Origin: a virus
Lineage: Duplodnaviria; Heunggongvirae; Uroviricota; Caudoviricetes
Strand: one strand, 5' to 3'
Length of the DNA: 42,407 nt
Virus record (IMG/VR): IMGVR_UViG_2565956608_000007
Span: 1 to 42,407 of that record
The notes beneath the pieces are model-generated. The model did not search any database. It saw only the letters and a list, made by a program, of their open reading frames with translations, and was not told the origin of the DNA. Of the stretch, positions 1 to 42,407 are shown piece after piece. How positions within the stretch are numbered: the first letter of the stretch is position 1; the number at the start of each line of letters is the position of its first letter. Made by a program: the position numbers and the translations under genes.

Positions 1-1506
<1,506 letters not shown>

Positions 1507-1530
1507 ATAAAAAAGCCCGCATCAGCGGGC
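1507..1530 (-). terminator. Rho-independent terminator (minus-strand orientation) between attL and csiD
   Basis: GCCCGC-ATCA-GCGGGC hairpin at 1515-1530 preceded on the plus strand by AAAAAAAA, i.e. followed by a T-run on the minus strand. Confidence 0.5.
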
Positions 1531-1662
1531 TTTAATGTCATAGGGAGTCGCGACTCCGTTGCGTATCCTTTTTTGTCTCCTCACCGTCTGGTCGGTGTCC
1601 TGCTGAGACTTATAACTTCCTGTTTTTGTTGGTGTAGTCCTTACACCGTCCAATCATGATTG

Positions 1663-1692
1663 GCTGGCGGGAGTTGAACTCGCGTCCGAAAT
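1663..1692. repeat. attL core: 30-bp copy of the ssrA 3'-region sequence (GCTGGCGGGAGTTGAACTCGCGTCCGAAAT)
   Basis: 29/30 identical to 41355-41384, which lies inside the intact ssrA gene; about 120 bp beyond the integrase stop. Confidence 0.65.
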
Positions 1693-1742
1693 GTATTTAA
1701 CTCATTGAAAATAAACATTTCTATTGCTGTTATATACCTCAA

Positions 1743-1759
1743 GTGCATTTTACGTGCAT
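1743..1759. repeat. 17-bp direct repeat GTGCATTTTACGTGCAT (left arm), candidate integrase arm-type or accessory site
   Basis: Identical 17-mer at 41239-41255, both on the prophage side of the att cores. Confidence 0.45.
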
Positions 1760-1814
1760 ATTGAGGTCTGTCTAACGTCCTGATTCTGTCCAACATTTTG
1801 AAATATTTCCCCCG

Positions 1815-2987
1815 CTACAGCGCGGCTGAAATCGCGGTTTTACCGTCATATTCAGCCAGGTATTTACCGTAGTTGCGGAATATCATTTCCGGCCCTTTGT
1901 GGCCCATCTGTCCGGCAAGCCAGAATAGGTTAACGCCCTGGCTAATATGCTTGGTGGCGAATGTGTGCCGCGTCTGGTACGGGTTACGATAGCGCACGCC
2001 AGCTTTTTTCAGGGTCGGCACCCATGCTTTTTTACGGATAGCGTCGGCGTTCGCCCAGGGGTCTCCCGTTTTCGGGTCGCTGAATATGAACTCACTTTTC
2101 ATGAAGGTGTATTGCTTCTGCGCCTGCAGGGCCGCCAGCGCCTCACTGTTCAGCTCCACCTTTCGGGTACCGGCTTTTGTCTTGGTGCCTTTAAGTACCC
2201 CTACGACACTGGCCGCCTGAACGTGGGCTGTGTTCGCGATGGTGTCGAGATCAGGCCAGCGCAGCGCGCACAGTTCGGAGCTCCGCAGACCGGTATTGAA
2301 AGCAAAGCGGAACAGGTTTTCCCATTCCGGGTACCTGCAGCTCTGGTAAATGGCGAGGGTCTCCGCTGGCGTGAACGGGTCAACCTCGTAATCGTCGGCG
2401 CTCGGGCTGCTGTCGATCACGTGGTACCGGCTGGCGCTGACGAGGGTTACCGGGTTAATGGTCAGCAGGCCATCCGTAACAGCTTCATCGATGGCGCTGC
2501 GCAGAAATGAAAGGTTATTCCTGGTCGTTTTCAGTTTTGTTTTCCGGCTGGCTATCCAGTTTTTAAGGACCGCTGGCGTCAGTTCTGACACGTGGAGTTT
2601 ATGCAGGGCTGACAGCGCCGACAGGCATTTTTCATAACCGTTGATAGTCGACGGGGACAGGTTGCGGTTCTGGCAGATTTTCAGGTACTCGTCCAGGTAA
2701 GACTTTATGTTTTTGGTTTTCTTCACCACCCCGAACAGCTCCAGTTTTTTGGAGTTGGGGAAATATTTCGCATATTCAAAGGTGCCACTGACGATCTGGT
2801 TTTGTATCTCCCCGAGCAGGCGCTCGGCGTACTTAACACCGCGCGCGTTTGCTTCCATTTTGGAGAGGGGCTCCCGGCACAGAACCCCTTTGTATGTGAA
2901 AGTGATAACCAGAGTGTCGCCAGTTTTATGCTGGCGGATGGTTACTCCTCTTGGGAGAGATAATGATCCTTGTTCTTTCTTGCCCAC
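1815..2987 (-). CDS. int: tyrosine integrase (lambda-type site-specific recombinase)
   Basis: 390-aa ORF with C-terminal R..HxxR..Y catalytic signature (RHTFATKHI ... RNYGKY); 3' end abuts attL. Confidence 0.9.
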   Translation of the reverse strand: MGKKEQGSLSLPRGVTIRQHKTGDTLVITFTYKGVLCREPLSKMEANARGVKYAERLLGEIQNQIVSGTFEYAKYFPNSKKLELFGVVKKTKNIKSYLDEYLKICQNRNLSPSTINGYEKCLSALSALHKLHVSELTPAVLKNWIASRKTKLKTTRNNLSFLRSAIDEAVTDGLLTINPVTLVSASRYHVIDSSPSADDYEVDPFTPAETLAIYQSCRYPEWENLFRFAFNTGLRSSELCALRWPDLDTIANTAHVQAASVVGVLKGTKTKAGTRKVELNSEALAALQAQKQYTFMKSEFIFSDPKTGDPWANADAIRKKAWVPTLKKAGVRYRNPYQTRHTFATKHISQGVNLFWLAGQMGHKGPEMIFRNYGKYLAEYDGKTAISAAL

Positions 2988-3151
2988 TTCGAAACCTCCG
3001 TTAAGTCAATCCAGCGTTCTTTAACGCCATCGACTTTTAATACATGTACTCCCTCCTTCCATAACCCCCTTTGTATCCGTTTGTTAACGGCTTCTACCGT
3101 TTCCCCCGCGTCCCTGCAGTATGTAGAAAGGGGTACACAGTCAAGACTCAT
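2942..3151 (-). CDS. xis: excisionase-like DNA-binding protein (start chosen at internal ATG)
   Basis: Small ORF overlapping the int start by 46 nt; lambda Xis-like pattern (ETVEAVNKRIQRGLWKEGVHVLKVDG); upstream in-frame start at 3202 also possible. Confidence 0.55.
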   Translation of the reverse strand: MSLDCVPLSTYCRDAGETVEAVNKRIQRGLWKEGVHVLKVDGVKERWIDLTEVSKWARKNKDHYLSQEE

Positions 3152-3440
3152 GGCTGACCTCCTGCCCGAAAGCCTGGGCATTTTCCAGTTCATTAGCGGC
3201 ATAAATCAGGGCGTTGTGATGCGCGCGAAAACCACCATCAAGTTCGCGAGCAGCTCTGTCGCGCAAGATGTCGATCGCAGCCTGATAGTCATTCTGGTAA
3301 TCGGCCGAACTGGCCGGCAGCTCCGCCAGCACCATCAACATGTTTTCCGGGTCGATGGGAATGGTGGCGAGCCCAAGCTCTTTGGCCTCCGCCGCTAAAC
3401 GGGTCCAGCGTTCAATAATTTCAGTGGTACCTTTTTTCAT
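3141..3440 (-). CDS. hypothetical protein (early left operon)
   Basis: 99-aa ORF with GAGG ribosome-binding site upstream of the ATG at 3438-3440. Confidence 0.5.
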   Translation of the reverse strand: MKKGTTEIIERWTRLAAEAKELGLATIPIDPENMLMVLAELPASSADYQNDYQAAIDILRDRAARELDGGFRAHHNALIYAANELENAQAFGQEVSHES

Positions 3441-3448
3441 GGCATGCC

Positions 3449-3544
3449 TCAGAAACCTATCAAAAATTTATACTCAATCAGCGCGCCGAACACGACGGCC
3501 ACCAGCAACAGGCCAAACAGCAGAGAAAGGAAGAATGCTTTCAT
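3449..3544 (-). CDS. small hydrophobic peptide, 31 aa (MKAFFLSLLFGLLLVAVVFGALIEYKFLIGF)
   Basis: ATG overlaps the stop of the upstream gene as ATGA; AAGGA ribosome-binding site; single predicted transmembrane helix; below the size cut-off of the ORF track. Confidence 0.35.
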   Translation of the reverse strand: MKAFFLSLLFGLLLVAVVFGALIEYKFLIGF

Positions 3545-3762
3545 TTTCTGTCCTTCAGTTTGCTGTATCGTTCATGGCTCATTACTTCCCAGTTCTGGCC
3601 GCCGTCTCGGGACAGCAGCCGCCAGCGGCGATTAACCCTCAGGCTCAGGTTTCCGGAGCGGTGCATACGGCAGGGATGAATTCGCCTGGCTCTGAACTGG
3701 CGGAGCACATGGACCGCCTGCAGGTGCACCCACTCAGGAATTCGTATCGCTGTCAGGGCCAT
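3541..3762 (-). CDS. hypothetical basic (Arg-rich) protein
   Basis: ORF from internal ATG at 3760-3762 with AGGAGA ribosome-binding site; tight packing with neighbours. Confidence 0.4.
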   Translation of the reverse strand: MALTAIRIPEWVHLQAVHVLRQFRARRIHPCRMHRSGNLSLRVNRRWRLLSRDGGQNWEVMSHERYSKLKDRK

Positions 3763-3946
3763 TGTCCTTCTCTCCTGCTGGTGGGGTGATCGTGTAACCG
3801 GCGCGTTCAGCCATCCATAAAAAAGTCTCCAGCGATGCTGTAACCTCTCCGTTCTGAACCGGGCGCGCGTGGATAACTTTCCCATTCTCGATTGTCAGCA
3901 CGATATTTACTGGTTCGTGCGTGATAATTGGTGTCTGATCACTCAT
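3734..3946 (-). CDS. hypothetical protein
   Basis: 70-aa ORF from ATG at 3944-3946 with GGAG ribosome-binding site; overlaps the upstream gene end by 8 nt. Confidence 0.45.
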   Translation of the reverse strand: MSDQTPIITHEPVNIVLTIENGKVIHARPVQNGEVTASLETFLWMAERAGYTITPPAGEKDNGPDSDTNS

Positions 3947-4304
3947 GGCTTGTCTCCGCTGTGACTGATTTTTTTTTCTTGGCAAACTCGACCACCTCAG
4001 CAATGAGATCGTCGATTAATGCCTTTCCGCTTTCTGTCAGGAATTCACCGCTGCCATTAACATCAACAGCGCTGCTGTAAATTCCCTTGATAGCTTTTAC
4101 GCCTTCGACATTCCCGTACTCACTGATCGCAAGCCTTTCGAATTTTCTCAATAATCCATCAAGAAGAATCTCTGTTAACTCGACCGTGTTAATGCCGCCT
4201 TTATTGAGCTTAATAACAAGGCAGTTACTGCCTGTTTTACGCTGGTGGCGTAATAACGCTGCCTTTAAAATTCTGCGTCGGTAGGTGTTGATTAAATTAT
4301 CCAT
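3939..4304 (-). CDS. hypothetical protein
   Basis: 121-aa ORF with strong GAGGAGG ribosome-binding site upstream of ATG at 4302-4304. Confidence 0.6.
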   Translation of the reverse strand: MDNLINTYRRRILKAALLRHQRKTGSNCLVIKLNKGGINTVELTEILLDGLLRKFERLAISEYGNVEGVKAIKGIYSSAVDVNGSGEFLTESGKALIDDLIAEVVEFAKKKKSVTAETSHE

Positions 4305-4338
4305 TGCGCTGCTCCTCCTCCAAACTAATAACTATTTC

Positions 4339-4518
4339 CTATTCTTTTTCGGTCCAGTCATGAATATCAGAGGCTAGGTCATAAACAAGAGCGCAAATCG
4401 TTTTAAGTTGGAAGTGGTCGAGCTTGTCGTGATATTCAAATAAAGTTTGCGACAGACCCGCTAGTTGCTCATCTTTGATATTCACGCCCTGAATATCCTG
4501 CCTTGTTAAAATGCTCAT
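4339..4518 (-). CDS. hypothetical small protein
   Basis: ORF in early left operon; start chosen at internal ATG (MSILTRQ...); weak ribosome-binding site. Confidence 0.3.
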   Translation of the reverse strand: MSILTRQDIQGVNIKDEQLAGLSQTLFEYHDKLDHFQLKTICALVYDLASDIHDWTEKE

Positions 4519-4624
4519 AATTAACGTCCGTATGCTTTTTTTAGGTAAAGACGAGCGATTACCTCGTAACCGCAAGCCGCATAAAGGCATGCTGTTCTAT
4601 ATGCCGATTTATTAATGATGAAAG

Positions 4625-5017
4625 TCATACGAAGCGCCTCACAGCCAAAGAAGCGACCACCCGACCGTGAATTTTGATTTCTTTCTGTTCATCAGCATTA
4701 AGGGTGAAAGTTTCGTAATGATGGTTATCAGAGATGATTTTTAATGAGCCATCAGCTAATGGCTCAATTCTCTTAATGAAAAGGCATGGGCGACCAAAAG
4801 CATCCATTGTGTAAACATAAATTCCAGAGGTAAGCGCACTTCCACCGCAATCAACGAAAGCCACAACCTCACATGGTTCGATGGTCGGCTGCATTGAATC
4901 ACCTTCCATCCGGCAGCTTTGAACGCGGTTGCCAAAGTCATTAATGTTGTCAGATCCGAACAGCATCTGAGGCGTTTTAATTGGCTTATTAATTGCGACG
5001 GAATTTTGCATTCTCAT
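4625..5017 (-). CDS. stand-alone S24 (LexA/UmuD-like) peptidase-domain protein
   Basis: 130-aa ORF with GDSMQP serine motif and downstream FIKRI lysine motif typical of S24 peptidases; no HTH domain; GAGG ribosome-binding site. Confidence 0.7.
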   Translation of the reverse strand: MRMQNSVAINKPIKTPQMLFGSDNINDFGNRVQSCRMEGDSMQPTIEPCEVVAFVDCGGSALTSGIYVYTMDAFGRPCLFIKRIEPLADGSLKIISDNHHYETFTLNADEQKEIKIHGRVVASLAVRRFV

Positions 5018-5077
5018 TTCCTCAGGGTGAGTTTGGCCCCACCAAGAAAGGTGTTAATTGAATAATGTTAATTAATT

Positions 5078-5509
5078 TTAAATCTTGTCGGCTTGCTTGC
5101 AGATGGTTTCTTGCAAGTCGTCTAATTTTTCATAAACGATAGTTAGCGTACCGATAGCCGACAATTCCGGAGGCATACAATCCATAGCGTTGGATAAAGC
5201 CATTCTGCAATTGCCAATATCCGCAGACCATGAATTAAGTTGATTGGAAGTTATAATGCTTGTTGGCTCTGTAAAATCACCACACTGCTCGTTTCCTGAA
5301 ATGAGCCACAGAACATCAGAATGAAGAATGTTAGCCAATTGGATTAACTGGTCAGCAAACGGAACAGTTTTTTCCGTTTCCCAGTTGTTAATGGTTTCGG
5401 TTGTTAAACCAAGATGATCAGCCAAAAAATCCTGAGACAGTCGAAGCGAAGATCTTTGATTTAATATTCTTTTGCCGATGGTTTTGGCTACGGTGATTTG
5501 AGTATTCAT
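5078..5509 (-). CDS. HTH (XRE-family) DNA-binding protein, first gene of leftward early operon
   Basis: 143-aa ORF with N-terminal helix-turn-helix (LRLSQDFLADHLGLTTETINNWE); preceded by operator-like palindromes. Confidence 0.7.
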   Translation of the reverse strand: MNTQITVAKTIGKRILNQRSSLRLSQDFLADHLGLTTETINNWETEKTVPFADQLIQLANILHSDVLWLISGNEQCGDFTEPTSIITSNQLNSWSADIGNCRMALSNAMDCMPPELSAIGTLTIVYEKLDDLQETICKQADKI

Positions 5510-5552
5510 TTCATTGGCTCCGTTGTTTGCCGATGAATGAACTTTAAGTCAT

Positions 5553-5572
5553 GCAATAACTTATTGCAATAA
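5553..5572. promoter_or_regulatory. OL-like operator: overlapping palindromes GCAATAAcTTATTGC and TTATTGCAATAA
   Basis: Perfect 12-bp palindrome at 5561-5572 and 15-bp near-palindrome at 5553-5567 upstream of the leftward operon; the TTATTGCA motif recurs once in the cI-cro intergenic region (6457-6464). Confidence 0.5.
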
Positions 5573-5669
5573 CAAAACTTATTTTTCTTTTGCGATTTAG
5601 TTTAATGCATTGATTTTTTTGATTAAATTTTGTTATTAAACTGCATACTTACAGCTACAGACAAAGAAA

Positions 5670-5689
5670 AAGCCGCTTAAAAGCGGCTT
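5670..5689 (-). terminator. Rho-independent terminator downstream of the repressor gene
   Basis: AAGCCGCTT/AAGCGGCTT inverted repeat, followed on the minus strand by a T-rich tract. Confidence 0.5.
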
Positions 5690-5710
5690 CAAAAGGTGGG
5701 GTGTTGAAGG

Positions 5711-6409
5711 TTAGAGCCTATTGTAATTGATTGATTCATGCATTATGGCTTTACCCATCACGTAAAGGTCATCTTGGTTTTCTTCCGTGATATACCATTT
5801 CTCATATGCCGGATTATCCGATAAGACTGCCAGCCTGTTTCCCTGCATCTGGAGACGTTTTAGGTGAAATGTTTTACCAAAAACAAAAACATACACACCA
5901 TCCGTTAGAAAGTGTCGGACGGAAATGTCTACGAAGACACGATCACCGGAATTGAACGTGCTGGCCATGCTGTCGCCATTGACGGTCATTACTTTTACGA
6001 CATCTTCACTACGATTCCCGAAGAGGGATTTTGCATGTTGAGTCGTGAACTCAATAGCGTGTAAAACCTCCACATATTCTGAAAGCATGAACGTGCCAGG
6101 CCCTGCACTCACTGAAAGGTCAAGAACCTCGACCCTGAATATGCCAGCGTTATCCTTTACCTCCCTTTCGGGCATGGTCTCTATCACATAGCCCTGTCTA
6201 TGAGGCACATGATTTTTTCCAGTTGATAGCCATTCAGGGCTCACACCCAGCGCATTAGCAATCTCAACCAACTTACGTGTTGTGTTGGTTTTGCCTGCAA
6301 CAAGACGCCAGATAGCTGGTTGCGAAACCCCAACTTTCATCGCTAATTCTGCCTGTGTAAGGCCTGCGTCAACCATCGCTTTTTGAAGACGATCTGAGAA
6401 TGTGTTCAT
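5711..6409 (-). CDS. cI: CI-like prophage repressor (HTH + S24 autopeptidase domain)
   Basis: N-terminal HTH (LTQAELAMKVGVSQPAIWRL) and C-terminal S24 motifs (GDSMAS ... FHLKRL); divergent from Cro-like gene. Confidence 0.85.
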   Translation of the reverse strand: MNTFSDRLQKAMVDAGLTQAELAMKVGVSQPAIWRLVAGKTNTTRKLVEIANALGVSPEWLSTGKNHVPHRQGYVIETMPEREVKDNAGIFRVEVLDLSVSAGPGTFMLSEYVEVLHAIEFTTQHAKSLFGNRSEDVVKVMTVNGDSMASTFNSGDRVFVDISVRHFLTDGVYVFVFGKTFHLKRLQMQGNRLAVLSDNPAYEKWYITEENQDDLYVMGKAIMHESINYNRL

Positions 6410-6518
6410 ACCAATAAGCCTATACAAAAAGTTATTAAGTGGCAAATACGATAAGTTATTGCATAAAGTTATTCAAGGCTATACTCTTTCCCTATGTTCA
6501 ATAACTTTTGGTATTTTT
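6410..6518. promoter_or_regulatory. cI-cro intergenic operator/promoter region (OR-like)
   Basis: Four copies of AGTTATT/AATAACT (6430-6436, 6454-6460, 6467-6473, inverted at 6500-6506) between divergent repressor genes. Confidence 0.55.
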
Positions 6519-6746
6519 ATGATCAATCAACATGTCAAGAGAGCTATCGATATTCTCGGCGGCCAAGCTGCATTAGCAAGGGCGTGCGGGGTTACTCAAC
6601 CGGCTGTATTTCGCTGGCTTAATGGTAGCCGGGTTAAGGCTGATCATGTCATGTCCATTGTTAAAGCTACTGGTGGTGAAGTTAAAGCCTACCAGATCCG
6701 CCCAGACCTTCCAGATACATTCCCTCACCCGGGCAATGAGGTGTGA
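6519..6746 (+). CDS. cro: Cro-like / YdaS-like HTH protein
   Basis: 75-aa product MINQHVKRAIDILGGQAALARACGVTQPAVFRWLNG; divergent from cI; start taken at internal ATG to avoid overlapping the cI start. Confidence 0.65.
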   Translation: MINQHVKRAIDILGGQAALARACGVTQPAVFRWLNGSRVKADHVMSIVKATGGEVKAYQIRPDLPDTFPHPGNEV

Positions 6747-6747
6747 T

Positions 6748-6957
6748 ATGTCGCACTCAATCACTACCGAAAACCAAATTAAGCCATTGGATATCGATTA
6801 TCGCGATCCGCGCGGTGTGATTGTGCATGTCACCGGCTGGAATCGGGATAAGCAGCAGGTGTATTTCACCAGGCAGAATTATCCGCATGAATGCATGCAG
6901 CCTGTCTGGAAGTTCCAACAATATTTTACAAAGGTCTCGGAGGCGCAAAATGCGTGA
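6748..6957 (+). CDS. hypothetical protein
   Basis: 69-aa ORF with GAGG ribosome-binding site directly after the cro stop. Confidence 0.5.
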   Translation: MSHSITTENQIKPLDIDYRDPRGVIVHVTGWNRDKQQVYFTRQNYPHECMQPVWKFQQYFTKVSEAQNA

Positions 6958-7315
6958 TTACGGAAAGGTGTCGTCTGAGTTTTGGTTAGACCAGAACGGC
7001 AACAAATGGAAAGTGCCCACGATCAAAGGTCGCCTGAAAATGCGCGTACCCTGCCATCGCGCACTACGCGAATTTGTTCTTTGGCGCGACGGTTTCAAAT
7101 GCCGTCATTGTGGTAGTCAAGACCGCATTAAATTGGTCGCAGATCACATTGTATCGCGACGTAACGGTGGGGCTCACCACCCAGACAACATGCAGTGTTT
7201 GTGTGATTCCTGCAATGCGCGCAAGGCATCCCTGGTTGATGCCAAATTCCAGCCAAGGCCTGATGTAAGTGAGGTTATTTGTTCTGATGGAGGGGTGATT
7301 GATGGCACGCATTAG
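6950..7315 (+). CDS. HNH endonuclease
   Basis: Cys/His motif CRHCG ... DHIVSRRNGGAHHPDNMQCLCDSCNARK; GGAGG ribosome-binding site. Confidence 0.75.
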   Translation: MRDYGKVSSEFWLDQNGNKWKVPTIKGRLKMRVPCHRALREFVLWRDGFKCRHCGSQDRIKLVADHIVSRRNGGAHHPDNMQCLCDSCNARKASLVDAKFQPRPDVSEVICSDGGVIDGTH

Positions 7316-8312
7316 AACAATTAAACCTGAGTTCTGGACTGATGAGAAGATTGTCGAATGCTCATTTGAGGCGCGCCTGATGTTTATCGGAATGTTCAAT
7401 TTTGCCGACGACAAAGGCAATCTGGTGCGCTCCCCGAAGCGTATCAAGATGCAGATTTTCCCTGCGGACATGATCGACTGCGAGCCGTTAATTAAAGAAC
7501 TTAGCCTGGCTGGGTTAATCAGTGAGTATTCAGTGAATGGTGTTGAATATATTCACATTGATGGTTTTTCTAAACACCAGAAAATTAACCGACCATCCGC
7601 AACAACAATACCTACTCCAGAAGAAGTCGCTGATAGCTCACGGAAACCAGCACCTAATTACATGGATGGTTCAGTGAATGATGATGAAAAACAAACATAT
7701 GATTCACATGCAAGCAATGGAGTTAACACTGAGGACTCACTGAGTGCTCACGGCGAACTCACTGACGGAAGGGAAAGGAAGGGAAGGGAAGAGGAAAGGA
7801 ATAAAACTAATTTGTCCGATTCGAATCGGACTGATGGCGATAAACCTGACGAGTCGAAAGGGAAACCTTCACAGGAAAAACCTGATTCAGAATCAGATGA
7901 TGCTGAAGGCCAAGATCCAGTCGATGTCGCTTTCGAAAATATTTTTTGGGGGGCAGGTCTGAGAAAGGATGCCAAGGTCAAGGCTAAGTCAGCGTTCAGG
8001 ACCAAATATCGCGACTGGAAAAAAGCGAACCGAGGTACGCCTGAGAACTTCGCCGTTATGCTGGCTGAAGATATCAGCCTCCGGGTGAAAACACAGCAAA
8101 TGGGGTTCGACAAACTCCTGCCAGCGTCATACCTGAACGGAGAGCGCTGGAACGATGAAAAACCAAATGGAGCTCCTCAGATATCCGCAAGCGCAAACGC
8201 CATCGGTGGGACAGGGGCTTCCTGGTTCGCAAAACCAAGTGACGGTTCGGCTGAGGTATTTATCAGCCAGGCAGCCATTGACCGCATGAAGCGCGGAGCT
8301 AACCGCCCATGA
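7302..8312 (+). CDS. putative replication initiation / replisome organizer protein
   Basis: N-terminus ARIRTIKPEFWTDE resembles conserved phage replication-protein N-domains (recalled, not searched); position upstream of the primase-helicase; acidic low-complexity linker. Confidence 0.5.
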   Translation: MARIRTIKPEFWTDEKIVECSFEARLMFIGMFNFADDKGNLVRSPKRIKMQIFPADMIDCEPLIKELSLAGLISEYSVNGVEYIHIDGFSKHQKINRPSATTIPTPEEVADSSRKPAPNYMDGSVNDDEKQTYDSHASNGVNTEDSLSAHGELTDGRERKGREEERNKTNLSDSNRTDGDKPDESKGKPSQEKPDSESDDAEGQDPVDVAFENIFWGAGLRKDAKVKAKSAFRTKYRDWKKANRGTPENFAVMLAEDISLRVKTQQMGFDKLLPASYLNGERWNDEKPNGAPQISASANAIGGTGASWFAKPSDGSAEVFISQAAIDRMKRGANRP

Positions 8313-8415
8313 AAAGAATCCTCAAACGTCTACTGGTTGCTGGCTATAACCGCGGCTTTTTGCGTGAGGAATTCGTGACTATGTGCTTTATAAAATTCGA
8401 TTTACGGAGTGTGTG

Positions 8416-10287
8416 ATGACCCCTGCTGAGTTATCTGAAAAATTGTGGGACAACGCCGAAAGAGTTGCGAAATACCTGCTTCCACGAGGACACCTCGAGG
8501 GCAAGGAGTGGTGCGCTGGTAATACCAATGGTGATGCCGGTAAGAGCCTGAAAATCAATCTCGGGGGTAAGAAGACTTGGGCGGATTTTGCAAGCGGCGA
8601 CAGCGGAGACCTGCTGGATCTTTGGGTGTTGGTGCGTAACTGCCAACTGCACGACGCTATGCGAGAAGCGAAAGAGTTCCTTGGGCTGAAGGACGACGAT
8701 AACCACTTTGAGGCAAAGAAGAAGACCTTCTCTCGCCCAACCAAAAAAGGCGTTAAAAAGGCGAGTCATTGCTACGACTACCTGGCTTCCCGTGGTATCA
8801 CCCGGGAGACAGCCGATCAATTCCGTGTTTCGGATGCAGTTGTCTGGTACCACGATGAAAACCGCGAAATTCCGGCAGTAGCGTTTCCGTATCTTCGCAA
8901 TGGCGAGCTGTTGCAGGTAAAGCGAATCGGCACTGAACGACCAAATGGCAAAAAGTTGATCATGGCTGAGGCGGATTGCGAACCATGTCTGTTTGGCTGG
9001 CAGGCTATGGACGCGAAAGCCCGAGCTGTTGTGCTTTGCGAAGGAGAGATTGACTGTATGACCTACTCGCAATTCGGTATCAGTGCTCTATCGGTACCGT
9101 TCGGCGGGGGAAAAGGTGCCAAACAGCAGTGGATCGAATACGAGTATCACAACCTCGACCGATTCGAAGAAATTTGGTTAAGCCTCGATAACGATGATGT
9201 TGGGCGGGAAGCCGCAAAAGAAATTGCTCGCCGTCTGGGTGAGCATCGTTGCCGCCTGGTAGAGCTGCCGCACAAAGATATCAACGAATGCCTAACTGCC
9301 GGGGTGAGCGAGGATGAAATCTGGCAATACTTAGGGACCGCTAAATTCTTTGACCCTGATGAACTCTGTTCTGCGGGTGATCTCCTTCAGGAAACACTGG
9401 ATGCATTCGAACATCGAGATGTTGGGTTATTTTCCAGCCCGTGGGATTCGCTGAACAATAATTTTAAATTCCGAGCCGGTGAACTGACGCTGGTTAACGG
9501 AGTGAACGGCCACGGTAAAACCGAGCTGGTGGGGCATATCGCAGTCAATGCCATGAGCCAAGGAGTTCGCGTATGCATTGCATCGCTGGAACTTAAGCCT
9601 GGGAAAATGTTGGCTCGTCTTACCCGGCAAACCATTTGCAGAAAAAACCCAGAACGTACTGAAATTATCATGACTAACGAGTGGTTTTCTGATCGTCTTT
9701 GGGTGTTCAAGCTCACCGGAACAGCAAAGGCCGGTCGTCTGTTGGAAATATTTGCCTATGCCAGACGCCGTTATGGAATCGATCTTTTCGTAATCGATAA
9801 CTTGGCAAAATGTGGGCTCGATGAAGAGGACTACGGTGGTCAGAAAGAATTTATCGATACCCTCTGCGACTTCAAAAATGAGCACAACTGCCATGTTCTG
9901 CTGGTAACGCATGCCAGAAAAACAAACGAAGCTGCACCAACAGGGAAAATGGATGTTAAAGGCACTGGCGCTTTAACCGACATGCCCGACAACGTTATGG
10001 CCGTCTGGCGTAATATCCCGCGAGAACTGGCGCAGCGCAAGGCTGAAAGAATGGGGTATGAGAGCCTTGATAAGGACGAGCAGACTGCTATCCAAATGCC
10101 CGCCTCAATGATTCGCCTGTTGAAACAACGTGAAGGGGAAGGCTGGATCGGAGACATAGGAGCCAATTTTGATTCCAGATCACATCAGTTTATCGAGGGT
10201 GATAAAGGGCCCTTCAATTACTTGGCTGGCAAACAGCAAAGTGAACTTGATATTGAGTGGGAAGCCACCAACGCAACGAGGTATTAA
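8416..10287 (+). CDS. bifunctional primase-helicase (Toprim domain + DnaB-like P-loop helicase)
   Basis: Toprim motif VVLCEGEIDCMTY; Walker A GVNGHGKTE and Walker B DLFVIDNL; GGAG ribosome-binding site before ATG at 8416. Confidence 0.8.
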   Translation: MTPAELSEKLWDNAERVAKYLLPRGHLEGKEWCAGNTNGDAGKSLKINLGGKKTWADFASGDSGDLLDLWVLVRNCQLHDAMREAKEFLGLKDDDNHFEAKKKTFSRPTKKGVKKASHCYDYLASRGITRETADQFRVSDAVVWYHDENREIPAVAFPYLRNGELLQVKRIGTERPNGKKLIMAEADCEPCLFGWQAMDAKARAVVLCEGEIDCMTYSQFGISALSVPFGGGKGAKQQWIEYEYHNLDRFEEIWLSLDNDDVGREAAKEIARRLGEHRCRLVELPHKDINECLTAGVSEDEIWQYLGTAKFFDPDELCSAGDLLQETLDAFEHRDVGLFSSPWDSLNNNFKFRAGELTLVNGVNGHGKTELVGHIAVNAMSQGVRVCIASLELKPGKMLARLTRQTICRKNPERTEIIMTNEWFSDRLWVFKLTGTAKAGRLLEIFAYARRRYGIDLFVIDNLAKCGLDEEDYGGQKEFIDTLCDFKNEHNCHVLLVTHARKTNEAAPTGKMDVKGTGALTDMPDNVMAVWRNIPRELAQRKAERMGYESLDKDEQTAIQMPASMIRLLKQREGEGWIGDIGANFDSRSHQFIEGDKGPFNYLAGKQQSELDIEWEATNATRY

Positions 10288-10289
10288 AA

Positions 10290-10601
10290 ATGGATCGCCT
10301 AATTAGAGAAATGTCGTACCTCTTTACCAAGCAGCGTTTTTTGGAGCTTCAGGAAGCGGCCAAAGACATCGCAATCGGTCATAGTGACTTTCCTGAGTGT
10401 TTCGGTCTTATTGCTGACGCCATCGCTGAATTTGTTGAAGACACTCCTGATGATGAGTGGCGAGAGTATGAAAAAATCCTCATGCACTACGTTGCTATGC
10501 GTACTCTGACGCTGTGGGGTAACGGGGATAAAGTTACTGATGTCCAGTGGGCACACCCTGGCTGGTTTGGCACTGCTGAAAAGGGAGAAACCATTCAATG
10601 A
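10290..10601 (+). CDS. hypothetical protein
   Basis: 103-aa ORF, stop overlaps the next start (ATGA). Confidence 0.5.
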   Translation: MDRLIREMSYLFTKQRFLELQEAAKDIAIGHSDFPECFGLIADAIAEFVEDTPDDEWREYEKILMHYVAMRTLTLWGNGDKVTDVQWAHPGWFGTAEKGETIQ

Positions 10602-11380
10602 AACTGGAAGCAGCACTCAAACATTTTAGTCCTCAGGGAATGCATATCAGCGACGATGTAAAGGGAACCTCTCCGGATCGTCTCACCGGCACTGATGTTA
10701 TGGCAGCGATTGGTACCACCAGCAGCCGTGCGCGGTTCGGCCTGGCGGCGTTCTTCGGTAAAGCGGGAATCAGCAAAACGGATGAACAGCTCGCAGTTCA
10801 GGCGCTGGCGCGATATGCGATGGATGTCGCACCGAAGAATGTTCGCAAAGCAGCTGGTGGCCAGTTCGGATGGTGTATGCAGATGTTGGCACAATTTGCC
10901 TTTGCTGATTACTCACGTTCAGCGGCTACCAGCGTGACGTGTCACAGTTGCAGTGGTACCGGGTTTATCTCCAGGAATGAGGATGTGGTTAAACATCCTG
11001 GTATTTTCGACGCCGACGGTGCTGAAGTAGTTGCCCCGAAGATTAAAAATGAGCTGGTGAATAGGGTTTGCGGAACATGCGGAGGAAAGAAAGTGATCCT
11101 TGCCCGGTGCAGGTGTGGCGGTAAAGGCGAAGTGTTGGACCGCAAAGCGACCAAAGACCGCGGCGCACCGGTTTTCAAAACGTGTGAACGTTGCTCTGGT
11201 AATGGCTTCTCTGCTATCTCCTCGGCTACAGTACACCGCGCCATTCTGAAGCGTCTCCCTGACCTCCATCAATCCTCATGGTCACGCAACTGGAAACCCT
11301 TCTATGAAATGCTGGTGGATACTCTGCGCCAGGGGGAGCGTCACGCAGCAGTGGAATTTGAGAAGGCGACAACTTATTAA
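10598..11380 (+). CDS. zinc-finger protein, putative late-gene antiterminator (Q-like)
   Basis: Four CxxCxGxG motifs; located between replication and lysis modules and followed by a promoter plus terminator pair. Confidence 0.4.
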   Translation: MKLEAALKHFSPQGMHISDDVKGTSPDRLTGTDVMAAIGTTSSRARFGLAAFFGKAGISKTDEQLAVQALARYAMDVAPKNVRKAAGGQFGWCMQMLAQFAFADYSRSAATSVTCHSCSGTGFISRNEDVVKHPGIFDADGAEVVAPKIKNELVNRVCGTCGGKKVILARCRCGGKGEVLDRKATKDRGAPVFKTCERCSGNGFSAISSATVHRAILKRLPDLHQSSWSRNWKPFYEMLVDTLRQGERHAAVEFEKATTY

Positions 11381-11442
11381 TATGATCGGAGCAAATGTCG
11401 ACACTTTTTTGCGCGTTAGTGTTGACTTTGCATAAGGTTGTC

Positions 11443-11470
11443 TTGTAAGCTTCTGATTATGGAGTATAAC
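11443..11470 (+). promoter_or_regulatory. candidate late promoter (PR'-like): -35 TTGTAA, 16-bp spacer, -10 TATAAC
   Basis: Sigma70-like hexamers read by eye directly downstream of the Q-like gene and about 25 bp upstream of a terminator. Confidence 0.3.
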
Positions 11471-11494
11471 GCCTGTAGATAATTAACCTCGAAA

Positions 11495-11519
11495 AGCCCG
11501 CCACGTTGCGGGTTTTTTT
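11495..11519 (+). terminator. Rho-independent terminator (tR'-like)
   Basis: CCCGC-loop-GCGGG hairpin followed by TTTTTTT. Confidence 0.55.
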
Positions 11520-11674
11520 GTACCCGCATTTCCCGCGCACCGCCCGCGCATTCAATACGTCGAACCAATCCATTTGAAATGAGCCTTTGAGGAAGTCAGT
11601 TAGCGCTGGCGAGCCTCGACGGGCTGGTTTCCTGTGCGGCAAAGGTTCATTTCAAAGTAAGGCATACGCATATC

Positions 11675-12160
11675 ATGAGCATCACGCAAGAACGGCTGAA
11701 AGAGGTTCTGAAGTACGACCCTTTGACTGGTTTATTTGTTTGGATCAAGCGAACAAACTCTCGGTCTACGCCAGGCAATATAGCCGGGAACGCAGATACG
11801 TACGGCTATATCCAGATAATGATCGATAAGAAATTAATCTTCGCTCATCGGTTGGCTTTTTTATACATGGATGGTGCGCTGCCGCCAGCTGATAAGTGTG
11901 TCGATCATATCAATGGCAATCCCAAAGATAACCGATGGGACAACTTACGTATCGTTACCCAGTTTGTTAATCAGCAGAACAGGCATAAGGCCAGAAAAGG
12001 TGCGAAATCTGGGCTAATTGGAGCAAACTGGTGCAAGGATCGTGGCCTGTGGCGTTCTGCGATTAGCGTCAACGGGAAACGCAAAGATCTCGGTAGTTTC
12101 CAAACTGCGGAGTTGGCTCACGAGGCTTACATGAAAGCTAAAGCTGAAATGTGTCGTTAA
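11675..12160 (+). CDS. HNH homing-type endonuclease
   Basis: DHINGNPKDNRWDNLR HNH motif. Confidence 0.7.
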   Translation: MSITQERLKEVLKYDPLTGLFVWIKRTNSRSTPGNIAGNADTYGYIQIMIDKKLIFAHRLAFLYMDGALPPADKCVDHINGNPKDNRWDNLRIVTQFVNQQNRHKARKGAKSGLIGANWCKDRGLWRSAISVNGKRKDLGSFQTAELAHEAYMKAKAEMCR

Positions 12161-12441
12161 CGCCTACACGAATAAAATAAATTAAGCCCTGCCTGTATTA
12201 GTGGGGCTATTTATTTTCTACACAACGGAAATCGCTTTGAGTATGTGACGACATCCCGGTGAGACCAGGCACACTTCCCTGGCGCGGCAAAGCGATACCC
12301 ATTGTGATGAAGCTCAGCGGCGAGCTAGGGAATAGTTTTGCGGTGAATATTCTGGATAAGTAGCCACAAGGCGCGCGTAACCCAATCGGCAGCGCACCGA
12401 TGGAAGCTGGTTCGACTCCAGCCTTCACAATCATTACTACG

Positions 12442-12465
12442 GGCTACCTTCGGGTGGCCTTTTTT
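12442..12465 (+). terminator. Rho-independent terminator with UUCG tetraloop
   Basis: GGCTACC-TTCG-GGTGGCC followed by TTTTTT. Confidence 0.55.
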
Positions 12466-12682
12466 GTTTCCCCTCCTTCTGAGAGAACTCACGGCAATGA
12501 AGTATTGACCGGCGGAATGATTTCGGCGTAATTTGTTTGTGTGGTGAATCCTTTCTAAGCGAAAGGGCGTTCCAGTCAACTGCTATCTGCAGGTATGCGC
12601 GCGGCTTTGCTGACTGGGGTAGAGTCACCGGGAGGCACCCGGCACCATGACAACAACAATACAAGTTTCAAATTCCTTGAGA

Positions 12683-12710
12683 GCCTGCCATAAAACGCAG
12701 GCCTTTTTTT
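12683..12710 (+). terminator. Rho-independent terminator
   Basis: GCCTGC-loop-GCAGGC followed by TTTTTTT. Confidence 0.55.
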
Positions 12711-12860
12711 ATGGTTTTGCAAACTGCTGCTACGCTTTGAGTTGTGGGAAGTAACTGAATGCCCGGTGGTTCTCCTGGACCGATAGTGAATCAGCCGATA
12801 CAGCTTCACCTCTGAGCATAAGTCTTACTCACACCTACCTTACAAATAGTCAACTCATTA

Positions 12861-12887
12861 GCCCGCCATCAACAGCGGGCTTTTATT
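12861..12887 (+). terminator. Rho-independent terminator
   Basis: GCCCGC-loop-GCGGGC followed by TTTTATT. Confidence 0.5.
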
Positions 12888-12939
12888 ATTTCCCCTCAAA
12901 CTTACTGAGAGGATTCATAGCAATTACAGAGGGGGCGTA

Positions 12940-13329
12940 ATGTCCGATCCATTAACCGGCACTGGTGCAGTTCTCGGCGGAGGCCTGCTGGGTTCAGTCC
13001 TGTATGGTGTCTTTACTCATACAGATTTCGGCGTGGTGTTTGGAGCGTTTGGTGGTGCGGTGTTTTACGTCGCGACAGCTGCAAACCTTACGCGTGCTCG
13101 CCTGGCTGCATATTTCCTTACATCATTCATTGTTGGAGTGCTTGGCGCCGGGTTTGTTGGTTCATGGCTAAATGCTGCCTCGAGTTATGAAAAACCACTG
13201 GATGCACTCGGTGCAGTGATTTTGTCTGCACTGTGTATAAAAATCCTAACTTTTCTTAATAACCAGGACCTGAACACCCTGTTCGGTTTTTTCTCACGGT
13301 TACGCGGAGGAGGGGGAAATGGTAATTGA
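12940..13329 (+). CDS. holin
   Basis: 129-aa hydrophobic protein with multiple predicted transmembrane segments at the head of the lysis cassette; GAGGGGG ribosome-binding site. Confidence 0.65.
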   Translation: MSDPLTGTGAVLGGGLLGSVLYGVFTHTDFGVVFGAFGGAVFYVATAANLTRARLAAYFLTSFIVGVLGAGFVGSWLNAASSYEKPLDALGAVILSALCIKILTFLNNQDLNTLFGFFSRLRGGGGNGN

Positions 13330-13597
13330 CCCGTCAGCTGTCTTTAACGCGTTTATCTGCTCGGTGATCGTCGTCGTTCTGATGTTCTACCAGCGCCATG
13401 GTGCCCGGCACCGTCCTTTTATCTCAATCCTGGCGTATATAACCATCCTGGTTTACGCAGTAATCCCATGGCAATTCATCTTCGGCCTCTATCGTGACTC
13501 CAGTTGGCTGGTGGTGATGTCGAACCTCCTGATATGCGCAGCTGTTATGAAGGTCCGGGGAAATCTGGCACGTCTGGTTGATCTTCTGAGGCACTAA
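13319..13597 (+). CDS. second holin-like membrane protein
   Basis: 92-aa hydrophobic protein between holin and endolysin. Confidence 0.5.
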   Translation: MVIDPSAVFNAFICSVIVVVLMFYQRHGARHRPFISILAYITILVYAVIPWQFIFGLYRDSSWLVVMSNLLICAAVMKVRGNLARLVDLLRH

Positions 13598-14139
13598 TGA
13601 CAAAAGACGAAATTTTTGACGCCATTCTTGGCAAAGAGGGCGGGTACGTTAATCACCCCGACGACAAAGGCGGCCCAACAAACTGGGGGATCACGCAAGC
13701 GGTAGCTCGCGCCCACGGTTATAACGGTGATATGCGCAACCTTACCCGCCAGCAGGCGCTGGATATCCTGACTGCTGACTACTGGACAGGGCCACGCTTC
13801 GACCTTGTTTCTGAGGTATCACCAGCCATCGCTGCCGAACTCTGCGACACAGGCGTAAACATGGGCCCATCAGTTCAGACCAAATGGTTTCAGCGCTGGC
13901 TGAATGTGTTCAACATTCAAGGCACGCTCTATCCCGATCTGATTGCTGATGGTTTTATCGGTCCGCGAACTATCAGCGCGTTAAAAAGCTATCTTTCCCG
14001 GCGCGGAAAAGAGGGTGAGTTGGTTATGCTTCGGGCCCTGAATTGTAGCCAGGGTCAGCGTTATCTTGAGCTGGCAGAACAGCGCAGCGCGAACGAGACG
14101 TTTGTTTATGGCTGGGTAAAGGAGCGGGTGGTTATATGA
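13597..14139 (+). CDS. endolysin, GH108-type muramidase with peptidoglycan-binding domain
   Basis: N-terminal motif EGGYVNHPDDKGGPTNWGIT characteristic of GH108 lysins; start overlaps upstream stop (TAATG). Confidence 0.85.
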   Translation: MTKDEIFDAILGKEGGYVNHPDDKGGPTNWGITQAVARAHGYNGDMRNLTRQQALDILTADYWTGPRFDLVSEVSPAIAAELCDTGVNMGPSVQTKWFQRWLNVFNIQGTLYPDLIADGFIGPRTISALKSYLSRRGKEGELVMLRALNCSQGQRYLELAEQRSANETFVYGWVKERVVI

Positions 14140-14405
14140 CGCTTGAGTTGATTACCGGATTCGTTATCGCGGTGTTTGCTGCTATTGCCGCCGCGTTTGG
14201 CCTGGGTCATTCACGCGGAACCAGCAAAGCGGAAGCGAAATCAGAACTGCAGCGCACCGAAGATAATGCAGCGGCCACGGTCGCAGCAGCAGATCGCCGG
14301 GTAGAGACAACGAAAGAGGCCAGCAATGTACAGCAGACCGTTAACCATATGCCTGGCGATGATGTTGATCGTGAGCTGCGCACAAACTGGACCCGTAAAG
14401 GTTGA
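14136..14405 (+). CDS. i-spanin (Rz-like)
   Basis: N-terminal transmembrane helix then charged periplasmic region; ATGA overlap with endolysin stop. Confidence 0.65.
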   Translation: MTLELITGFVIAVFAAIAAAFGLGHSRGTSKAEAKSELQRTEDNAAATVAAADRRVETTKEASNVQQTVNHMPGDDVDRELRTNWTRKG

Positions 14406-14556
14406 GGTTGTAGACACGGCTTGCGACTGGGTTAAACCCATCTACGGAACGGATCACGACTGGGATGTGCTGGACCGCCAGACGAAGAAAGACATCCTGG
14501 CGCATAACAAAACGTGGCAGGTGAACTGCCAAAAGGAGAAAGTCGATTTGAAGTAG
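14326..14556 (+). CDS. o-spanin (Rz1-like lipoprotein)
   Basis: Signal peptide with lipobox-like IVSC; begins inside the i-spanin gene in another frame and extends past it. Confidence 0.6.
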   Translation: MYSRPLTICLAMMLIVSCAQTGPVKVEVVDTACDWVKPIYGTDHDWDVLDRQTKKDILAHNKTWQVNCQKEKVDLK

Positions 14557-15234
14557 TAAAGCGGATAGACCGCCGCCGAAAGGTAATGCAGCAGTCATGA
14601 TGCTGCCCCGAGTCGCGTAATGGCGAGCAGGTATAGCAGACAGTTGTGAGGGTAAGTAAGGGAACATGCTCCGGTAAAGCAGCACGAACGCCATACGCGC
14701 ACCGGTTATCAGCGGCTAATAAGCGACAGAGACTCAAGGGCATGAGCGTGGCCACTTCGGGTAGTGGCAGCCATTACAAAGCTCACCTGCTGGTGGGCTT
14801 GATAATGGTTATAAACATAAGCAGTTTAATCAATCATATGATCATCTTACGCAATTGGATTTCTTCCTGCCCGTTGAGTTGGGCGTACTCCACTAATTGC
14901 TTAATAAGCGATTCTTTGTCATTAGACATCAAGGAAGAAACGTAAAGACCAGTTGTCCATTCAAAAACGCTCACTAAGGATAAGGGCGATTTTCTTGAGT
15001 ACTGATAATTTATTGAGAAGTTATTGCAGATTCTTTTCTTTTCCATGGGGTAAATTTGTACTTAATGCAAATTATCGGCATTTATAATGCTGTAATGGTT
15101 TGAGATAAATGAGTACTTCACTTTGGGTAAAAGATACTTTAGCACCGCTAAAAATAGTAGGATTAATCTTAGATTGTTGTTGTTTTTAGCAAAATATGAA
15201 TAATAAATTCAACTAAACACAACGATAACAACCG

Positions 15235-15684
15235 ATGAAAATTCAATCTATTACAATCGCTTTTCTGGTGGCGATATCGTCACCCTCATACTCAGCCTTT
15301 CAGGAAAGGGAATACAATACCTGGTATCAGAAAGATGCAGTGCTTTACGACATTACGCAGACCTCAGAGGGATTGCCTGTCATGATAAGCATCTCTCAAC
15401 CCGGGAGGGGAGCAGCAAATATGCTGGTGTCCTATATGTCCGATGGCAGTTGTGGAGATAAGAAGGAGTTGCTTAATGTGAATGGGAAGGATGTTCCTGC
15501 AACTTACAGGTGTGTATCGGTCGGGGCAAACAGGATTGAGCACTTTGCAGTTAATGATGCCGAAAAGGTCAATGAGATGGTTAACCACCTCAAGTCAGAT
15601 TTCACTTTGCTGCTTCAGAACGATATCAAAGTCTGGGCTGCGAACATAAAGACGCCGAAGTATGGCATAGCACCAAGATTTTAA
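15235..15684 (+). CDS. secreted protein of unknown function (cargo)
   Basis: 149-aa ORF with N-terminal signal peptide MKIQSITIAFLVAISSPSYSA; sits in a visibly AT-rich segment and is followed by a terminator. Confidence 0.6.
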   Translation: MKIQSITIAFLVAISSPSYSAFQEREYNTWYQKDAVLYDITQTSEGLPVMISISQPGRGAANMLVSYMSDGSCGDKKELLNVNGKDVPATYRCVSVGANRIEHFAVNDAEKVNEMVNHLKSDFTLLLQNDIKVWAANIKTPKYGIAPRF

Positions 15685-15698
15685 ATCGCTATATCTAA

Positions 15699-15718
15699 CC
15701 GCCTGAAGGCGGTTTTTT
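15699..15718 (+). terminator. Rho-independent terminator
   Basis: CCGCC-TGAA-GGCGG followed by TTTTTT. Confidence 0.6.
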
Positions 15719-15736
15719 AATGGCAATAACATTGGT

Positions 15737-15782
15737 TATCCCCTGAAAGGGATAAAGCACTGAATATCCCTTTCAGGGGATA
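15737..15782. repeat. perfect 18-bp inverted repeat (TATCCCCTGAAAGGGATA ... TATCCCTTTCAGGGGATA) with 10-bp spacer
   Basis: Second arm is the exact reverse complement of the first; each arm is itself a near-palindrome. Confidence 0.7.
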
Positions 15783-15787
15783 AATCG

Positions 15788-15811
15788 GCCTCGCAATAGC
15801 GGGGCTTTTTT
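15788..15811 (+). terminator. Rho-independent terminator
   Basis: GCCTCGC-AATA-GCGGGGC followed by TTTTTT. Confidence 0.55.
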
Positions 15812-15849
15812 CTGCGCCTCGTACGCGCATTTCAGAGAGTCTTTCAGTA

Positions 15850-15917
15850 GTGAGCCTGAGGAGCATCGTTAAAGGTGGCGACCTCTCTCGGGCGGTGCTC
15901 CTGTACGACAGGCTCAC
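15850..15917 (+). promoter_or_regulatory. long interrupted inverted repeat in the 5' leader of the cargo operon
   Basis: GTGAGCCTG/AGGAGCA pairs with TGCTCCT/CAGGCTCAC around a ~28-nt loop; ends 5 nt before the AAGGAAA ribosome-binding site. Confidence 0.45.
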
Positions 15918-15934
15918 ACCTTAAAGGAAACGCA

Positions 15935-16363
15935 ATGAAGAAATTTTTCACTGATGCGATAGCAAAAATAACTTTTTACGCGCTGCTCGCCGCTTTGCTA
16001 TTTGCTGTTACTACAGGGGCCGGTTCTTTATTGAGAGTAGTTGCCGCCGCCTACTGGGTGATCGTATTGCTTGGCGCGGTAGTTGGTTTGTTAGCTCTCA
16101 TTATTACGTTTGGTGTCGAGTATTCAAAGGATGATAAGTCCAGGCGGGAGGGTATTGAATACCTTGAACGCTTTGCTAAGCGCAAGAACGCAATAGCAAG
16201 AGTATGGGGATGGTTCTGCCTGGTGCTGGGTGCTTCCATGCTTGCATACGGTGGGTGGGTGTTTACAGCGGTAGCCTACGTAATAGCGTCATTGTTTGTG
16301 CGCCTGTGCTGTTCGCTTGCTCGTGATAAGGTCGAGAAACTAACCAAAAAAGAGGTGGCTTGA
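15935..16363 (+). CDS. integral membrane protein of unknown function
   Basis: 142-aa ORF from ATG 15935, about four hydrophobic segments. Confidence 0.6.
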   Translation: MKKFFTDAIAKITFYALLAALLFAVTTGAGSLLRVVAAAYWVIVLLGAVVGLLALIITFGVEYSKDDKSRREGIEYLERFAKRKNAIARVWGWFCLVLGASMLAYGGWVFTAVAYVIASLFVRLCCSLARDKVEKLTKKEVA

Positions 16364-16548
16364 TGGCTCGCTTAAATGTCGAAGTAATCCCGCCGAGTAA
16401 TGAGCAAATAAACCAGGTGATTGAAGAAATAAGCCGGAAATACGCACGTAAGCCACTTACTCCGCAGATCGAAGGCGAGCTCCAGCGTGAAGCTGCTCGA
16501 CTGGTGCGCCGGTTTACAAAAACGAAAGTTACTTTAGTGAGAGATTAA
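16360..16548 (+). CDS. small hypothetical protein
   Basis: 62-aa ORF, start overlaps upstream stop. Confidence 0.5.
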   Translation: MMARLNVEVIPPSNEQINQVIEEISRKYARKPLTPQIEGELQREAARLVRRFTKTKVTLVRD

Positions 16549-16552
16549 CTCG

Positions 16553-16957
16553 ATGAAAAAAATAACTGTCACGGTATCGGGTATTTCTCCATTTGTAATG
16601 GAAGTGGACTATCGCCCGGAAAAAAGTGAATTAGGTAATATTCTTCGAGCTCTTTCATGCGCAGCTGAAATTGTTTCAAGAGAGGCGGTGAAAATCGGCG
16701 AGGAAATACCCGTGGATATACTTCGTGAAACTGAATCATCCTTTCATTTAACAGATTGTGAACCTGCCGACACCGGGAAAACCGTTTATGAGGCAGTTTT
16801 TGAACTGAATGATGGTAAAAAAATCCTCGGCTATTCGGATCAAGACCAACCGAAGGCGAACGGAGAATATTACCACTGTGCAGCTACCAAAGACATGAAA
16901 GGGCGAGTTATCGTAGTGGCTAAATATGTCACTAATTTCCGTTTTACTCCGCTTTAA
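16553..16957 (+). CDS. hypothetical protein
   Basis: 134-aa ORF 5 nt after the previous stop; same operon. Confidence 0.6.
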   Translation: MKKITVTVSGISPFVMEVDYRPEKSELGNILRALSCAAEIVSREAVKIGEEIPVDILRETESSFHLTDCEPADTGKTVYEAVFELNDGKKILGYSDQDQPKANGEYYHCAATKDMKGRVIVVAKYVTNFRFTPL

Positions 16958-17024
16958 AGCTGATATTACAGGAGCCCTTCACTGAGGGGCTTCGATAATG
17001 TTTTTTGAGTGAGGATTGTTCAGA

Positions 17025-18029
17025 ATGGCTTCGATAAAAGAATCCACTGATGCCAATGGACAATCAAAATATTACGTCCACTGGAAGGATGAAAAATCCG
17101 GTCATGGACGCCGCCGCATTTTTAAGAATATTGATGATGCCGCACATCTTTTCTGGCAAAAACAGAATATCGAGCTGGATTGTCGAACTGCCAGCTGGAC
17201 CGGAATAGACCATTCCTGGACTTTCCGAAAGTTAATTCTGTTTTATCTGGGGTATCAGGCCGGCAAGCTGGAAAAAAATATCATACGGCTGTCGTCATAT
17301 ACGAAATGCCGTCACGATCTTCTCGCGGTAGACGGGCCGATACTGGAAAAAAATATTCTCCATATCAGCCATCGTGATATCGGTGATTCGGTTCGCACCG
17401 GCTGCCATCGCTGGATTCGTTCGGCTTTCTTCCTGCTGGTGGAAAAACGACTCATCGCTTTTAACCCTGTTGACCGTCCCGCGCGCCGGAAGCGTCGACC
17501 CATCACCATACCGCCATCATCATCGGTCAGGGAGCTACTGAATAACGCGCCAGTTCGTGAGCGTATCGCGTGCTGGCTCGGGATTTGTGGCCTGCGAATC
17601 GGTGAGGCTCTGGCGGTTACGTATAACGACGTGTCAGCCGACTGGATCGACATCCGGGGGCATGTTGTTGACGGCGTTATACATGAGGGGCTGAAAAGAG
17701 GAGTGGAGCGCCGGGTACGGATGCCGCGTGAGCTTTTCGCGTTGCTGGATAAAAGTAAACTCGGTACCTCTGAGCCTCTTATCTGCAACCAGTTTACCGG
17801 CACATGCCTCGCTACCAGCTACGGCACTCAGGGCGTTCTCGTCAGAACCCTGAACGACTATGGCATTAAGCGATTCCATCATCTTCGCCACTTTGCTGTA
17901 TCTCGCCTGGCAAACAAAGGCGTCGATATCCTGAAGGTTTCCCGACTTATTGGGCATTCGAACATCAAAACCACAATGGACGTTTACGGTCACCTGTTCG
18001 GTGAAGTGGTGGAGATGGATTTGGACTGA
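17025..18029 (+). CDS. second tyrosine recombinase / integrase embedded in the prophage
   Basis: C-terminal HHLRHFAVSRLANKGVDILKVSRLIGHSNIKTTMDVYGHL (HxxR ... Y signature); GAGGA ribosome-binding site. Confidence 0.85.
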   Translation: MASIKESTDANGQSKYYVHWKDEKSGHGRRRIFKNIDDAAHLFWQKQNIELDCRTASWTGIDHSWTFRKLILFYLGYQAGKLEKNIIRLSSYTKCRHDLLAVDGPILEKNILHISHRDIGDSVRTGCHRWIRSAFFLLVEKRLIAFNPVDRPARRKRRPITIPPSSSVRELLNNAPVRERIACWLGICGLRIGEALAVTYNDVSADWIDIRGHVVDGVIHEGLKRGVERRVRMPRELFALLDKSKLGTSEPLICNQFTGTCLATSYGTQGVLVRTLNDYGIKRFHHLRHFAVSRLANKGVDILKVSRLIGHSNIKTTMDVYGHLFGEVVEMDLD

Positions 18030-18033
18030 GTTA

Positions 18034-18067
18034 TCCACATAGTGGAAATATTAGGGCGATCCACTAT
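18034..18067. repeat. TCCAC-containing near-palindrome (TCCACataGTGGA) and extra TCCAC half-site just 3' of the second recombinase
   Basis: Read directly; starts 5 bp after the recombinase stop. Confidence 0.4.
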
Positions 18068-18121
18068 CTCCCCATTCTGCGCGGCCTCCGGTCATTAAAT
18101 CGCAGTTTTCCCGAAAAAAAG

Positions 18122-18215
18122 GATATGCCGCATTTTTACCCCCTCTGATATGCCGCACTTGGCACCAGAGAGGACGCGGCCTGCACGCCAGAATTTACCG
18201 CGTGATACGCCGCAC
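18122..18215. repeat. three direct repeats of GATAYGCCGCA upstream of terS
   Basis: Copies at 18122, 18147 and 18204, spaced 25 and 57 bp. Confidence 0.6.
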
Positions 18216-18273
18216 CCGGATCGGAGAAATTGGATTTTGAACAAAAAATAATCACATTGACTTAGGCGGAAGT

Positions 18274-18876
18274 ATGGCTCCTAAAAAAAGCTTCAGAAAA
18301 GCCTACGTCGGTATCGTTATGGACATGGCATTAGCCCGTAGCAAAATCAGCAATCGGATGGTTGCTCAGCGCTTAGGTGTGGACGAGACGACGATCCGTC
18401 GCTGGCGTAAAGAGAATATCGAGTTTGAGCGCGCTTTCACTGAGGCTCGCGAAGCTCTCAGAGAGAAAATAAACCGCGTCGCCGGTAAGAGCCTGGACGT
18501 TCGTAAACGGAAGGTTGTCACCACATCGCCGGATGGTGTGAAAACCACGATTGAAGATGTGCTGCCCACGCACAACGATATTGCTGTTTTCTCAAAGGTG
18601 CTCGGTCTTGGTACCAGCGTCTATAGCGAGGAAGAACGTCAGCGTGATGTGCTTCGCGAGGTGATGAAACATAAGGTAGCCGGGAAATACTCCGCGCTGG
18701 AGGCGGCGCAGCTGCTTGAGGCTGAGGGAGTAAAAGTTCCGGCAACCCTGCTTATGGAGCTGGGAGCACCGAAAATTTTCGAACCGTTCAACAATATGGA
18801 CGAGGCAGCCAAAGCCGACGCGGCGAACCTGACCCCGCAGGAAGCAGCCGATATCTACAAAAAAATCCTGGGCTGA
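18274..18876 (+). CDS. terminase small subunit (HTH-containing)
   Basis: 200-aa ORF immediately upstream of terL with N-terminal HTH (RMVAQRLGVDETTIRRWRKEN). Confidence 0.55.
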   Translation: MAPKKSFRKAYVGIVMDMALARSKISNRMVAQRLGVDETTIRRWRKENIEFERAFTEAREALREKINRVAGKSLDVRKRKVVTTSPDGVKTTIEDVLPTHNDIAVFSKVLGLGTSVYSEEERQRDVLREVMKHKVAGKYSALEAAQLLEAEGVKVPATLLMELGAPKIFEPFNNMDEAAKADAANLTPQEAADIYKKILG

Positions 18877-19022
18877 AAATTGCAAAAACAGGCGTTTCGA
18901 ACCGTAAAAACGCTATGCACTTTTTGACCCGTTTTATGCACGTTTTATTCATCCCGATTTGACCACTTTTCTGTTCAAAACAGAGGCTTCACGCCGTTTG
19001 CGTGATGGGTGCTGTTGCGCCA

Positions 19023-19073
19023 GTGCGGGTAACGACCATTATGTTAAATCGGGGCGTTTTTGAGGAATTTTTC
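19023..19073 (+). promoter_or_regulatory. conserved ~50-bp element, copy 1 (GTGCGGGTAA-N6-TTATGTTAAAT ...) upstream of terL
   Basis: Near-identical to 22918-22968; contains ATG of a short MLN... uORF. Confidence 0.5.
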
Positions 19074-20691
19074 TGTGCCGATCCCGTTCCCCTTTGACTT
19101 CCGCAAACCGGACTATACCGCCGTGTTTGAGTGGAGAATGGAGAGGCTGGAGCGGATCAGGAAAGCGCCTGAAATGCTTCCGGCACTCCGTGAGTTTTAC
19201 CGCACTAACCCGGCTCAGTTCATCATCGACTGGGGTATGACGACGGACCCGCGTAACCTCGATTATGGCCTGCCTGCCACCATCCCGTTTTTGCTGTTCC
19301 CCCGCCAGGAGGAATGGATTAACTGGATCATGGACAGGCGCGCAAGTCTTGAGCATGGACTGACAGAAAAAAGCCGCGAAATGGGGCTGAGCTGGACCTC
19401 TATCGGTCTGGCCTGTTCGCTTTGCCTGTTCAACAAAGAAATGGTGATCGGGTTCGGTTCCCGTAAAGAGGAATATGTCGATAGCACCGGCGACCCGAAA
19501 GCGCTGTTCTGGAAGGCACGGAAGTTTGTCGAGCTGCTGCCGGTTGAGTTTCGCGGTTCATGGAGTGACAAAAAACATGCCCCTTACATGCGCGTGGAGT
19601 TCCCGGAAACGGGCGCGGTCATTAAGGGAGAGGCTGGCGATAACATTGGCCGTGGTGACCGTACCACGCTTTATTTCGTGGATGAGTCGGCATTTCTCAA
19701 ACGGCCATTACTCATCGATGCTGCGCTCTCTCAGACGACCCGCTGCCGTATAGACCTCTCATCCGTCAACGGCATGAATAACCCGTTTGCCCGTAAGCGC
19801 CACAGCGGAAATATCCCGGTGTTTACGTTCCACTGGCGCAGCGACCCGCGCAAGGATGATGAGTGGTACCGCAACGAATGTCTGAAAATTGATGATCCGA
19901 TTATCGTTGCTCAGGAACTGGACCTGAACTACAGCGCATCCACAGAGGGGATCCTCATTCCTTCTGAATGGGTGCAGGCTGCCGTCGATGCGCATATCAA
20001 ACTGGGTATTCAGCCCAGTGGCCAGCGCCTCGGCGCAATGGATATCGCAGACGAAGGGAAAGACAAAAACGGCTTTTCTTGCCGCTATGGCTTCCTTCTG
20101 CAGAACGTTCACGAATGGTCTGGCATTGGCAGCGACATCTACGCTTCTGTCGTTAAATCGTTTGGGTACTGTGACGATTACGGTCTGGATGAGTTCCGTT
20201 TCGATGAGGACGGTCTGGGTGCTGGTGCGCGTGGCGATGCTCGCGTGATAAACGAGCTCAGGCAGGCTGAAGGCCGGGGAACAATCACAGCTACGCCTTT
20301 CCGTGGTAGCGGTAGCGTATTCGATCCGGAAGATGAAGCCGTCCCTGGTGATAACGGTAAAGCGGCGCGCCTGAATAAAGACTTCTTCGCGAACGCGAAA
20401 GCACAGAGCTGGTGGCATCTTCGCAAGCTGTTTCGAAACACCTTCCGCGCGCTGAACGGGATGGACTACAACCCCGACGAAATCATTTCGATAAGCAGCG
20501 AGATAGAAAATATTGACCGCCTGCTGATGGAGCTTTCACAGCCTACATGGTCGAAAAACGCCGTCGGTAAAATCCTCGTGGATAAACAGCCGGAAGGTAC
20601 AAAATCGCCGAACCTCGCCGACGCCGTGATGATTAACTACGCGCCGATGGATTCCTCTCTTGATAATTGGGCCAAACTGGCCGGAGCGTGA
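19060..20691 (+). CDS. terminase large subunit
   Basis: 543-aa ORF with ATPase Walker B-like YFVDE and nuclease region; TTG start from the ORF track, true start uncertain. Confidence 0.85.
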
Positions 20692-20692
20692 C

Positions 20693-22162
20693 ATGTCCCG
20701 TAAGAAACGCCAGAACGGCGCACAAAAGCCCGTTGCGACAGCTGACGGGTACAACAATTTCACGGCCAAACTTGGCAGCGACACCAGAAACATACAGACG
20801 GGCGGAATGTACATGCCCGGGTACATCAGCCGTAACAGGGTGATGCTGGAGTTTGCGTATCGTTCATCGTTCCTCGTTGGTGCCGGTGTGGACGCGATGG
20901 CTGATGATATGACCCGCAAGGGGATTAACATCAGCTCAAAGCTGAAACCTGGACAAAAGGGCAAGCTCGAAACCTTCTGGGATGAGCTCGCTATATGGGA
21001 TGGTCTTAACGATAACCTCAAATGGTCACGATTATACGGTGGCGCGGTGCTGGTGGTCCTGCTTGAAGGGCAGGATATGTCCTCTCCCCTGAAACTGGAT
21101 CGCATCAAAGAGGGGCAGTTTAAGGGAGTGATGAGCCTTGACCGCTGGATGGTTAACCCGAGTTATTACGATCTCGTTACCGATTACGGTCCCGATTTTG
21201 GGAAACCGAAATATTACAAGGTAATCACGAACCAGCAGGGGATTCCCCCCTGGAAGATCCACCATAGCCGCGTTATCCGCATGGAGGGCGATACGCTTCC
21301 TTTCCAGCAGGCCCAGACGGAAAACGGCTGGGGGATGTCTGTTGTGGAGCGTATTTTCGAGCGTATCGAGGCGTTTGATACTGCGACCGTCGGCACCACA
21401 CAGCTGATCCACAAAGCGCATCTGCGAACCTACAGCATTGAAGACCTGCGCAAGATTCTTGCTACCGGAGGCGACCTTGAAAAGGCGCTGATGAAGCACC
21501 TGGACATGATACGTCAGTTCCAGACCATCGAAGGCATGACCATCATGGATGGTAAGGATAAGTTCGAAACCCACAGCTATACGTTTGCGGGTATCGCTGA
21601 TGTCCTTCTGCGCTTTGCTGAGCAGGTTTCCGGCGCGACGGGAATTCCTCTCGTCCGTTTGTTCGGGCAGTCCCCTGCAGGTTTCAACACCGGCGACGGC
21701 GATCTGGAAAACTACTACAGCCGGGTTAACTCGCTGCAGGAGAGACGCTTACGCCGCCATATCCGCTGGTTGCTCGATATCTCCTGGCGTTCTCTGTTCG
21801 GTGAGCCACTGCCTGATGATTTTACTTTCGAGTTTAACAAGCTCTGGGAGATGTCAGACGTGGACCGTGCAACGATGGCGAACAATGTGGTTACTGCACT
21901 CGGTACCGCCGTTCGTGACCTCGGAATGCCTCCGGCAGCCGCGCTTAACGACCTCAGGAACATTTCTGATGTGATTGGGATCGGTGGTTCTATCACTGAC
22001 GAGGACATAGAAGATGCGAAGGCCCAGTGGGAGGAGGATGAACCTGAAACCATCCCTCCGCCGCCGTTCGGAGATCCAGTATCGAAAAAGCCTGTTGGCG
22101 ATAGCAAACCAGATAGGGCAGATCGTCGATGGTACCTACGATGGTTCACAGGCCAGCGCTGA
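20693..22162 (+). CDS. portal protein
   Basis: About 490-aa ORF directly after terL; portal-like size and position; start set at ATG 20693. Confidence 0.7.
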   Translation: MSRKKRQNGAQKPVATADGYNNFTAKLGSDTRNIQTGGMYMPGYISRNRVMLEFAYRSSFLVGAGVDAMADDMTRKGINISSKLKPGQKGKLETFWDELAIWDGLNDNLKWSRLYGGAVLVVLLEGQDMSSPLKLDRIKEGQFKGVMSLDRWMVNPSYYDLVTDYGPDFGKPKYYKVITNQQGIPPWKIHHSRVIRMEGDTLPFQQAQTENGWGMSVVERIFERIEAFDTATVGTTQLIHKAHLRTYSIEDLRKILATGGDLEKALMKHLDMIRQFQTIEGMTIMDGKDKFETHSYTFAGIADVLLRFAEQVSGATGIPLVRLFGQSPAGFNTGDGDLENYYSRVNSLQERRLRRHIRWLLDISWRSLFGEPLPDDFTFEFNKLWEMSDVDRATMANNVVTALGTAVRDLGMPPAAALNDLRNISDVIGIGGSITDEDIEDAKAQWEEDEPETIPPPPFGDPVSKKPVGDSKPDRADRRWYLRWFTGQR

Positions 22163-22766
22163 CAGCATTTCGAAAACGCTGGTGGACTATTCCGAGGTAA
22201 TCAGCGACTGGGCAGAGCAGGTCGGGCGAAGGATGTTTGCCCAGGTCGAGCAGGAGGAATGGAACCTGTGGAAATCGGTATCAGAGGAAATCGGCGCTGG
22301 CCTGCGCGATGTGGTGGGTAATACCCCCGTCGGTCAGGTGGCGCAGGATATCGTGTATCGCCAGATTCAGCTGATGAAGTCCCTGCCGCTGGAAGCAGCC
22401 GATCGCGTGATGGACATACAACAGCGCGCAATGCAGGCGGTTATCAGTGGCGAACGTCCGGACGAGCTCTACGAGATGATCATGGCCTCCGGTGACGTGG
22501 CCGCCAGCAGGGCGCAGCTGATTGCCCGTACAGAGATTGGACGTGCTACCGGCGCGCTGACGCAGGCCAGAGCCCTTTCGGTTGGCTCAGAGGGCTACTG
22601 GTGGCGTATTGAGGGGGCCGGAACGCGGGATTCTCACCGCAAGATGAAAGATAAATTTGTGCGCTGGGATAACCCGCCGACGCTGGACGGTATGATCGGA
22701 CACGCCGGATGTTTGCCGAACTGCAAATGCTGGCCTGAAGTACAGATTCCAGCACCGAGAAAATGA
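22014..22766 (+). CDS. Mu F-like head morphogenesis protein
   Basis: C-terminal motif GMIGHAGCLPNCKCW typical of MuF/SPP1 gp7 proteins; 5' end overlaps the portal ORF by 149 nt, start uncertain. Confidence 0.65.
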   Translation: MRRPSGRRMNLKPSLRRRSEIQYRKSLLAIANQIGQIVDGTYDGSQASADSISKTLVDYSEVISDWAEQVGRRMFAQVEQEEWNLWKSVSEEIGAGLRDVVGNTPVGQVAQDIVYRQIQLMKSLPLEAADRVMDIQQRAMQAVISGERPDELYEMIMASGDVAASRAQLIARTEIGRATGALTQARALSVGSEGYWWRIEGAGTRDSHRKMKDKFVRWDNPPTLDGMIGHAGCLPNCKCWPEVQIPAPRK

Positions 22767-22917
22767 AAAATACGGCTTTGAGCATTCATTTCATGCGAAC
22801 TGCAATACCCGCGAAATGTTATGAAAATGTTGTATTCGAAAAGGCCGATTTTCAGCCCAGTTAATCGCTACTTTTACGGCTTTAAGGGGACATTTTAATC
22901 GAGTTCATTTTCGTCGG

Positions 22918-22968
22918 TGCGGGTAAGAACCCTTATGTTAAATAGCCCGTTATTTCGAACATTTTTCC
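22918..22968 (+). promoter_or_regulatory. conserved ~50-bp element, copy 2, upstream of the protease/scaffold gene
   Basis: Matches 19023-19073: identical 10-mer and 11-mer blocks plus a similar downstream tract. Confidence 0.5.
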
Positions 22969-22979
22969 CATCTCACAAG

Positions 22980-23002
22980 GTCGCCTCCGGGCGGCCTTTT
23001 TG
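22980..23002 (+). terminator. Rho-independent terminator
   Basis: GGTCGCC-TCCG-GGCGGCC followed by TTTTT. Confidence 0.5.
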
Positions 23003-23027
23003 TTGCCCGTAATCGAGCAGGTAACCC

Positions 23028-24299
23028 ATGAAATATTTCTTCACTACACGCCTGGGCGAAACGCGCTATCTGACGGCGGACGGTTCGCTGCTGTGTAAAG
23101 ACGTGCCGATCGCACGCACAGGGACGCAGGTCTATTTGCCTGAGGAAATCGACCTCGAACCGGACGGCACCGGCACGGTGACAGTCTGGCGAACAGAAGA
23201 CGAGGTGTTTTCCCCGGAGACGATGGCGAGCTTTGAGGGCGTAGCCGTCACGCTGGGGCATCCAGAGGACAGCCTGGGCAACATCGTTTTCGTGAACCCT
23301 TCTAACTTCGCTGAGTTGGCACACGGACACATTCAGAACGTCCGGCGCGGCACCGGCGATAAATCGGATCTGCTCATTGCTGACGTGCTGATTAAACGGC
23401 AGGAAGCAATCGACGCGGTGAATTCTGGCCTGACGGATGTCAGCTGTGGCTATGACGCGCAGTACAAGCAGCTGGCACCCGGCAAAGGCAAGCAATACCA
23501 AATCACAGGTAACCACCTCGCTGTCGGCATCGACCGGGGGCGTGCTGGTGGCCGCTGTGCAATCGGGGATTCCATCCCATCAACAACAAAGGAGAAGCCT
23601 GTAATGTCATGGCTTAAAAAACTGGCTCAGGCCATTAAGACGAAAGATGAGGATGCACTGGCAAAACTCATCGACGAAGCGCCGGATATGCCGTCTGATG
23701 GCATGCCTTCAATCCCCGGTTCCTCTATCACCATCAACATTCCTTCACAGGCCACAGCCTTACCTGAGGGAAATCGCACCACTACGGACGAAGGCGATCC
23801 GAACAAAGGCAAAACCGGCACCGGCGATGAAGAAATTCCGGAGTGGGCGAAAGCGCTGCTGGTTCGTCTGGAAAAGCTGGAGGGTAAAACCACCGACGGC
23901 GATCCGGACCCGGGCAACATGACCACCGACGAAGACGAAGAAGAAAACCGCAAAGTGACGGGCGACGCAGCCTTTAAGCGCAACCTGATCGCCGATGCGG
24001 AAATTATTTGCCCTGGCTTCCAGCCTGCTGGCGATAAGAGCCTGAAACGTCAGGTGCTGAATCACGCAATGCGCACCGGTGACAGCCTGAAATCGTTCGG
24101 TGTGGATGATTTCTACAAAGCGCCTAAGGCAACTGTCGACGCGGTGTTTACTGCCGCCGTGGCGCTGCATAAGGCGAAAAATCAGCTGACCCCGCTGAAT
24201 AACATTACCCGCACCACGGACAGCGGAATCAGCACTAAACACCTTTCCCCGGCAGAACTGAACAAGGTCAACGCCGAATTCTGGGCAAAAAACAAATAA
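23028..24299 (+). CDS. putative prohead protease / scaffold protein
   Basis: 423-aa ORF between MuF-like and capsid genes; charged, repeat-rich C-terminal half typical of scaffolds. Confidence 0.5.
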   Translation: MKYFFTTRLGETRYLTADGSLLCKDVPIARTGTQVYLPEEIDLEPDGTGTVTVWRTEDEVFSPETMASFEGVAVTLGHPEDSLGNIVFVNPSNFAELAHGHIQNVRRGTGDKSDLLIADVLIKRQEAIDAVNSGLTDVSCGYDAQYKQLAPGKGKQYQITGNHLAVGIDRGRAGGRCAIGDSIPSTTKEKPVMSWLKKLAQAIKTKDEDALAKLIDEAPDMPSDGMPSIPGSSITINIPSQATALPEGNRTTTDEGDPNKGKTGTGDEEIPEWAKALLVRLEKLEGKTTDGDPDPGNMTTDEDEEENRKVTGDAAFKRNLIADAEIICPGFQPAGDKSLKRQVLNHAMRTGDSLKSFGVDDFYKAPKATVDAVFTAAVALHKAKNQLTPLNNITRTTDSGISTKHLSPAELNKVNAEFWAKNK

Positions 24300-24310
24300 G
24301 GTAAATCATC

Positions 24311-24814
24311 ATGGCAGGTACTGCATATTTAACGCGCATGCCCCTGGGCATTGCCGGGGGCGTTACCCGTCCTCGTGATCTCACCATCGAGCCGGTTAGC
24401 CTGGACCACACGAAGCAGTTCGCGTCCTACGGGCTGGTTGGTAAATACGTGAACGATAAATTCGTTCCGCTGGAATCTGGCGACACCATCAGCAAAGTGA
24501 AAGGGATTCTGGTTCGTCCGTTCCCGATCACTTCTGCTCTGGACCTTGCTTACATCGGTGTGACGGCTAATCAGGTTGGTGACAACCTGAAACGCGGTTA
24601 CACCTGCGTAATTGCTACCGCAGGCAACGCGGCGACCGCGAAAAAAGGAGATCCGGTTTACGTTCGCGTAGCTGGTGGCACCACTCAAAGCCCGGTTGGC
24701 TCCTTCGTGCTGTCTCCGGACTCTACCGCATCAAATACACCTCAGCTGCCAAATGCAGAGGTCATGGGGCCGGGTGAAGCCGACGGCCGTATTGAAATCG
24801 CTTATAACATCTGA
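24311..24814 (+). CDS. putative capsid decoration / structural protein
   Basis: 167-aa ORF immediately upstream of the major capsid gene. Confidence 0.4.
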   Translation: MAGTAYLTRMPLGIAGGVTRPRDLTIEPVSLDHTKQFASYGLVGKYVNDKFVPLESGDTISKVKGILVRPFPITSALDLAYIGVTANQVGDNLKRGYTCVIATAGNAATAKKGDPVYVRVAGGTTQSPVGSFVLSPDSTASNTPQLPNAEVMGPGEADGRIEIAYNI

Positions 24815-24825
24815 GGGAATAAGTA

Positions 24826-25773
24826 ATGTTTACAATTGACAGAGCGACCATCGACTCCACCGGCGCGTTTCTCGTCGGCGAACTGGAGCGCATGGATCAG
24901 ACGCTGAACATGCCTTTAGTGTCCTACAAATGGTCACGCGACATGCCGCTGCGCAGCGACATTTCTATCGCTGATGAAGTGTCATCCTTCACTAATACCG
25001 ATTTCGTGGGCGTTGGTGGTCCAAACCCTAACGGTAAAAACTGGATCGGCAAAAAAGCTACTGCCATTCCTGGTATCGAACTCGATATTCAGCCTACCCG
25101 TAACAACCTCACCTTGTGGGGGCAGGAAATCAGCTGGACGGTGCCGGAACTGGCTTCTGCCCAGAAACTGGGCCGTCCGGTTGATGCCCAGAAATACGAA
25201 GGCATGAAACTGAAGTGGAACATGGACACCGACGAACAGGTTTATATCGGTGATAACGAGCTCGGCGTTGCTGGCCTGCTGAACCTGCCGGATGTTACTC
25301 CTGTTGCTGCAGCTGCAGCGTGGACCGCAACCACCGATCCGGATGTGATTGTTCAGGATATCAACCTGGTACTGTCTGATGGCTGGGTTCGTTCTGGTTA
25401 TGCGGTCTGCCCGGCGAAAATCGGTCTGGCGCCGGAGCTGTTCGGCCTGCTGGCGAGCAAAAAGGTTTCCTCTGCAGGGAATATCTCTGTGCTGGAATAC
25501 GTGAAGATTAACACCATCGCGTTTCAGGAAAACGGTACACCACTGGAGATCGTCTCCATGAAGTGGGCCTCCAAGCGTGGCGCTGGTGGCGCGCATCGTA
25601 TCGTTGCTTACACCCAGGACGAAAAATACGTTCGCTTCCCTATGGTTCCTCTGCTGAACACGCCGCTGGAGTATCGCGGCCTGCAGCAGCTGACCACTTA
25701 CTACGGCAAGCTGGGCCAGGTGGAAACCCCGTATTCCAATACGATCTCTTACCTGGACGTTCCGGCGTCTTAA
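24826..25773 (+). CDS. major capsid protein
   Basis: 315-aa ORF in the capsid position, followed by a strong terminator. Confidence 0.6.
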   Translation: MFTIDRATIDSTGAFLVGELERMDQTLNMPLVSYKWSRDMPLRSDISIADEVSSFTNTDFVGVGGPNPNGKNWIGKKATAIPGIELDIQPTRNNLTLWGQEISWTVPELASAQKLGRPVDAQKYEGMKLKWNMDTDEQVYIGDNELGVAGLLNLPDVTPVAAAAAWTATTDPDVIVQDINLVLSDGWVRSGYAVCPAKIGLAPELFGLLASKKVSSAGNISVLEYVKINTIAFQENGTPLEIVSMKWASKRGAGGAHRIVAYTQDEKYVRFPMVPLLNTPLEYRGLQQLTTYYGKLGQVETPYSNTISYLDVPAS

Positions 25774-25782
25774 CCTGAAACA

Positions 25783-25805
25783 GGCGGGGAAACCCGCCTT
25801 TTTTT
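25783..25805 (+). terminator. Rho-independent terminator after the capsid gene
   Basis: GGCGGG-GAAA-CCCGCC followed by TTTTTTT. Confidence 0.65.
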
Positions 25806-25819
25806 ATGGAGCAAAAAAC

Positions 25820-26230
25820 ATGAAATACGTTGTTTCCGGTGGCGCTACTCTCAGCTTTGCCGACGGTTCTAAATTTGAGTTGTCTCAGGGCATCCACGAC
25901 AGTTCCTCTTTCCCGAAAGAAGTGAAGGACCACTGGGCCTTTAAAGCCTATGCGCGCCCGATTGACGAAGCCGACCTGGCGAACGAGCAGAGCAATGAAG
26001 ACCTTTCCGCGAGCCTTGTTCTCCTGGCAGAAGAAAATAACACCCTGAAAGCGCAGCTGGCTGAGCATGAAAAAACCATCACCGCGCTGGGGAATGAAAA
26101 CACAGACCTGAAAGCGCAGCTGGCAGCTGCTCAGGCACCTGCAGGCGGTAAACCTGCCGACAGCACGGACAAAACTGATAACACCGGCGGGGACGCGAAA
26201 AATGCCAAAAAACAGCAGGCTTCCGACTAA
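25820..26230 (+). CDS. hypothetical protein with coiled-coil segment
   Basis: 136-aa ORF with TGGAG ribosome-binding site. Confidence 0.5.
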   Translation: MKYVVSGGATLSFADGSKFELSQGIHDSSSFPKEVKDHWAFKAYARPIDEADLANEQSNEDLSASLVLLAEENNTLKAQLAEHEKTITALGNENTDLKAQLAAAQAPAGGKPADSTDKTDNTGGDAKNAKKQQASD

Positions 26231-26612
26231 CGAGCAGTTCCGCACCGACTTTCCCGAGTTCGCCGATAAAACCCGCTACCCTGACCCCTCAGTGAATTTC
26301 TATCTGGGGCAGGCCGATTCACTCCTGAATCAGGACGTACAGGGCGATCAGTTCGTCTACCTTGCTGAACTATTCACGGCTCACTATACGGAGCTGCGCG
26401 GCCGCACGCTGGCCGCCGCTGCCGCTGGCGGTGTGAACAGCAACGGCGCAGCAGGTGTCGTGTCCTCTAAGTCCGTGGATAAGGTTTCAGTGAGCTATGA
26501 CGTGTCCGGGGTAATCAATCCGGATGCCGGTTTCTGGAACAGCACCGCCTACGGGCGCGAGTTCTACTGGTGGTGGTCGATGTTCGGCGCTGGTGGCAGG
26601 CAGCTGCTATGA
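26202..26612 (+). CDS. putative head-tail connector protein
   Basis: 136-aa ORF in head-tail joining position. Confidence 0.45.
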   Translation: MPKNSRLPTNEQFRTDFPEFADKTRYPDPSVNFYLGQADSLLNQDVQGDQFVYLAELFTAHYTELRGRTLAAAAAGGVNSNGAAGVVSSKSVDKVSVSYDVSGVINPDAGFWNSTAYGREFYWWWSMFGAGGRQLL

Positions 26613-27115
26613 AAAGCGGGTTAACGGTTCGTGCTGATAACGCCGTGGCTGTTCTGGAATCCCTCCGCCAGCTATCCGGAATGGATGTGCTGGTGGGAAT
26701 ACCTGAGGACAAGGCAGGACGTGAGGATGGCTCTCCGATTAATAACGCGGAACTGGGCTATCTCCACTCGACGGGTGCAACGGTGGAAATCGACGGTACA
26801 ACGGTCACGCTTCCCCCGCGTCCTTTTCTGGATATGGGGATCGAGGATTCAAAACCCCGAACCACTGCGCACCTGAAGGCAGCGGCAACCGCCGCGCTGG
26901 AGGGGCAGACTGAAGCAGCAGTGCGTGAGCTGGAGAGCGCCGGACAGATTGCCCGTGACGCTGCAAAAGCCGTTATCGGTGCTGGCGACCGGTTGCACCC
27001 GCTTTCTGAGAAAACCCTAGAACGCAGAAGGGCCGAAGGCATTCCCGGTGACAAGCCGCTGTATGCCCACGGATACCTGCTGCGCTCAATTAACTACGTC
27101 GTGAGGAAAAAATAA
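26609..27115 (+). CDS. phage structural protein (head-tail joining region)
   Basis: ATGA overlap with upstream stop. Confidence 0.5.
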   Translation: MKSGLTVRADNAVAVLESLRQLSGMDVLVGIPEDKAGREDGSPINNAELGYLHSTGATVEIDGTTVTLPPRPFLDMGIEDSKPRTTAHLKAAATAALEGQTEAAVRELESAGQIARDAAKAVIGAGDRLHPLSEKTLERRRAEGIPGDKPLYAHGYLLRSINYVVRKK

Positions 27116-27519
27116 TGCCTCTTCTCGATGTGAGCGATGTTCTTCTCGATCCCGACTTCATGGACACCAGCCTGGTGTGTCACCGGCAGGTTCAGACGAT
27201 GGATGAGGACAATTTCACGAAAAACACAGCTCAGGATATCCCGTTCTCTGGCGTGGTGACGGTTGACCGTTCTCTGGAAGCCAGACGAATGGCGGCAGGC
27301 CAGAACATTAACGGCGCGATCCTCATCGTGACGCAGTTCAGATTAACCCAGGGCCAGCCCGGTACAGACAGCGCCCCGCGACTCGATGCCGATATCGTGA
27401 GCTATAACGGGCGTGCTTACCGGGTGACATTTGTCGATCCGTACACCAGTTACGGCGCCGGATTCGTCCAGGCGCATTGTGAGCTGGTGGACTTTAACGG
27501 AGGGACGCCAGTTGAGTAA
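27115..27519 (+). CDS. phage structural protein (head-tail joining region)
   Basis: 134-aa ORF, start overlaps upstream stop. Confidence 0.5.
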   Translation: MPLLDVSDVLLDPDFMDTSLVCHRQVQTMDEDNFTKNTAQDIPFSGVVTVDRSLEARRMAAGQNINGAILIVTQFRLTQGQPGTDSAPRLDADIVSYNGRAYRVTFVDPYTSYGAGFVQAHCELVDFNGGTPVE

Positions 27520-28057
27520 TGACAGCACCGCGCGCGGTTATCTGACGCCTGTCGGGGATAGTCCCCAGTATGACGAGGCGCTGGAGCGTGAAATCAGCCG
27601 GTGGATTCGTGGCGTTTCTGGCTTGCCGGCCGCGCTTGTTTTCCCCCGATGGACTGACCCGCAGCCGCAGATCCCAAACAACGGGGTGACGTGGTGCGCC
27701 TTCGGTATCACTACCGTTCCCCAGCCGTTAAGCCAGTCCGATGTTCAGGTTTCGGAAGAACAGTCCGAGCAATGGACATGGGAACAGGTAACGGTGATTT
27801 GCTGCTTCTATGGCCCTCTGGGGGCCAACACTGCATCAACTTTCCGCGCGGGAATATTCGTCGAGCAAAACAACGCTGAGCTGAATCGCTCGGGGCTTTC
27901 GCTGGTGGAGGCCGGAACTATCTACAACCTGCCAGAGCTCATTAATAACCAGTGGGTGAGGCGCTACGACCTCACCATCACGCTGTCCCGCAAAAACATT
28001 CGTACCTACAACGTCCGGACGCTGCAAGATGCGCCCGTCTCATTTTTCGGAGACTAA
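27512..28057 (+). CDS. phage structural protein (possible TTG start)
   Basis: ORF continues the structural operon; GGAGGG ribosome-binding site before TTG at 27512; upstream ATG at 27431 would overlap by 89 nt. Confidence 0.4.
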   Translation: MSNDSTARGYLTPVGDSPQYDEALEREISRWIRGVSGLPAALVFPRWTDPQPQIPNNGVTWCAFGITTVPQPLSQSDVQVSEEQSEQWTWEQVTVICCFYGPLGANTASTFRAGIFVEQNNAELNRSGLSLVEAGTIYNLPELINNQWVRRYDLTITLSRKNIRTYNVRTLQDAPVSFFGD

Positions 28058-28060
28058 ATT

Positions 28061-29206
28061 ATGCCGCAGGGATTACCTGTATCTAACGTTGTTAATGTCG
28101 ACGTGATCATTGGGCCGCGTGCGGCTACTGGTCGAAACTTTGGTTCGCTGCTCATTCTCGGGAGCTCAACGGTTATCCCGGTTTCTGAGCGCATTCGCCT
28201 CTACTCATCCCCTGAAGATATCGGCACTGATTTCGGCGTGGATAGCCCGGAATATGAAGCCGCGACCGTGTATTTCTCACAGTCACCAAAACCGCAGCAG
28301 GTGTATGTCGGTCGCTGGGCTAAAACGCTGGTATCGGCTGAAAGCGGTTCGACGGAAACGCTGCTGCAGGCGGTGAACGCCGTTCTGAATTACACGAATT
28401 GGTACGGTCTGGCCGTGGCTGACGATGAAGATATCGACGATGCCGACTGGCTGAGCGTGGCCGCTGCGATCGAGGCCTCAAGTCTCAGCCGAATTCTGGC
28501 GATTACCACTGCAGAGCCTGAGACGGTAAACGCGACCTCCACTACCGACCTGGCTTATAAGCTGAAGGCGGCAAAATACGCTCGCACGTTTGTGCAGTAT
28601 TCCACCAGCAGCAAGTACGCCGCGCTGTCTGCGTTTGGCCGCGCGTTTACTGTGAATTTCAACGGCAGCAACACCACCATTACCCTGAAATTCAAGCAGG
28701 AGCCGGGGATCACCTATGAAACCCTGACTACCAATCAGGCGGCGGCGCTGGATGCCAAAAACTGCAACGTATTTGTGTACTACCAGAACGATACGGCCAT
28801 TCTGCAGCAGGGCGTCATGTCCAGCGGTGATTTCTTCGATGAACGCCACGGGCTCGACTGGCTGCAGAACTACGTTCAGACCAACCTGTATAACCTGCTC
28901 TACACCAGCACAACCAAAGTCCCACAGACCGATGCGGGTGTTACGCGCCTCCTTTCCAATGTTGAGCAGTCTATGGATCAGTCCGTCACGAACGGGCTGG
29001 TGGCTTCTGGCGTATGGAACGGTGGCCCGATTGGGCAGCTGGATTCCGGCGACACACTGACAAAAGGCTATTACGTCTACGCGCAGCCGATTTCCGAGCA
29101 GGCGCAGGCAGACCGTGAAGCACGTAAGGCACCGGTTATTCAGGTGGCCTGTAAGCTGGCGGGTGCGGTCCATTTCGCTGATGTGCAGATCAACGTCGTT
29201 CGCTAA
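28061..29206 (+). CDS. putative tail sheath protein
   Basis: 381-aa ORF directly upstream of a small tube-like protein, chaperone and tape measure. Confidence 0.55.
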
Positions 29207-29217
29207 GGAGAACATGA

Positions 29218-29658
29218 ATGGCTACTTATTCTTTTATGGACGTCACGGCGTCCCTCTCCGGCCCGACCGGCGAGATTGATCTGGGCTACGGTTCCGCCAG
29301 TTCAGAGGAGGGGATCACTGTTGCAATGGGCGGCCCCAAAAATACCATGACCATCGGCGCTGACGGCGAAGTGATGCACAGCCTGCACGCGGATAAAAGC
29401 GGCACGGTAACCGTCAACCTGCTGAAGACCTCGCCGACAAACAAAAAGCTGTCGCTGGCGTACAACGCGCAGAGTCAGTCCTCAGGTACCTGGGGAAACA
29501 ACGTCATTGTGATCCGAAACAAGGTGAGCGGAGACATCATCACGGCGCGCAGCGTGGCGTTCCAGAAACAGCCGGATAACGCCAACGCTAAAGCCGGTAA
29601 TACGATGCCCTGGGTGTTTGACTGCGGCAAAATCGACCAGGTTCTCGGAGAGTTTTAA
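29218..29658 (+). CDS. putative tail tube protein
   Basis: 146-aa ORF between sheath and chaperone. Confidence 0.55.
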   Translation: MATYSFMDVTASLSGPTGEIDLGYGSASSEEGITVAMGGPKNTMTIGADGEVMHSLHADKSGTVTVNLLKTSPTNKKLSLAYNAQSQSSGTWGNNVIVIRNKVSGDIITARSVAFQKQPDNANAKAGNTMPWVFDCGKIDQVLGEF

Positions 29659-29661
29659 CAG

Positions 29662-30114
29662 ATGGAATGCTCAATCAAAGGCCACGATTACCGCGTGGCA
29701 AAACTCAGCGTTTTTGACCAGCTGAAAGTGACCCGCAAACTGCTGCCGGTGCTGGCGGGCATGATGTCAGATTTCGGGAGCATTCGCTCCCTTCTGCCTG
29801 CTGATGGCAAAATCGACACCGTGAAATTCGATCAGCTGAAACCGGTGTTTGAAACCCTGCTCCCGCGTATCGCTGAGGAACTGTCTTCCCTGACCGAAGA
29901 AGACACCAACGCGATTATTCATCCTTGCCTGGCCGTGGTATCACGCAAGCACATGGACGGATGGACGCCGGTATTCAACAGCGGTCAGCTGATGTTCGAT
30001 GATATCGACCTGCTGACGATGCTGCAGCTGGTGGCGCGGGTGGTCGCCGATTCACTGGGAAATTTTTTGCCCGTGAGCCCTACCAGCGCGACGCCGGGCC
30101 AGCCTCAGGGTTAA
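29662..30114 (+). CDS. tail assembly chaperone (short, in-frame product)
   Basis: 150-aa ORF between tube and tape measure genes. Confidence 0.55.
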   Translation: MECSIKGHDYRVAKLSVFDQLKVTRKLLPVLAGMMSDFGSIRSLLPADGKIDTVKFDQLKPVFETLLPRIAEELSSLTEEDTNAIIHPCLAVVSRKHMDGWTPVFNSGQLMFDDIDLLTMLQLVARVVADSLGNFLPVSPTSATPGQPQG

Positions 30115-30302
30115 CCCTCAACAGCCTGCCTGACGGGCTGTCTTATCTCCTTGACCCGGTTGACGCCGGGTTAATCCCTTATTACGCGCTGAAGGATGGA
30201 TCTGTCGATCTGTGCGATATCGCGCTGATGAATGACCACCTGGCCGTTAAAGCTGACAACCAGCGCCGTATAGAGAAATGGAGAGAGGATAATGAACGCT
30301 GA
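29662..30302 (+). CDS. tail assembly chaperone, putative -1 frameshift-extended isoform
   Basis: The -1 frame is open from 30003 to the stop at 30300-30302; slippery A_AAT_TTT / T_TTT_TTG at 30060-30069; extension ends 11 nt into the tape measure gene. Confidence 0.4.
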
Positions 30303-32301
30303 GACTATTAAAGATTTCCTCGTCTCGCTCGGTTTCGATATCGACGAAGCAGGCGCGGAAAAGTTCGATTCAGTCCTCGCCGGTACGACCGCAAACGCTA
30401 TCAAAATGGGGCTGGCCGTCGAAGGCGCCGCGCTTACCGTGGTGGCCTTTACGGCTAAGATCGCCTCCGGTCTGGATAATCTCTACTGGGCGTCACAGCG
30501 CACCGGCGCGACGGTTCAGGGGATTCAGTCTATTGGCTATGCGGTTTCGCAGGTGGGCGGCAGCGTTGACGCGGCGCGCACCTCTCTGGAAAGCCTCTCC
30601 CGGTTTGTTCGTAACAATCCCGGCGCGGAAGGCTTCCTGAATCGCCTGGGCGTACAGACCCGTGACGCCAGCGGCAACATGCGCGACATGGCCGCTATCT
30701 TTACGGGCGTCGGCCAGAAGCTCAGCAGCATGCCGTATTACCGGGCTAACCAGTATGCGCAGATGCTGGGCATTGACGAAAATACCCTCATGGCGATGCG
30801 CCGGGGTGTGGGCGGTTTCTCCGGGCAGTACAGCGCAATGGCGAAAGCTATCGGCTTCAATGCTGACGAGGCGGCCAGAAGCTCAAACAAATTCATGACC
30901 TCCCTGCGCGAGTTCGGCGCGATGGCAGGCATGGCCCGTGACAAAATCGGTTCTAATCTTGCTGGTGGTCTGGCGGGTTCGCTGGACACGCTGCGCCGCC
31001 ACATCCTAGATAACTTCCCGCGCATCGAGCAGACCCTGACGAAAGCCATAAAGGGCATTCTGGCGCTCGGGGACATTATAGGGCGGCTGTTCTTCCGGCT
31101 TATTGAGGGGACATCCAGCCTTATCACCTGGTGGCAATCGCTGGATAAGCAAACGCGGGAGCTAATCTCGTTGTTCGGCGCGCTGACGATTGCGCTGCGC
31201 ATTCTGAACAGTACGTTCTGGATGTCGCCGATTGGCCTCATTACCGCGCTGGCGGCGGGGATTGCCCTTCTGTGGGAGGACTATCAGACCTGGAAGGAAG
31301 GCGGGGACAGCCTGATTGACTGGGGCAAGTGGAAGCCGGAAGTCGACGCCGCGCTGAAGATGGTTCGTGACCTTAAAACGACCGTTAACGAACTGGCGAA
31401 AGCGCTGGCGAAACTGCTCAACATTGACCCTAAATCATGGTCCCTGAAGTGGGATTTCAGCAACTTCATCGACCAGATGGGCGAGTTCAGCAAAATGCTG
31501 AATATGATTGCCGACCTGCTCAACGCCATTAAAGATGGCCGCTGGGCTGATGCCGCCAGCATTGGCAAACAGATGCTTAATCAGGGTAGCGAAAATCCGT
31601 CAGCGATGCCGATGGTAACAGACAGCGCTAACAGTGCCGCTGACTGGATTCAAGATAAGTTTGGTGTCGATCCTCGTAATGTTGGTCGGTGGATAAAAGG
31701 GAGATTTGGCGATGATGAGCCTGAACAGCTCGGCCAGTCAGTCAAGCGGCCACAGCCAACTAAAGCAGGCTCTGAACTGCTGGGATGGATGCAACCGATG
31801 CTTACCAACCTGGAACAGCTCTACCGACTTCCGGAAGGTTTGCTGCGCAGTGTGGCCATCACGGAATCGGGCGGTAATCAGTTCGCCGTTTCAGGCGCTG
31901 GCGCTAAAGGTCTGTTTCAGTTTATGGATGGTACAGCGCGTGACATGGGGCTGCGCGGGAATGATGTTTTCGACCCGGAGAAGGCCGCGCAGGCAGCCGC
32001 AAAGTATCTTTCACAGCTGCTGCAGGCGAACGGCGGTGACCTGAGCAAAGCGCTGGCCTCTTATAACTGGGGGATCGGGAACGTGCAGAAGCACGGGATG
32101 GCCCTTATGCCTCAGGAAACCCGAAACTACATTCCGAAAGTGTTAAGCAATATGCCTGCGCCCGGGGCTCAGGTACAGCAACAGAACACCTATCACATCT
32201 ACGGTGGTGGTGATCCGCGTTCTGTTGGTACCGAGGTCGAGCGCCGCCAGCAGTCGGCAAACGCTCAGGTTATGCGCGGCAATCAAACGAAGGTGGGCTA
32301 A
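30292..32301 (+). CDS. tail tape measure protein with C-terminal lytic transglycosylase (SLT) domain
   Basis: 669-aa ORF; SLT motifs ITESGGNQFAVSGAGAKGLFQFM ... YNWG. Confidence 0.8.
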   Translation: MNAETIKDFLVSLGFDIDEAGAEKFDSVLAGTTANAIKMGLAVEGAALTVVAFTAKIASGLDNLYWASQRTGATVQGIQSIGYAVSQVGGSVDAARTSLESLSRFVRNNPGAEGFLNRLGVQTRDASGNMRDMAAIFTGVGQKLSSMPYYRANQYAQMLGIDENTLMAMRRGVGGFSGQYSAMAKAIGFNADEAARSSNKFMTSLREFGAMAGMARDKIGSNLAGGLAGSLDTLRRHILDNFPRIEQTLTKAIKGILALGDIIGRLFFRLIEGTSSLITWWQSLDKQTRELISLFGALTIALRILNSTFWMSPIGLITALAAGIALLWEDYQTWKEGGDSLIDWGKWKPEVDAALKMVRDLKTTVNELAKALAKLLNIDPKSWSLKWDFSNFIDQMGEFSKMLNMIADLLNAIKDGRWADAASIGKQMLNQGSENPSAMPMVTDSANSAADWIQDKFGVDPRNVGRWIKGRFGDDEPEQLGQSVKRPQPTKAGSELLGWMQPMLTNLEQLYRLPEGLLRSVAITESGGNQFAVSGAGAKGLFQFMDGTARDMGLRGNDVFDPEKAAQAAAKYLSQLLQANGGDLSKALASYNWGIGNVQKHGMALMPQETRNYIPKVLSNMPAPGAQVQQQNTYHIYGGGDPRSVGTEVERRQQSANAQVMRGNQTKVG

Positions 32302-32888
32302 TGGATATTCTCTCTACGCTCTTTCAGCAGCAGAGCCGGAAAATAGGGATGATTGTCCCCAGTGTGGTTGTTTCTGAAAAGCATACCGACACGCTGGAGA
32401 TAACAGAGCACCCTGTCGAGGTCGGGGCTGCCATTGCCGATCATGCCTACAAAAAACCGTCTGAAGTGGTGATGGAGGTCGGTTTCGCTGGTGGTGGATC
32501 GTTGCTGGATTTTGCCAGTAACCTGACGGCTACCAGCCTGCTCGGTCTGAGTCCCCAGCAGACGTATCAGGAGATACTCGACCTGCAGGCGAGCCGTATT
32601 CCTTTCGATGTGGTTACGGGCAAACGGCTGTACAGCAACATGCTGATCCGCGCGCTGGAAGTGACGACAGACAAGACAACCGAAAACGTCCTGTCTGCCG
32701 TCCTCACCCTGAGGGAGGTTCTTATCTCGCAGACGCAGCAGATCACCGTCGCGGATAAAACCAACATGAAGGACGGGGCCAGCACGTCGTCGGTACTGAA
32801 TACCGGCAACAAAACCACAAAGCCGCCAAATACCTCGCTGTTGAAAAGCATTACGGGTAATGGGGCATCATTACTGGGGCTCGGCTAA
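32301..32888 (+). CDS. tail / baseplate protein, function unassigned
   Basis: Start overlaps the tape measure stop; operon position. Confidence 0.5.
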   Translation: MDILSTLFQQQSRKIGMIVPSVVVSEKHTDTLEITEHPVEVGAAIADHAYKKPSEVVMEVGFAGGGSLLDFASNLTATSLLGLSPQQTYQEILDLQASRIPFDVVTGKRLYSNMLIRALEVTTDKTTENVLSAVLTLREVLISQTQQITVADKTNMKDGASTSSVLNTGNKTTKPPNTSLLKSITGNGASLLGLG

Positions 32889-33190
32889 TGGCAATTCAGG
32901 AAATCCCACTGACAGCGGATAACCAGCAATTCAGCATCATCCTGGCGGGGACCACCTGGCGGATTAGCATCATATGGCGCGATCTGTACTGGATTATGGA
33001 CCTGCAGAACGACAGAGGGGAGCCGGTAATCTCCGGTATTCCTCTCGTCACCGGCGCTGACCTGCTGGCGCAGTACGCCTATATGGGCCTCGGATTTAAG
33101 CTGGTGGTGGTCTGTGACGACAGTACACAGGATTATCCGACGAAAACCGACCTGGGCGGCCGCAGTCATTTACTGGTATCAACGGAGTAA
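32888..33190 (+). CDS. tail / baseplate protein, function unassigned
   Basis: 100-aa ORF, overlapping start/stop. Confidence 0.5.
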   Translation: MAIQEIPLTADNQQFSIILAGTTWRISIIWRDLYWIMDLQNDRGEPVISGIPLVTGADLLAQYAYMGLGFKLVVVCDDSTQDYPTKTDLGGRSHLLVSTE

Positions 33191-33192
33191 GC

Positions 33193-34254
33193 ATGTCACA
33201 GAACTGGATGAGACATTTCGAGTTGCAGCTCCTGGACGAGAACGGGCAGGGGATTGAACTCAGCGATTTTAAAGTAACCTTTACGATCGACTGGTTCAAC
33301 ATCAGCAGCGCGTCACGGGTGGGGACGTTCAAAATTTACAACCTGTCTGCAGATACCTCCAACCGTATAACCGGCAAAGAGTTTTCGAAAGTTCGGCTGA
33401 TTGCCGGTTACGACGGTATCGCGCCGGAGGTATCGGCAAGCGACGTCGGGACCGTTCGCGAAGTCGACGCGGCGGACGTGGGACAGAGTGATGGCCGCAA
33501 CTATGGACTTATTTACAGCGGTGAAATTCGCTACTCGGTCACCGGTAAAGACAGTCCTATTGATTCCTACGTCCTGATTCAGGCAGCCGATACGGATCTG
33601 GCTTTTGCCACCAGCATAACCTCGCAGACGCTGGCGGCCGGTTACACAGTCGCAGACGTGAACCGCGCGCTGATGAAAGACTTCGAGGCCAAAGGCGCGA
33701 CCGAAGGCCTTACCCCTGAAATGCCTGCTACCGTATTCCCCCGTGGCCGGGTGCTGTTCGGCATGACACGGCACCTTATGGATAACGTGGCCGGACAATG
33801 TGGCGCAACATGGCAATTCGTGGATGGCCAGCGGCAGATGGTGGCGAATAACGAATATGTTCACGATGCGATTGTGCTCAACAGCGCCACCGGGCTTATC
33901 GGCATGCCGCAGCAGACCATCGGCAACGGCGTAAACGTCCGCGCGCTGATTAACCCGAACATCCGGGTTAACGGGCTCATTCAGCTGGATCAGGCTTCCG
34001 TGTATCGTACCGCGCTGTCGAACAACGATATCGCTATGGCTGGTGGGCAGATCACCGACCAGAACACGGACGGAAATATCACGCTAAGCGGCACCACGGC
34101 GCAACCTGCCAGTATCGCAACGGATGGCGTTTATATTGTGCGCGGGATTATGTACACTGGCGATACAAGGGGCCAGGCGTGGTACATGGATATGATGTGC
34201 GAAGCGCGTGGCGCGGCGGATCTCCGCACTCAGGACTCGCTTAATCGGGGGTAA
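33193..34254 (+). CDS. putative baseplate hub / tail protein
   Basis: 353-aa ORF before the spike gene, in the position of the Mu-type hub gene. Confidence 0.45.
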   Translation: MSQNWMRHFELQLLDENGQGIELSDFKVTFTIDWFNISSASRVGTFKIYNLSADTSNRITGKEFSKVRLIAGYDGIAPEVSASDVGTVREVDAADVGQSDGRNYGLIYSGEIRYSVTGKDSPIDSYVLIQAADTDLAFATSITSQTLAAGYTVADVNRALMKDFEAKGATEGLTPEMPATVFPRGRVLFGMTRHLMDNVAGQCGATWQFVDGQRQMVANNEYVHDAIVLNSATGLIGMPQQTIGNGVNVRALINPNIRVNGLIQLDQASVYRTALSNNDIAMAGGQITDQNTDGNITLSGTTAQPASIATDGVYIVRGIMYTGDTRGQAWYMDMMCEARGAADLRTQDSLNRG

Positions 34255-34256
34255 AT

Positions 34257-34598
34257 TTGAAAGCCTTAGCCATTTTAATTGTTGCCTTTATGTCATTTGG
34301 GGCATCAGCAAGCGGGTACACCGCTTATTGTGGGCCTTACACCATCACTGCAAGGTTGGGTGAAATGGACATAATTAACGGTGAACGCGTCACATCGCAG
34401 AAAATTACAAATCTTGGTGCTGATGGCATTAAGATTGATATGGGGCTTATGCCTGCTAAAGATGGCAACAATTATGGCTTTGAATACATTCGCCGTCCGG
34501 GTACCGAAACGCGATTCCTGAATGTCCAACTGCTGCAGAATAGCATGGACGCGCCGAAAGTTATCGGCTCTTTCCCATGCAAAAAAGTTTCTGATTAA
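34257..34598 (+). CDS. secreted protein of unknown function (moron inside tail cluster)
   Basis: Signal peptide MKALAILIVAFMSFGASA; visibly AT-rich relative to flanking tail genes. Confidence 0.55.
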   Translation: MKALAILIVAFMSFGASASGYTAYCGPYTITARLGEMDIINGERVTSQKITNLGADGIKIDMGLMPAKDGNNYGFEYIRRPGTETRFLNVQLLQNSMDAPKVIGSFPCKKVSD

Positions 34599-34613
34599 AG
34601 TAATTAATGGACT

Positions 34614-35036
34614 TTGTTTATGGCGGTCAGCAGGTCAAAGAAAATAGTTTTATTAGTTGTCATTGTTGTAGGTTATTTAATTGGAAACCATAAAAACAAT
34701 GAAACTGACAAAGTGTCTGGTAATACCGAAGCCCCTGAAAAGGCTGCAGCGCAACAATCAAGTAATACTCCTACTTTGTCAGAGGATGTTCTTTTAAAGA
34801 ATGAAGTGATATTTACCTGTAAGGATATCGCCCGATCTTCTTTATCGTTGCCGGACACATTCGAAACCGAACAGACTGAAAGCGGGATCGACGAGAAAAA
34901 TGGAAAGCAAGTTTATTACTTTACCCTGCATTTTTCTGGAATGAACGCCTTCAATAGTCGAATCACTCATACAATAGAGTGTTACGGGACGGTAGGAGAC
35001 AAAAACCGAACTGTTACCTATAAAACATTCAACTAA
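34614..35036 (+). CDS. membrane-anchored protein of unknown function (moron inside tail cluster)
   Basis: N-terminal transmembrane helix (KKIVLLVVIVVGYLIG); AT-rich; followed by its own terminator. Confidence 0.55.
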   Translation: MFMAVSRSKKIVLLVVIVVGYLIGNHKNNETDKVSGNTEAPEKAAAQQSSNTPTLSEDVLLKNEVIFTCKDIARSSLSLPDTFETEQTESGIDEKNGKQVYYFTLHFSGMNAFNSRITHTIECYGTVGDKNRTVTYKTFN

Positions 35037-35057
35037 CCCGCCACCCGGCGGGTTTTT
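35037..35057 (+). terminator. Rho-independent terminator after the moron pair
   Basis: CCCGCC-ACCC-GGCGGG followed by TTTTT. Confidence 0.6.
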
Positions 35058-35076
35058 GCTTTCTGGAGCCTACCAA

Positions 35077-35829
35077 ATGGCAGTATCTGACCAGACCCGC
35101 AGCGGCGACCTTGCCGAAACATTCAAATCTGAGCGGGACACGACAAAAAACCAGATCCGCGTCGCTTTGCCTGGTATCGTTCAGTCATTCGACCCTGACG
35201 CGGTGACGGCGGTTGTGCAGCCTGCTATCCGCTCTGTTGAAACCGATAACGACGGCAACCGCGTTACCAAAAATTACCCGCTGCTGGTGGATGTGCCGGT
35301 GGTATTTCCGCGCGGCGGCGGCTGCACGTTAACTTTCCCGGTAAAAGCCGGCGATGAATGCCTGGTGATTTTTGCCGATCGCTGCATCGATTTCTGGTGG
35401 CAGAACGGCGGGGTGCAGGAGCCTGTCGACGACCGGGTGCATGATTTATCGGATGCGTTCTGTATCGTCGGGCCCCAGTCACAGGCGCAGAAAATCAGCG
35501 GAATCAGCACGGGGGCCGCTCAACTGCGCAGCGACGATGGAAGCACGTTCTTTGAGCTCGACCCCACTACGCAGAAAATTAAAATCGTAGCGCCTGGCGG
35601 TCTGGATGTAGTTACTCCACTGGCCGACTTCTCGGCGAAAGTTACAATTCACGGGCTCCTGTCCTGGCTGGGTGGAATGGTGGGTTCAGTTGCTTCTGGC
35701 GTTGCATCCAAAATCACTGGCGCTGTCGAGTTTATCGGTACCGTTAAAGCTAACGGCAAGTCAATTGATGATACGCACACTCACGGCGGCGTACAGCACG
35801 GCACCAGCAACACAGACGGGGTGAACTGA
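35077..35829 (+). CDS. baseplate central spike protein (Mu gp45-like)
   Basis: Motif PLLVDVPVVFPRGGGCTLTFPVKAGDECLVIFADRCID typical of baseplate spike N-domains; ATG at 35077. Confidence 0.65.
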   Translation: MAVSDQTRSGDLAETFKSERDTTKNQIRVALPGIVQSFDPDAVTAVVQPAIRSVETDNDGNRVTKNYPLLVDVPVVFPRGGGCTLTFPVKAGDECLVIFADRCIDFWWQNGGVQEPVDDRVHDLSDAFCIVGPQSQAQKISGISTGAAQLRSDDGSTFFELDPTTQKIKIVAPGGLDVVTPLADFSAKVTIHGLLSWLGGMVGSVASGVASKITGAVEFIGTVKANGKSIDDTHTHGGVQHGTSNTDGVN

Positions 35830-36182
35830 TGCGATACAGACGTGAAGACGCCGACGGTGATTACACCTTTGGCAGCGGCGATGATACCTGGCTGATTAAC
35901 TCACCGGAGGCCGTGGCGCAGGCGGTAAAAACGCGATTCGAATTGTGGTATGGGCAATGGTTTCTCGACACCACCGAGGGGACACCGTGGATTCAGTCCG
36001 TACTCGGTAAGCAGAAGCCGGAAACCTACAACCTGGCGATCCGTAAGCGCATCCTCGAAACGCGGGGCGTTAAATCCATTCTCTCTTTCAATACGACAGT
36101 GAACACTACGACGCGCCGCGTCCAGTTCTTCGCTGAAATCGACACCATCTACGGAATAACGACAGTAACCAGCGAGGCATAA
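35829..36182 (+). CDS. baseplate protein (GpW-like)
   Basis: 117-aa ORF between spike and J-like genes. Confidence 0.5.
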   Translation: MRYRREDADGDYTFGSGDDTWLINSPEAVAQAVKTRFELWYGQWFLDTTEGTPWIQSVLGKQKPETYNLAIRKRILETRGVKSILSFNTTVNTTTRRVQFFAEIDTIYGITTVTSEA

Positions 36183-37382
36183 ATGGCCCTCAATTTGGAC
36201 ACACTCGGCTTATCGGCAACGGTAACCGCTGAGGGGATCAGTGCGCCTGATTACCAGACGATACTCGATACCCTGACGAGCTATTTTCAGCAGATTTATG
36301 GCAGTGACGCTTATCTGGAGCCAGACAGCAAAGACGGCCAGATGGTGGCGCTGGTGGCGCTGGCTATTCACGATGCCAACAACACGGCCATCTCCGTTTA
36401 TAACTGCTTCTCACCTGCTACGGGTTACGGTGCAGCGCTGACGAGTAACGTAAAAATTAACGGTATCGCGCGCCGGGGGGCGACGAATTCTACCGTGGAT
36501 CTGGTTCTGACAGGTACTGCCGGGACGTCCATTACAAACGGTACTGTGAAGGACACGAATAACGTGATCTGGCGACTTCCTGCCTCGGTGACGATCGGTG
36601 TCGGCGGTACCGTGACGGTAACTGCAACCTGTTCAAACAGCGGAGCGGTTGCGGCGCTGGCTGGGACGATTACCACTATCAACACGCCGACCCGTGGCTG
36701 GGCTTCAGTAACCAACCCGGCGGCGGCCACCGTAGGCGCACCGGCGGAAACCGACGCAGAGTTGCGCATCAGGCAGGGGCAAAGCGTCGCTCTGCCCTCA
36801 CTCACACCGTTTGAAGGTGTCGACGGTGCGATCGCCAACGTTGCAGGCGTGACACGTCACAAGCTCTACGAGAATGATACTGGTGCAACCGACAGCAACG
36901 GTCTGCCTCCTCATTCCATTTCCGCCATCGTCGATGGGGGGGATGTTACCGAGATAGCCCAGACAATCAGGGGAAACAAAGGGCAGGGAACAGCCACTTA
37001 TGGGACGACATCTGTCACGGTACCGGACACCTACGGCAACCCACACGTGATCAGCTTTTCGCGGTCTACTGATGTGCCAATTTATGGACATATCACCCTG
37101 AAGGCATTCACCGGCTACACGTCGCAAATTGGCGTACAGATTCAGCAGGCCGTCGCGGATTACATCAACGGGCTGACCATCGGCGACGATGTGCTGCTTA
37201 GCAGGATTTATTCTCCGGCGAACCTCGGCGTAGTGAGTGGCGGCAATGCGCGCTACTACGACATACAGGAGCTGCTGATTGGCAAATCAGCCGGTAGCGT
37301 AGCGGCGGCAAACATCATCATCGCCTATAACGAATCCGCGTCGTGTAAACCCGAAAACATTGTTCTAACGGTGACGTCATGA
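36183..37382 (+). CDS. baseplate J-like protein
   Basis: 399-aa ORF, size and position typical of baseplate J. Confidence 0.7.
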   Translation: MALNLDTLGLSATVTAEGISAPDYQTILDTLTSYFQQIYGSDAYLEPDSKDGQMVALVALAIHDANNTAISVYNCFSPATGYGAALTSNVKINGIARRGATNSTVDLVLTGTAGTSITNGTVKDTNNVIWRLPASVTIGVGGTVTVTATCSNSGAVAALAGTITTINTPTRGWASVTNPAAATVGAPAETDAELRIRQGQSVALPSLTPFEGVDGAIANVAGVTRHKLYENDTGATDSNGLPPHSISAIVDGGDVTEIAQTIRGNKGQGTATYGTTSVTVPDTYGNPHVISFSRSTDVPIYGHITLKAFTGYTSQIGVQIQQAVADYINGLTIGDDVLLSRIYSPANLGVVSGGNARYYDIQELLIGKSAGSVAAANIIIAYNESASCKPENIVLTVTS

Positions 37383-38059
37383 GCAAGTACACGGACTTAA
37401 TCACCAACTATCACGCCACGAAGCCGAAATTTTTTGATCACGTCGACCTGAGCACGCGGCCACTGATTGATATCACTACCGCAACCCGGGGGCTGGTAAG
37501 CGCTTTCGATATTGATACCGCTGTCGGCGTCCAGCTCGATACGCTCGGCCTCTGGATTGGTCGCAGTCGCATTGTCAGCCAGCCGATAAGCGGCGTGTAT
37601 TTCAGTTGGGATACTGACGGGCTCGGATATGACCAGGGCGTATGGCAAGGCCCATATGATCCAGATGCAGGCTATACCACGCTGAGCGATACAACCTATC
37701 GCATCGTTCTTAAGGCAAAAATCGCCATCAACAACTGGGACGGCCGCAATGATTCGCTGCCTCCCATCCTTGACGCTGCAACTGCAGGCTCTGGCCTGAA
37801 GATGCAGATCGTCGACAACCAGGACATGACGATCTCGGTCTGGGTATTTCCCGAGACAGATATATCAAATGTGTCTCTCGAACTAATCGCCGCTATCAAA
37901 CAGGGCTATCTCACCGTTAAAGCAGCTGGCGTATGGGCCGGTGACGTGGAAACGCCTTCGGTAGAAACACCGTCAGAAGGCTCTAAATTCTTTGGCTTCG
38001 ACATGGACAACGAATATATCGCCGGATTTGATGATGGCGCATGGGGGAAATTACTGTAA
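37379..38059 (+). CDS. baseplate / tail protein adjacent to fiber
   Basis: 226-aa ORF overlapping the J-like stop. Confidence 0.5.
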   Translation: MSKYTDLITNYHATKPKFFDHVDLSTRPLIDITTATRGLVSAFDIDTAVGVQLDTLGLWIGRSRIVSQPISGVYFSWDTDGLGYDQGVWQGPYDPDAGYTTLSDTTYRIVLKAKIAINNWDGRNDSLPPILDAATAGSGLKMQIVDNQDMTISVWVFPETDISNVSLELIAAIKQGYLTVKAAGVWAGDVETPSVETPSEGSKFFGFDMDNEYIAGFDDGAWGKLL

Positions 38060-39177
38060 TGGCAATAAATAACTTTAAACCATTCGCGACAGCAGCGAAT
38101 GCTAACGTGATGTCCCAGGCTGACTGGGAAGGGCTTCCGGCTCTGCTCTCTGGTTTTACTTCAGGCAAGGCGGCCAGCGCAGAGGTAAATAAGGCAATCC
38201 GGCAGGCCAGCTTTATCGCGGCAGCGCTGGCGCAGTACACCGCCAACAAAAGTGGGCTGGATGTGCTTGATGATGCTGATTTGAACGGGTTCATTACCAA
38301 AATGACCACTGCATTTGGTAAGGATTTCCAGGCGCTGGACGCCACGCTAACAGCACTTGCCGGCCTCGCTACTGGAGCAAACAAGCTTCCGTATTTCACC
38401 GGGACAGATACCGCGGCACAAACTGACCTTACGCAGATCGGTCGGGACGTTATCGGTCAGACAACCGTGGCGAACCTTCTCACATACCTCGGTTTGGGAG
38501 ATGGCACAGGAAGGCTTATTAATGTCCAGACTTTTACGGCTAGCGGAACATATACCCCAACCGCCGGAACAAAATTTGTTATCGCTGAGGTTCTTGGAGG
38601 TGGCGGCGGTGGCGGCAGTAACGCGGCTACGCCAAGTTCAGGGGCGGCGGCAGGTGCTGGCGGAGCTTCAGGTGCCTATGCAGTTTGCAAGCATACACCG
38701 ACAGGGCCGGTAAGTGTTGTTATTGGTGCTGGTGGGGCTGGCGGAGTATCTACGGCAGCTGGTGCTGATGGTAGCACAGGCGGGACATCATCTTACGGCG
38801 CAGTATCAGCACCTGGTGGGCGTGGAGGCCCCAGAGGCGTGGCGTTTAATAACTTCCCTACGGGTGGAAACGTTGCGACTGGTTCATCTGGTGTTACTGG
38901 TTCAGTTATTGTTGGTACACCTGGTACCGGCGGATCATATGGCATTCTTTATTCAGATTCGAATGCTACAGGCGGCGGTGGAGCAAACAGTATTTATGGC
39001 GCAGGCGGAATTGCCATAACAATCAACAGCGGTGGATCAGGTACTTCACAAGGGGCTGATGCCAATGGTTATGGTTCTGGTGGCGGTGGTGCTGTTTCTG
39101 TGCATACGGCGACAGCATCCAGTTCACGTGGAGGCAATGGCACGCCAGGGATTGTAATTATCTGGGAGTACGCATAA
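38059..39177 (+). CDS. tail fiber protein with glycine-rich C-terminal region
   Basis: Conserved fiber-like N-terminus (MAINNFKPFATAANANVMSQADWEGL); C-terminal half dominated by GG/GxG repeats; TAATG overlap with upstream gene. Confidence 0.75.
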   Translation: MAINNFKPFATAANANVMSQADWEGLPALLSGFTSGKAASAEVNKAIRQASFIAAALAQYTANKSGLDVLDDADLNGFITKMTTAFGKDFQALDATLTALAGLATGANKLPYFTGTDTAAQTDLTQIGRDVIGQTTVANLLTYLGLGDGTGRLINVQTFTASGTYTPTAGTKFVIAEVLGGGGGGGSNAATPSSGAAAGAGGASGAYAVCKHTPTGPVSVVIGAGGAGGVSTAAGADGSTGGTSSYGAVSAPGGRGGPRGVAFNNFPTGGNVATGSSGVTGSVIVGTPGTGGSYGILYSDSNATGGGGANSIYGAGGIAITINSGGSGTSQGADANGYGSGGGGAVSVHTATASSSRGGNGTPGIVIIWEYA

Positions 39178-39584
39178 TGAAAGAATTTGCAGTAGTTAAA
39201 GATGGTATGGTGGTTAATATTATTTTGTGGGGTGGCGAAGATAACGGCTTTGCGAAAGATATTGATGGTGAACTTATCGCAATTCCAGAAGAGATTCAGG
39301 TCGGTATTGGCTGGAGTTATGAAGGTGAGAAATTTGCATCCCCTCCTGAACCGGATAAAACTAAAGAGCAGCTAATTCAGGAAGCAAACCTTGAAAAAGA
39401 GGGGCGCATAAATTCAGCCAATGATTACATGAACAGCAAGCAGTGGCCTGGCAAAGCTGCGATTGGTCGTCTAAAGGGTGACGAATTGGCCCAGTACAAC
39501 CTTTGGCTTGATTACCTGGATGCACTGGAAGCGGTTAATACATCTACTGCACCAGATATCACCTGGCCTCAGCAACCAGAATAA
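39177..39584 (+). CDS. tail fiber assembly protein (Tfa-like chaperone)
   Basis: C-terminus AAIGRLKGDELAQYNLWLDYLDALEAV typical of Tfa chaperones. Confidence 0.7.
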   Translation: MKEFAVVKDGMVVNIILWGGEDNGFAKDIDGELIAIPEEIQVGIGWSYEGEKFASPPEPDKTKEQLIQEANLEKEGRINSANDYMNSKQWPGKAAIGRLKGDELAQYNLWLDYLDALEAVNTSTAPDITWPQQPE

Positions 39585-39590
39585 AAACAT

Positions 39591-39615
39591 GGGGCGCAAG
39601 CGCCCCTATTTTTCT
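39591..39615. terminator. bidirectional terminator between convergent tfa and acyltransferase genes
   Basis: GGGGCGC/GCGCCCC inverted repeat flanked by A-run on one side and T-run on the other. Confidence 0.6.
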
Positions 39616-39624
39616 CGTTGGTTG

Positions 39625-40668
39625 TCATATTAAAGCTTTTCGTAAAAGCGTCTTCCCAATTAAAACACCTTTTCGCTCTACAGTTTTATGCGCAAAATAA
39701 CAAACTATAAATAACAATGTTAATATTTGAATGTTGCTGTTGATATATGGGATTTGTAATTTTGAAACCACTAGTGACAAAGTATACCAAATCCAGTTAT
39801 GGAACAAGTATACAGCATAAGTCATTTCAGACAGTAAATTGCATGCTTTGGATTCAATGAATTTATCTCTAAACAACCACGAAACAAGGAAAATAATAAC
39901 TCCTGTAAATGCGTAGTTGTACTGGCCCCAGAATGGATTTATTTTCTCAATGAGAGATAAATGCAGATAGAACATAATTACGATGGATGCTAAAGCAATA
40001 ACCCGATTAACTAACTTATGCTCTACAAGATACACTACTACACCGATAAACAAAAATGGCGTATACAATGTAAAGTAAGCATTATGAAAATCATTAGCCA
40101 CAGGGAAAGGGTTAATGCTGGATATAAAAAACGATACAACAAGAAGGAGAACAGTCAAAACGTTTCCTTTGTTTATTATACCAGCTTTTTTAACTAATCC
40201 CATAAACACGTAGAACATCATTTCTATTCTTAGTGTCCATTCTACGCCAGCTAATGAAAGTGGAGTGTTAAAGAAATCACCTATGAGCAAAAGTCTTGGG
40301 ATTAGTATAGTTAGAGGTGGAACACCAGCACCGTTATAATACTGAACTAACATTTCTGCAATAACTGCAAAAATGTATAAAGGATATATTCTAAAAATCC
40401 TTTTTAAATAAAATTCAAAAGTTGCTTCTTTTTGTAAAACGTGGGTTATGATATATCCTGAAACAAGAAAGAAGATTACAACCCCCATAGCCCCACCGAA
40501 ACTGGCATCGGCAAGTAGACCGTAAAATGATCTAAGTGTTACGTGGTTACTTGGATCGCTCGCCCACGAAGCTAAATCTTTGTTGAACTTGTGGCCTAAC
40601 ACCACAAGAGAGAATGCAAAGATACGCATGTAATCTAAAAAAAGAATTCTACGATTGTTCATTTTCAT
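39625..40668 (-). CDS. acyltransferase family 3 membrane protein (OafA/Oac-like O-antigen acetyltransferase)
   Basis: About 347-aa polytopic membrane protein with acyltransferase-3-type N-terminus (RILFLDYMRIFAFSLVVLGH); markedly AT-rich; located between tail genes and attR. Confidence 0.75.
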   Translation of the reverse strand: MKMNNRRILFLDYMRIFAFSLVVLGHKFNKDLASWASDPSNHVTLRSFYGLLADASFGGAMGVVIFFLVSGYIITHVLQKEATFEFYLKRIFRIYPLYIFAVIAEMLVQYYNGAGVPPLTILIPRLLLIGDFFNTPLSLAGVEWTLRIEMMFYVFMGLVKKAGIINKGNVLTVLLLVVSFFISSINPFPVANDFHNAYFTLYTPFLFIGVVVYLVEHKLVNRVIALASIVIMFYLHLSLIEKINPFWGQYNYAFTGVIIFLVSWLFRDKFIESKACNLLSEMTYAVYLFHNWIWYTLSLVVSKLQIPYINSNIQILTLLFIVCYFAHKTVERKGVLIGKTLLRKALI

Positions 40669-40809
40669 CAAAATCTTATTGTTGATGAGGCTATTTTATA
40701 GCATGAACAGCGAAATTCATAACAGGTTGGTGGTTGGGGTGGTGAAAAATCTCATCATGGAAGAAAAATCTGGCTGTCAGCGTTTATTAATGCTGGCAGC
40801 CAGCACATT

Positions 40810-41076
40810 TTACAGCCCAACCTGGCGAACTGTCGGGAACTCAGAAACCAGCCACATATCGGCCTCTTCAAACATATCCTCCAGCATGCGGTTGAGTTTT
40901 TCCCGATCGTTTTTGCTGGCATCGCTATTCAAGCCGTTCGCCTGCATCGGCTTCACCCTCACTTCGGCATCAGGGAAGATCTGGTGCACTCGCTTCGTCA
41001 GCTCAGCCAGGATAATCTCTCTGGCCCCTTCAAGTCCCTCTACATTTCGCTTGTCATAAACCAGTTCAACGAACAT
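40810..41076 (-). CDS. dinI: DinI-family protein
   Basis: 88-aa ORF resembling DinI (acidic C-terminus EEADMWLVSE); GGAGG ribosome-binding site; two LexA boxes upstream. Confidence 0.7.
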   Translation of the reverse strand: MFVELVYDKRNVEGLEGAREIILAELTKRVHQIFPDAEVRVKPMQANGLNSDASKNDREKLNRMLEDMFEEADMWLVSEFPTVRQVGL

Positions 41077-41095
41077 AAAAGCCTCCGGAAAACCA

Positions 41096-41135
41096 CTGTG
41101 GTTGTATACAGTATTTTTACTGTAAAAATAAACAG
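41096..41135. promoter_or_regulatory. two tandem LexA (SOS) boxes
   Basis: aCTGTggttgtatACAGta at 41096-41111 and taCTGTaaaaataaACAGtg at 41120-41135, both fitting CTGT-N8-ACAG; 20-60 bp upstream of the dinI-like start. Confidence 0.7.
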
Positions 41136-41195
41136 TGTCAAGGCATGGGCTGCGCGAGGAAGGGAAGTATTTTTGTTACCCTTAGTTACAAATAG

Positions 41196-41230
41196 AAAAA
41201 CCCCAGACCGTGAGATCTGGGGTTCTTTTA
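41196..41230. terminator. bidirectional Rho-independent terminator downstream of ssrA
   Basis: CCCCAGA-loop-TCTGGGG hairpin with A-run 5' and T-rich tract 3'. Confidence 0.55.
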
Positions 41231-41238
41231 AAGTGCAC

Positions 41239-41255
41239 GTGCATTTTACGTGCAT
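41239..41255. repeat. 17-bp direct repeat GTGCATTTTACGTGCAT (right arm)
   Basis: Identical to 1743-1759. Confidence 0.45.
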
Positions 41256-41347
41256 TTTTTTGTCTTTTCTCGGTCTGCGCTCTGTCTGGTCAGAGTCCGT
41301 AAGTAGCTGTTTTTATTGCCGCTGTCCGGTTGTAGTCCTATCAAAAG

Positions 41348-41710
41348 TGGTGGAGCTGGCGGGAGTTGAACCCGCGTCCGAAATTCCTACATCCTCGGTA
41401 CTACATGCTTAGTCAGTCTTTACATTCGCTTGCCAGCTGCGGACGGACACGCCACTAACAAACTAGCCTGATTAAGTTTTAACGCTTCAACCCCAGGCAG
41501 GGCTTCCACGCGATCTCTTTTGGGTTTGACCTCTCTTGATCCCCGTCCTAAGAGCGGAGGCTAGGGAGAGAGGGCTCTAAGCAGGTTATTAAGCTGCTAA
41601 AGCGTAGTTTTCGTCGTTTGCGACTATTTTTTGCGGCTTTTTACGAGGCCAACCGCCCCTCGGCATGCACCTTGGGTTTCGCAAATCCCGTCGAATCCAG
41701 AATCAGCCCC
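41348..41710 (-). ncRNA. ssrA: tmRNA (transfer-messenger RNA, SsrA)
   Basis: Minus-strand sequence begins GGGGCTGATTCTGGATTCGACGGG and ends ...GGTTCAACTCCCGCCAGCTCCACCA; 363 nt; directly downstream of smpB. Confidence 0.95.
41355..41384. repeat. attR core inside ssrA (GCTGGCGGGAGTTGAACCCGCGTCCGAAAT)
   Basis: 29/30 identical to 1663-1692. Confidence 0.65.
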
Positions 41711-41924
41711 AATGTGTAACGGTAAGTATACCAGATTTATGAGCAGCATGACTAGCCCAAAAGGCGTTATCATCCTGGAATTAGCGCCTGCATAGTATGA
41801 TTTTTTTTCGATTAAGCAATGGGATGGCTACATCTGTGTCAGATTTGACAGTCGATAAGATGTTCATTCGCGCCACCGGATAGGGAGGCGCGGTGAGGAT
41901 TTGATTAGTATCGCTTATATAGGT

Positions 41925-42407
41925 TTAACGGTGGGCATTTTTCATGATACGCGCTTTATCCACCTGCCATTCGCGTTCTTTGATATCTGAACGTTTATCG
42001 TGCTGTTTCTTACCTTTGGCGACGCCGATTTTCACTTTGCACCAGGCATTTTTCCAGTACAGGGAGAGCGCCACTACGGTATAGCCTTCTCGATTGACGC
42101 GACCGTACAATGAGTCCAGTTCGCGCTGGTTGAGAAGTAACTTGCGGGTACGGGTAGGATCGCACACCACATGCGTGGAGGCCACAGCCATTGGCGTGAT
42201 GTTAGCGCCAAACAGAAATGCCTCTCCGTCGCGCAGAAGGACATAGCTGTCGCTGATATTGGCTTTTCCTGCGCGCAGGGATTTAACCTCCCAGCCTTGC
42301 AGGGCAAGTCCCGCTTCGAACTCTTCTTCGATAAAGTATTCGTGACGGGCGCGCTTGTTAAGCGCGATGGTCGCTGAACCAGGTTTATGTGCTTTTTTCT
42401 TCGTCAT
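41925..42407 (-). CDS. smpB: SsrA-binding protein SmpB, complete
   Basis: 160-aa translation [58 protein letters not shown]... recognised as enterobacterial SmpB. Confidence 0.95.

Follow-up and report, generated by a model that had tools for sequence, protein, structure and literature searches.

Site-specific recombination by the Xer enzymes is known from bacterial chromosomes, plasmids and filamentous phages. The chromosomal dif site of E. coli, GGTGCGCATAA-TGTATA-TTATGTTAAAT (PMC3025954), is a 28-bp sequence of XerC arm, 6-bp centre and XerD arm at which XerCD with FtsK resolves chromosome dimers; it is located at the replication terminus and does not need a conserved region on its XerC side. 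Plasmid sites have such DNA. The psi site of pSC101 and its psi-like counterparts on IncF plasmids, where XerCD acts with PepA and ArcA to resolve plasmid multimers, are present once per plasmid and combine a 6-bp centre with a non-coding XerC-side region. The cer site of ColE1 (XerCD with PepA and ArgR) has an 8-bp centre, a TTATGGTAAAT arm and an upstream accessory region with an inverted-repeat ARG box at a distance of about 105 bp. These accessory sequences are themselves poorly conserved (10.1101/2024.04.05.588136). In the pdif modules of Acinetobacter plasmids, inversely oriented Xer sites bound blocks of resistance or accessory genes that apparently move between replicons. The IMEX elements (CTX-phi, VGJ-phi, TLC-phi and the gonococcal genetic island) lack an integrase and rely on host XerCD at chromosomal dif, where partly unlike centres can recombine by a single strand exchange. 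Phage P1, a tailed temperate phage, has its own tyrosine recombinase, Cre, and one loxP site near its packaging genes, which serve circularisation and dimer resolution.

The DNA considered here (the window; all 42,407 nucleotides of IMG/VR record IMGVR_UViG_2565956608_000007) contains a prophage that has an integrase gene and is inserted in ssrA between 30-bp att repeats (Table 1). Its host is E. coli, as indicated by its smpB-ssrA flank, which shares 100% identity with E. coli strains. The initial annotation had pointed to an element of about 50 bp duplicated in unusually long intergenic gaps before terL and before the scaffold/protease gene, and this duplication is real: GTGCGGGTAA-N6-TTATGTTAAAT occurs twice, at 19023-19049 with CGACCA as the N6 block and at 22917-22943 with GAACCC. 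The start first given for copy 1 was correct, and that for copy 2 (22918) was one base off. A search of the window allowing up to three mismatches finds exactly these two matches, compared to none in 100 dinucleotide-preserving shuffles, and a repeat finder reports the copies as a 35 nt repeat with 83% identity (family D11). The gaps are indeed long (about 200 nt, 18877-19074, and about 260 nt, 22767-23027), and the T-rich tract, TT-N5-ATTTTTC from 11 nt after the 11-mer in both copies, is found again in relatives. The two copies are probably binding and crossover sites of the host XerC and XerD, predicted from their sequence as 28-bp cores of the dif/psi type placed at module borders of the late operon. 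We refer to the junctions in the head-gene block that hold such sites as J1 (terS|terL), J2 (terL|portal) and J3 (MuF|scaffold); the window has J1 and J3, on the same strand and thus in direct repeat, an arrangement common to all relatives.

Table 1. Features of the window that bear on the two predicted Xer sites.
Feature	Position	Strand	Remarks
att repeats	1663-1692, 41355-41384		30 bp; prophage in ssrA
Integrase	1815-2987		
Phage Q gene	10598-11380		PF03589
Terminator-rich stretch	~12440-12880		Taken to be the leader for the Q gene
Second tyrosine recombinase	17016-18029		337 aa; Phage_integrase family; 1 kb upstream of J1
Non-coding XerC-side region of J1	18877-19021	+	145 nt; "flavour A", accessory-like
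Direct repeats upstream of J1	18914-18920, 18935-18941, 18946-18952		TATGCAC, TATGCAC, TATTCAT; helically phased
Predicted Xer core J1, terS-like/terL junction	19022-19049	+	28 bp; kept in at least 55 related loci
J1 XerC arm	19022-19032	+	AGTGCGGGTAA
J1 centre	19033-19038	+	CGACCA
J1 XerD arm	19039-19049	+	TTATGTTAAAT
Right flank of J1	19050-19074	+	TT-GAGGA-ATTTTTC, 19060-19073; overlaps terL ribosome-binding site
Gene block between J1 and J3	19075-22766	+	terL, portal, MuF
terL	19075-20691	+	GTG start
DUF1073 portal ORF	20660-22162	+	
MuF-like head morphogenesis protein ORF	22014-22766	+	
Non-coding XerC-side region of J3	22767-22915	+	149 nt; "flavour B", accessory-like
Direct repeat upstream of J3	22817-22832		TGTTA-N6-TGTTG; 99 to 84 nt before XerC arm
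Predicted Xer core J3, MuF/scaffold junction	22916-22943	+	Dif-like arms
J3 XerC arm	22916-22926	+	GGTGCGGGTAA
J3 centre	22927-22932	+	GAACCC
J3 XerD arm	22933-22943	+	TTATGTTAAAT
Right flank of J3	22944-22976	+	TT-CGAAC-ATTTTTC, 22954-22967; conserved
Intrinsic terminator hairpin and T-run	22977-22998	+	From terminator scan and folding; outside the Xer unit

The arms of J1 and J3 are 11-bp imperfect inverted repeats with the inner ends ...TAA and TTA... of Xer sites. Both sites share with E. coli dif the 28-bp layout, the 6-bp spacer and the entire XerD arm (11/11), and match its XerC arm at 8 (J1, three mismatches) or 9 (J3, two mismatches) of 11 positions. The XerC arm of J3 is identical to that of a plasmid xrs in the supplement of 10.1101/2024.04.05.588136, and one relative (L059) has both exact dif arms, as GGTGCGCATAA-GCACCA-TTATGTTAAAT. 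Unlike dif, the phage sites are away from the replication terminus, occur as two per element, have centres unrelated to TGTATA, and are accompanied by a conserved region on the XerC side. In more than 200 related sites (about 250) the XerD arm is unchanged, while more than 20 variants of the XerC arm exist and the centre is variable in sequence (more than 25 different centres, grouped by junction) but 6 bp long without exception. A constant XerD arm with variable XerC arm and centre is the conservation rule by which Xer sites have been defined (10.1101/2024.04.05.588136), and the pattern supports the identification.

Independent support for the Xer identity comes from an insertion sequence. 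The relative L010 carries a 3,344-bp element with an ISNCY-family transposase (a category that includes the IS1202 group); its ends are TGT...ACA, 5 bp (GCGCC) are duplicated, and its distance to the XerC arm of J1 is exactly 5 bp. An identical IS end is found in L099, likewise 5 bp from a chromosomal-type dif. Insertion 5 bp from the XerC arm is a published hallmark of dif-hunting IS elements (PMC10132070), and the IS1202 group inserts at the same distance in pdif modules. Together with recombinant joints that fall within the core (see below), this insertion is indirect evidence that the predicted cores may be bound and recombined by XerC and XerD.

The DNA on the XerC side can be compared with that of plasmid sites. 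Accessory DNA of known sites spans roughly 150-200 bp beside the XerC arm; J1 and J3 have 145 and 149 nt of non-coding DNA there, with conserved blocks in 21 and 11 non-redundant units, respectively. The flavour A region is kept among 21 J1/J2 units irrespective of the flanking genes and occupies the same side and distance as the accessory sequences of cer and psi. In the 11 J3 units the best-conserved block is the TGTTA-N6-TGTTG repeat, a pattern that occurs twice in the window versus 0.39 expected. The psi ArcA site, TGTTG-N6-TGTTA, lies 98 to 81 nt before the psi XerC arm, so that the J3 repeat (in general form TGTTR-N6-TGTTR, about 100 to 84 nt before the arm) is at a psi-like distance but on the opposite strand. 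Further likenesses to psi are the 6-bp centre, a GAGT 15 to 12 nt before the XerC arm, and 81% identity over 53 bp between J3 and the IncF psi-like site; in contrast to psi, the phage sites belong to a late operon and number two per genome. With cer the arm-centre-arm core and an upstream accessory region are shared, and the ATGCA/ATTCA words of the J1 repeats resemble ARG-box halves; at 91 to 70 nt before the XerC arm, however, they form direct repeats and not an inverted ARG box. Homology of the upstream regions to the psi or cer accessory sequences is not claimed, as nhmmer profiles of these regions gave no significant match to pSC101, ColE1 or the IncF site (best E = 0.03). On the XerD side, the right-flank motif of J1 is common to J2 units, J3 units and one IncF plasmid site. 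The terminator beyond J3 is found directly 3' of the MuF stop codon in relatives without a site (L215, L226, L231 and L262), and is therefore a feature of the phage backbone.

When 68 loci were selected by similarity of the scaffold protein, independently of any site, at least one site was present in 57. Sites extend across Escherichia, Klebsiella, Citrobacter, Enterobacter and Pantoea, always oriented along the direction of the genes, and similar units lie just 3' of Q (antiterminator) genes in other phages. J1 is restricted to one terL type and J2 to the PBSX type; J2 has its own centre, CAGTCA, which also occurs in 3 of 16 J1 sites, and J1 and J3 have separate sets. The element does not always precede terL and the scaffold gene, since the same gene order also exists without it. 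Close relatives without sites or with decayed copies indicate that the sites are dispensable; in site-less alleles terL abuts the portal gene and the MuF stop codon is followed directly by the terminator, and in other relatives these same junctions hold other small inserted genes. Where sites are kept, the XerD arm is invariant even though the flanks have diverged to less than 60% identity, and the 100-150 bp upstream contain strongly conserved blocks. This conservation of core and upstream DNA points to selection on more than the core, although the element itself could be the unit that is selected.

The two window sites bracket a discrete block of three genes, named from the ORF list and from an annotated E. 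coli prophage with 97% identity. With other E. coli prophages, Megablast similarity spans 19062-22756, and its ends thus fall at the two sites. Several relatives are recombinants with joints within the 28-bp core: L044 is like the window on its left side (96-100% identical) and like L173 on its right (88-100%); L133 joins the left side of L173 to the right side of L148; and L203 (the L080 contig) has the left side of J2 joined to the right side of J3, with no portal or MuF gene within 7 kb, while siblings such as L201 keep both sites, 2,295 bp apart. The "parents" in these comparisons are relatives that stand in for the true parents, and misassembly of contigs can occur. L203 was not taken as a plain deletion derivative of L201, since the two are not isogenic, and only its architecture is used. 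Homologous recombination could in principle also create joints within 28 identical bp, and a search of viral contigs found no J1 x J3 hybrid, deletion or circle joints of this lineage. No weight is given to Yersinia phage YP3, with a duplicated J3-type unit at its terL-portal junction; this record appears to be chimeric or rearranged, with a terS-like gene 13 kb away beside a second set of tail genes. The early suggestion of a recombination scar was right that the copies relate to recombination and bracket the terL-portal-MuF block, but conserved and apparently active Xer sites are not scars. As Xer-bounded gene blocks they recall pdif modules; J1 and J3 are however direct repeats rather than inversely oriented, have unlike centres, and surround essential virion-assembly genes of tailed phages. 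The prophage would resemble IMEX in being mobile DNA that relies on host XerCD, yet it has an integrase, resides in ssrA instead of dif, and carries the sites internally.

A scheme for the action of these sites can be outlined. XerD would bind the perfect right arm and XerC the left arm, as the arm sequences suggest. In the weakest step of the scheme, the upstream region would act as plasmid accessory sequences do and favour the pairing of like sites for recombination within a single supercoiled molecule. In circular replicative forms, the two copies of one site in a dimer could then recombine so that multimers are resolved, and in a heterodimer with a related co-resident phage or prophage like sites would recombine as well. 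With the crossover fixed at the module border, blocks of the terL-portal-MuF type would be exchanged as cassettes, a pattern that is seen in relatives and for which XerCD is the presumed agent. The unlike centres, CGACCA and GAACCC, would be expected to block J1 x J3 recombination, by which essential genes would be deleted. Whether temperate tailed phages of Enterobacterales use host XerCD in this way, as a homology-free exchange of cassettes between co-resident phages and prophages, we regard as a tentative possibility; it would involve unlike centres at terS|terL, terL|portal, MuF|scaffold and after Q, and blocks excised as circles. The strict co-orientation with late genes, the XerD-side motif and the units after Q genes leave room for a transcription-linked role.

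That the units are instead selfish or neutral passengers, Xer-site "morons" that spread either as hitchhikers when modules are exchanged or through Xer-mediated insertion, is rather unlikely. The phage would gain nothing, recombination would be a side effect, and cores would be kept since recombining sites keep spreading. The variable presence and decay of sites among close relatives, the clean site-less alleles and the other small genes inserted at the same junctions all fit passengers; the high frequency of sites among the independently sampled loci, the invariance of the XerD arm between diverged flanks and the conserved upstream blocks argue for something more. An improbable reading assigns the sites to the second tyrosine recombinase of the phage in the style of Cre/loxP beside pac in P1, for example to circularise terminally redundant DNA after injection. 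The P1 likeness consists in a tyrosine-recombinase site near the packaging genes of a tailed temperate phage, and the proximity of the recombinase gene, the position of J1 just after the terS-like gene (a frequent pac position), and the presence of both sites at fixed distances in 49 of the 66 viral contigs that encode the recombinase would agree with it. P1, however, has its own enzyme for one site, while the arms here are those of the host enzymes. The phage enzyme is only remotely similar to XerC/XerD (E about 1e-6) and would not be expected to need dif-identical arms; it is present without sites in L042 and L065, and a complete 37-kb Klebsiella phage genome, like many other such loci, has a J2 site and a single integrase. 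Enzyme and sites are thus dissociated in both directions, so the second recombinase was rejected as the required enzyme. Use of the sites as secondary attachment sites, for IMEX-like integration into chromosomal dif or plasmid Xer sites, is suggested by the J3 centre, GAACCC, which is one base off that of the IncF psi-like site (GATCCC) with similar flanks. It is highly improbable for a prophage that sits in ssrA between att repeats with an integrase of its own; neither centre matches dif TGTATA beside the cleavage points, and no contig was found with a phage joined to dif through these sites.

The remaining explanations are those of the initial annotation. A late promoter, or an activator or antiterminator loading site before terL and scaffold, would account for the -10-like TAAAT in TTATGTTAAAT, for the orientation of every copy along transcription, for the similar units after Q genes elsewhere, and for the conserved motif 11-24 nt downstream. 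A scan for sigma-70-like promoters calls none at either site, however; a -35 is absent, and the closest candidate for a -10, TAAATC or TAAATA, does not end in the critical T. The phage already has a Q gene with its presumed leader, relatives of the same gene order do without the element, the terminator following copy 2 is part of the phage backbone, and the sequence is that of dif/psi over both arms at the correct spacing and is recognised by a dif-targeting IS. A promoter function is accordingly very improbable. The short ORFs opening with MLN in both copies exist as described, with similar beginnings, and had been proposed as attenuator leader peptides. MLN is merely ATG-TTA-AAT within the invariant 11-mer, forced by the XerD arm and encoded at chromosomal dif too; the ORFs range from 3 to 100 aa among sites, 7 aa being the commonest length even within one junction type, and the ATG has no Shine-Dalgarno sequence before it. 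Copy 1 folds no better than its shuffles (z = +1.2), copy 2 shows the terminator hairpin alone, no alternative hairpins were found at the sites, and Rfam gave no match at gathering thresholds or at E <= 1; leader peptides have next to no probability.

With host Xer sites as the preferred identification, some consequences follow if XerCD does act there. Mosaicism of tailed phages is commonly attributed to homologous or illegitimate recombination, and the sites would explain by a defined and testable mechanism how packaging and portal cassettes are exchanged. Terminase and portal proteins are recognised by some bacterial immune sensors (Avs/AVAST-type); if cassettes are exchanged as outlined, the sites would drive phage mosaicism by site-specific recombination and might also help phages to escape defence. 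Phage modules could also be engineered with enzymes that the host already makes. Xer sites in the late operons of tailed phages are apparently undescribed, and would be a new class of Xer substrates if XerCD acts on them; no earlier description was found in the literature searched, with subscription journals mostly outside its coverage. In the deposited genomes of cultured Klebsiella phages the Xer units carry no annotation, and units left unannotated are liable to be misread as promoters or small genes, as happened at first for the sequence described here.

The duplicated element in front of terL and of the scaffold gene is very probably a pair of Xer-type recombination sites, J1 at the terS-like/terL junction and J3 at the MuF/scaffold junction. 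The pattern GTGCGGGTAA-N6-TTATGTTAAAT, with up to 3 mismatches, matches the window at exactly 2 places (19023-19049 and 22917-22943, both on the + strand) and at none in 100 dinucleotide-preserving shuffles. Both copies described in the initial annotation are therefore present, with the start of the second corrected by one base to 22917. A repeat finder stretches their similarity to 35 nt (83%), and in both a downstream motif, TT-N5-ATTTTTC, begins 11 nt past the 11-mer. Read with one extra base on the left, each core becomes two 11-bp arms around a 6-bp centre. E. coli dif is GGTGCGCATAA-TGTATA-TTATGTTAAAT (PMC3025954), and because it has the same TTATGTTAAAT, the right arm of J1 and J3 is identified as the XerD-binding arm. 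The left arms differ from the XerC-binding arm of dif by 3 mismatches in J1 and 2 in J3, with the canonical 6 bp between the arms. For comparison, psi of pSC101, as read from its record, is GGTGCGCGCAA-GATCCA-TTATGTTAAAC, and ColE1 cer is GGTGCGTACAA-TTAAGGGA-TTATGGTAAAT.

Coordinates of the Xer-type sites and of associated features, in the window unless a related contig is named
Feature	Position	Strand	Description
att repeats	1663-1692 and 41355-41384		30-bp direct repeats, 97% identical; prophage boundaries within the 3' end of ssrA
Integrase gene	1815-2987	-
Q gene	10598-11380		PF03589
HNH endonuclease gene	11675-12160
Probable Q-dependent late leader	12185-12881	+	four terminator-like hairpins
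STnc100 sRNA match	12512-12714		Rfam, 55.7 bits
Holin gene	12940
Endolysin-like genes	13597-14139 and 15875-16363	+
Second tyrosine recombinase	17016-18029	+	337 aa, Pfam Phage_integrase, within late region
terS-like gene	18274-18876		200 aa, HTH; just downstream of second tyrosine recombinase
J1 core (terS-like/terL)	19022-19049	+	AGTGCGGGTAA-CGACCA-TTATGTTAAAT
TGTTA-N6-TGTTG	22817-22832		99 to 84 nt before the J3 XerC arm
J3 core (MuF/scaffold)	22916-22943	+	GGTGCGGGTAA-GAACCC-TTATGTTAAAT
Terminator	22977-22998		backbone
tmRNA	41348-41710	-
Unit after Q gene, L087	4855-4882		PF06530; unrelated lambdoid-like phage
Unit after Q gene, L095	2098-2125		PF06530; unrelated lambdoid-like phage
Unit after Q gene, L135	8082-8109		PF06530; unrelated lambdoid-like phage

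Approximately 250 sites were compared, gathered in part by scanning viral contigs for the pattern and by a second protein-anchored sample. Their XerD arm shows no variation, their XerC arm has more than 20 variants, and the centre, although 6 bp throughout, differs in sequence; one related locus (L059) combines the exact dif XerC arm with a centre different from that of dif. A constant XerD arm with a variable XerC arm and centre was the criterion for Xer sites in a survey of enterobacterial plasmids and other secondary replicons, whose site list also includes the arm GGTGCGGGTAA (10.1101/2024.04.05.588136). An exact XerC-arm variant recurs in 16 stretches from species representatives of Citrobacter, Pantoea, Enterobacter, Pseudocitrobacter, Klebsiella and others. 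The same variant is found on a 275 kb plasmid of Klebsiella sp. WOUb02 (L285), in direct repeats 1.68 kb apart (57-83 and 1737-1763) that may bound an Xer module outside a phage.

Three junctions of the head block hold these sites, always oriented with the genes: J1, with centres CGACCA, CGGTCA and relatives; J2, between terL and portal, with CAGTCA; and J3, with GAACCC, GAACCA, GAGTCA and relatives. Among 68 loci picked by scaffold-protein similarity, independently of site presence, 57 have at least one site. In this sample J1 accompanies only the window's terL type and J2 only a PBSX-type terL, and the centres are mostly junction-specific, the exception being the J2 sequence CAGTCA in 3 of 16 J1 sites. 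Cultured Klebsiella phages (e.g., Mulock, GZ7 and RCIP0034) carry an unannotated J2 unit. Five complete E. coli genomes contain prophages 97% identical over this region; in more distant E. coli prophages similarity spans 19062 to 22756, and therefore ends at the two sites. The sites are dispensable, and in some relatives they have decayed. The MuF/scaffold junction is a hot spot for insertion in general: small unrelated ORFs occupy it in three related loci (L198, L200 and L219), and a feature annotated as 'tRNA-OTHER' (L003, 6722-6831) does so in the E. coli LHM10-1 prophage, a relative lacking Xer sites.

A mobile element also recognizes this class of site. In one relative (L010), a 3,344-bp element (10009-13352) with TGT...ACA ends, imperfect terminal repeats and a 5-bp duplication, GCGCC, interrupts the J1 unit exactly 5 bp from the XerC arm, and its transposase is of the ISNCY family (496 bits, cut-off 250). 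Another contig (L099) has this IS end, with 100% identity over 300 bp, at a distance of 5 bp from a chromosomal-type dif. Harmer et al. describe such targeting for members of the IS1202 group, ISKpn21 among them, and suggest an interaction of the transposase with site-bound XerC (PMC10132070). The L010 element is itself an IS1202-group 'transporter' IS that has DUF6904 as a passenger and an IS5-family element nested within it.

On the XerC side some 110-150 nt are conserved irrespective of the neighboring genes, in two flavors. That of J3 includes TGTTA-N6-TGTTG, a pattern expected 0.39 times in the window and present 2 times; the ArcA site of psi, a repeat of this kind, is equally far from its XerC arm but lies on the opposite strand. 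The J1/J2 flavor has direct repeats TATGCA/TATTCA spaced one helical turn, words that resemble the ARG-box halves of plasmid accessory sequences but are not inverted. Profile searches with the XerC-side regions gave no significant match to psi or cer, so the likeness to accessory sequences is one of position and layout. On the other side, the XerD-side motif occurs also in an IncF plasmid site. The terminator after J3 directly follows the MuF stop codon in site-less relatives, and other relatives have small unrelated genes at this spot.

A late promoter or activator had been proposed for the element, and similar units with the same upstream flavors are indeed found immediately after the 82-type Q antiterminator genes of other phages, where a late promoter is expected; this post-Q position, the co-orientation with transcription and the XerD-side motif could reflect a transcription-linked role. 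A promoter scan calls no promoter at either site. The suggested leader-peptide attenuator fares no better, as Rfam has no match and folding shows the terminator only. Both short ORFs exist, and their common MLN opening is the translated XerD arm, read also from chromosomal dif; such ORFs run from 3 to 100 aa, with 7 aa commonest. The extra tyrosine recombinase was considered as the site enzyme. Its gene and the terS-like gene are kept as a pair in 66 viral contigs. Both sites are present, at the same distances, in 49 of these contigs, a single site in 6 and none in 11, most of these 11 terminating before or at the expected position. The recombinase was rejected in this role on the evidence of a complete Klebsiella phage with a J2 site and a single integrase, and of two loci (L042 and L065) with the recombinase and no site. 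An IMEX was likewise set aside: the prophage has an integrase and sits in ssrA.

Recombinant joints fall inside the core of the Xer-type sites, although the 'parents' are relatives only and contig misassembly is possible. One contig (L044) is 96-100% identical to the window as far as the core, beyond which the match is lost altogether and the contig resembles L173 instead (88-100%); L133 has an L173-type left side followed by the right side of L148; and L141 has a J2-type left side preceding terL. In L203, a PBSX terL is followed by one site (J2 left side, centre CAGTCA, J3 right side) and then the scaffold gene, with no portal or MuF within 7 kb; in siblings, L201 for example, the two sites are both present at a spacing of 2,295 bp. 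The centres involved, CAGTCA and GAACCA, share the two bases adjoining the XerD arm. From known Xer chemistry, we infer that retention of the left centre is the outcome expected of XerD-strand exchange resolved by replication. A Yersinia phage YP3 record (L293, PV092592.1) was left out, as it looks rearranged or chimeric; its terS-like gene is 13 kb from terL, beside a second tail-gene set and a gin invertase, and a duplicate of the whole J3 unit, terminator included, stands between terL and portal.

Xer sites are well known from chromosomes, plasmids, filamentous and other non-tailed phages, and the pdif modules of Acinetobacter. In the literature covered, which takes in a minority of subscription journals, no report was found of Xer sites as conserved, junction-specific direct repeats in the late operons of tailed temperate phages. 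In the full mechanism, which we somewhat favor, host XerD and XerC would bind the arms, and recombination, presumably XerCD-dependent, would take place between like sites carried by a single circular molecule, either a dimer of the phage or its heterodimer with a related phage or prophage. The upstream region would probably supply a topological filter, as known from psi and cer. Recombination, possibly to the benefit of the phage, would resolve multimers and set one crossover exactly at the module border, giving the joints seen in relatives. Unlike centres at a genome's two sites would prevent loss of terL-portal-MuF, consistent with the finding of no J1 x J3 joint of the window's lineage in viral contigs.

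A smpB-ssrA flank 100% identical to E. coli strains identifies the host as E. coli, and the prophage is about 39.7 kb. 'Elizabethkingia phage EKP1' (L002/L007, OM284015.1) has head genes approximately 76% identical to those of the E. coli prophage, and enterobacterial-type Xer sites with the XerD arm TTATGTTAAAT; for these reasons its stated Flavobacteriia host looks doubtful. In the window, the STnc100 match lies among the terminator-like hairpins between the HNH endonuclease and holin genes, a stretch that probably serves this phage as its Q-dependent late leader. Of the endolysin-like genes, one encodes a GH108 protein with a PG_binding_3 domain within the lysis cassette, and the other, a PHROG 162 match, lies about 1.7 kb downstream, beyond ORFs without assigned function and further terminator-like hairpins.

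Follow-up and report, generated by a model that had tools for sequence, protein, structure and literature searches.

Programmed -1 ribosomal frameshifting in the genes of tail assembly chaperones is an ordinary and already known feature of tailed phages, for which the G/GT type provides the paradigm (Levin 1993; Xu, Hendrix & Duda 2004, as summarised in PMC5009743). In P2, the heptamer TTTTTTG is the proven shift site of E/E+E' (PMC3091744). Two true homologues of the locus described here are recorded in GenBank as join coding sequences with the product name “tape measure chaperone frameshift product”, namely those of Klebsiella phage Mulock (CPT_Mulock_014/015) and Burkholderia phage Magia (CPT_Magia_015/016), and both products are known from annotation alone. 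The homologous frameshift is stated in the Magia genome paper (PMC7883833). The Mulock and SEN34 papers make no mention of a frameshift, a literature search for DUF6889 returned zero matches, and no protein, reporter or ribosome profiling data for the Phage_TAC_15/DUF6889 family were found in the literature. The frameshift is unannotated in the closest records, which are Yersinia phage YP3, Salmonella phage SEN34, Escherichia phage 606R2 and the E. coli RefSeq prophages. The novelty of a further case is low, because such frameshifts are ordinary in tailed phages and this one is already annotated in homologues.

The stretch of DNA analysed here, referred to as the window, comprises the 42,407 nucleotides of virus record IMGVR_UViG_2565956608_000007. 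The genes surrounding the chaperone constitute a myophage (contractile) tail module, and the source phage is a prophage. Pfam and PHROG profiles give the gene order as neck terminator, sheath (DUF3383), tube (DUF3277/KPP10_Orf10), chaperone and tape measure with a C-terminal SLT domain, followed by a Dit-like protein, plug, hub, baseplate J, DUF2612 and a fibre protein. The coordinates of the relevant features are summarized in Table 1. The SLT domain detected by Pfam in the C-terminal part of the tape measure protein predicts that the ruler protein probably also digests peptidoglycan at infection. We also note that the segment 34257-35036 has a GC content of 37-45%, compared with 54-58% in its flanks, and holds two small ORFs, of 113 aa and 140 aa, whose N-termini are signal-peptide-like and hydrophobic, respectively; a Pfam search of these two ORFs gave no match for either. 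Situated between the hub and baseplate genes, the segment looks like an inserted moron.

Table 1. Coordinates of the features in the window that are discussed in the text.
Feature	Position	Strand	Remarks
Sheath gene	28061-29206		DUF3383 / phrog_205
Tail tube gene	29218-29658	+	146 aa, directly upstream of the chaperone; Pfam PF11681 KPP10_Orf10 (DUF3277), E 1.4e-60
Tail assembly chaperone ORF (“G” product)	29662-30114	+	Zero frame, 150 aa, stop TAA 30112-30114
Slippery run GGGAAATTTTTTG	30057-30069	+	G_GGA_AAT_TTT_TTG; three overlapping in-frame X_XXY_YYZ heptamers
G_GGA_AAT heptamer	30057-30063	+	Chaperone frame
A_AAT_TTT heptamer	30060-30066	+	P site AAT, A site TTT; likeliest shift site
T_TTT_TTG heptamer	30063-30069	+	Chaperone frame
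Putative “T” segment after the shift	30066-30302	+	-1 frame, 78 codons and TGA 30300-30302
Proposed GT coding sequence	join(29662..30066, 30066..30302)	+	213 aa
DUF6889 domain in the T segment	30177-30293	+	Fusion residues 173-211; coordinates converted from residue numbers
Shine-Dalgarno-like GGAGAGAGGA	30280-30289	+	Precedes the tape measure ATG, within the end of the T segment; read from the sequence
Tape measure gene	30292-32301	+	669 aa; phrog_2276 tail length tape measure protein, E 1.8e-257
SLT lytic transglycosylase domain, C-terminal part of the tape measure protein	residues 508-604		Pfam, E 7.3e-24
Hub gene	33193-34254		Flanks the low-GC stretch
Next baseplate gene	35056-35829		Flanks the low-GC stretch

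The ORF downstream of the tube gene belongs to the tail assembly chaperones by family assignment, with matches to Pfam PF21822 Phage_TAC_15 (E 2.5e-32, 112.5 bits against a cut-off of 22) and to phrog_1688, tail assembly chaperone (E 1.5e-61). In the -1 frame, a stop at 30000-30002 is followed by an open frame from 30003 to the TGA at 30300-30302, which lies 11 nt inside the tape measure gene with its ATG at 30292; the same extent, running into the first tape measure codons, had been given in the preliminary description. Two overlapping frames are therefore located between the tube and tape measure genes, and their overlap spans 30003-30111. If the -1 frame were not coding, a 177-nt non-coding gap (30115-30291) would interrupt an otherwise tightly packed operon. 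The computed translation of the fusion is 213 aa long, close to the roughly 210 aa expected previously. The +1 frame was rejected as a continuation, as it closes at 30131-30133, six codons beyond the zero-frame stop. The GGAGAGAGGA element at 30280-30289 would act as the Shine-Dalgarno sequence of the tape measure gene.

The T segment matches Pfam PF21829 (DUF6889) with an E value of 2.2e-21 and 75.7 bits against a gathering threshold of 23.9, over profile positions 2-40 of 40. A wider match to phrog_4364 (“unknown function”; E 1.2e-23) covers fusion residues 161-213, corresponding to 30141-30299. A sequence search of the PDB found no relative (best E 0.64). The AlphaFold2 model of the T segment alone, built on a 20-sequence alignment, consists of helices only and reaches a pLDDT of 58.6 and a pTM of 0.30, values too low for the model to be of use, a fold search included.

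The chaperone-frame codons at the slippery run are CTG GGA AAT TTT TTG. Slippery heptamers had earlier been noticed in A_AAT_TTT_TTG (30060-30069); the two of them are present in frame, together with a third, G_GGA_AAT (30057-30063), that had been missed. The rate of in-frame heptamers in the 53 putative genes of the window is 0.0039 per codon, from which ~0.15 heptamers are expected in the 37-codon overlap, as compared with the three observed. The overlap (30003-30111) accordingly holds an in-frame slippery sequence, and the exact 13-mer GGGAAATTTTTTG has one occurrence in the window. Elsewhere in the window, the overlapping holin-family genes Phage_holin_8 (12940-13329) and Phage_holin_3_7 (13319-13597) also draw attention, in that the former contains the heptamers T_TTT_TTC and G_GGA_AAT in frame among its last 13 codons. 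These heptamers are probably a coincidence, since the downstream gene lies in the +1, not the -1, frame (12940-13597).

A shift at G_GGA_AAT or at A_AAT_TTT would yield an identical 213-aa product with the junction ...SLGNF-FAREPYQ... and the predicted tryptic junction peptide VVADSLGNFFAR, while a shift at T_TTT_TTG would give the junction ...SLGNFL-AREPYQ... and the peptide VVADSLGNFLAR. The predicted tryptic C-terminal peptide of the zero-frame product is VVADSLGNFLPVSPTSATPGQPQG.

Substitutions were analysed in 79 distinct sequences, comprising 78 relatives with 81-99% nucleotide identity and the window itself. In the body of the chaperone, substitutions peak at the third position of the zero frame (0.098, vs 0.022 and 0.010), and within 30117-30299 they peak at the third position of the -1 frame (0.055, vs 0.008 and 0.005). 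Beyond the zero-frame stop, third-position periodicity thus moves to the -1 frame, which indicates genuine coding by the -1 segment under purifying selection in that frame. In the same set, bases 30057-30068 are invariant, three zero-frame synonymous sites included, and the third position at 30054, two codons upstream of the run, varies in 43% of the sequences. One relative (L017, 1896-1908) has G replaced by T at the position of 30069, which creates a run of seven T with the frame kept. An open -1 frame alone is weak evidence for a fusion; the DUF6889 match in that frame together with its conservation is strong evidence. The length of the -1 extension was tried as a statistic and rejected: the highest-ranking cases are mostly ordinary overlaps between neighbouring genes, so that it carries no information.

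A tblastn search with the fusion retrieved 40 phage records, 39 of which are matched in two separate pieces, in agreement with a difference of frame between the two parts. Nineteen phage or prophage loci from eight or more host genera, with 33-98% identity, were compared further. The hosts are Escherichia, Salmonella, Yersinia, Klebsiella, Hafnia, Citrobacter, Providencia and Edwardsiella, as well as Acinetobacter, Bordetella, Ralstonia, Burkholderia and “Elizabethkingia”. In 19 of the 19 loci, a DUF6889-like domain is encoded in the -1 frame by an ORF which overlaps the end of the chaperone and terminates 167-227 nt (mostly 188 nt) past the zero-frame stop. In the loci having such annotation, the annotated tape measure starts overlap or abut the -1 stop. 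In every lineage the open -1 frame and its conservation (F[FY]xRxxY) extend upstream as far as the slippery site, and the arrangement is kept throughout despite the divergence of the sequences.

The codon-level alignment of the 19 loci reveals a conserved zero-frame motif, NLG[NPSD]F[LI], at the site. An N_NNT_TTT element is common to most relatives and occupies the same alignment column. It takes the form A_AAT_TTT in the enterobacterial clade and Acinetobacter phage AbTJ, and C_CCT_TTT in Burkholderia phages Magia and BgManors32 and phage WC36-2; G_GGT_TTT in the Ralstonia phage and T_TTT_TTT in the Providencia phage are found at about the same place. Only a T_TTT tetramer is left in two distant relatives, E192a and ZHS, and Bordetella phage IFTN9 has G_GGA_AAT as its sole full heptamer, followed one codon downstream by a T_TTC tetramer. 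Of the 99 loci fetched, 87 contain the 13-mer without change.

Taken together, the location of the gene, its protein families, the relation between the frames, the slippery site and the conservation (19/19 loci) all fit the conserved G/GT arrangement that the preliminary description had proposed, and every feature by which membership of this class can be judged from sequence is present, including a coding downstream frame with no ATG, GTG or TTG ahead of its domain. On these grounds the fusion is very probably made by ribosomal slippage, as a G/GT-type programmed -1 frameshift. The sequence comparisons show the frame arrangement, the slippery site, the coding selection, the missing start and the conservation; that ribosomes do shift, how efficiently, at which heptamer and with what role in assembly is inferred.

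Among the three heptamers, A_AAT_TTT (30060-30066) is favoured because the N_NNT_TTT column is shared across the relatives and because it falls in an efficient heptamer class in E. coli. H_HH.U_UU.Y heptamers, to which A_AA.U_UU.U belongs, are among the most efficient classes in that host, and U_UU.Y is its second most shift-prone tetramer (PMC4066793). A shift at A_AAT_TTT is, on balance, the probable one, and contributions of the other two heptamers are possible. The same -1 frameshift could instead occur mostly on T_TTT_TTG (30063-30069) or G_GGA_AAT (30057-30063), which we regard as rather unlikely. The full 13-mer, with all its heptamers, is kept in all ten enterobacterial-type loci, and G_GGA_AAT, which is related to the lambda site G_GGA_AAG, serves as the only full heptamer of IFTN9. 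T_TTT_TTG is the same as the established P2 E/E+E' site, which operates with an E. coli host (PMC3091744); it is nevertheless missing from the Acinetobacter, Burkholderia, WC36-2 and Bordetella relatives, whereas N_NNT_TTT is the element shared widely among the loci compared. Both U_UU.U_UU.G and G_GG.A_AA.Y moreover lie outside the high-efficiency E. coli classes, the former being listed as efficient for eukaryotes only and G_GG.A_AA.C being called low-efficiency (PMC4066793). A different origin of the same fusion would be slippage of RNA polymerase on the T6 of the A3T6 run, with an extra U in some transcripts that are then translated in the standard way. One added T does give the in-frame 213-aa fusion, as in the T7 of assembly L099, and homopolymer runs are known slippage sites. 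Efficient slippage of RNA polymerase in vivo has, however, been reported at runs of 9 A or T (PMC5009743), so that the six T of the window fall short of that length, and the much shorter runs of distant relatives (CCCTTTT, GGGAAAT, TCTTTT) fit tRNA re-pairing instead; we consider polymerase slippage very unlikely. The T7 just mentioned was observed in Logan assembly SRR23924998 (L099, 1896-1909), where it arises by insertion and produces an in-frame 213-aa chaperone-DUF6889 fusion. The fused protein P0001 (213 aa, a cluster of 16 member sequences) is the sole natural in-frame fusion found, and it was not used as evidence, since a homopolymer indel or a mutant is its probable origin.

The remaining explanations dispense with the shift. 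In one of them, the DUF6889 segment is a separate small gene with its own start (54 aa, CTG 30138), in keeping with the free-standing “DUF6889 family protein” CDS that PGAP annotates in E. coli prophages, with the small ORFs annotated in GZ7, yong1, PSTCR3, BgManors32 and ZHS, and with the ATG, GTG or TTG found just ahead of the domain in 6 of the 19 loci. None of these six starts has an obvious Shine-Dalgarno sequence, the CTG start chosen by PGAP is likewise without one upstream, and in 12 of the 19 loci there is no ATG, GTG or TTG between the slip site and the domain at all. In the window, the only such codon in the -1 frame is ATG 30228, inside the DUF6889 domain. Start positions are unconserved; the DUF6889 copies in databases are orphans of 44-78 aa, with N-termini scattered over at least seven alignment columns, as is typical of gene callers faced with an ORF that has no real start. 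A separate gene would also leave unexplained why the -1 frame is conserved as far back as the slip site in every lineage and why the slippery run is invariant at synonymous sites, and we therefore hold it to be highly improbable. It could also be argued that an open -1 frame with heptamers arises by chance in a non-coding spacer, for -1 frames open across stop codons are common in the window, where neighbouring genes overlap. This is effectively refuted by the Pfam match (E 2e-21), the codon periodicity in the -1 frame and the conservation in 19 of 19 divergent loci.

The search for a stimulatory downstream structure that had been proposed along with the frameshift predicted none in the window, by either individual or consensus folding. 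The folds of 30057-30160, 30067-30125 and 30064-30110 are no better than those of shuffled sequences, with z values of +0.22, +0.47 and +0.40, and the consensus fold of eight relatives (-2.64 kcal/mol) has no supported stem near the site. The locus thus lacks the stable conserved structure 5-9 nt downstream of the heptamer that marks IS3/IS911- or dnaX-type sites. P2 has no downstream hairpin, and phage G/GT sites reportedly seldom have such structures (PMC3091744), for which reasons the missing structure poses no problem for the frameshift model; no downstream structure is required at lambda G/GT either (PMC5009743). As to an upstream Shine-Dalgarno-like stimulator, the only candidates upstream of the run are GGTGG and GGGTGG (30030-34 and 30038-43), the nearer of which (30038-43) ends 14-17 nt before the heptamers. 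No such stimulator is claimed, because the match to the anti-Shine-Dalgarno is poor and the codons concerned (LVARVV) are conserved.

A hairpin of the form GGGCUGC...GCAGCCC was observed 6-7 nt after the single heptamer in a sister clade consisting of AbTJ, WC36-2, BgManors32 and Magia, with z values of about -1.8 to -2.1 (L087, 1121-1153; L084, ~937-967; L089, ~1091-1119; L096, ~1091-1119). It is a candidate frameshift stimulator, absent from the clade of the window with its triple heptamer. A speculative and, in our estimation, unlikely possibility is that the enterobacterial triple heptamer is a structure-independent multi-site platform that replaced the single heptamer and hairpin of the sister clade, and that shifts at more than one position to give two GT isoforms (...GNFFAR... 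and ...GNFLAR...). If true, this would be a natural case in which tandem slippery sites have taken over from an RNA stimulator in holding the G:GT ratio.

Under the favoured model of ribosomal slippage, most ribosomes would read 29662-30114 and release the 150-aa chaperone. A minority would slip back by one base on G_GGA_AAT_TTT_TTG, most likely with tRNA-Asn and tRNA-Phe on A_AAT_TTT (30060-30066), and would follow the -1 frame to the TGA at 30300-30302. The resulting 213-aa protein would comprise chaperone residues 1-135 and a 78-residue C-terminal extension with DUF6889. If lambda gpG/gpGT and P2 E/E+E' are a guide, the shared N-terminal part may coat the tape measure protein and the T extension may recruit the tube protein. 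The G:GT ratio would be fixed by the efficiency of the frameshift, and, by the same analogy, neither product would be expected to stay in the virion.

The main value of the analysis is for annotation, as tail chaperone frameshifting is textbook phage biology and no long-standing question is opened. The RefSeq “DUF6889 family protein” (e.g. WP_023229521.1; PF21829) has the same sequence as window 30138-30302 (L002, 2421-2585), and the E. coli prophage bearing it is 98.5% identical in nucleotide sequence over the 1.5-kb stretch from tube to tape measure. The corresponding prophage region of E. coli E2348/69 has 91% identity. RefSeq models it as an independent 54-aa protein from CTG, in contrast to the evidence presented here, which points to the C-terminal part of a frameshifted chaperone. 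With the free-standing 54-aa CDS, the frameshift extension has probably been misannotated systematically. Older NCBI records name the sequence of the -1 segment “NTP pyrophosphohydrolase”, and related sequence is found in 334 of 5,426 complete E. coli genomes. Judged from the sequence comparisons, DUF6889 and phrog_4364 appear to be the T-type extension of Phage_TAC_15 chaperones, and neither a free-standing protein nor an “NTP pyrophosphohydrolase”. Correction of these entries would drop a spurious small-protein family and add a real 213-aa product.

Comparison with lambda gpG/gpGT reveals the same placement of the gene between the major tail (tube) and tape measure genes, an extension without a start of its own, independence of a downstream structure, and a low-level shift, here expected, that would set the G:GT ratio (PMC5009743). 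The proteins have no detectable sequence similarity to those of lambda and belong to the families Phage_TAC_15 and DUF6889. The window phage differs further in being a contractile-tailed prophage (sheath DUF3383), in having as its run a triple heptamer ending in T_TTT_TTG rather than G_GGA_AAG, and in an extension that ends inside the tape measure gene. P2 resembles the window phage in being a myophage and in placing a -1 shift between its tube and tape measure genes; its TTTTTTG site is contained verbatim in the window run (30063-30069), and a downstream hairpin is found in neither (PMC3091744). The E and E+E' products of P2, at 91 aa and 142 aa, are of another protein family (PMC3091744), and the comparative data presented here favour A_AAT_TTT, one codon upstream of TTTTTTG. 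The true homologues in Mulock and Magia, with 59% and 39% amino acid identity to the fusion, respectively, share the gene order and the -1 relation with the window. Magia carries C_CCT_TTT with a hairpin 6-7 nt downstream, in contrast to the window, which has no hairpin, and Mulock carries the identical GGGAAATTTTTTG run.

Follow-up and report, generated by a model that had tools for sequence, protein, structure and literature searches.

Between the baseplate hub gene and the spike gene of an Escherichia coli prophage lie two short, AT-rich open reading frames, here called ORF1 and ORF2, followed by a transcription terminator. The question raised by this locus is whether the two genes are a single piece of extra DNA or have separate histories, and what their products might do at the bacterial envelope. 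The window, i.e., the whole 42,407-nucleotide stretch that was analyzed (IMG/VR record IMGVR_UViG_2565956608_000007), is a temperate myophage, SEN34-like (Brunovirus-type), that has inserted into an E. coli chromosome. SEN34-like prophages occur in about 6% of complete E. coli genomes (the hub-spike region was found in 315 of 5,426) and in many other Enterobacterales, the hosts being gut- and insect-associated members of this order. A possible O-antigen-modifying moron, an acyltransferase-family gene (PF01757, Acyl_transf_3), is also present in this prophage.

The hub-spike region and its two genes

The features that bear on the question are as follows.

30292..32301, + strand: tape measure protein gene, with an SLT lytic transglycosylase domain in the C-terminal part; homologues are annotated as SLT-domain proteins
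33193..34254, + strand: baseplate hub gene, the left conserved neighbor (phrog_196 baseplate hub, E 7.7e-87; weak PF22759 match)
34257..34598, + strand: ORF1, conserved clade-specific gene for a small, predicted exported protein (phrog_3443, E 1.1e-45)
34599..35034, no strand: variable cargo slot, between the ORF1 stop codon and the terminator hairpin, holding ORF2 here
34620..35036, + strand: ORF2, rare cargo gene, 138 aa, ATG start according to homologues and RefSeq (PGAP) annotation
35035..35064, + strand: conserved intrinsic terminator, hairpin and T-rich tail, from a terminator scan
35065..35829, + strand: spike gene including its ribosome-binding site, the right conserved neighbor (PF18352, E 7e-44)

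A preliminary description of this DNA had reported two ORFs with export signals between the hub and spike genes, and both were present; signal-peptide features in ORF1 and an N-terminal transmembrane anchor in ORF2 could each be seen in the sequence. Its claim of a GC content lower than that of the tail genes was borne out as well. The GC content of the 780-nt block is 0.410, compared to 0.549 ± 0.019 for equal windows in the rest of the structural module (z = -7.2), and falls below their minimum of 0.497. By gene, the values are 0.447 for ORF1 and 0.385 for ORF2, compared to 0.562 for both hub and spike. Two gene starts were revised. ORF2 had been listed as 34614-35036; its homologues and the PGAP annotation of a near-identical E. 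coli locus begin at ATG 34620. The spike gene had been assigned a TTG start at 35056, which is wrong: its ribosome-binding site, GGAG, lies at 35065-35068 and its true start is the ATG at 35077, an arrangement (GGAG-N8-ATG after the terminator) that is kept in relatives.

ORF1 encodes 113 amino acids from a TTG start 2 nt past the hub stop codon. Residues 2-113 align to positions 2-115 of the 115 positions of PHROG 3443, a full-length match (E 1.1e-45) to a phage protein family with no assigned function. At the N-terminus, K2 and a hydrophobic core are followed by A16-S17-A18 ahead of S19; the predicted signal peptide comprises residues 1-18 (nt 34257-34310), leaving a mature protein of about 95 aa. 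A basic N-terminus and hydrophobic core were found in all 64 distinct full-length homologues, and an AXA-like site and two cysteines were each found in 63 of them, with C25 and C108 invariant across divergent family members. An exhaustive HMMER search returned only 33 representative clusters, and every one of the 387 ORF1 homologues is annotated as hypothetical. The dN/dS of 0.105 indicates that ORF1 is under purifying selection. ORF1 is a real protein and, to judge by these features, an exported one. Classification as a lipoprotein or spanin was rejected, there being no conserved lipobox and the first cysteine lying 6-7 residues past the AXA site. Also set aside as probably spurious homologues were five long, multi-stretch HMMER matches (P0130, P0149, P0154, P0157, and P0159); the two inspected, P0154 and P0159, consist of repeats in which 'SDGNFYGTT'-like motifs recur.

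ORF2 begins 21 nt past ORF1, with the sequence MAVSRSKK followed by a 16-residue hydrophobic helix (Kyte-Doolittle mean 2.3). In the predicted product, a transmembrane anchor at approximately residues 7-23 (nt 34638-34688) is joined by a disordered linker to a periplasmic alpha+beta domain, in which C67 and C121 are conserved. A fold search of BFVD with ORF2 gave weak matches only, to uncharacterized phage membrane proteins or lipoproteins with TM-scores of 0.5 or less. Neither ORF1 nor ORF2 matched any entry in Pfam, NCBIfam, or PADLOC, known exclusion proteins included. The envelope location of both products is a prediction from the signal peptide, the transmembrane helix, and the cysteine pairs. 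A consensus scan found no sigma-70 promoter 5' of ORF1 or ORF2, and a relaxed scan gave weak candidates only.

ORF1 and the cargo slot are two evolutionary units

The preliminary description had regarded ORF1 and ORF2 as a two-gene moron inserted with its own terminator. By the Juhala/Hendrix definition, a moron is an additional stretch of DNA that one phage carries and its close relatives lack (PMC3594210). Several features are consistent with entry of the two genes as one unit: both are AT-rich and carry export signals, they lie 21 nt apart with a terminator behind them, and no gene separates hub and spike in distant relatives such as Providencia phage PSTCR3, in which the hub gene directly overlaps the spike gene. 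Because the hub-spike junction of such relatives is empty, ORF1 would itself be an ancient addition.

To compare the locus among relatives, 113 related loci from E. coli, other Enterobacterales, and IMG/VR were gathered by a search with ORF1, so that the presence of ORF1 in all 113 is circular by itself. The hub gene lies immediately 5' of ORF1 in every one of these loci in which that flank is present. The start of ORF1 falls 2-3 nt past the hub stop codon in 85 of the 109 loci measured, and this distance suggests that ORF1 is translationally coupled to the hub gene. ORF1 was also found in at least 276 of the 315 E. coli genomes with a hub-spike region. Among 134 phage records with a hub homologue, only 19 have ORF1, and the hubs of all 19 are at least 50% identical; nearly all records with a hub this similar have ORF1, the exceptions being Hafnia phage yong1 and Klebsiella phage ST405-OXA48phi1.2. 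Within its clade, ORF1 is nearly always present, unlike a moron, and it is extra DNA only by comparison with distant relatives such as PSTCR3.

The DNA behind ORF1 has a different distribution. The spacer between ORF1 and the spike gene ranges from 61 to 2107 nt across the 113 loci and holds at least 41 unrelated sequence classes, with GC contents of 0.35-0.46, in addition to an empty class: two complete phage contigs (L045 and L048) have ORF1 but no cargo. ORF2 is a very rare cargo: it fills the slot in 9 of the 113 loci, just 1 of 5,426 complete E. coli genomes has it, and a set of 5.8 billion proteins contains 6 clusters of it. Homologues with as little as 43% identity occur nowhere but in this slot. 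Since ORF2 is AT-rich, missing from most close relatives, and replaced at the same site by many alternative cargoes or by none, it is what the moron concept describes.

The terminator belongs to neither gene. Its hairpin (35035-35054) has 8 pairs, of which 6 are G-C, and is followed by TTTTTGCTTTCT, with a local folding energy of -16.9 kcal/mol. It shares nucleotides with the ORF2 stop codon and closes the slot on the right, just ahead of the spike ribosome-binding site. A hairpin followed by at least 5 T residues was present in 112 of the 113 loci, empty sites included (median -13.6 kcal/mol), and stem variants among relatives are compensatory. The terminator is common to these loci whatever their cargo and, on this distribution, is an element of the phage backbone rather than of the cargo, contrary to the earlier view that it is dedicated to ORF1 and ORF2.

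These results demonstrate that the hub-spike region consists of two evolutionary units and not of one insert. The first is ORF1, fixed right behind the hub gene in this clade of Enterobacterales phages, and the second is a hypervariable slot bounded by the ORF1 stop codon and the conserved terminator, here occupied by ORF2. Entry of the two genes as a single moron is already contradicted, given that ORF1 accompanies 41 different cargoes or none, that ORF1 alleles reassort freely with the cargo classes, that ORF2 is restricted to its few loci, and that the terminator stands at empty sites too; we regard it as scarcely credible. The moron interpretation stands for ORF2 but is not supported for ORF1, which is conserved in the clade independently of cargo. 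The preliminary description had also named an outcome that would count against it, namely, a structural protein conserved in all relatives with no shift in composition. One half of this was found, in that ORF1 is conserved in close relatives, and the other was not, the shift being real.

Possible functions of ORF1 and the cargo

The fixed position of ORF1 in the baseplate module, 2-3 nt past the hub stop and with no promoter of its own found, together with purifying selection, is consistent with a late structural or assembly protein of the tail or baseplate, in which the hydrophobic N-terminus would be an uncleaved element for membrane insertion or assembly. The properties of the protein itself argue otherwise: a canonical signal peptide with an AXA-type site is retained while the sequence varies, and an invariant cysteine pair is typical of periplasmic proteins. 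ORF1 is not a universal baseplate part: it is missing from phages with the same baseplate gene set (including PSTCR3 and Burkholderia, Acinetobacter, and Rhizobium phages), and its position is taken by non-homologous small exported proteins in Hafnia phage yong1, a Rouxiella prophage, and Burkholderia phage Magia. Moreover, ORF1 alleles of phages with 95% identical hubs can be 30-50% different and reassort independently of neighboring genes, and the GC content of ORF1 is lower than that of the hub gene in 101 of 103 loci. A structural role is very unlikely, and the site of action of ORF1 is probably the periplasm and not the virion, as its sequence features suggest. When the pairwise identities of ORF1 were compared with those of tail proteins, Spearman coefficients were 0.47-0.64 for the SLT domain, Dit, plug, hub, spike, W, and J, and 0.19 for the spike C-terminus, based on only 23 non-redundant loci; in this set no co-variation partner, the SLT domain included, was singled out.

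The contents of the slot provide further indications. PADLOC matches among the cargoes include PD-Lambda-1 (E 1.4e-82), PDC-S57, and HEPN_IX, and other cargoes comprise YafO toxins in four cases, T5orf172, HEPN-like genes, DUF2335, and DUF4282. The commonest cargo is a pair of genes encoding a protein of about 250 aa and a HEPN-like protein of about 130 aa. In the slot of a Photorhabdus prophage (L033), there is a PF14373 Imm_superinfect protein resembling T4 Imm, which shows that genes for membrane-located exclusion proteins are among those found here. The region is variable, lies at a fixed core-gene position, and contains known anti-phage systems, and by its gene content is recognizable as a prophage defense or moron hotspot. 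The literature that could be searched contained no account of this site, and the SEN34 genome paper does not discuss the genes of ORF1 and ORF2; as phage cargo sites go, it is nonetheless fairly ordinary.

Superinfection exclusion or host interaction, which the preliminary description had proposed for the two genes, is plausible, and this proposal is strengthened by the presence of PD-Lambda-1, YafO, HEPN-like genes, and PF14373 Imm_superinfect among the other cargoes. For ORF2, a role as an accessory anti-phage gene has, in our estimation, somewhat under an even chance; it would most likely be a superinfection-exclusion factor that, like HK97 gp15 or the Sie proteins, acts at the inner membrane or periplasm against the tail of an incoming phage during injection. 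For ORF1, action on incoming tail tips is our leading but tentative suggestion. A candidate periplasmic target is the SLT domain of the tape measure protein (residues 508-604, nt 31813-32103; Pfam PF01464 SLT, E 7.3e-24). That ORF1 binds and inhibits this transglycosylase domain, by analogy with T4 Spackle and the gp5 lysozyme, is a specific form of the suggestion that we consider unlikely to be correct as it stands.

The lambda proteins Bor and Lom are serum-resistance or adhesion factors, and ORF1, ORF2, or both might likewise be lysogenic-conversion factors whose action on the bacterial envelope has nothing to do with phages, e.g., as a PliC/MliC-like inhibitor of animal lysozymes or in serum resistance or adhesion. 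An AF2 model of ORF1 is all-beta but of low confidence (pLDDT 61.7) and resembles PliC/MliC-type β-barrels, with avidins and other generic 8-stranded barrels scoring equally well; its best PDB fold matches include lysozyme inhibitors of enteric and other pathogens. We do not propose homology of ORF1 to MliC, because hhalign against E. coli MliC aligned the signal peptide only (23% probability). Searches of Pfam at E up to 10 with 18 diverse ORF1-family members gave only noise and no match to PF09864, to which E. coli MliC itself matches at 6.6e-18, and a profile of 18 diverse homologues had no match among PDB sequences at E up to 10. Conversion factors are often encoded by morons (PMC3594210), and the gut and insect habitats of the hosts, as well as the acyltransferase-family gene in the same prophage, would suit such a role. 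Apart from the low confidence of the model and the missing MliC match, both families are limited to one phage clade and to one position beside tail-tip genes, which a gene of benefit to the host would not need, and the neighboring cargoes are mostly anti-phage. We consider lysogenic conversion improbable.

The timing of expression bears on a further alternative. Given the spacing of the genes (2 nt and 21 nt) and the lack of a detected promoter, both may be expressed only late with the tail genes and not from the repressed prophage. ORF1 and ORF2 could then be accessories of the late lytic cycle, which protect the wall from the tail-borne SLT domain of adsorbing progeny (lysis from without) or which time lysis and release. 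Their place in the late tail operon, a short distance behind the hub gene, is consistent with this, and in T4, too, Spackle and Imm are made during infection and not from a prophage (PMC7677548). Conversely, a strong terminator directly after the cargo in nearly every locus fits the insulation of independently transcribed cargo, and many other cargo classes have AT-rich leaders of 100-330 nt or lie on the opposite strand and, because of this leader or orientation, need promoters of their own. A purely late role appears quite improbable. Its mechanism overlaps with that of the explanation we favor, with timing alone differing between them.

The explanation that we favor, taken as a whole, is that of ORF1 and the cargo slot as two evolutionary units with the exclusion-related functions proposed above, and we give it slightly better than an even chance. 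The terminator would insulate the downstream baseplate genes by stopping cargo-initiated transcripts before the spike gene, and late transcription would have to read through it or antiterminate. A bolder extension, which we think will probably not hold in full, is that ORF1 founds a new family of phage periplasmic β-barrel inhibitors that target the SLT domain, or some other part of the tail tip, of SEN34-like phages entering the cell. If this were true, ORF1 would be an independently evolved temperate-phage counterpart of T4 Spackle, its fast-diverging alleles would set the specificity of exclusion, and the exported proteins at the same position in Hafnia, Rouxiella, and Burkholderia phages would be its analogues; the slot would be an undescribed defense hotspot, and the pair of ~250-aa and ~130-aa HEPN-like proteins an uncharacterized anti-phage system.

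Comparison with known exclusion proteins and defense hotspots

P22 SieA is a superinfection-exclusion protein that acts at the envelope, and HK97 gp15, a member of the YebO family, was reportedly described as an exclusion moron by Cumby et al. in 2012. The gp15 gene is a moron in the tail operon whose product is an inner-membrane superinfection-exclusion protein (PMC3594210). ORF2 resembles it in being a small, AT-rich accessory gene in a tail operon, with a predicted membrane-inserted product and a terminator behind it, that is absent from close relatives. It differs in having no sequence relation to gp15 and no Pfam match of any kind, YebO included, in its predicted 85-residue folded periplasmic domain, and in that no promoter was found. 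With respect to T4 Imm, a PF14373 protein occupies the same slot in the Photorhabdus prophage, but ORF2 itself has no PF14373 match and is predicted to have one transmembrane segment and a folded domain.

The T4 protein Spackle, which is small, periplasmic, and disulfide-bonded, inhibits the gp5 tail-spike lysozyme (PMC7677548). Like Spackle, ORF1 is phage-encoded, with a signal peptide, a mature form in the range of ~75-95 residues, and one likely disulfide, and its phage also has a tail cell-wall hydrolase, the SLT domain of the tape measure protein. The two differ in fold, Spackle being a bundle of alpha helices and ORF1 a predicted all-beta protein, and in gene context: the Spackle gene is an early one in a virulent phage, and ORF1 is part of the late tail module of a temperate phage. 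From the periplasmic lysozyme inhibitors MliC/PliC (PF09864), Brucella PhiA, and Neisseria ACP, ORF1 differs in the absence of a PF09864 match even at the permissive threshold given above. To our knowledge, the mechanism is known for few periplasmic exclusion factors of temperate phages, and ORF1 provides a concrete candidate for one.

P2-like prophages and P4-like satellites contain hotspots of defense systems (Rousset et al. 2022, PMC9122126). The present slot is similar in being a short variable region at a fixed core-gene position with many AT-rich alternative cargoes, known anti-phage systems among them. It differs in belonging to the SEN34-like lineage, in its location at the hub-spike junction of the baseplate module, and in being bounded by a conserved gene for a putative exported protein and a conserved terminator. 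This junction is a precisely bounded site that could be mined for anti-phage genes as the P2 and P4 hotspots were, with the 3' end of ORF1 and the terminator as anchors, and it holds many uncharacterized genes beside PD-Lambda-1, YafO modules, and the Imm-like protein. The general understanding of phages is unchanged by these findings, which extend morons, prophage defense hotspots, and envelope-level exclusion to a new lineage and a new site.

ORF1 and ORF2 within the tail module of an E. coli prophage

On its left flank (1-978) the window matches E. coli glaH with 99.8% identity, and positions 41348-41710, towards the right end, hold a tmRNA (ssrA) gene; these two features identify the window as a ~39 kb prophage inserted beside ssrA in an E. 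coli chromosome. Among cultured phages it is closest to Salmonella phage SEN34 (genus Brunovirus), Yersinia phage YP3, Klebsiella phage Mulock and four Escherichia vB_EcoM phages. ORF1 and ORF2 sit within the tail-tip and baseplate module, between the hub and spike genes.

Gene order of the tail-tip and baseplate module
30292-32301: tape measure protein, with an SLT transglycosylase domain (residues 508-604, E 7e-24)
After the tape measure gene: Dit-like protein
Between the Dit-like protein and hub genes: Pam3-gp18-like plug
33193-34254: hub (phrog_196)
34257-34598 (+): ORF1, 113 aa, start codon TTG
34620-35036 (+): ORF2, 138 aa, start codon ATG (the mechanical ORF opens at TTG 34614)
35035-35064: strong hairpin and T-tract, overlapping the ORF2 stop codon
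After ORF1 and ORF2: spike (PF18352), start ATG 35077 with a GGAG site upstream
After the spike gene: sheath-initiator-like wedge protein
After the wedge protein gene: baseplate J and DUF2612 proteins
Last of the module: tail fibre

As the preliminary description had proposed, the pair is AT-rich, with a GC content of 0.447 for ORF1 and 0.385 for ORF2 compared to 0.562 for both hub and spike; the 780-nt block that they form falls 7.2 SD below windows of equal size elsewhere in the structural module. The export signals ascribed to the two proteins were also recovered: the N-terminus of ORF1 is a canonical signal peptide, in which K2 is followed by a hydrophobic core and by A-S-A ahead of S19, and ORF2 has a basic N-terminus followed by a single transmembrane helix.

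Further AT-rich islands, with a GC content no higher than that of the ORF1/ORF2 block, occur in the window at 881-1891, 4671-6241 and 14501-15811. At the end of the prophage, the gene that immediately follows the one for tail-fibre assembly resembles an O-antigen-modifying lysogenic-conversion moron and lies in a strongly AT-rich island (GC ~0.33-0.38):
39625-40671 (-): acyltransferase-family protein, 347 aa (PF01757 Acyl_transf_3, E 1.5e-25)

Separation of ORF1 from a variable cargo slot with a backbone terminator

We compared 113 loci, each selected because it encodes an ORF1 homologue; the sources were complete genomes of E. coli, a set with a single genome for each GTDB species, IMG/VR contigs and phage records. 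The hub gene lies immediately upstream of ORF1 wherever this flank is present, and in 85 of 109 measured loci ORF1 starts 2-3 nt past the hub stop codon. Between the ORF1 stop codon and the spike start lie 61-2107 nt, and the DNA in this slot falls into 41 mutually unrelated classes, every one of them AT-rich (GC 0.35-0.46). An empty class also exists, represented by two contigs of 40.0 and 42.5 kb (L045 and L048), where ORF1 is followed by 21 nt, the terminator and the spike gene. Nine of the 113 loci have ORF2-type cargo in the slot. A search of 5,426 complete E. coli genomes detected the hub-spike region in 315, ORF1-like DNA in at least 276 and ORF2 DNA in one. Moreover, one ORF1 allele pairs with many cargoes, and one cargo pairs with differing ORF1 alleles. 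These results show a two-unit architecture in which ORF1 is separate from the slot cargo. The proposal of a two-gene moron therefore holds for ORF2, which is moron-like cargo, but not for ORF1, a clade-specific exported protein that is conserved independently of the cargo.

In 112/113 loci, the spike ribosome-binding site is closely preceded by a GC-rich hairpin (median -13.6 kcal/mol) with five or more T behind it, the sole exception being Yersinia phage YP3, and the stems vary by compensatory changes (CCCGCC/GGCGGG, CCTGC/GCAGG, GCCCAC/GTGGGC, GGCCGC/GTGGCC). This makes the terminator a phage backbone element that marks the fixed right boundary of the slot and was not brought by ORF2; it is present as first described, but is not dedicated to the pair. 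Overall, the initial observation was confirmed and its interpretation was partly right. An intrinsic terminator within a late operon needs read-through or antitermination in lytic growth. Its most economical role would be to keep cargo-initiated transcripts out of the baseplate genes.

At one locus (L080), the slot contains a second, truncated ORF1 3' end (MGLMPARDGNNYGF…GSFPCKKVSD) ~256-418 nt past the ORF1 stop codon. This copy looks like a recombination scar, and suggests that cargo is exchanged via recombination in the conserved 3' part of ORF1.

Annotation of representative proteins from the 40 non-ORF2 cargo classes revealed that the sister cargoes include anti-phage genes.

Cargoes identified in the slot
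PD-Lambda-1 (E 1.4e-82)
Four YafO-toxin modules
T5orf172
DUF2335 and DUF4282 membrane proteins
P22-type antirepressor
T4-Imm-like superinfection immunity protein (PF14373)
Two-gene cassette, in several versions: ~250-aa protein, then ~130-aa HEPN-like protein

Taken together, versions of the two-gene cassette are the commonest occupant (L007:2056-3212, L010:2027-3176, L053, L056, L061, L073, L074, L099 and L106). The ~250-aa protein has weak TPR-like matches among the cargo set, while the ~130-aa protein carries conserved 'SRAYY…YH' and 'R…ADY' motifs and matches HEPN weakly. Most versions had no match in PADLOC, and the cassette is a candidate uncharacterised anti-phage system. A separate ~170-aa cargo family (L003:3397-3906, L018:6270-6767, L059:6342-6851), also with no match in PADLOC, has a conserved 'YIRNNLFHGGKY' motif that looks like the Rx4H motif of HEPN proteins.

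The ORF1 and ORF2 protein families

ORF1 belongs to phrog_3443 (E 1e-45), a family with no assigned function. A word-indexed protein search returned 387 homologues, all from Enterobacterales and all annotated as hypothetical, and just 33 clusters emerged when 1.84 billion representative proteins were searched exhaustively. Long multi-stretch matches from the latter search were set aside as probably spurious, the two that were read being repeat proteins sharing a 'DGNxYG' motif. C25 and C108 are invariant even in members down to 28% identity, conservation extends to the motifs INGExxxSQK, DGNxYG and FLNVQLLQ, and a median dN/dS of 0.105 (0.052 for the hub) indicates purifying selection. ORF1 is lower in GC than the hub in 101/103 loci (median difference 0.083), and where hubs are ~95% identical ORF1 identity still spans 51%-100%, indicating that its divergence is uncoupled from that of the hub. 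For SEN34_20, the ORF1 of Salmonella phage SEN34 (L001:4071-4412), the deposited start is an internal ATG giving 77 aa, so that the signal peptide was lost from the annotation; at its complete length of 113 aa, this ORF shares 97-98% identity with ORF1 of the window. One lipoprotein-like protein of 292 aa (P0150) fuses an unrelated N-terminal domain of ~190 residues to a C-terminal ORF1-like domain, implying that the ORF1 fold is reused as a module.

Judged by its distribution, ORF1 is not a general baseplate part: of the 134 phage records having a hub homologue, it was present in only 19, in each of which hub identity is 50% or more. Providencia phage PSTCR3 shows a direct overlap of the hub and spike genes. 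In otherwise similar modules that lack ORF1, a small, non-homologous signal-peptide protein is encoded beside the hub. Hafnia phage yong1 (L115:3571-4032; VNKRTVFLILSLFVPIAVMA…) and a Rouxiella prophage (L120: about 4670-4920; cysteine-rich, 83 residues) have theirs after the hub, as does Burkholderia phage Magia (gp21, L117:3457-3828, - strand), on the opposite strand, while that of PSTCR3 (L116:1963-2436) lies between the plug and hub genes. Exported proteins encoded next to the tail-tip genes thus recur in this baseplate family. The signal peptide, the conserved cysteine pair and this analogous replacement argue for a periplasmic rather than a virion role for ORF1.

The AlphaFold2 model of ORF1, built from a shallow alignment, is all-beta with low confidence (pLDDT 61.7). 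Its fold matches in the PDB (scores in parentheses) include the T6SS immunity protein BtaiB (7.0), Brucella PhiA (6.9), Salmonella PliC (6.7), E. coli MliC (6.2) and Neisseria ACP (5.7). Avidins and designed barrels match the model at a level equal to the lysozyme inhibitors, and ORF1 failed sequence-level tests for membership of the MliC/PliC family; we accordingly suggest only that it may work like an inhibitor of this type, and do not assign it to the family.

ORF2 is rare and site-specific, with just six clusters in a database of 5.8 billion proteins. Members at 43-64% identity have longer linkers and occupy the same slot in related prophages, so the family seems confined to this phage group and site. 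In the model, the transmembrane helix is joined by a disordered linker to a confidently predicted domain (pLDDT about 90), in which a single helix packs against a four-stranded antiparallel sheet; the cysteines C67 and C121 are conserved. The N-terminus is predicted to be cytoplasmic and the C-terminal domain periplasmic. In a viral structure library, ORF2 weakly matched phage lipoproteins and membrane proteins that are themselves uncharacterised.

Possible roles and comparison with known systems

ORF1 may act in the periplasm against incoming tail tips, possibly by inhibiting the SLT domain found within the tape measure protein. The model for such an activity is T4 Spackle, a disulfide-bonded periplasmic protein of 75 residues that inhibits the gp5 tail lysozyme (PMC7677548). 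A co-variation test for an ORF1 partner showed none to be preferred. The main weakness of the exclusion reading is that a search upstream of ORF1 and ORF2 found no promoter and that both genes lie close behind the hub, so that expression may be late rather than driven from the prophage.

ORF2 would act at the envelope as an exclusion factor, much like HK97 gp15, which is likewise encoded by a moron within a tail operon and blocks the entry of DNA from its place in the inner membrane (PMC3594210). Elements of this kind, morons and prophage hotspots, are already known; this site is uncharacterised, as is each of the two protein families, and the literature searched yielded no earlier description of the hub-spike slot. 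Its content carries the signature of a prophage defence or moron hotspot, like those reported for P2 and P4 (PMC9122126).

Follow-up and report, generated by a model that had tools for sequence, protein, structure and literature searches.

The window, i.e., the whole 42,407-nt stretch of DNA analyzed here, carries on its (-) strand a gene (39625..40668) that we regard, on balance, as phage cargo (a moron) encoding an Oac-type inner-membrane O-acyltransferase of the AT3-only kind, which would modify a glycan of the cell envelope, with O-antigen as the leading candidate, and would lead to lysogenic conversion and superinfection exclusion. The wider claim, that the enzyme O-acylates an envelope glycan with consequences for a phage receptor or for antigenicity, can be made with good confidence; the assignment of O-antigen specifically as the acceptor is tentative, and we give it somewhat less than an even chance. 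The gene is a plausible candidate for lysogenic conversion, while serotype conversion through the O-antigen is something we infer.

The sequence comparisons identify the prophage as a SEN34-like (Brunovirus) myovirus integrated in ssrA of E. coli. Its structural genes share 90% nucleotide identity with Yersinia phage YP3 and 83% with Salmonella phage SEN34, the right 12.8 kb of the window are 100% identical to a contig of E. coli 908675, and the flank comprising the tmRNA gene ssrA (41348..41710, (-)) and smpB (41925..42407, (-)) is 99.7% identical to E. coli A36. The attR core (41355..41384) lies within the 3' end of ssrA and forms a 30-nt direct repeat, 97% identical with one mismatch, with positions 1663..1692. 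This repeat and the alignment of both ends mark the latter copy as the attL core, a displaced ssrA 3' fragment, and the left flank (glaH) is homologous to prophage-free E. coli up to exactly 1692. Just inside attL, an ORF of 390 aa (1815..2987, (-)) is the putative integrase, a role assigned from position alone; in the circular phage it adjoins the end that carries dinI and the acyltransferase gene. These coordinates agree with the original prediction, which had placed the gene at the att/int end of the circular phage.

Within the prophage, the acyltransferase gene is preceded, in window coordinates, by a tail fibre gene with a glycine-rich C-terminal domain (38041..39177, (+); Pfam PF21722), the tip of which, from ~ 38478 onwards (residues ~ 146-378), is the exchangeable part, and by a gene for a tail-fibre assembly protein (Caudo_TAP; 39177..39584, (+); Pfam PF02413, E = 5.5e-22), which is convergent with the acyltransferase gene. 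On the other side, a DinI-family gene (40810..41076, (-); Pfam PF06183, E = 2.8e-23; PHROG 189) is located between the acyltransferase gene and attR. The acyltransferase strand is thus opposite to that of the late operon, (-) versus (+) for the fibre and assembly genes, as had been claimed. The claimed neighbors, the tail-fibre assembly gene and attR, are also found, although the gene does not directly adjoin attR, as dinI and the ~ 270 nt of non-coding DNA that separate it from attR intervene. Two opposite-strand ORFs, at 40018-40197 (+) and 40655-41059 (+), overlap the acyltransferase and dinI genes. An Rfam search of 38000-41347 gave no match.

The reading frame yields a protein of 347 aa from ATG 40668; the ORF list gives the same frame from TTG 40671 (39625..40671, (-), 348 aa), and ATG 40662 is a further alternative start. 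In RefSeq, the protein is annotated as 'acyltransferase family protein'. Its sole Pfam match is Acyl_transf_3 (PF01757), in which residues 10-324 align with profile positions 2-317 of 326 (E = 1.5e-25; 90.4 bits against a cut-off of 31). By the domain threshold and the coverage of the whole domain, the protein is a member of the AT3/TmAT superfamily, and the earlier call of an AT3 membrane protein is supported by this near end-to-end match. The description 'OafA/Oac-like' holds in part: the protein ends after the AT3 domain, and since an SGNH domain is absent, the architecture is Oac-like rather than OafA-like. The search with NCBIfam gave no match for the acyltransferase, a sequence search of PDB chains found no solved structure, and the PADLOC defence-system models contained no family that matched at E <= 0.01.

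The predicted core fold comprises ~ 10 transmembrane helices and resembles the solved TmAT structures of HGSNAT and GWT1, although these two proteins are eukaryotic, have extra domains and different acceptors, and share 9-13% identity with the window protein. The motifs of the family were read from an alignment of 30 homologues with 42-88% identity (alignment A1). The helix 1 motif D12xxR15-X10-H26 is present (as D12-Y-M-R15), with R15 and H26 invariant in all 30 homologues, and every residue of FFLVSG (66-71) in helix 2 and of R90-I-F-R93 (RXXR) in helix 3 is invariant in the alignment. The first of these motifs is defined for TMH1 in PMC7448272 and PMC12423673, and mutagenesis has demonstrated that R/K-X10-H, FFxxSG and RXXR are essential in Oac, OacB and OafA (PMC7448272, PMC8952252, PMC12423673). 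G209, invariant across the 30 homologues, is a candidate for the TMH6 glycine. The candidate TMH9 SxxxY motif reads S280xxxY284 in the window protein, with Y284 variable among the homologues and T283xxxY287 invariant.

The closest known parallel is Oac (OacA) of Shigella phage Sf6, which, together with the OacB/C/D group, is likewise AT3-only and ~ 330-350 aa long. PHROG 3333, 'O-acetyltransferase', holds the window protein and Sf6 Oac alike, and the two have the R-X10-H, FFxxSG and RXXR motifs in common; PHROG 6705, '647-aa O-antigen acetylase', matches residues 56-111 only. The layout is also shared: in Sf6, the tailspike gene is followed by a terminator, the convergent oac and then int. The prediction that the gene occupies a location known from a Shigella serotype-conversion phage is therefore well founded, as Sf6 oac is likewise convergent behind a receptor-binding gene and next to int and shares the PHROG. 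The differences are that the window has a myovirus fibre in place of the endorhamnosidase tailspike, that dinI stands between the acyltransferase gene and att, with int across att, and that the GC content of the gene is 0.34 versus 0.42 for Sf6 oac. The proposed homology check against Oac/OafA proteins gave a divided result. [quoted passage not shown] By sequence, the window protein appears to stand outside the close Oac group, and it is also not a fusion of the OafA type.

A second parallel is SEN34_29, an 'O-acetyltransferase' of the related Salmonella phage SEN34 (Brunovirus), which occupies the same slot, on the opposite strand after the tail-fibre assembly gene, and is followed by an 88-aa gene and int. 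It has a GC content of 0.32 and the AT3 motifs, but it belongs to a different AT3 lineage (27% identity over 187 residues), and the fibre tip and assembly protein of SEN34 also differ from those of the window. In the literature, nothing relevant was found on the SEN34 acetyltransferase. OafA and OafB (GtrC family II) of Salmonella share the AT3 domain and its essential residues in TMH1 and TMH3 with the window protein, lie in prophages or phage remnants and have a role in phage resistance (PMC7448272, PMC9558356). Both are AT3-SGNH fusions, however, and the window protein has neither their 11th helix nor their periplasmic SGNH domain. The window gene is the same kind of element as Sf6 oac, oacB/C/D, the phiV10 acetyltransferase gene and SEN34_29. 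The seroconverting coliphage Hf4s was considered as a further parallel and set aside, as it carries a Gtr glucosylation cluster and not an AT3 gene.

The composition of the gene is that of foreign DNA. Its GC content is 0.341 and its GC3 0.319, compared with 0.544 for the late region and a GC3 of 0.63 for the baseplate J gene, and it is the lowest-GC 1,044-nt stretch in the whole prophage (mean 0.513, sd 0.051). The strongly AT-rich composition, unlike that of the phage backbone, that had been noted earlier is thus confirmed quantitatively.

Approximately 570 relatives were found in the protein database at E <= 0.001, and the cluster with at least 90% identity bears names from E. coli, Enterobacter asburiae, Enterobacter kobei and Citrobacter freundii; alleles with at least 85% identity make up clusters of 40 and 156 sequences. 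Neither the closest 120 relatives of the window protein nor those of the Legionella homologue include a characterised or named enzyme, and tblastn against 50,697 phage genomes gave no full-length match above 25.3% identity. When genome contigs were searched with the single acyltransferase sequence, no match was obtained; with alignment A1 as the query, matches were found. The nearest context is that of a phage with a Mu-type baseplate (L004), in which a 99.7%-identical homologue (elsewhere listed as 100%) stands in the order fibre, assembly protein, convergent AT3 and dinI. E. coli DX6 carries the same ssrA prophage (~ 91% nucleotide identity over the region, ~ 90% for the AT3 protein), and in the APEC strain BEN2908 (87%) a related prophage near dacD has the AT3 gene again behind the assembly protein gene. 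In P2-like prophages of Citrobacter (60%), the gene lies between the assembly protein gene (gpG position) and the sheath gene; in an Enterobacter cloacae prophage (52%), it is convergent and directly behind the gene for a 655-aa tailspike; and in Atlantibacter (45%), it follows a tail fibre gene. Viral contigs of IMG/VR contributed 13 loci with 37-88% identity, 10 of which have tail fibre, tailspike or fibre-assembly genes as the convergent neighbors downstream of the gene, while at one further locus a fibre gene is present within 1.5 kb. Judging from these gene orders, at least five phage backbones that are not related to one another carry a relative directly behind a tail-fibre or tailspike gene.

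Another important question is whether the acceptor is O-antigen or a glycan that Enterobacteriaceae have in common; candidates include enterobacterial common antigen, the LPS core, the GlcNAc at the reducing end of many undecaprenyl-linked units, colanic acid, periplasmic glucans and peptidoglycan. With such an acceptor, the chemistry would be the same, but no serotype conversion would follow. We consider this alternative rather unlikely, although several observations speak for it. The protein, either identical or with at least 90% identity, occurs in E. coli, two Enterobacter species and Citrobacter freundii, as listed above. Moreover, a 99.81%-identical prophage (over 12.1 kb, with an identical acyltransferase gene) occupies ssrA in a second genome; the smpB gene there has only 78% identity to that of E. 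coli, and this second host therefore belongs to another genus. The presence of the same prophage in different genera makes one common O-antigen unlikely, so that the acceptor may be a widely shared sugar or glycan, and it argues against a narrowly serotype-specific target. The linked receptor-binding protein points in the same direction, being a short glycine-rich fibre in which Pfam detected no depolymerase or tailspike domain, as do the Pseudomonas homologues, which are stand-alone or beside an integrase fragment and outside O-antigen clusters. In addition, conserved glycans of this kind are modified by two E. coli proteins that are also AT3-only membrane acyltransferases of periplasmic or envelope glycans, WecH (enterobacterial common antigen) and OpgC (periplasmic glucans) (PMC9558356).

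However, the family profile is far closer to Oac than to either of these enzymes, the hhalign probability being 66% for WecH (over 64 columns) and 4.5% for OpgC, and the genes of both have a native GC content of 0.44-0.47 and chromosomal core locations. Relatives in Enterobacter, in IMG/VR and elsewhere stand behind tailspikes, the typical targets of which are O-antigen or capsule, and the occupation of one slot by different AT3 proteins in SEN34 and in the window resembles adaptation to variable acceptors. The chromosomal homologues of Legionella nautarum and L. fairfieldensis (~ 40%) also speak against a shared acceptor: they adjoin rmlB/rmlA-like sugar genes and genes of the DegT, GNAT and sulfatase families, a neighborhood that, from its gene content, is typical of surface-polysaccharide loci. 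A link to Legionella Lag-1 was considered and rejected, as the best 120 relatives of the L. nautarum homologue include neither Lag-1 nor any L. pneumophila entry.

A more specific form of the shared-glycan alternative starts from the way in which the gene is exchanged. A single blastn block connects the window (38478..41121) with L004 (762-3403) over 2,645 bp at 96.5% identity and comprises the fibre tip, the assembly protein gene, the acyltransferase gene and dinI with its promoter. Homology to SEN34 ends at 38493, and homology to L004 begins at 38478. Thus, the fibre tip and the acyltransferase gene have moved together between unrelated myovirus backbones, an exchange that we count in favor of the main interpretation. 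The fibre tip, the assembly protein and the acyltransferase might accordingly form one transferable 'bind-and-mask' cassette, in which the enzyme would acylate the receptor of the linked tip. Since the same phage lysogenises different genera, the tip would recognise a glycan common to Enterobacteriaceae, for instance enterobacterial common antigen, the LPS core or a widespread reducing-end sugar, and not a serotype-specific O-antigen. We regard this reading as unlikely; if it were true, it would describe a genus-crossing system of receptor masking from an AT3 clade without a characterised member.

In phages generally, cargo genes with a wide range of functions tend to be inserted at the end of the late operon, and position alone is therefore weak evidence for a receptor-related role. 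It could be argued that the gene merely occupies a site of frequent recombination or insertion, formed by the conserved 3' end of the assembly-protein gene and the end of the late operon, and that the enzyme serves host fitness apart from phage receptors, e.g., through resistance to lysozyme or antimicrobials, or through virulence. In line with this, the homology between contexts often begins towards the 3' end of the assembly-protein gene (at 39300 in BEN2908, at 39403 in the P2-like L094 and at 39419-39559 in 611R5), dinI, umuDC and other cargo occur at the same ends, and the Salmonella prophage SPC-P1, which has an AT3 gene resembling a Pseudomonas one, is linked to greater virulence in mice (PMC3022927). 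Nevertheless, the linkage is also seen with tailspikes or fibres that have no assembly-protein gene, the fibre tip and the AT3 gene transfer as one block, and the characterised phage AT3-only proteins covered in a review all modify the receptor glycan of their own phage (PMC9558356), and we consider this explanation improbable.

It is more improbable still that the gene persists without a present function, as silent or decaying cargo: its very AT-rich DNA is probably subject to silencing by H-NS in E. coli, an in-frame stop interrupts the DX6 allele near the N-terminus, and the gene is rare (6 of 5,426 complete E. coli genomes contain > 50% of the query region), but the ORF and all catalytic motifs are intact, the gene is identical in two genomes of different genera, and a dN/dS of 0.125-0.13 against 87-90%-identical alleles, over a dS of 0.43-0.62, indicates that the frame is kept by purifying selection.

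The transcription signals around the gene fit the moron interpretation. The space between the assembly-protein gene and the convergent acyltransferase gene contains a predicted bidirectional terminator (39591..39606), detected by the terminator scan on both strands. It is a GC-rich hairpin with a T-run on each strand; its RNA fold has an energy of -20.1 kcal/mol (z = -4.0), and it is conserved in DX6, BEN2908, L004 and L092. On the other side of the gene, a terminator-like hairpin followed by a U-run (40770..40803, (-); -19.5 kcal/mol, z = -2.74) lies directly 3' of the dinI stop codon. This hairpin falls outside the consensus terminator scan, which has a loop limit of 3-8 nt. Approximately 65 nt further downstream and ~ 25 nt upstream of the acyltransferase ATG, the extended -10-like element TGCTATAAAAT (40693..40703, (-)) is the putative promoter of the gene. 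It was recognized as a consensus match and is not among the matches of the consensus promoter scan. In BEN2908 and L092, which lack dinI, the 87%-identical alleles have retained the element upstream, and TAAAAT occupies the equivalent position in the P2-like Citrobacter context. Because the element is kept in contexts without dinI and a terminator-like hairpin follows dinI, the acyltransferase gene is probably its own transcription unit, a classical moron, with a promoter that is putative and based on a consensus match. Among the hallmarks of a moron, a terminator and foreign composition are present, and the promoter is represented by the conserved extended -10-like element, again as a consensus match.

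The dinI gene itself has a strong predicted promoter of the sigma-70 type (TTGACA-17-AAAAAT, 41141..41113, (-)), found by the promoter scan with 10 of 12 consensus positions. Two LexA-box-like sites (41094-41113 and 41118-41137, (-)), with one mismatch each, overlap this promoter and are the best two matches to TACTGT-N8-ACAGTA in the window, which suggests that dinI is controlled through LexA boxes, i.e., SOS-regulated. Co-transcription of the acyltransferase gene with SOS-controlled dinI was considered and downgraded in view of the hairpin 3' of dinI and of the -10-like element kept without dinI; some read-through from the dinI promoter after SOS induction is possible. Inspection by eye of the 140 nt upstream of the acyltransferase gene revealed no GATC site and therefore no sign of Dam-dependent phase variation of the kind described for oafB and gtr.

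Taken as an Oac-type enzyme that acts on an envelope glycan, the protein would work as follows. In the lysogen, cytoplasmic acetyl-CoA would enter the transmembrane pore of the AT3 domain, as in the established mechanism of this family (PMC9833829, PMC12423673), where R15, R90 and R93 would hold CoA and H26 would be placed at the periplasmic face. There, close to H26, an envelope glycan would receive the acetyl group on one of its sugar hydroxyls in the course of its export or maturation, with the O-antigen repeat unit as the leading candidate acceptor. The genomic context suggests that the modified glycan may be the receptor of this and other phages or may shield a receptor. In favor of a receptor glycan, SEN34 holds a different AT3 gene in the same slot, i.e., the cargo is variable and the position conserved. 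The lysogen would thus be antigenically altered and guarded from superinfection, and the phage would avoid losing its released virions to sibling cells that are already lysogens.

Three details are new: the protein belongs to a clade that seems to have no characterised member and no close full-length counterpart in deposited phage genomes (~ 25% identity at best); the clade is linked to receptor-binding genes over at least five phage backbones; and the fibre tip, assembly protein, AT3 and dinI genes transfer as one block. The transfer of this block between unrelated backbones leads to a testable idea, namely, that receptor binding and receptor masking travel together. The clade is widespread, with hundreds of relatives in Pseudomonas, Legionella and environmental bacteria, and in view of the missing characterised member and close full-length phage counterpart, a single substrate assignment would therefore annotate many genes. 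Should the gene product acetylate a surface glycan, whether O-antigen or another, lysogens and non-lysogens would not be alike in their antigenicity or in their susceptibility to phages. Such lysogens occur in E. coli, Enterobacter and Citrobacter, and the modification may thus be relevant to serotyping, glycoconjugate vaccines and the host range of phages used in therapy.

The two best matches to TACTGT-N8-ACAGTA in the whole window form an adjacent pair of LexA-box-like sites (41094-41113 and 41118-41137), each with one mismatch. Both sites overlap the promoter of dinI, the DinI-family gene that lies between the acyltransferase gene (39625-40668, minus strand) and attR, and because of this overlap the prophage dinI copy is probably under SOS regulation. 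In an Enterobacter cloacae prophage (L088), whose acyltransferase homologue is at 10001, a perfect CTGT-N8-ACAG palindrome, ACTGTATGTATATACAGTAT, precedes this gene by ~100 nt and has divergent small genes together with umuDC on its other side. In L088, as in the window, cargo with predicted SOS control adjoins the AT3 gene.

The related ssrA prophage of E. coli DX6 (L001) carries an acyltransferase allele at 6514-7557 (minus strand) with an in-frame stop a few codons past the usual start. The RefSeq start of this allele is an internal Met, and the encoded protein may be N-terminally truncated or inactive.

A recombination junction was located within the tail-fibre gene at 38478-38493: the sequence before it is common to SEN34-like phages, and the sequence after it (the C-terminal 233 aa) is common to a Mu-like phage. 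Besides the acyltransferase gene, two more low-GC patches of the prophage were found at 4500-6000 (GC 0.38-0.43) and at 34500-35000 (GC 0.40), the latter coinciding with a stretch (~34588-35016) that is divergent or missing in the DX6 and BEN2908 relatives; both patches may represent further cargo or variable genes. The flanking chromosomal DNA from glaH to attL includes a non-coding or small-ORF stretch (1001-1500) with a low GC content of 0.356, and E. coli strains that lack the prophage conserve it (99.8% identical in B2 strains). A match to the STnc100 sRNA family (Rfam; 55.7 bits, gathering score 47) falls in the early or regulatory region of the prophage (12512-12714, plus strand).

Just within each prophage end lies one copy of a 30-nt direct repeat (1740-1769 and 41236-41265; 83% identity between copies; core GTGCATTTTACGTGCAT). 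In the circularized phage, the two copies lie on either side of the att core, and they may be arm-type binding sites of the integrase; the right copy also folds on the plus strand as a terminator-like hairpin.

In another genome (AP022628.1), the same prophage is 99.81% identical to window positions 29625-41738 across 12.1 kb and is likewise inserted at ssrA; the smpB of that genome is only 78% identical to that of E. coli. This sequence comparison points to a recent passage of the phage between genera.

Follow-up and report, generated by a model that had tools for sequence, protein, structure and literature searches.

At stoichiometric levels DinI stabilises RecA filaments, and at high levels it inhibits UmuD cleavage and recombination (review: PMC6590174). 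Genes for DinI-family proteins that are placed under LexA control beside phage tail genes have already been described or annotated in the Gifsy prophages, in phages phiKO2 and phi80 and in Serratia phage OS31, for which a LexA-controlled dinI was reported together with the statement that such phage genes are, as a general pattern, found by the tail genes (PMC7556043). In Gifsy-2, tagged DinI accumulates after treatment with mitomycin C, and replacement of the segment that contains the LexA box abolishes the damage-dependent activation; in the Gifsy prophages a terminator has been placed before the LexA box of dinI (PMC3121763, Lemire et al. 2011). Upon exposure to nalidixic acid the dinI transcripts of Gifsy-1, -2 and -3 have been found to rise 23-, 14- and 4.6-fold, respectively, with the box located 19 bp from the ATG (PMC8072944, Merida-Floriano et al. 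2021). Non-polar deletions of dinI in Gifsy-1 and Gifsy-3 were stated to have no significant effect on induction (PMC3121763, where the data are not shown). Here we analyse a phage-type dinI gene that stands last in a lambdoid prophage inserted in ssrA and that, in our opinion, likely constitutes a self-contained LexA-repressed unit.

The analysed stretch of 42,407 bp (42.4 kb; hereafter called the window) is a segment of an enterobacterial chromosome that extends from csiD (1-978) to ssrA, the gene for tmRNA (41348-41710), and smpB (41925-42407), with a lambdoid prophage of about 40 kb inside. In the smpB-ssrA flank the identity to E. coli amounts to 95.2%, which places the host in Escherichia outside E. 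coli proper. The prophage comprises, among others, genes for an integrase (1815-2987), a CI-type repressor (5711-6445), the antiterminator Q (10598-11380), a glycine-rich tail fibre (38041-39177) and tail-fibre assembly (39177-39584). The tail fibre is of the type found after the baseplate J/gp47 genes in related E. coli prophages. The attR core (41355-41384), located within the 3' end of ssrA, is a direct repeat of attL (1663-1692), with 29 of the 30 bp identical and one mismatch. With the attR core in this position dinI is the last prophage gene, in agreement with the initial annotation of this DNA, which had put it at the prophage end. The record of the LMessi phage genome has the same dinI adjoining the integrase gene, as a gene beside attP should. 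A scan of the region against Rfam matched tmRNA as the sole known RNA family. We also considered an involvement of the LexA boxes described below in attP integration, and dropped this idea, since they are separated from the arm repeat by more than 100 bp.

The dinI-family gene occupies positions 40810-41076 of the minus strand, with the ATG at 41076 and the TAA at 40812-40810; its strand had been left unstated in the initial annotation. The 88-aa product matches the Pfam family PF06183 from position 2 to position 63 of the 63-position profile with an E-value of 2.8e-23 and 82.4 bits (gathering cut-off: 24.2), the PHROG 189 profile 'RecA filament binding protein DinI' with an E-value of 8e-22 over positions 71-150 of 151, and the structure of E. 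coli DinI (1GHH) with an E-value of 2.5e-7 over residues 16-81. The acidic C-terminal helix, for which a role as a DNA mimic on RecA has been proposed, is retained (...REKLNRMLEDMFEEADMWLVSE), with the ending WLVSE and with 8 acidic residues in KNDREKLNRMLEDMFEEADMWLVSE. The score obtained against NCBIfam NF007893, the equivalog model of chromosomal DinI, was 41.1 bits, compared to the cut-off of 111, and because it is so far under that cut-off, RecA binding by the 88-aa protein is treated here as a prediction. According to its sequence, the protein is a paralogous member of the phage or MsgA type, and the chromosomal orthologue is excluded. Its counterparts in E. coli prophages and coliphages are 92-99% identical, with the ORF intact; the E. 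coli copies are labelled 'DinI family protein' in RefSeq. Two open reading frames on the plus strand, 40655-41059 and 40984-41412, were considered as candidate genes and ruled out by the full DinI match in the minus-strand frame. Plus-strand ORFs resembling these two are annotated in phages LMessi and phi80.

The promoter of the gene (PdinI) was identified by a sigma-70 promoter scan. It consists of a -35 element TTGACA (41136-41141) and a -10 element AAAAAT (41113-41118), both on the minus strand, with 10 of the 12 hexamer positions matched and a spacer of 17 nt. On the same strand it is followed by a Shine-Dalgarno sequence GGAGG (41082-41086) 5 nt before the ATG, kept across the aligned loci, and preceded by an intrinsic terminator (41196-41227) of the form AAGAACCCCAGATC-TCAC-GGTCTGGGGTTTTT, in which a 14-bp stem with a 4-nt loop (-20.6 kcal/mol) is followed by a T-rich tail. 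This upstream terminator is kept in 15 loci of the alignment of relatives.

Two near-consensus LexA boxes, separated by 8 bp and lying 20-60 bp upstream of a DinI-family ORF, had been reported in the initial annotation, and we find them as described. The proximal box (41096-41111; 20-mer 41094-41113), which reads CTGTGGTTGTATACAG in the window and CTGTATACAACCACAG on the gene (minus) strand, is located 20-35 nt upstream of the dinI ATG, over the predicted transcription start. The distal box (41120-41135; 20-mer 41118-41137), which reads CTGTAAAAATAAACAG in the window and CTGTTTATTTTTACAG on the gene strand, is located 44-59 nt upstream of the ATG and fills the spacer between the -35 and -10 elements, so that the -10 element falls between the boxes. 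The 8 bp between the 16-mers correspond to 24 bp from centre to centre. The exact motif CTGT-N8-ACAG is thus present both in the -35/-10 spacer and at +1, as in operators of the LexA regulon, and these are its only two exact occurrences in the whole window, compared to 0.46 expected; two occurrences anywhere were obtained in 5 of 100 shuffled windows, a frequency that leaves the adjacency of the boxes out of account. When all 20-mers of the window were ranked with a LexA weight matrix, the two boxes came out on top, with about 23.8-23.9 bits for the distal and 18.4-18.5 bits for the proximal one, followed by a site with 11.6 bits; the matrix was assembled by hand from E. coli sites, hence its scores are approximate, serve for ranking only and do not represent a heterology index. 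The distal box differs from the 20-nt LexA consensus at 4 positions and the proximal box at 5, and the strength of the latter with respect to the consensus is predicted to be only moderate.

The promoters of Gifsy-2, of coliphage Fraca and of the window can be aligned in register along the elements GCCTTGACA, AAAAAT and ACTGTAT...ACAGT, with the -35 and -10 hexamers invariant. Their sole systematic difference concerns the spacer, which reads GACAAAACCGCCAAAGC in Gifsy-2 and is replaced by the second LexA box in the window; this distal box is missing from the promoters of both Gifsy-2 and Fraca. The alignment shows PdinI to be a homologue of the dinI promoter of Gifsy-2, whose control by LexA is experimentally established. 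The single box of Gifsy-2 obtains about 27.2 bits with the same matrix, versus 18.4 for the proximal and 23.8 for the distal box of the window, according to which the two-box form combines a weaker operator at the start site with a second operator in the spacer. Binding of LexA at both boxes is a prediction supported by the homology of the promoter and by the conservation of the motifs.

This conservation extends over several genera. The upstream terminator, the promoter, both boxes and the gene are near-identical in E. coli prophages inserted in ssrA, in one torT prophage and in phage LMessi, and the same module has been identified among species representatives from the genera Citrobacter, Enterobacter, Atlantibacter and Pseudocitrobacter. 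The distal box is identical in 13 of the 15 related loci. It is degenerate in two relatives, L008 (CTTT...) and L026, which indicates that loss of the second box is possible. Across the aligned two-box loci the CTGT and ACAG parts of the proximal box are fixed, while its central N8 varies (ATACAACC, ATGCAATC, ATACAAAC, ATATAACC). We further analysed 79 relatives from other enterobacterial species, for which enough upstream sequence was available, using a relaxed definition of a LexA-like box, CTG[TG]-N8-[AC]CAG. At least one such box is present within 130 nt upstream of the gene in 69 of them, compared to 0.013 per 130 nt expected from their own flanks, and two boxes at the 24-nt spacing are present in ten. 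Four of these ten have different box sequences, located at -56/-32 or -57/-33, from which it follows that the 24-nt geometry recurs independently of the sequence. The exact variant of the promoter (81 bp, searched with megablast) was found in 12 of 5426 complete E. coli genomes, a count in which diverged copies are under-represented; by this measure it is uncommon in E. coli.

On the other side of the gene, the initial annotation had noticed 'only a weak hairpin' between dinI and the downstream gene for an acyltransferase. This description could not be upheld. A terminator-like hairpin (40803-40770, minus strand) starts 7 nt past the dinI stop codon and is followed by a tail at 40769-40761 (A-TTTTT-C-TT). 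It has a stem of 7+4 bp (11 pairs) with one C/A mismatch, a loop of 10 nt and a folding energy of -17.2 kcal/mol, and leads directly into AUUUUUCUU; it thus has the composition of an intrinsic terminator, i.e. a GC-rich hairpin directly joined to a U-tract, with a loop longer than typical. Its energy is comparable to those of the accepted terminators in the window (-20.6 and -15.0/-12.4 kcal/mol), and when the intergenic region was subjected to 500 dinucleotide shuffles, no shuffle matched the hairpin with its T-tract, the best one reaching -11.9. The hairpin was missed by the generic scan, in which the loop is limited to 8 nt. Like the extended -10 element of the acyltransferase gene (see below), it was first recognized by eye and then assessed, in the one case by the shuffles and in the other by comparison with the related locus L006. 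A terminator scan identified also a bidirectional terminator (39591-39606, both strands) between the genes for tail-fibre assembly and for the acyltransferase.

The efficiency of the hairpin deserves caution. Because the loop is 10 nt long and the stem has a C/A mismatch, some read-through is likely, and the efficiency of termination may be well under 100%; most transcripts probably end there. A score of the d'Aubenton-Carafa type, hand-computed and not relied on here, was slightly negative owing to the long loop, which is why the terminator is rated here as 'moderate' and not as strong. The fold of the 91-nt segment 40740-40830 (minus strand, from the end of dinI through the hairpin) has a z-score of -0.82; since a local hairpin makes up the signal, this value carries no information, and the local test was used in its place. 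The counterpart in E. coli DX6 has a perfect stem with -22.3 kcal/mol. A GC-rich hairpin directly 3' of the dinI stop codon is also found in relatives, where the next gene is a convergent one for tail-fibre or assembly proteins, a convergent recombinase gene or an acyltransferase gene; in L005 and L025, which have a different acyltransferase gene on the same strand, the hairpin has no U-tract on the dinI side.

The downstream gene (39625-40671 as ORF, 39625-40668 as gene; minus strand) is indeed, as initially annotated, an acyltransferase gene on the same strand as dinI, from which it is separated by 138 nt. Its product matches PF01757 (Acyl_transf_3) with an E-value of 1.5e-25 and PHROG 3333 'O-acetyltransferase' with an E-value of 1.9e-80. 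The GC content of the gene is 32-36% (about 33%), versus 48-50% for dinI. Among 5426 complete E. coli genomes the acyltransferase gene is present in six, and in five of these six it follows intS at tRNA-Arg and dinI is absent. The homology of the intS-side copies to the window stops at position 40703, right at TGCTATAAAAT, and in L006, where the gene follows intS at tRNA-Arg, the identical TGCTATAAAAT and the start region are retained. A putative extended -10 element TGcTATAAA (40695-40703, minus strand), read by eye, precedes the first ATG by 26 nt; the generic scan skipped it since there is no good -35 element. According to this reading of the motif, the acyltransferase gene appears to have a promoter of its own. 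A search of the phage collection revealed no close relatives of the acyltransferase, the best match being 25% identical. What the relatives carry between their tail-fibre genes and attP is a recombinase gene, a gene for a Panacea-domain protein or nothing, which makes this slot a general site for cargo and the adjacency of dinI and the acyltransferase gene positional. By its composition the acyltransferase gene is best described as foreign, low-GC cargo of the lysogenic-conversion type, which adjoins the dinI unit without belonging to it.

These results bear on the alternative, proposed in the initial annotation, that dinI and the acyltransferase gene are co-transcribed. In such an SOS operon, transcripts from PdinI would read through the hairpin, so that DNA damage would raise the level of the O-acetyltransferase and the cell surface would be altered at induction. 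The short distance between the two genes on one strand, and the imperfections of the hairpin that make it prone to read-through, speak for this scenario; yet that same gap holds a hairpin with a U-tract that equals the accepted terminators nearby and is reached by none of the 500 shuffles. Operons headed by a LexA-controlled dinI are known (dinI-antirepressor-irsA in Gifsy, PMC3121763; p60-p59 in Serratia phage OS31, PMC7556043), but here the acyltransferase gene, with its GC content of 33% against 48-50%, keeps its TGcTATAAAAT motif and start region also behind intS, where dinI is missing. The succession of dinI and a same-strand acyltransferase gene recurs with two unrelated acyltransferases (one in the window and L002, the other in L005 and L025), although in a slot that holds varied cargo adjacency can be merely positional. 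All things considered, we regard the SOS operon as unlikely. Of the initial interpretation, the part that stands is a DinI gene under tandem LexA operators, with a promoter homologous to that of Gifsy-2; co-transcription with the acyltransferase gene as a designed feature finds no support in view of the non-random terminator, the hairpins in relatives, the foreign GC content and the separate motif retained in L006. From the sequence, dinI probably forms no operon with the neighbouring O-acetyltransferase gene, and partial read-through is possible. Even less likely, though worth mentioning, is a leaky terminator that would allow deep SOS induction, with both operators vacated, to send pulses of transcription into the O-acetyltransferase gene. 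If this were true, it would couple modification of surface polysaccharides to induction, e.g. keeping virions off sibling cells or debris, and the association of dinI with two unrelated same-strand acyltransferases would reflect selection and not a shared cargo slot.

For the self-contained LexA-repressed unit, which we favour, the following mode of action can be proposed. The upstream terminator would end the strong ssrA transcript that enters from the phage arm, and would thereby shield PdinI from ssrA read-through. In an undamaged lysogen two LexA dimers, bound over the spacer and over the start site, would occlude RNA polymerase, while upon DNA damage the formation of RecA filaments would lead to self-cleavage of LexA, opening of PdinI and accumulation of DinI, as can be expected from the homology to Gifsy and from the established biology of the SOS response. 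DinI would then bind RecA filaments with its acidic C-terminal helix and tune their stability and coprotease activity. The combination of a second operator with a proximal box weaker than that of Gifsy would most likely tighten the off state and make the switch steeper. The O-acetyltransferase gene would be an independently acquired cargo with its own promoter, and induction of the prophage would proceed via a cleavable CI, without the need of dinI. The CI repressor (5711-6445) comprises HTH and S24 domains, with an Ala-Gly site (SVSAGPG), the GDSM serine and a downstream lysine; given the S24 domain, the AG site and the Ser/Lys pair, it is expected to be cleaved directly on RecA filaments, with no antirepressor needed.

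It is quite improbable that the locus serves as a trigger of induction, i.e. that the DinI-like protein itself or a small hidden ORF is a LexA-controlled antirepressor, as 186 Tum or Gifsy GfoA/GftA. Modules with LexA control and DinI sequence do carry antirepressors in 186, PSP3, Fels-2 and Gifsy (PMC3121763), and the PHROG 189 profile, being 151 positions long, includes members of the size of Tum; the protein from the window, however, covers only positions 71-150 of that profile and hence does not have the N-terminal antirepressor part. Nor is there a place for a hidden gene: no minus-strand ORF of at least 30 aa lies wholly inside the 138-nt gap, which is occupied by the terminator, and the lone minus-strand ORF that reaches into the gap (40755-40922, 55 aa) starts within dinI in another frame. 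Besides, a repressor of the CI type should be cleaved directly, and the non-polar deletions of dinI, which also bear on the initial suggestion that phage DinI can modulate induction, had no significant effect on that of Gifsy-1 and Gifsy-3 (PMC3121763). Least probable of all is that the motifs arose by chance or belong to a decayed remnant, with boxes unbound by LexA and a gene that is constitutive or silent, because, in spite of the degenerate distal box in L008 and L026, the two LexA-like sites that rank highest in 42 kb stand side by side on a promoter that is homologous to an experimentally validated one and is kept in Escherichia, Citrobacter, Enterobacter, Atlantibacter, Pseudocitrobacter and phage LMessi, and the ORF has stayed intact, with 92-99% conservation among those relatives.

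The locus adds one cleanly delimited, SOS-controlled phage dinI cassette to those already known, and its importance beyond annotation is small. It also shows the Gifsy-type promoter in a version with two operators, found mostly in ssrA-integrating prophages of several enterobacterial genera. An insulated, tightly repressed and monocistronic dinI carried by a prophage with a cleavable CI would also be a handy system for addressing a possible effect of phage DinI on RecA-dependent repressor cleavage. In practical terms, SOS regulation of the neighbouring O-acetyltransferase gene should not be assumed.

Among the known systems, Gifsy-2 resembles the locus in several respects. The protein from the window is 89% identical over the 63 residues present in the Gifsy-2 record, the -35 (GCCTTGACA) and -10 (AAAAAT) elements are identical, the proximal box is in the same register at about 19-20 nt from the ATG, and the promoter is preceded by a terminator in both. 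The Gifsy promoter, however, has one strong box, whereas in the window there are two, the additional one in place of the spacer. In Gifsy, dinI is located downstream of replication genes (PMC3121763) and leads an operon with an antirepressor gene and irsA, in prophages with an uncleaved repressor; in the window dinI adjoins attR and is followed by a terminator, the repressor is of the cleavable CI type, and no dinI-antirepressor-irsA operon of the Gifsy kind is found.

The dinL gene of phi80 and gp22 of phiKO2 are similar in layout. The product of dinL is 91% identical to the protein from the window, and its gene, for which a 'predicted LexA binding site' is annotated upstream (record NC_021190), is on the other strand than the tail-fibre gene next to it. 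For gp22, whose product is 59% identical, a promoter, a lexA binding site and, after the gene, a 'putative bidirectional terminator' are annotated (record AY374448). These annotations amount to the same arrangement as in the window, namely a LexA site, dinI and a terminator beside tail genes. They differ in having a single box each and in encoding proteins of 79-80 aa, without the 9-residue C-terminal tail of the window protein; in phiKO2 the operator is, moreover, common to a divergent umuD-like gene.

The Tum/p95 SOS operon of coliphage 186 has in common with the locus a LexA-controlled gene at the end of the phage genome and a product with DinI-like sequence (PMC3121763). Tum comprises 146 aa with an N-terminal antirepressor half, unlike the 88-aa protein, which corresponds to the DinI half of PHROG 189 only and does not qualify as an antirepressor of the Tum type. 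Chromosomal DinI of E. coli (PDB 1GHH, 7YWA) belongs to the same Pfam family, can be aligned with the window protein over residues 17-79 and has the same acidic C-terminal helix with the ending ...W(F/L)VSE, and its gene is LexA-regulated, as is predicted for the gene in the window. The identity of the two proteins is, on the other hand, only about 40%, and the gene analysed here is borne by a prophage and has two operators. As to the neighbouring gene, prophage O-antigen acetyltransferases of the Sf6 Oac type adjoin attP, and the acyltransferase in the window is, similarly, a low-GC membrane protein of the Acyl_transf_3 family encoded in the stretch from the tail genes to the attachment site. 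Set against these systems, the locus is, by its predicted elements, slightly different in two respects: the second operator in the promoter spacer and the monocistronic insulation of dinI between two terminators.

Directly past the dinI terminator, at window positions 40760-40735 on the minus strand, the transcript strand is C-rich and G-poor (CACCACCCCAACCACCAACC), a composition typical of Rho-loading sites, and one might speculate that this stretch adds Rho-dependent insulation against untranslated read-through RNA. In three relatives, namely the loci from E. coli M8 (L008), Pseudocitrobacter cyperus (L028) and Enterobacter asburiae (L074), a 79-aa dinI lacks a strong hairpin on its 3' side, and the next ORFs in the same orientation are cargo, which in M8 consists of a Panacea-domain protein and a partner. 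In contrast to the arrangement in the window, dinI and the cargo ORFs of these three loci could form true LexA-controlled operons.

The surroundings of the attachment site contain a 17-bp repeat, GTGCATTTTACGTGCAT, present at window positions 1743-1759 and 41239-41255, where it flanks the att core (1663-1692 and 41355-41384). One copy adjoins int and the other adjoins the terminator upstream of dinI; the repeats are probably arm-type sites of the integrase. At attL (positions ~1560-1692) the displaced native 3' end of ssrA is still present together with its own terminator. In the genome of E. coli DX6 (NZ_CP126345.1) the acyltransferase and its upstream region occur twice, at about 1201667 and 1238947, and the dinI promoter is likewise matched in two places. 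The spacing of the acyltransferase copies, ~37 kb, suggests that related prophages lie in tandem at the ssrA gene of this strain.

Elsewhere in the prophage, two neighbouring minus-strand ORFs (window positions 5078-5509 and 4625-5017) adjoin the intact CI repressor gene. One product (143 aa) has a CI-type HTH as its sole domain, while the other (130 aa) consists of a Peptidase_S24 domain alone; stop codons separate the two ORFs. They could represent a second repressor, either split or decayed, or alternatively a HumD/UmuD-like gene that adjoins an HTH gene. The early and regulatory region also includes two plus-strand ORFs for HNH endonucleases (6821-7315 and 11675-12160), and 3' of the Q antiterminator gene a match to the STnc100 sRNA family of Rfam was found on the plus strand (12512-12714; 55.7 bits vs a gathering score of 47).

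Among the relatives of dinI in other records, four loci on contigs labelled Chitinophaga (L017), Geobacteraceae (L019), Kocuria (L026) and Vagococcus (L045) encode DinI proteins 88-94% identical to that of the enterobacterial prophage in the window. These off-taxon occurrences are likely to stem from contamination or mis-binning, given that two of the four (L017 and L019) come from MAGs and that the contigs of L017 and L026 are very short (2350 bp and 506 bp, respectively). In the record of Escherichia phage LMessi (PP925823.1; L001), a plus-strand 'hypothetical protein' is annotated at the locus 2979-3569, opposite which the minus strand codes for a DinI that is 92% identical and is preceded by both LexA boxes; the annotated ORF is probably a gene call on the wrong strand. 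The record of phi80 similarly includes an ORF annotated as 'antisense to' dinL.
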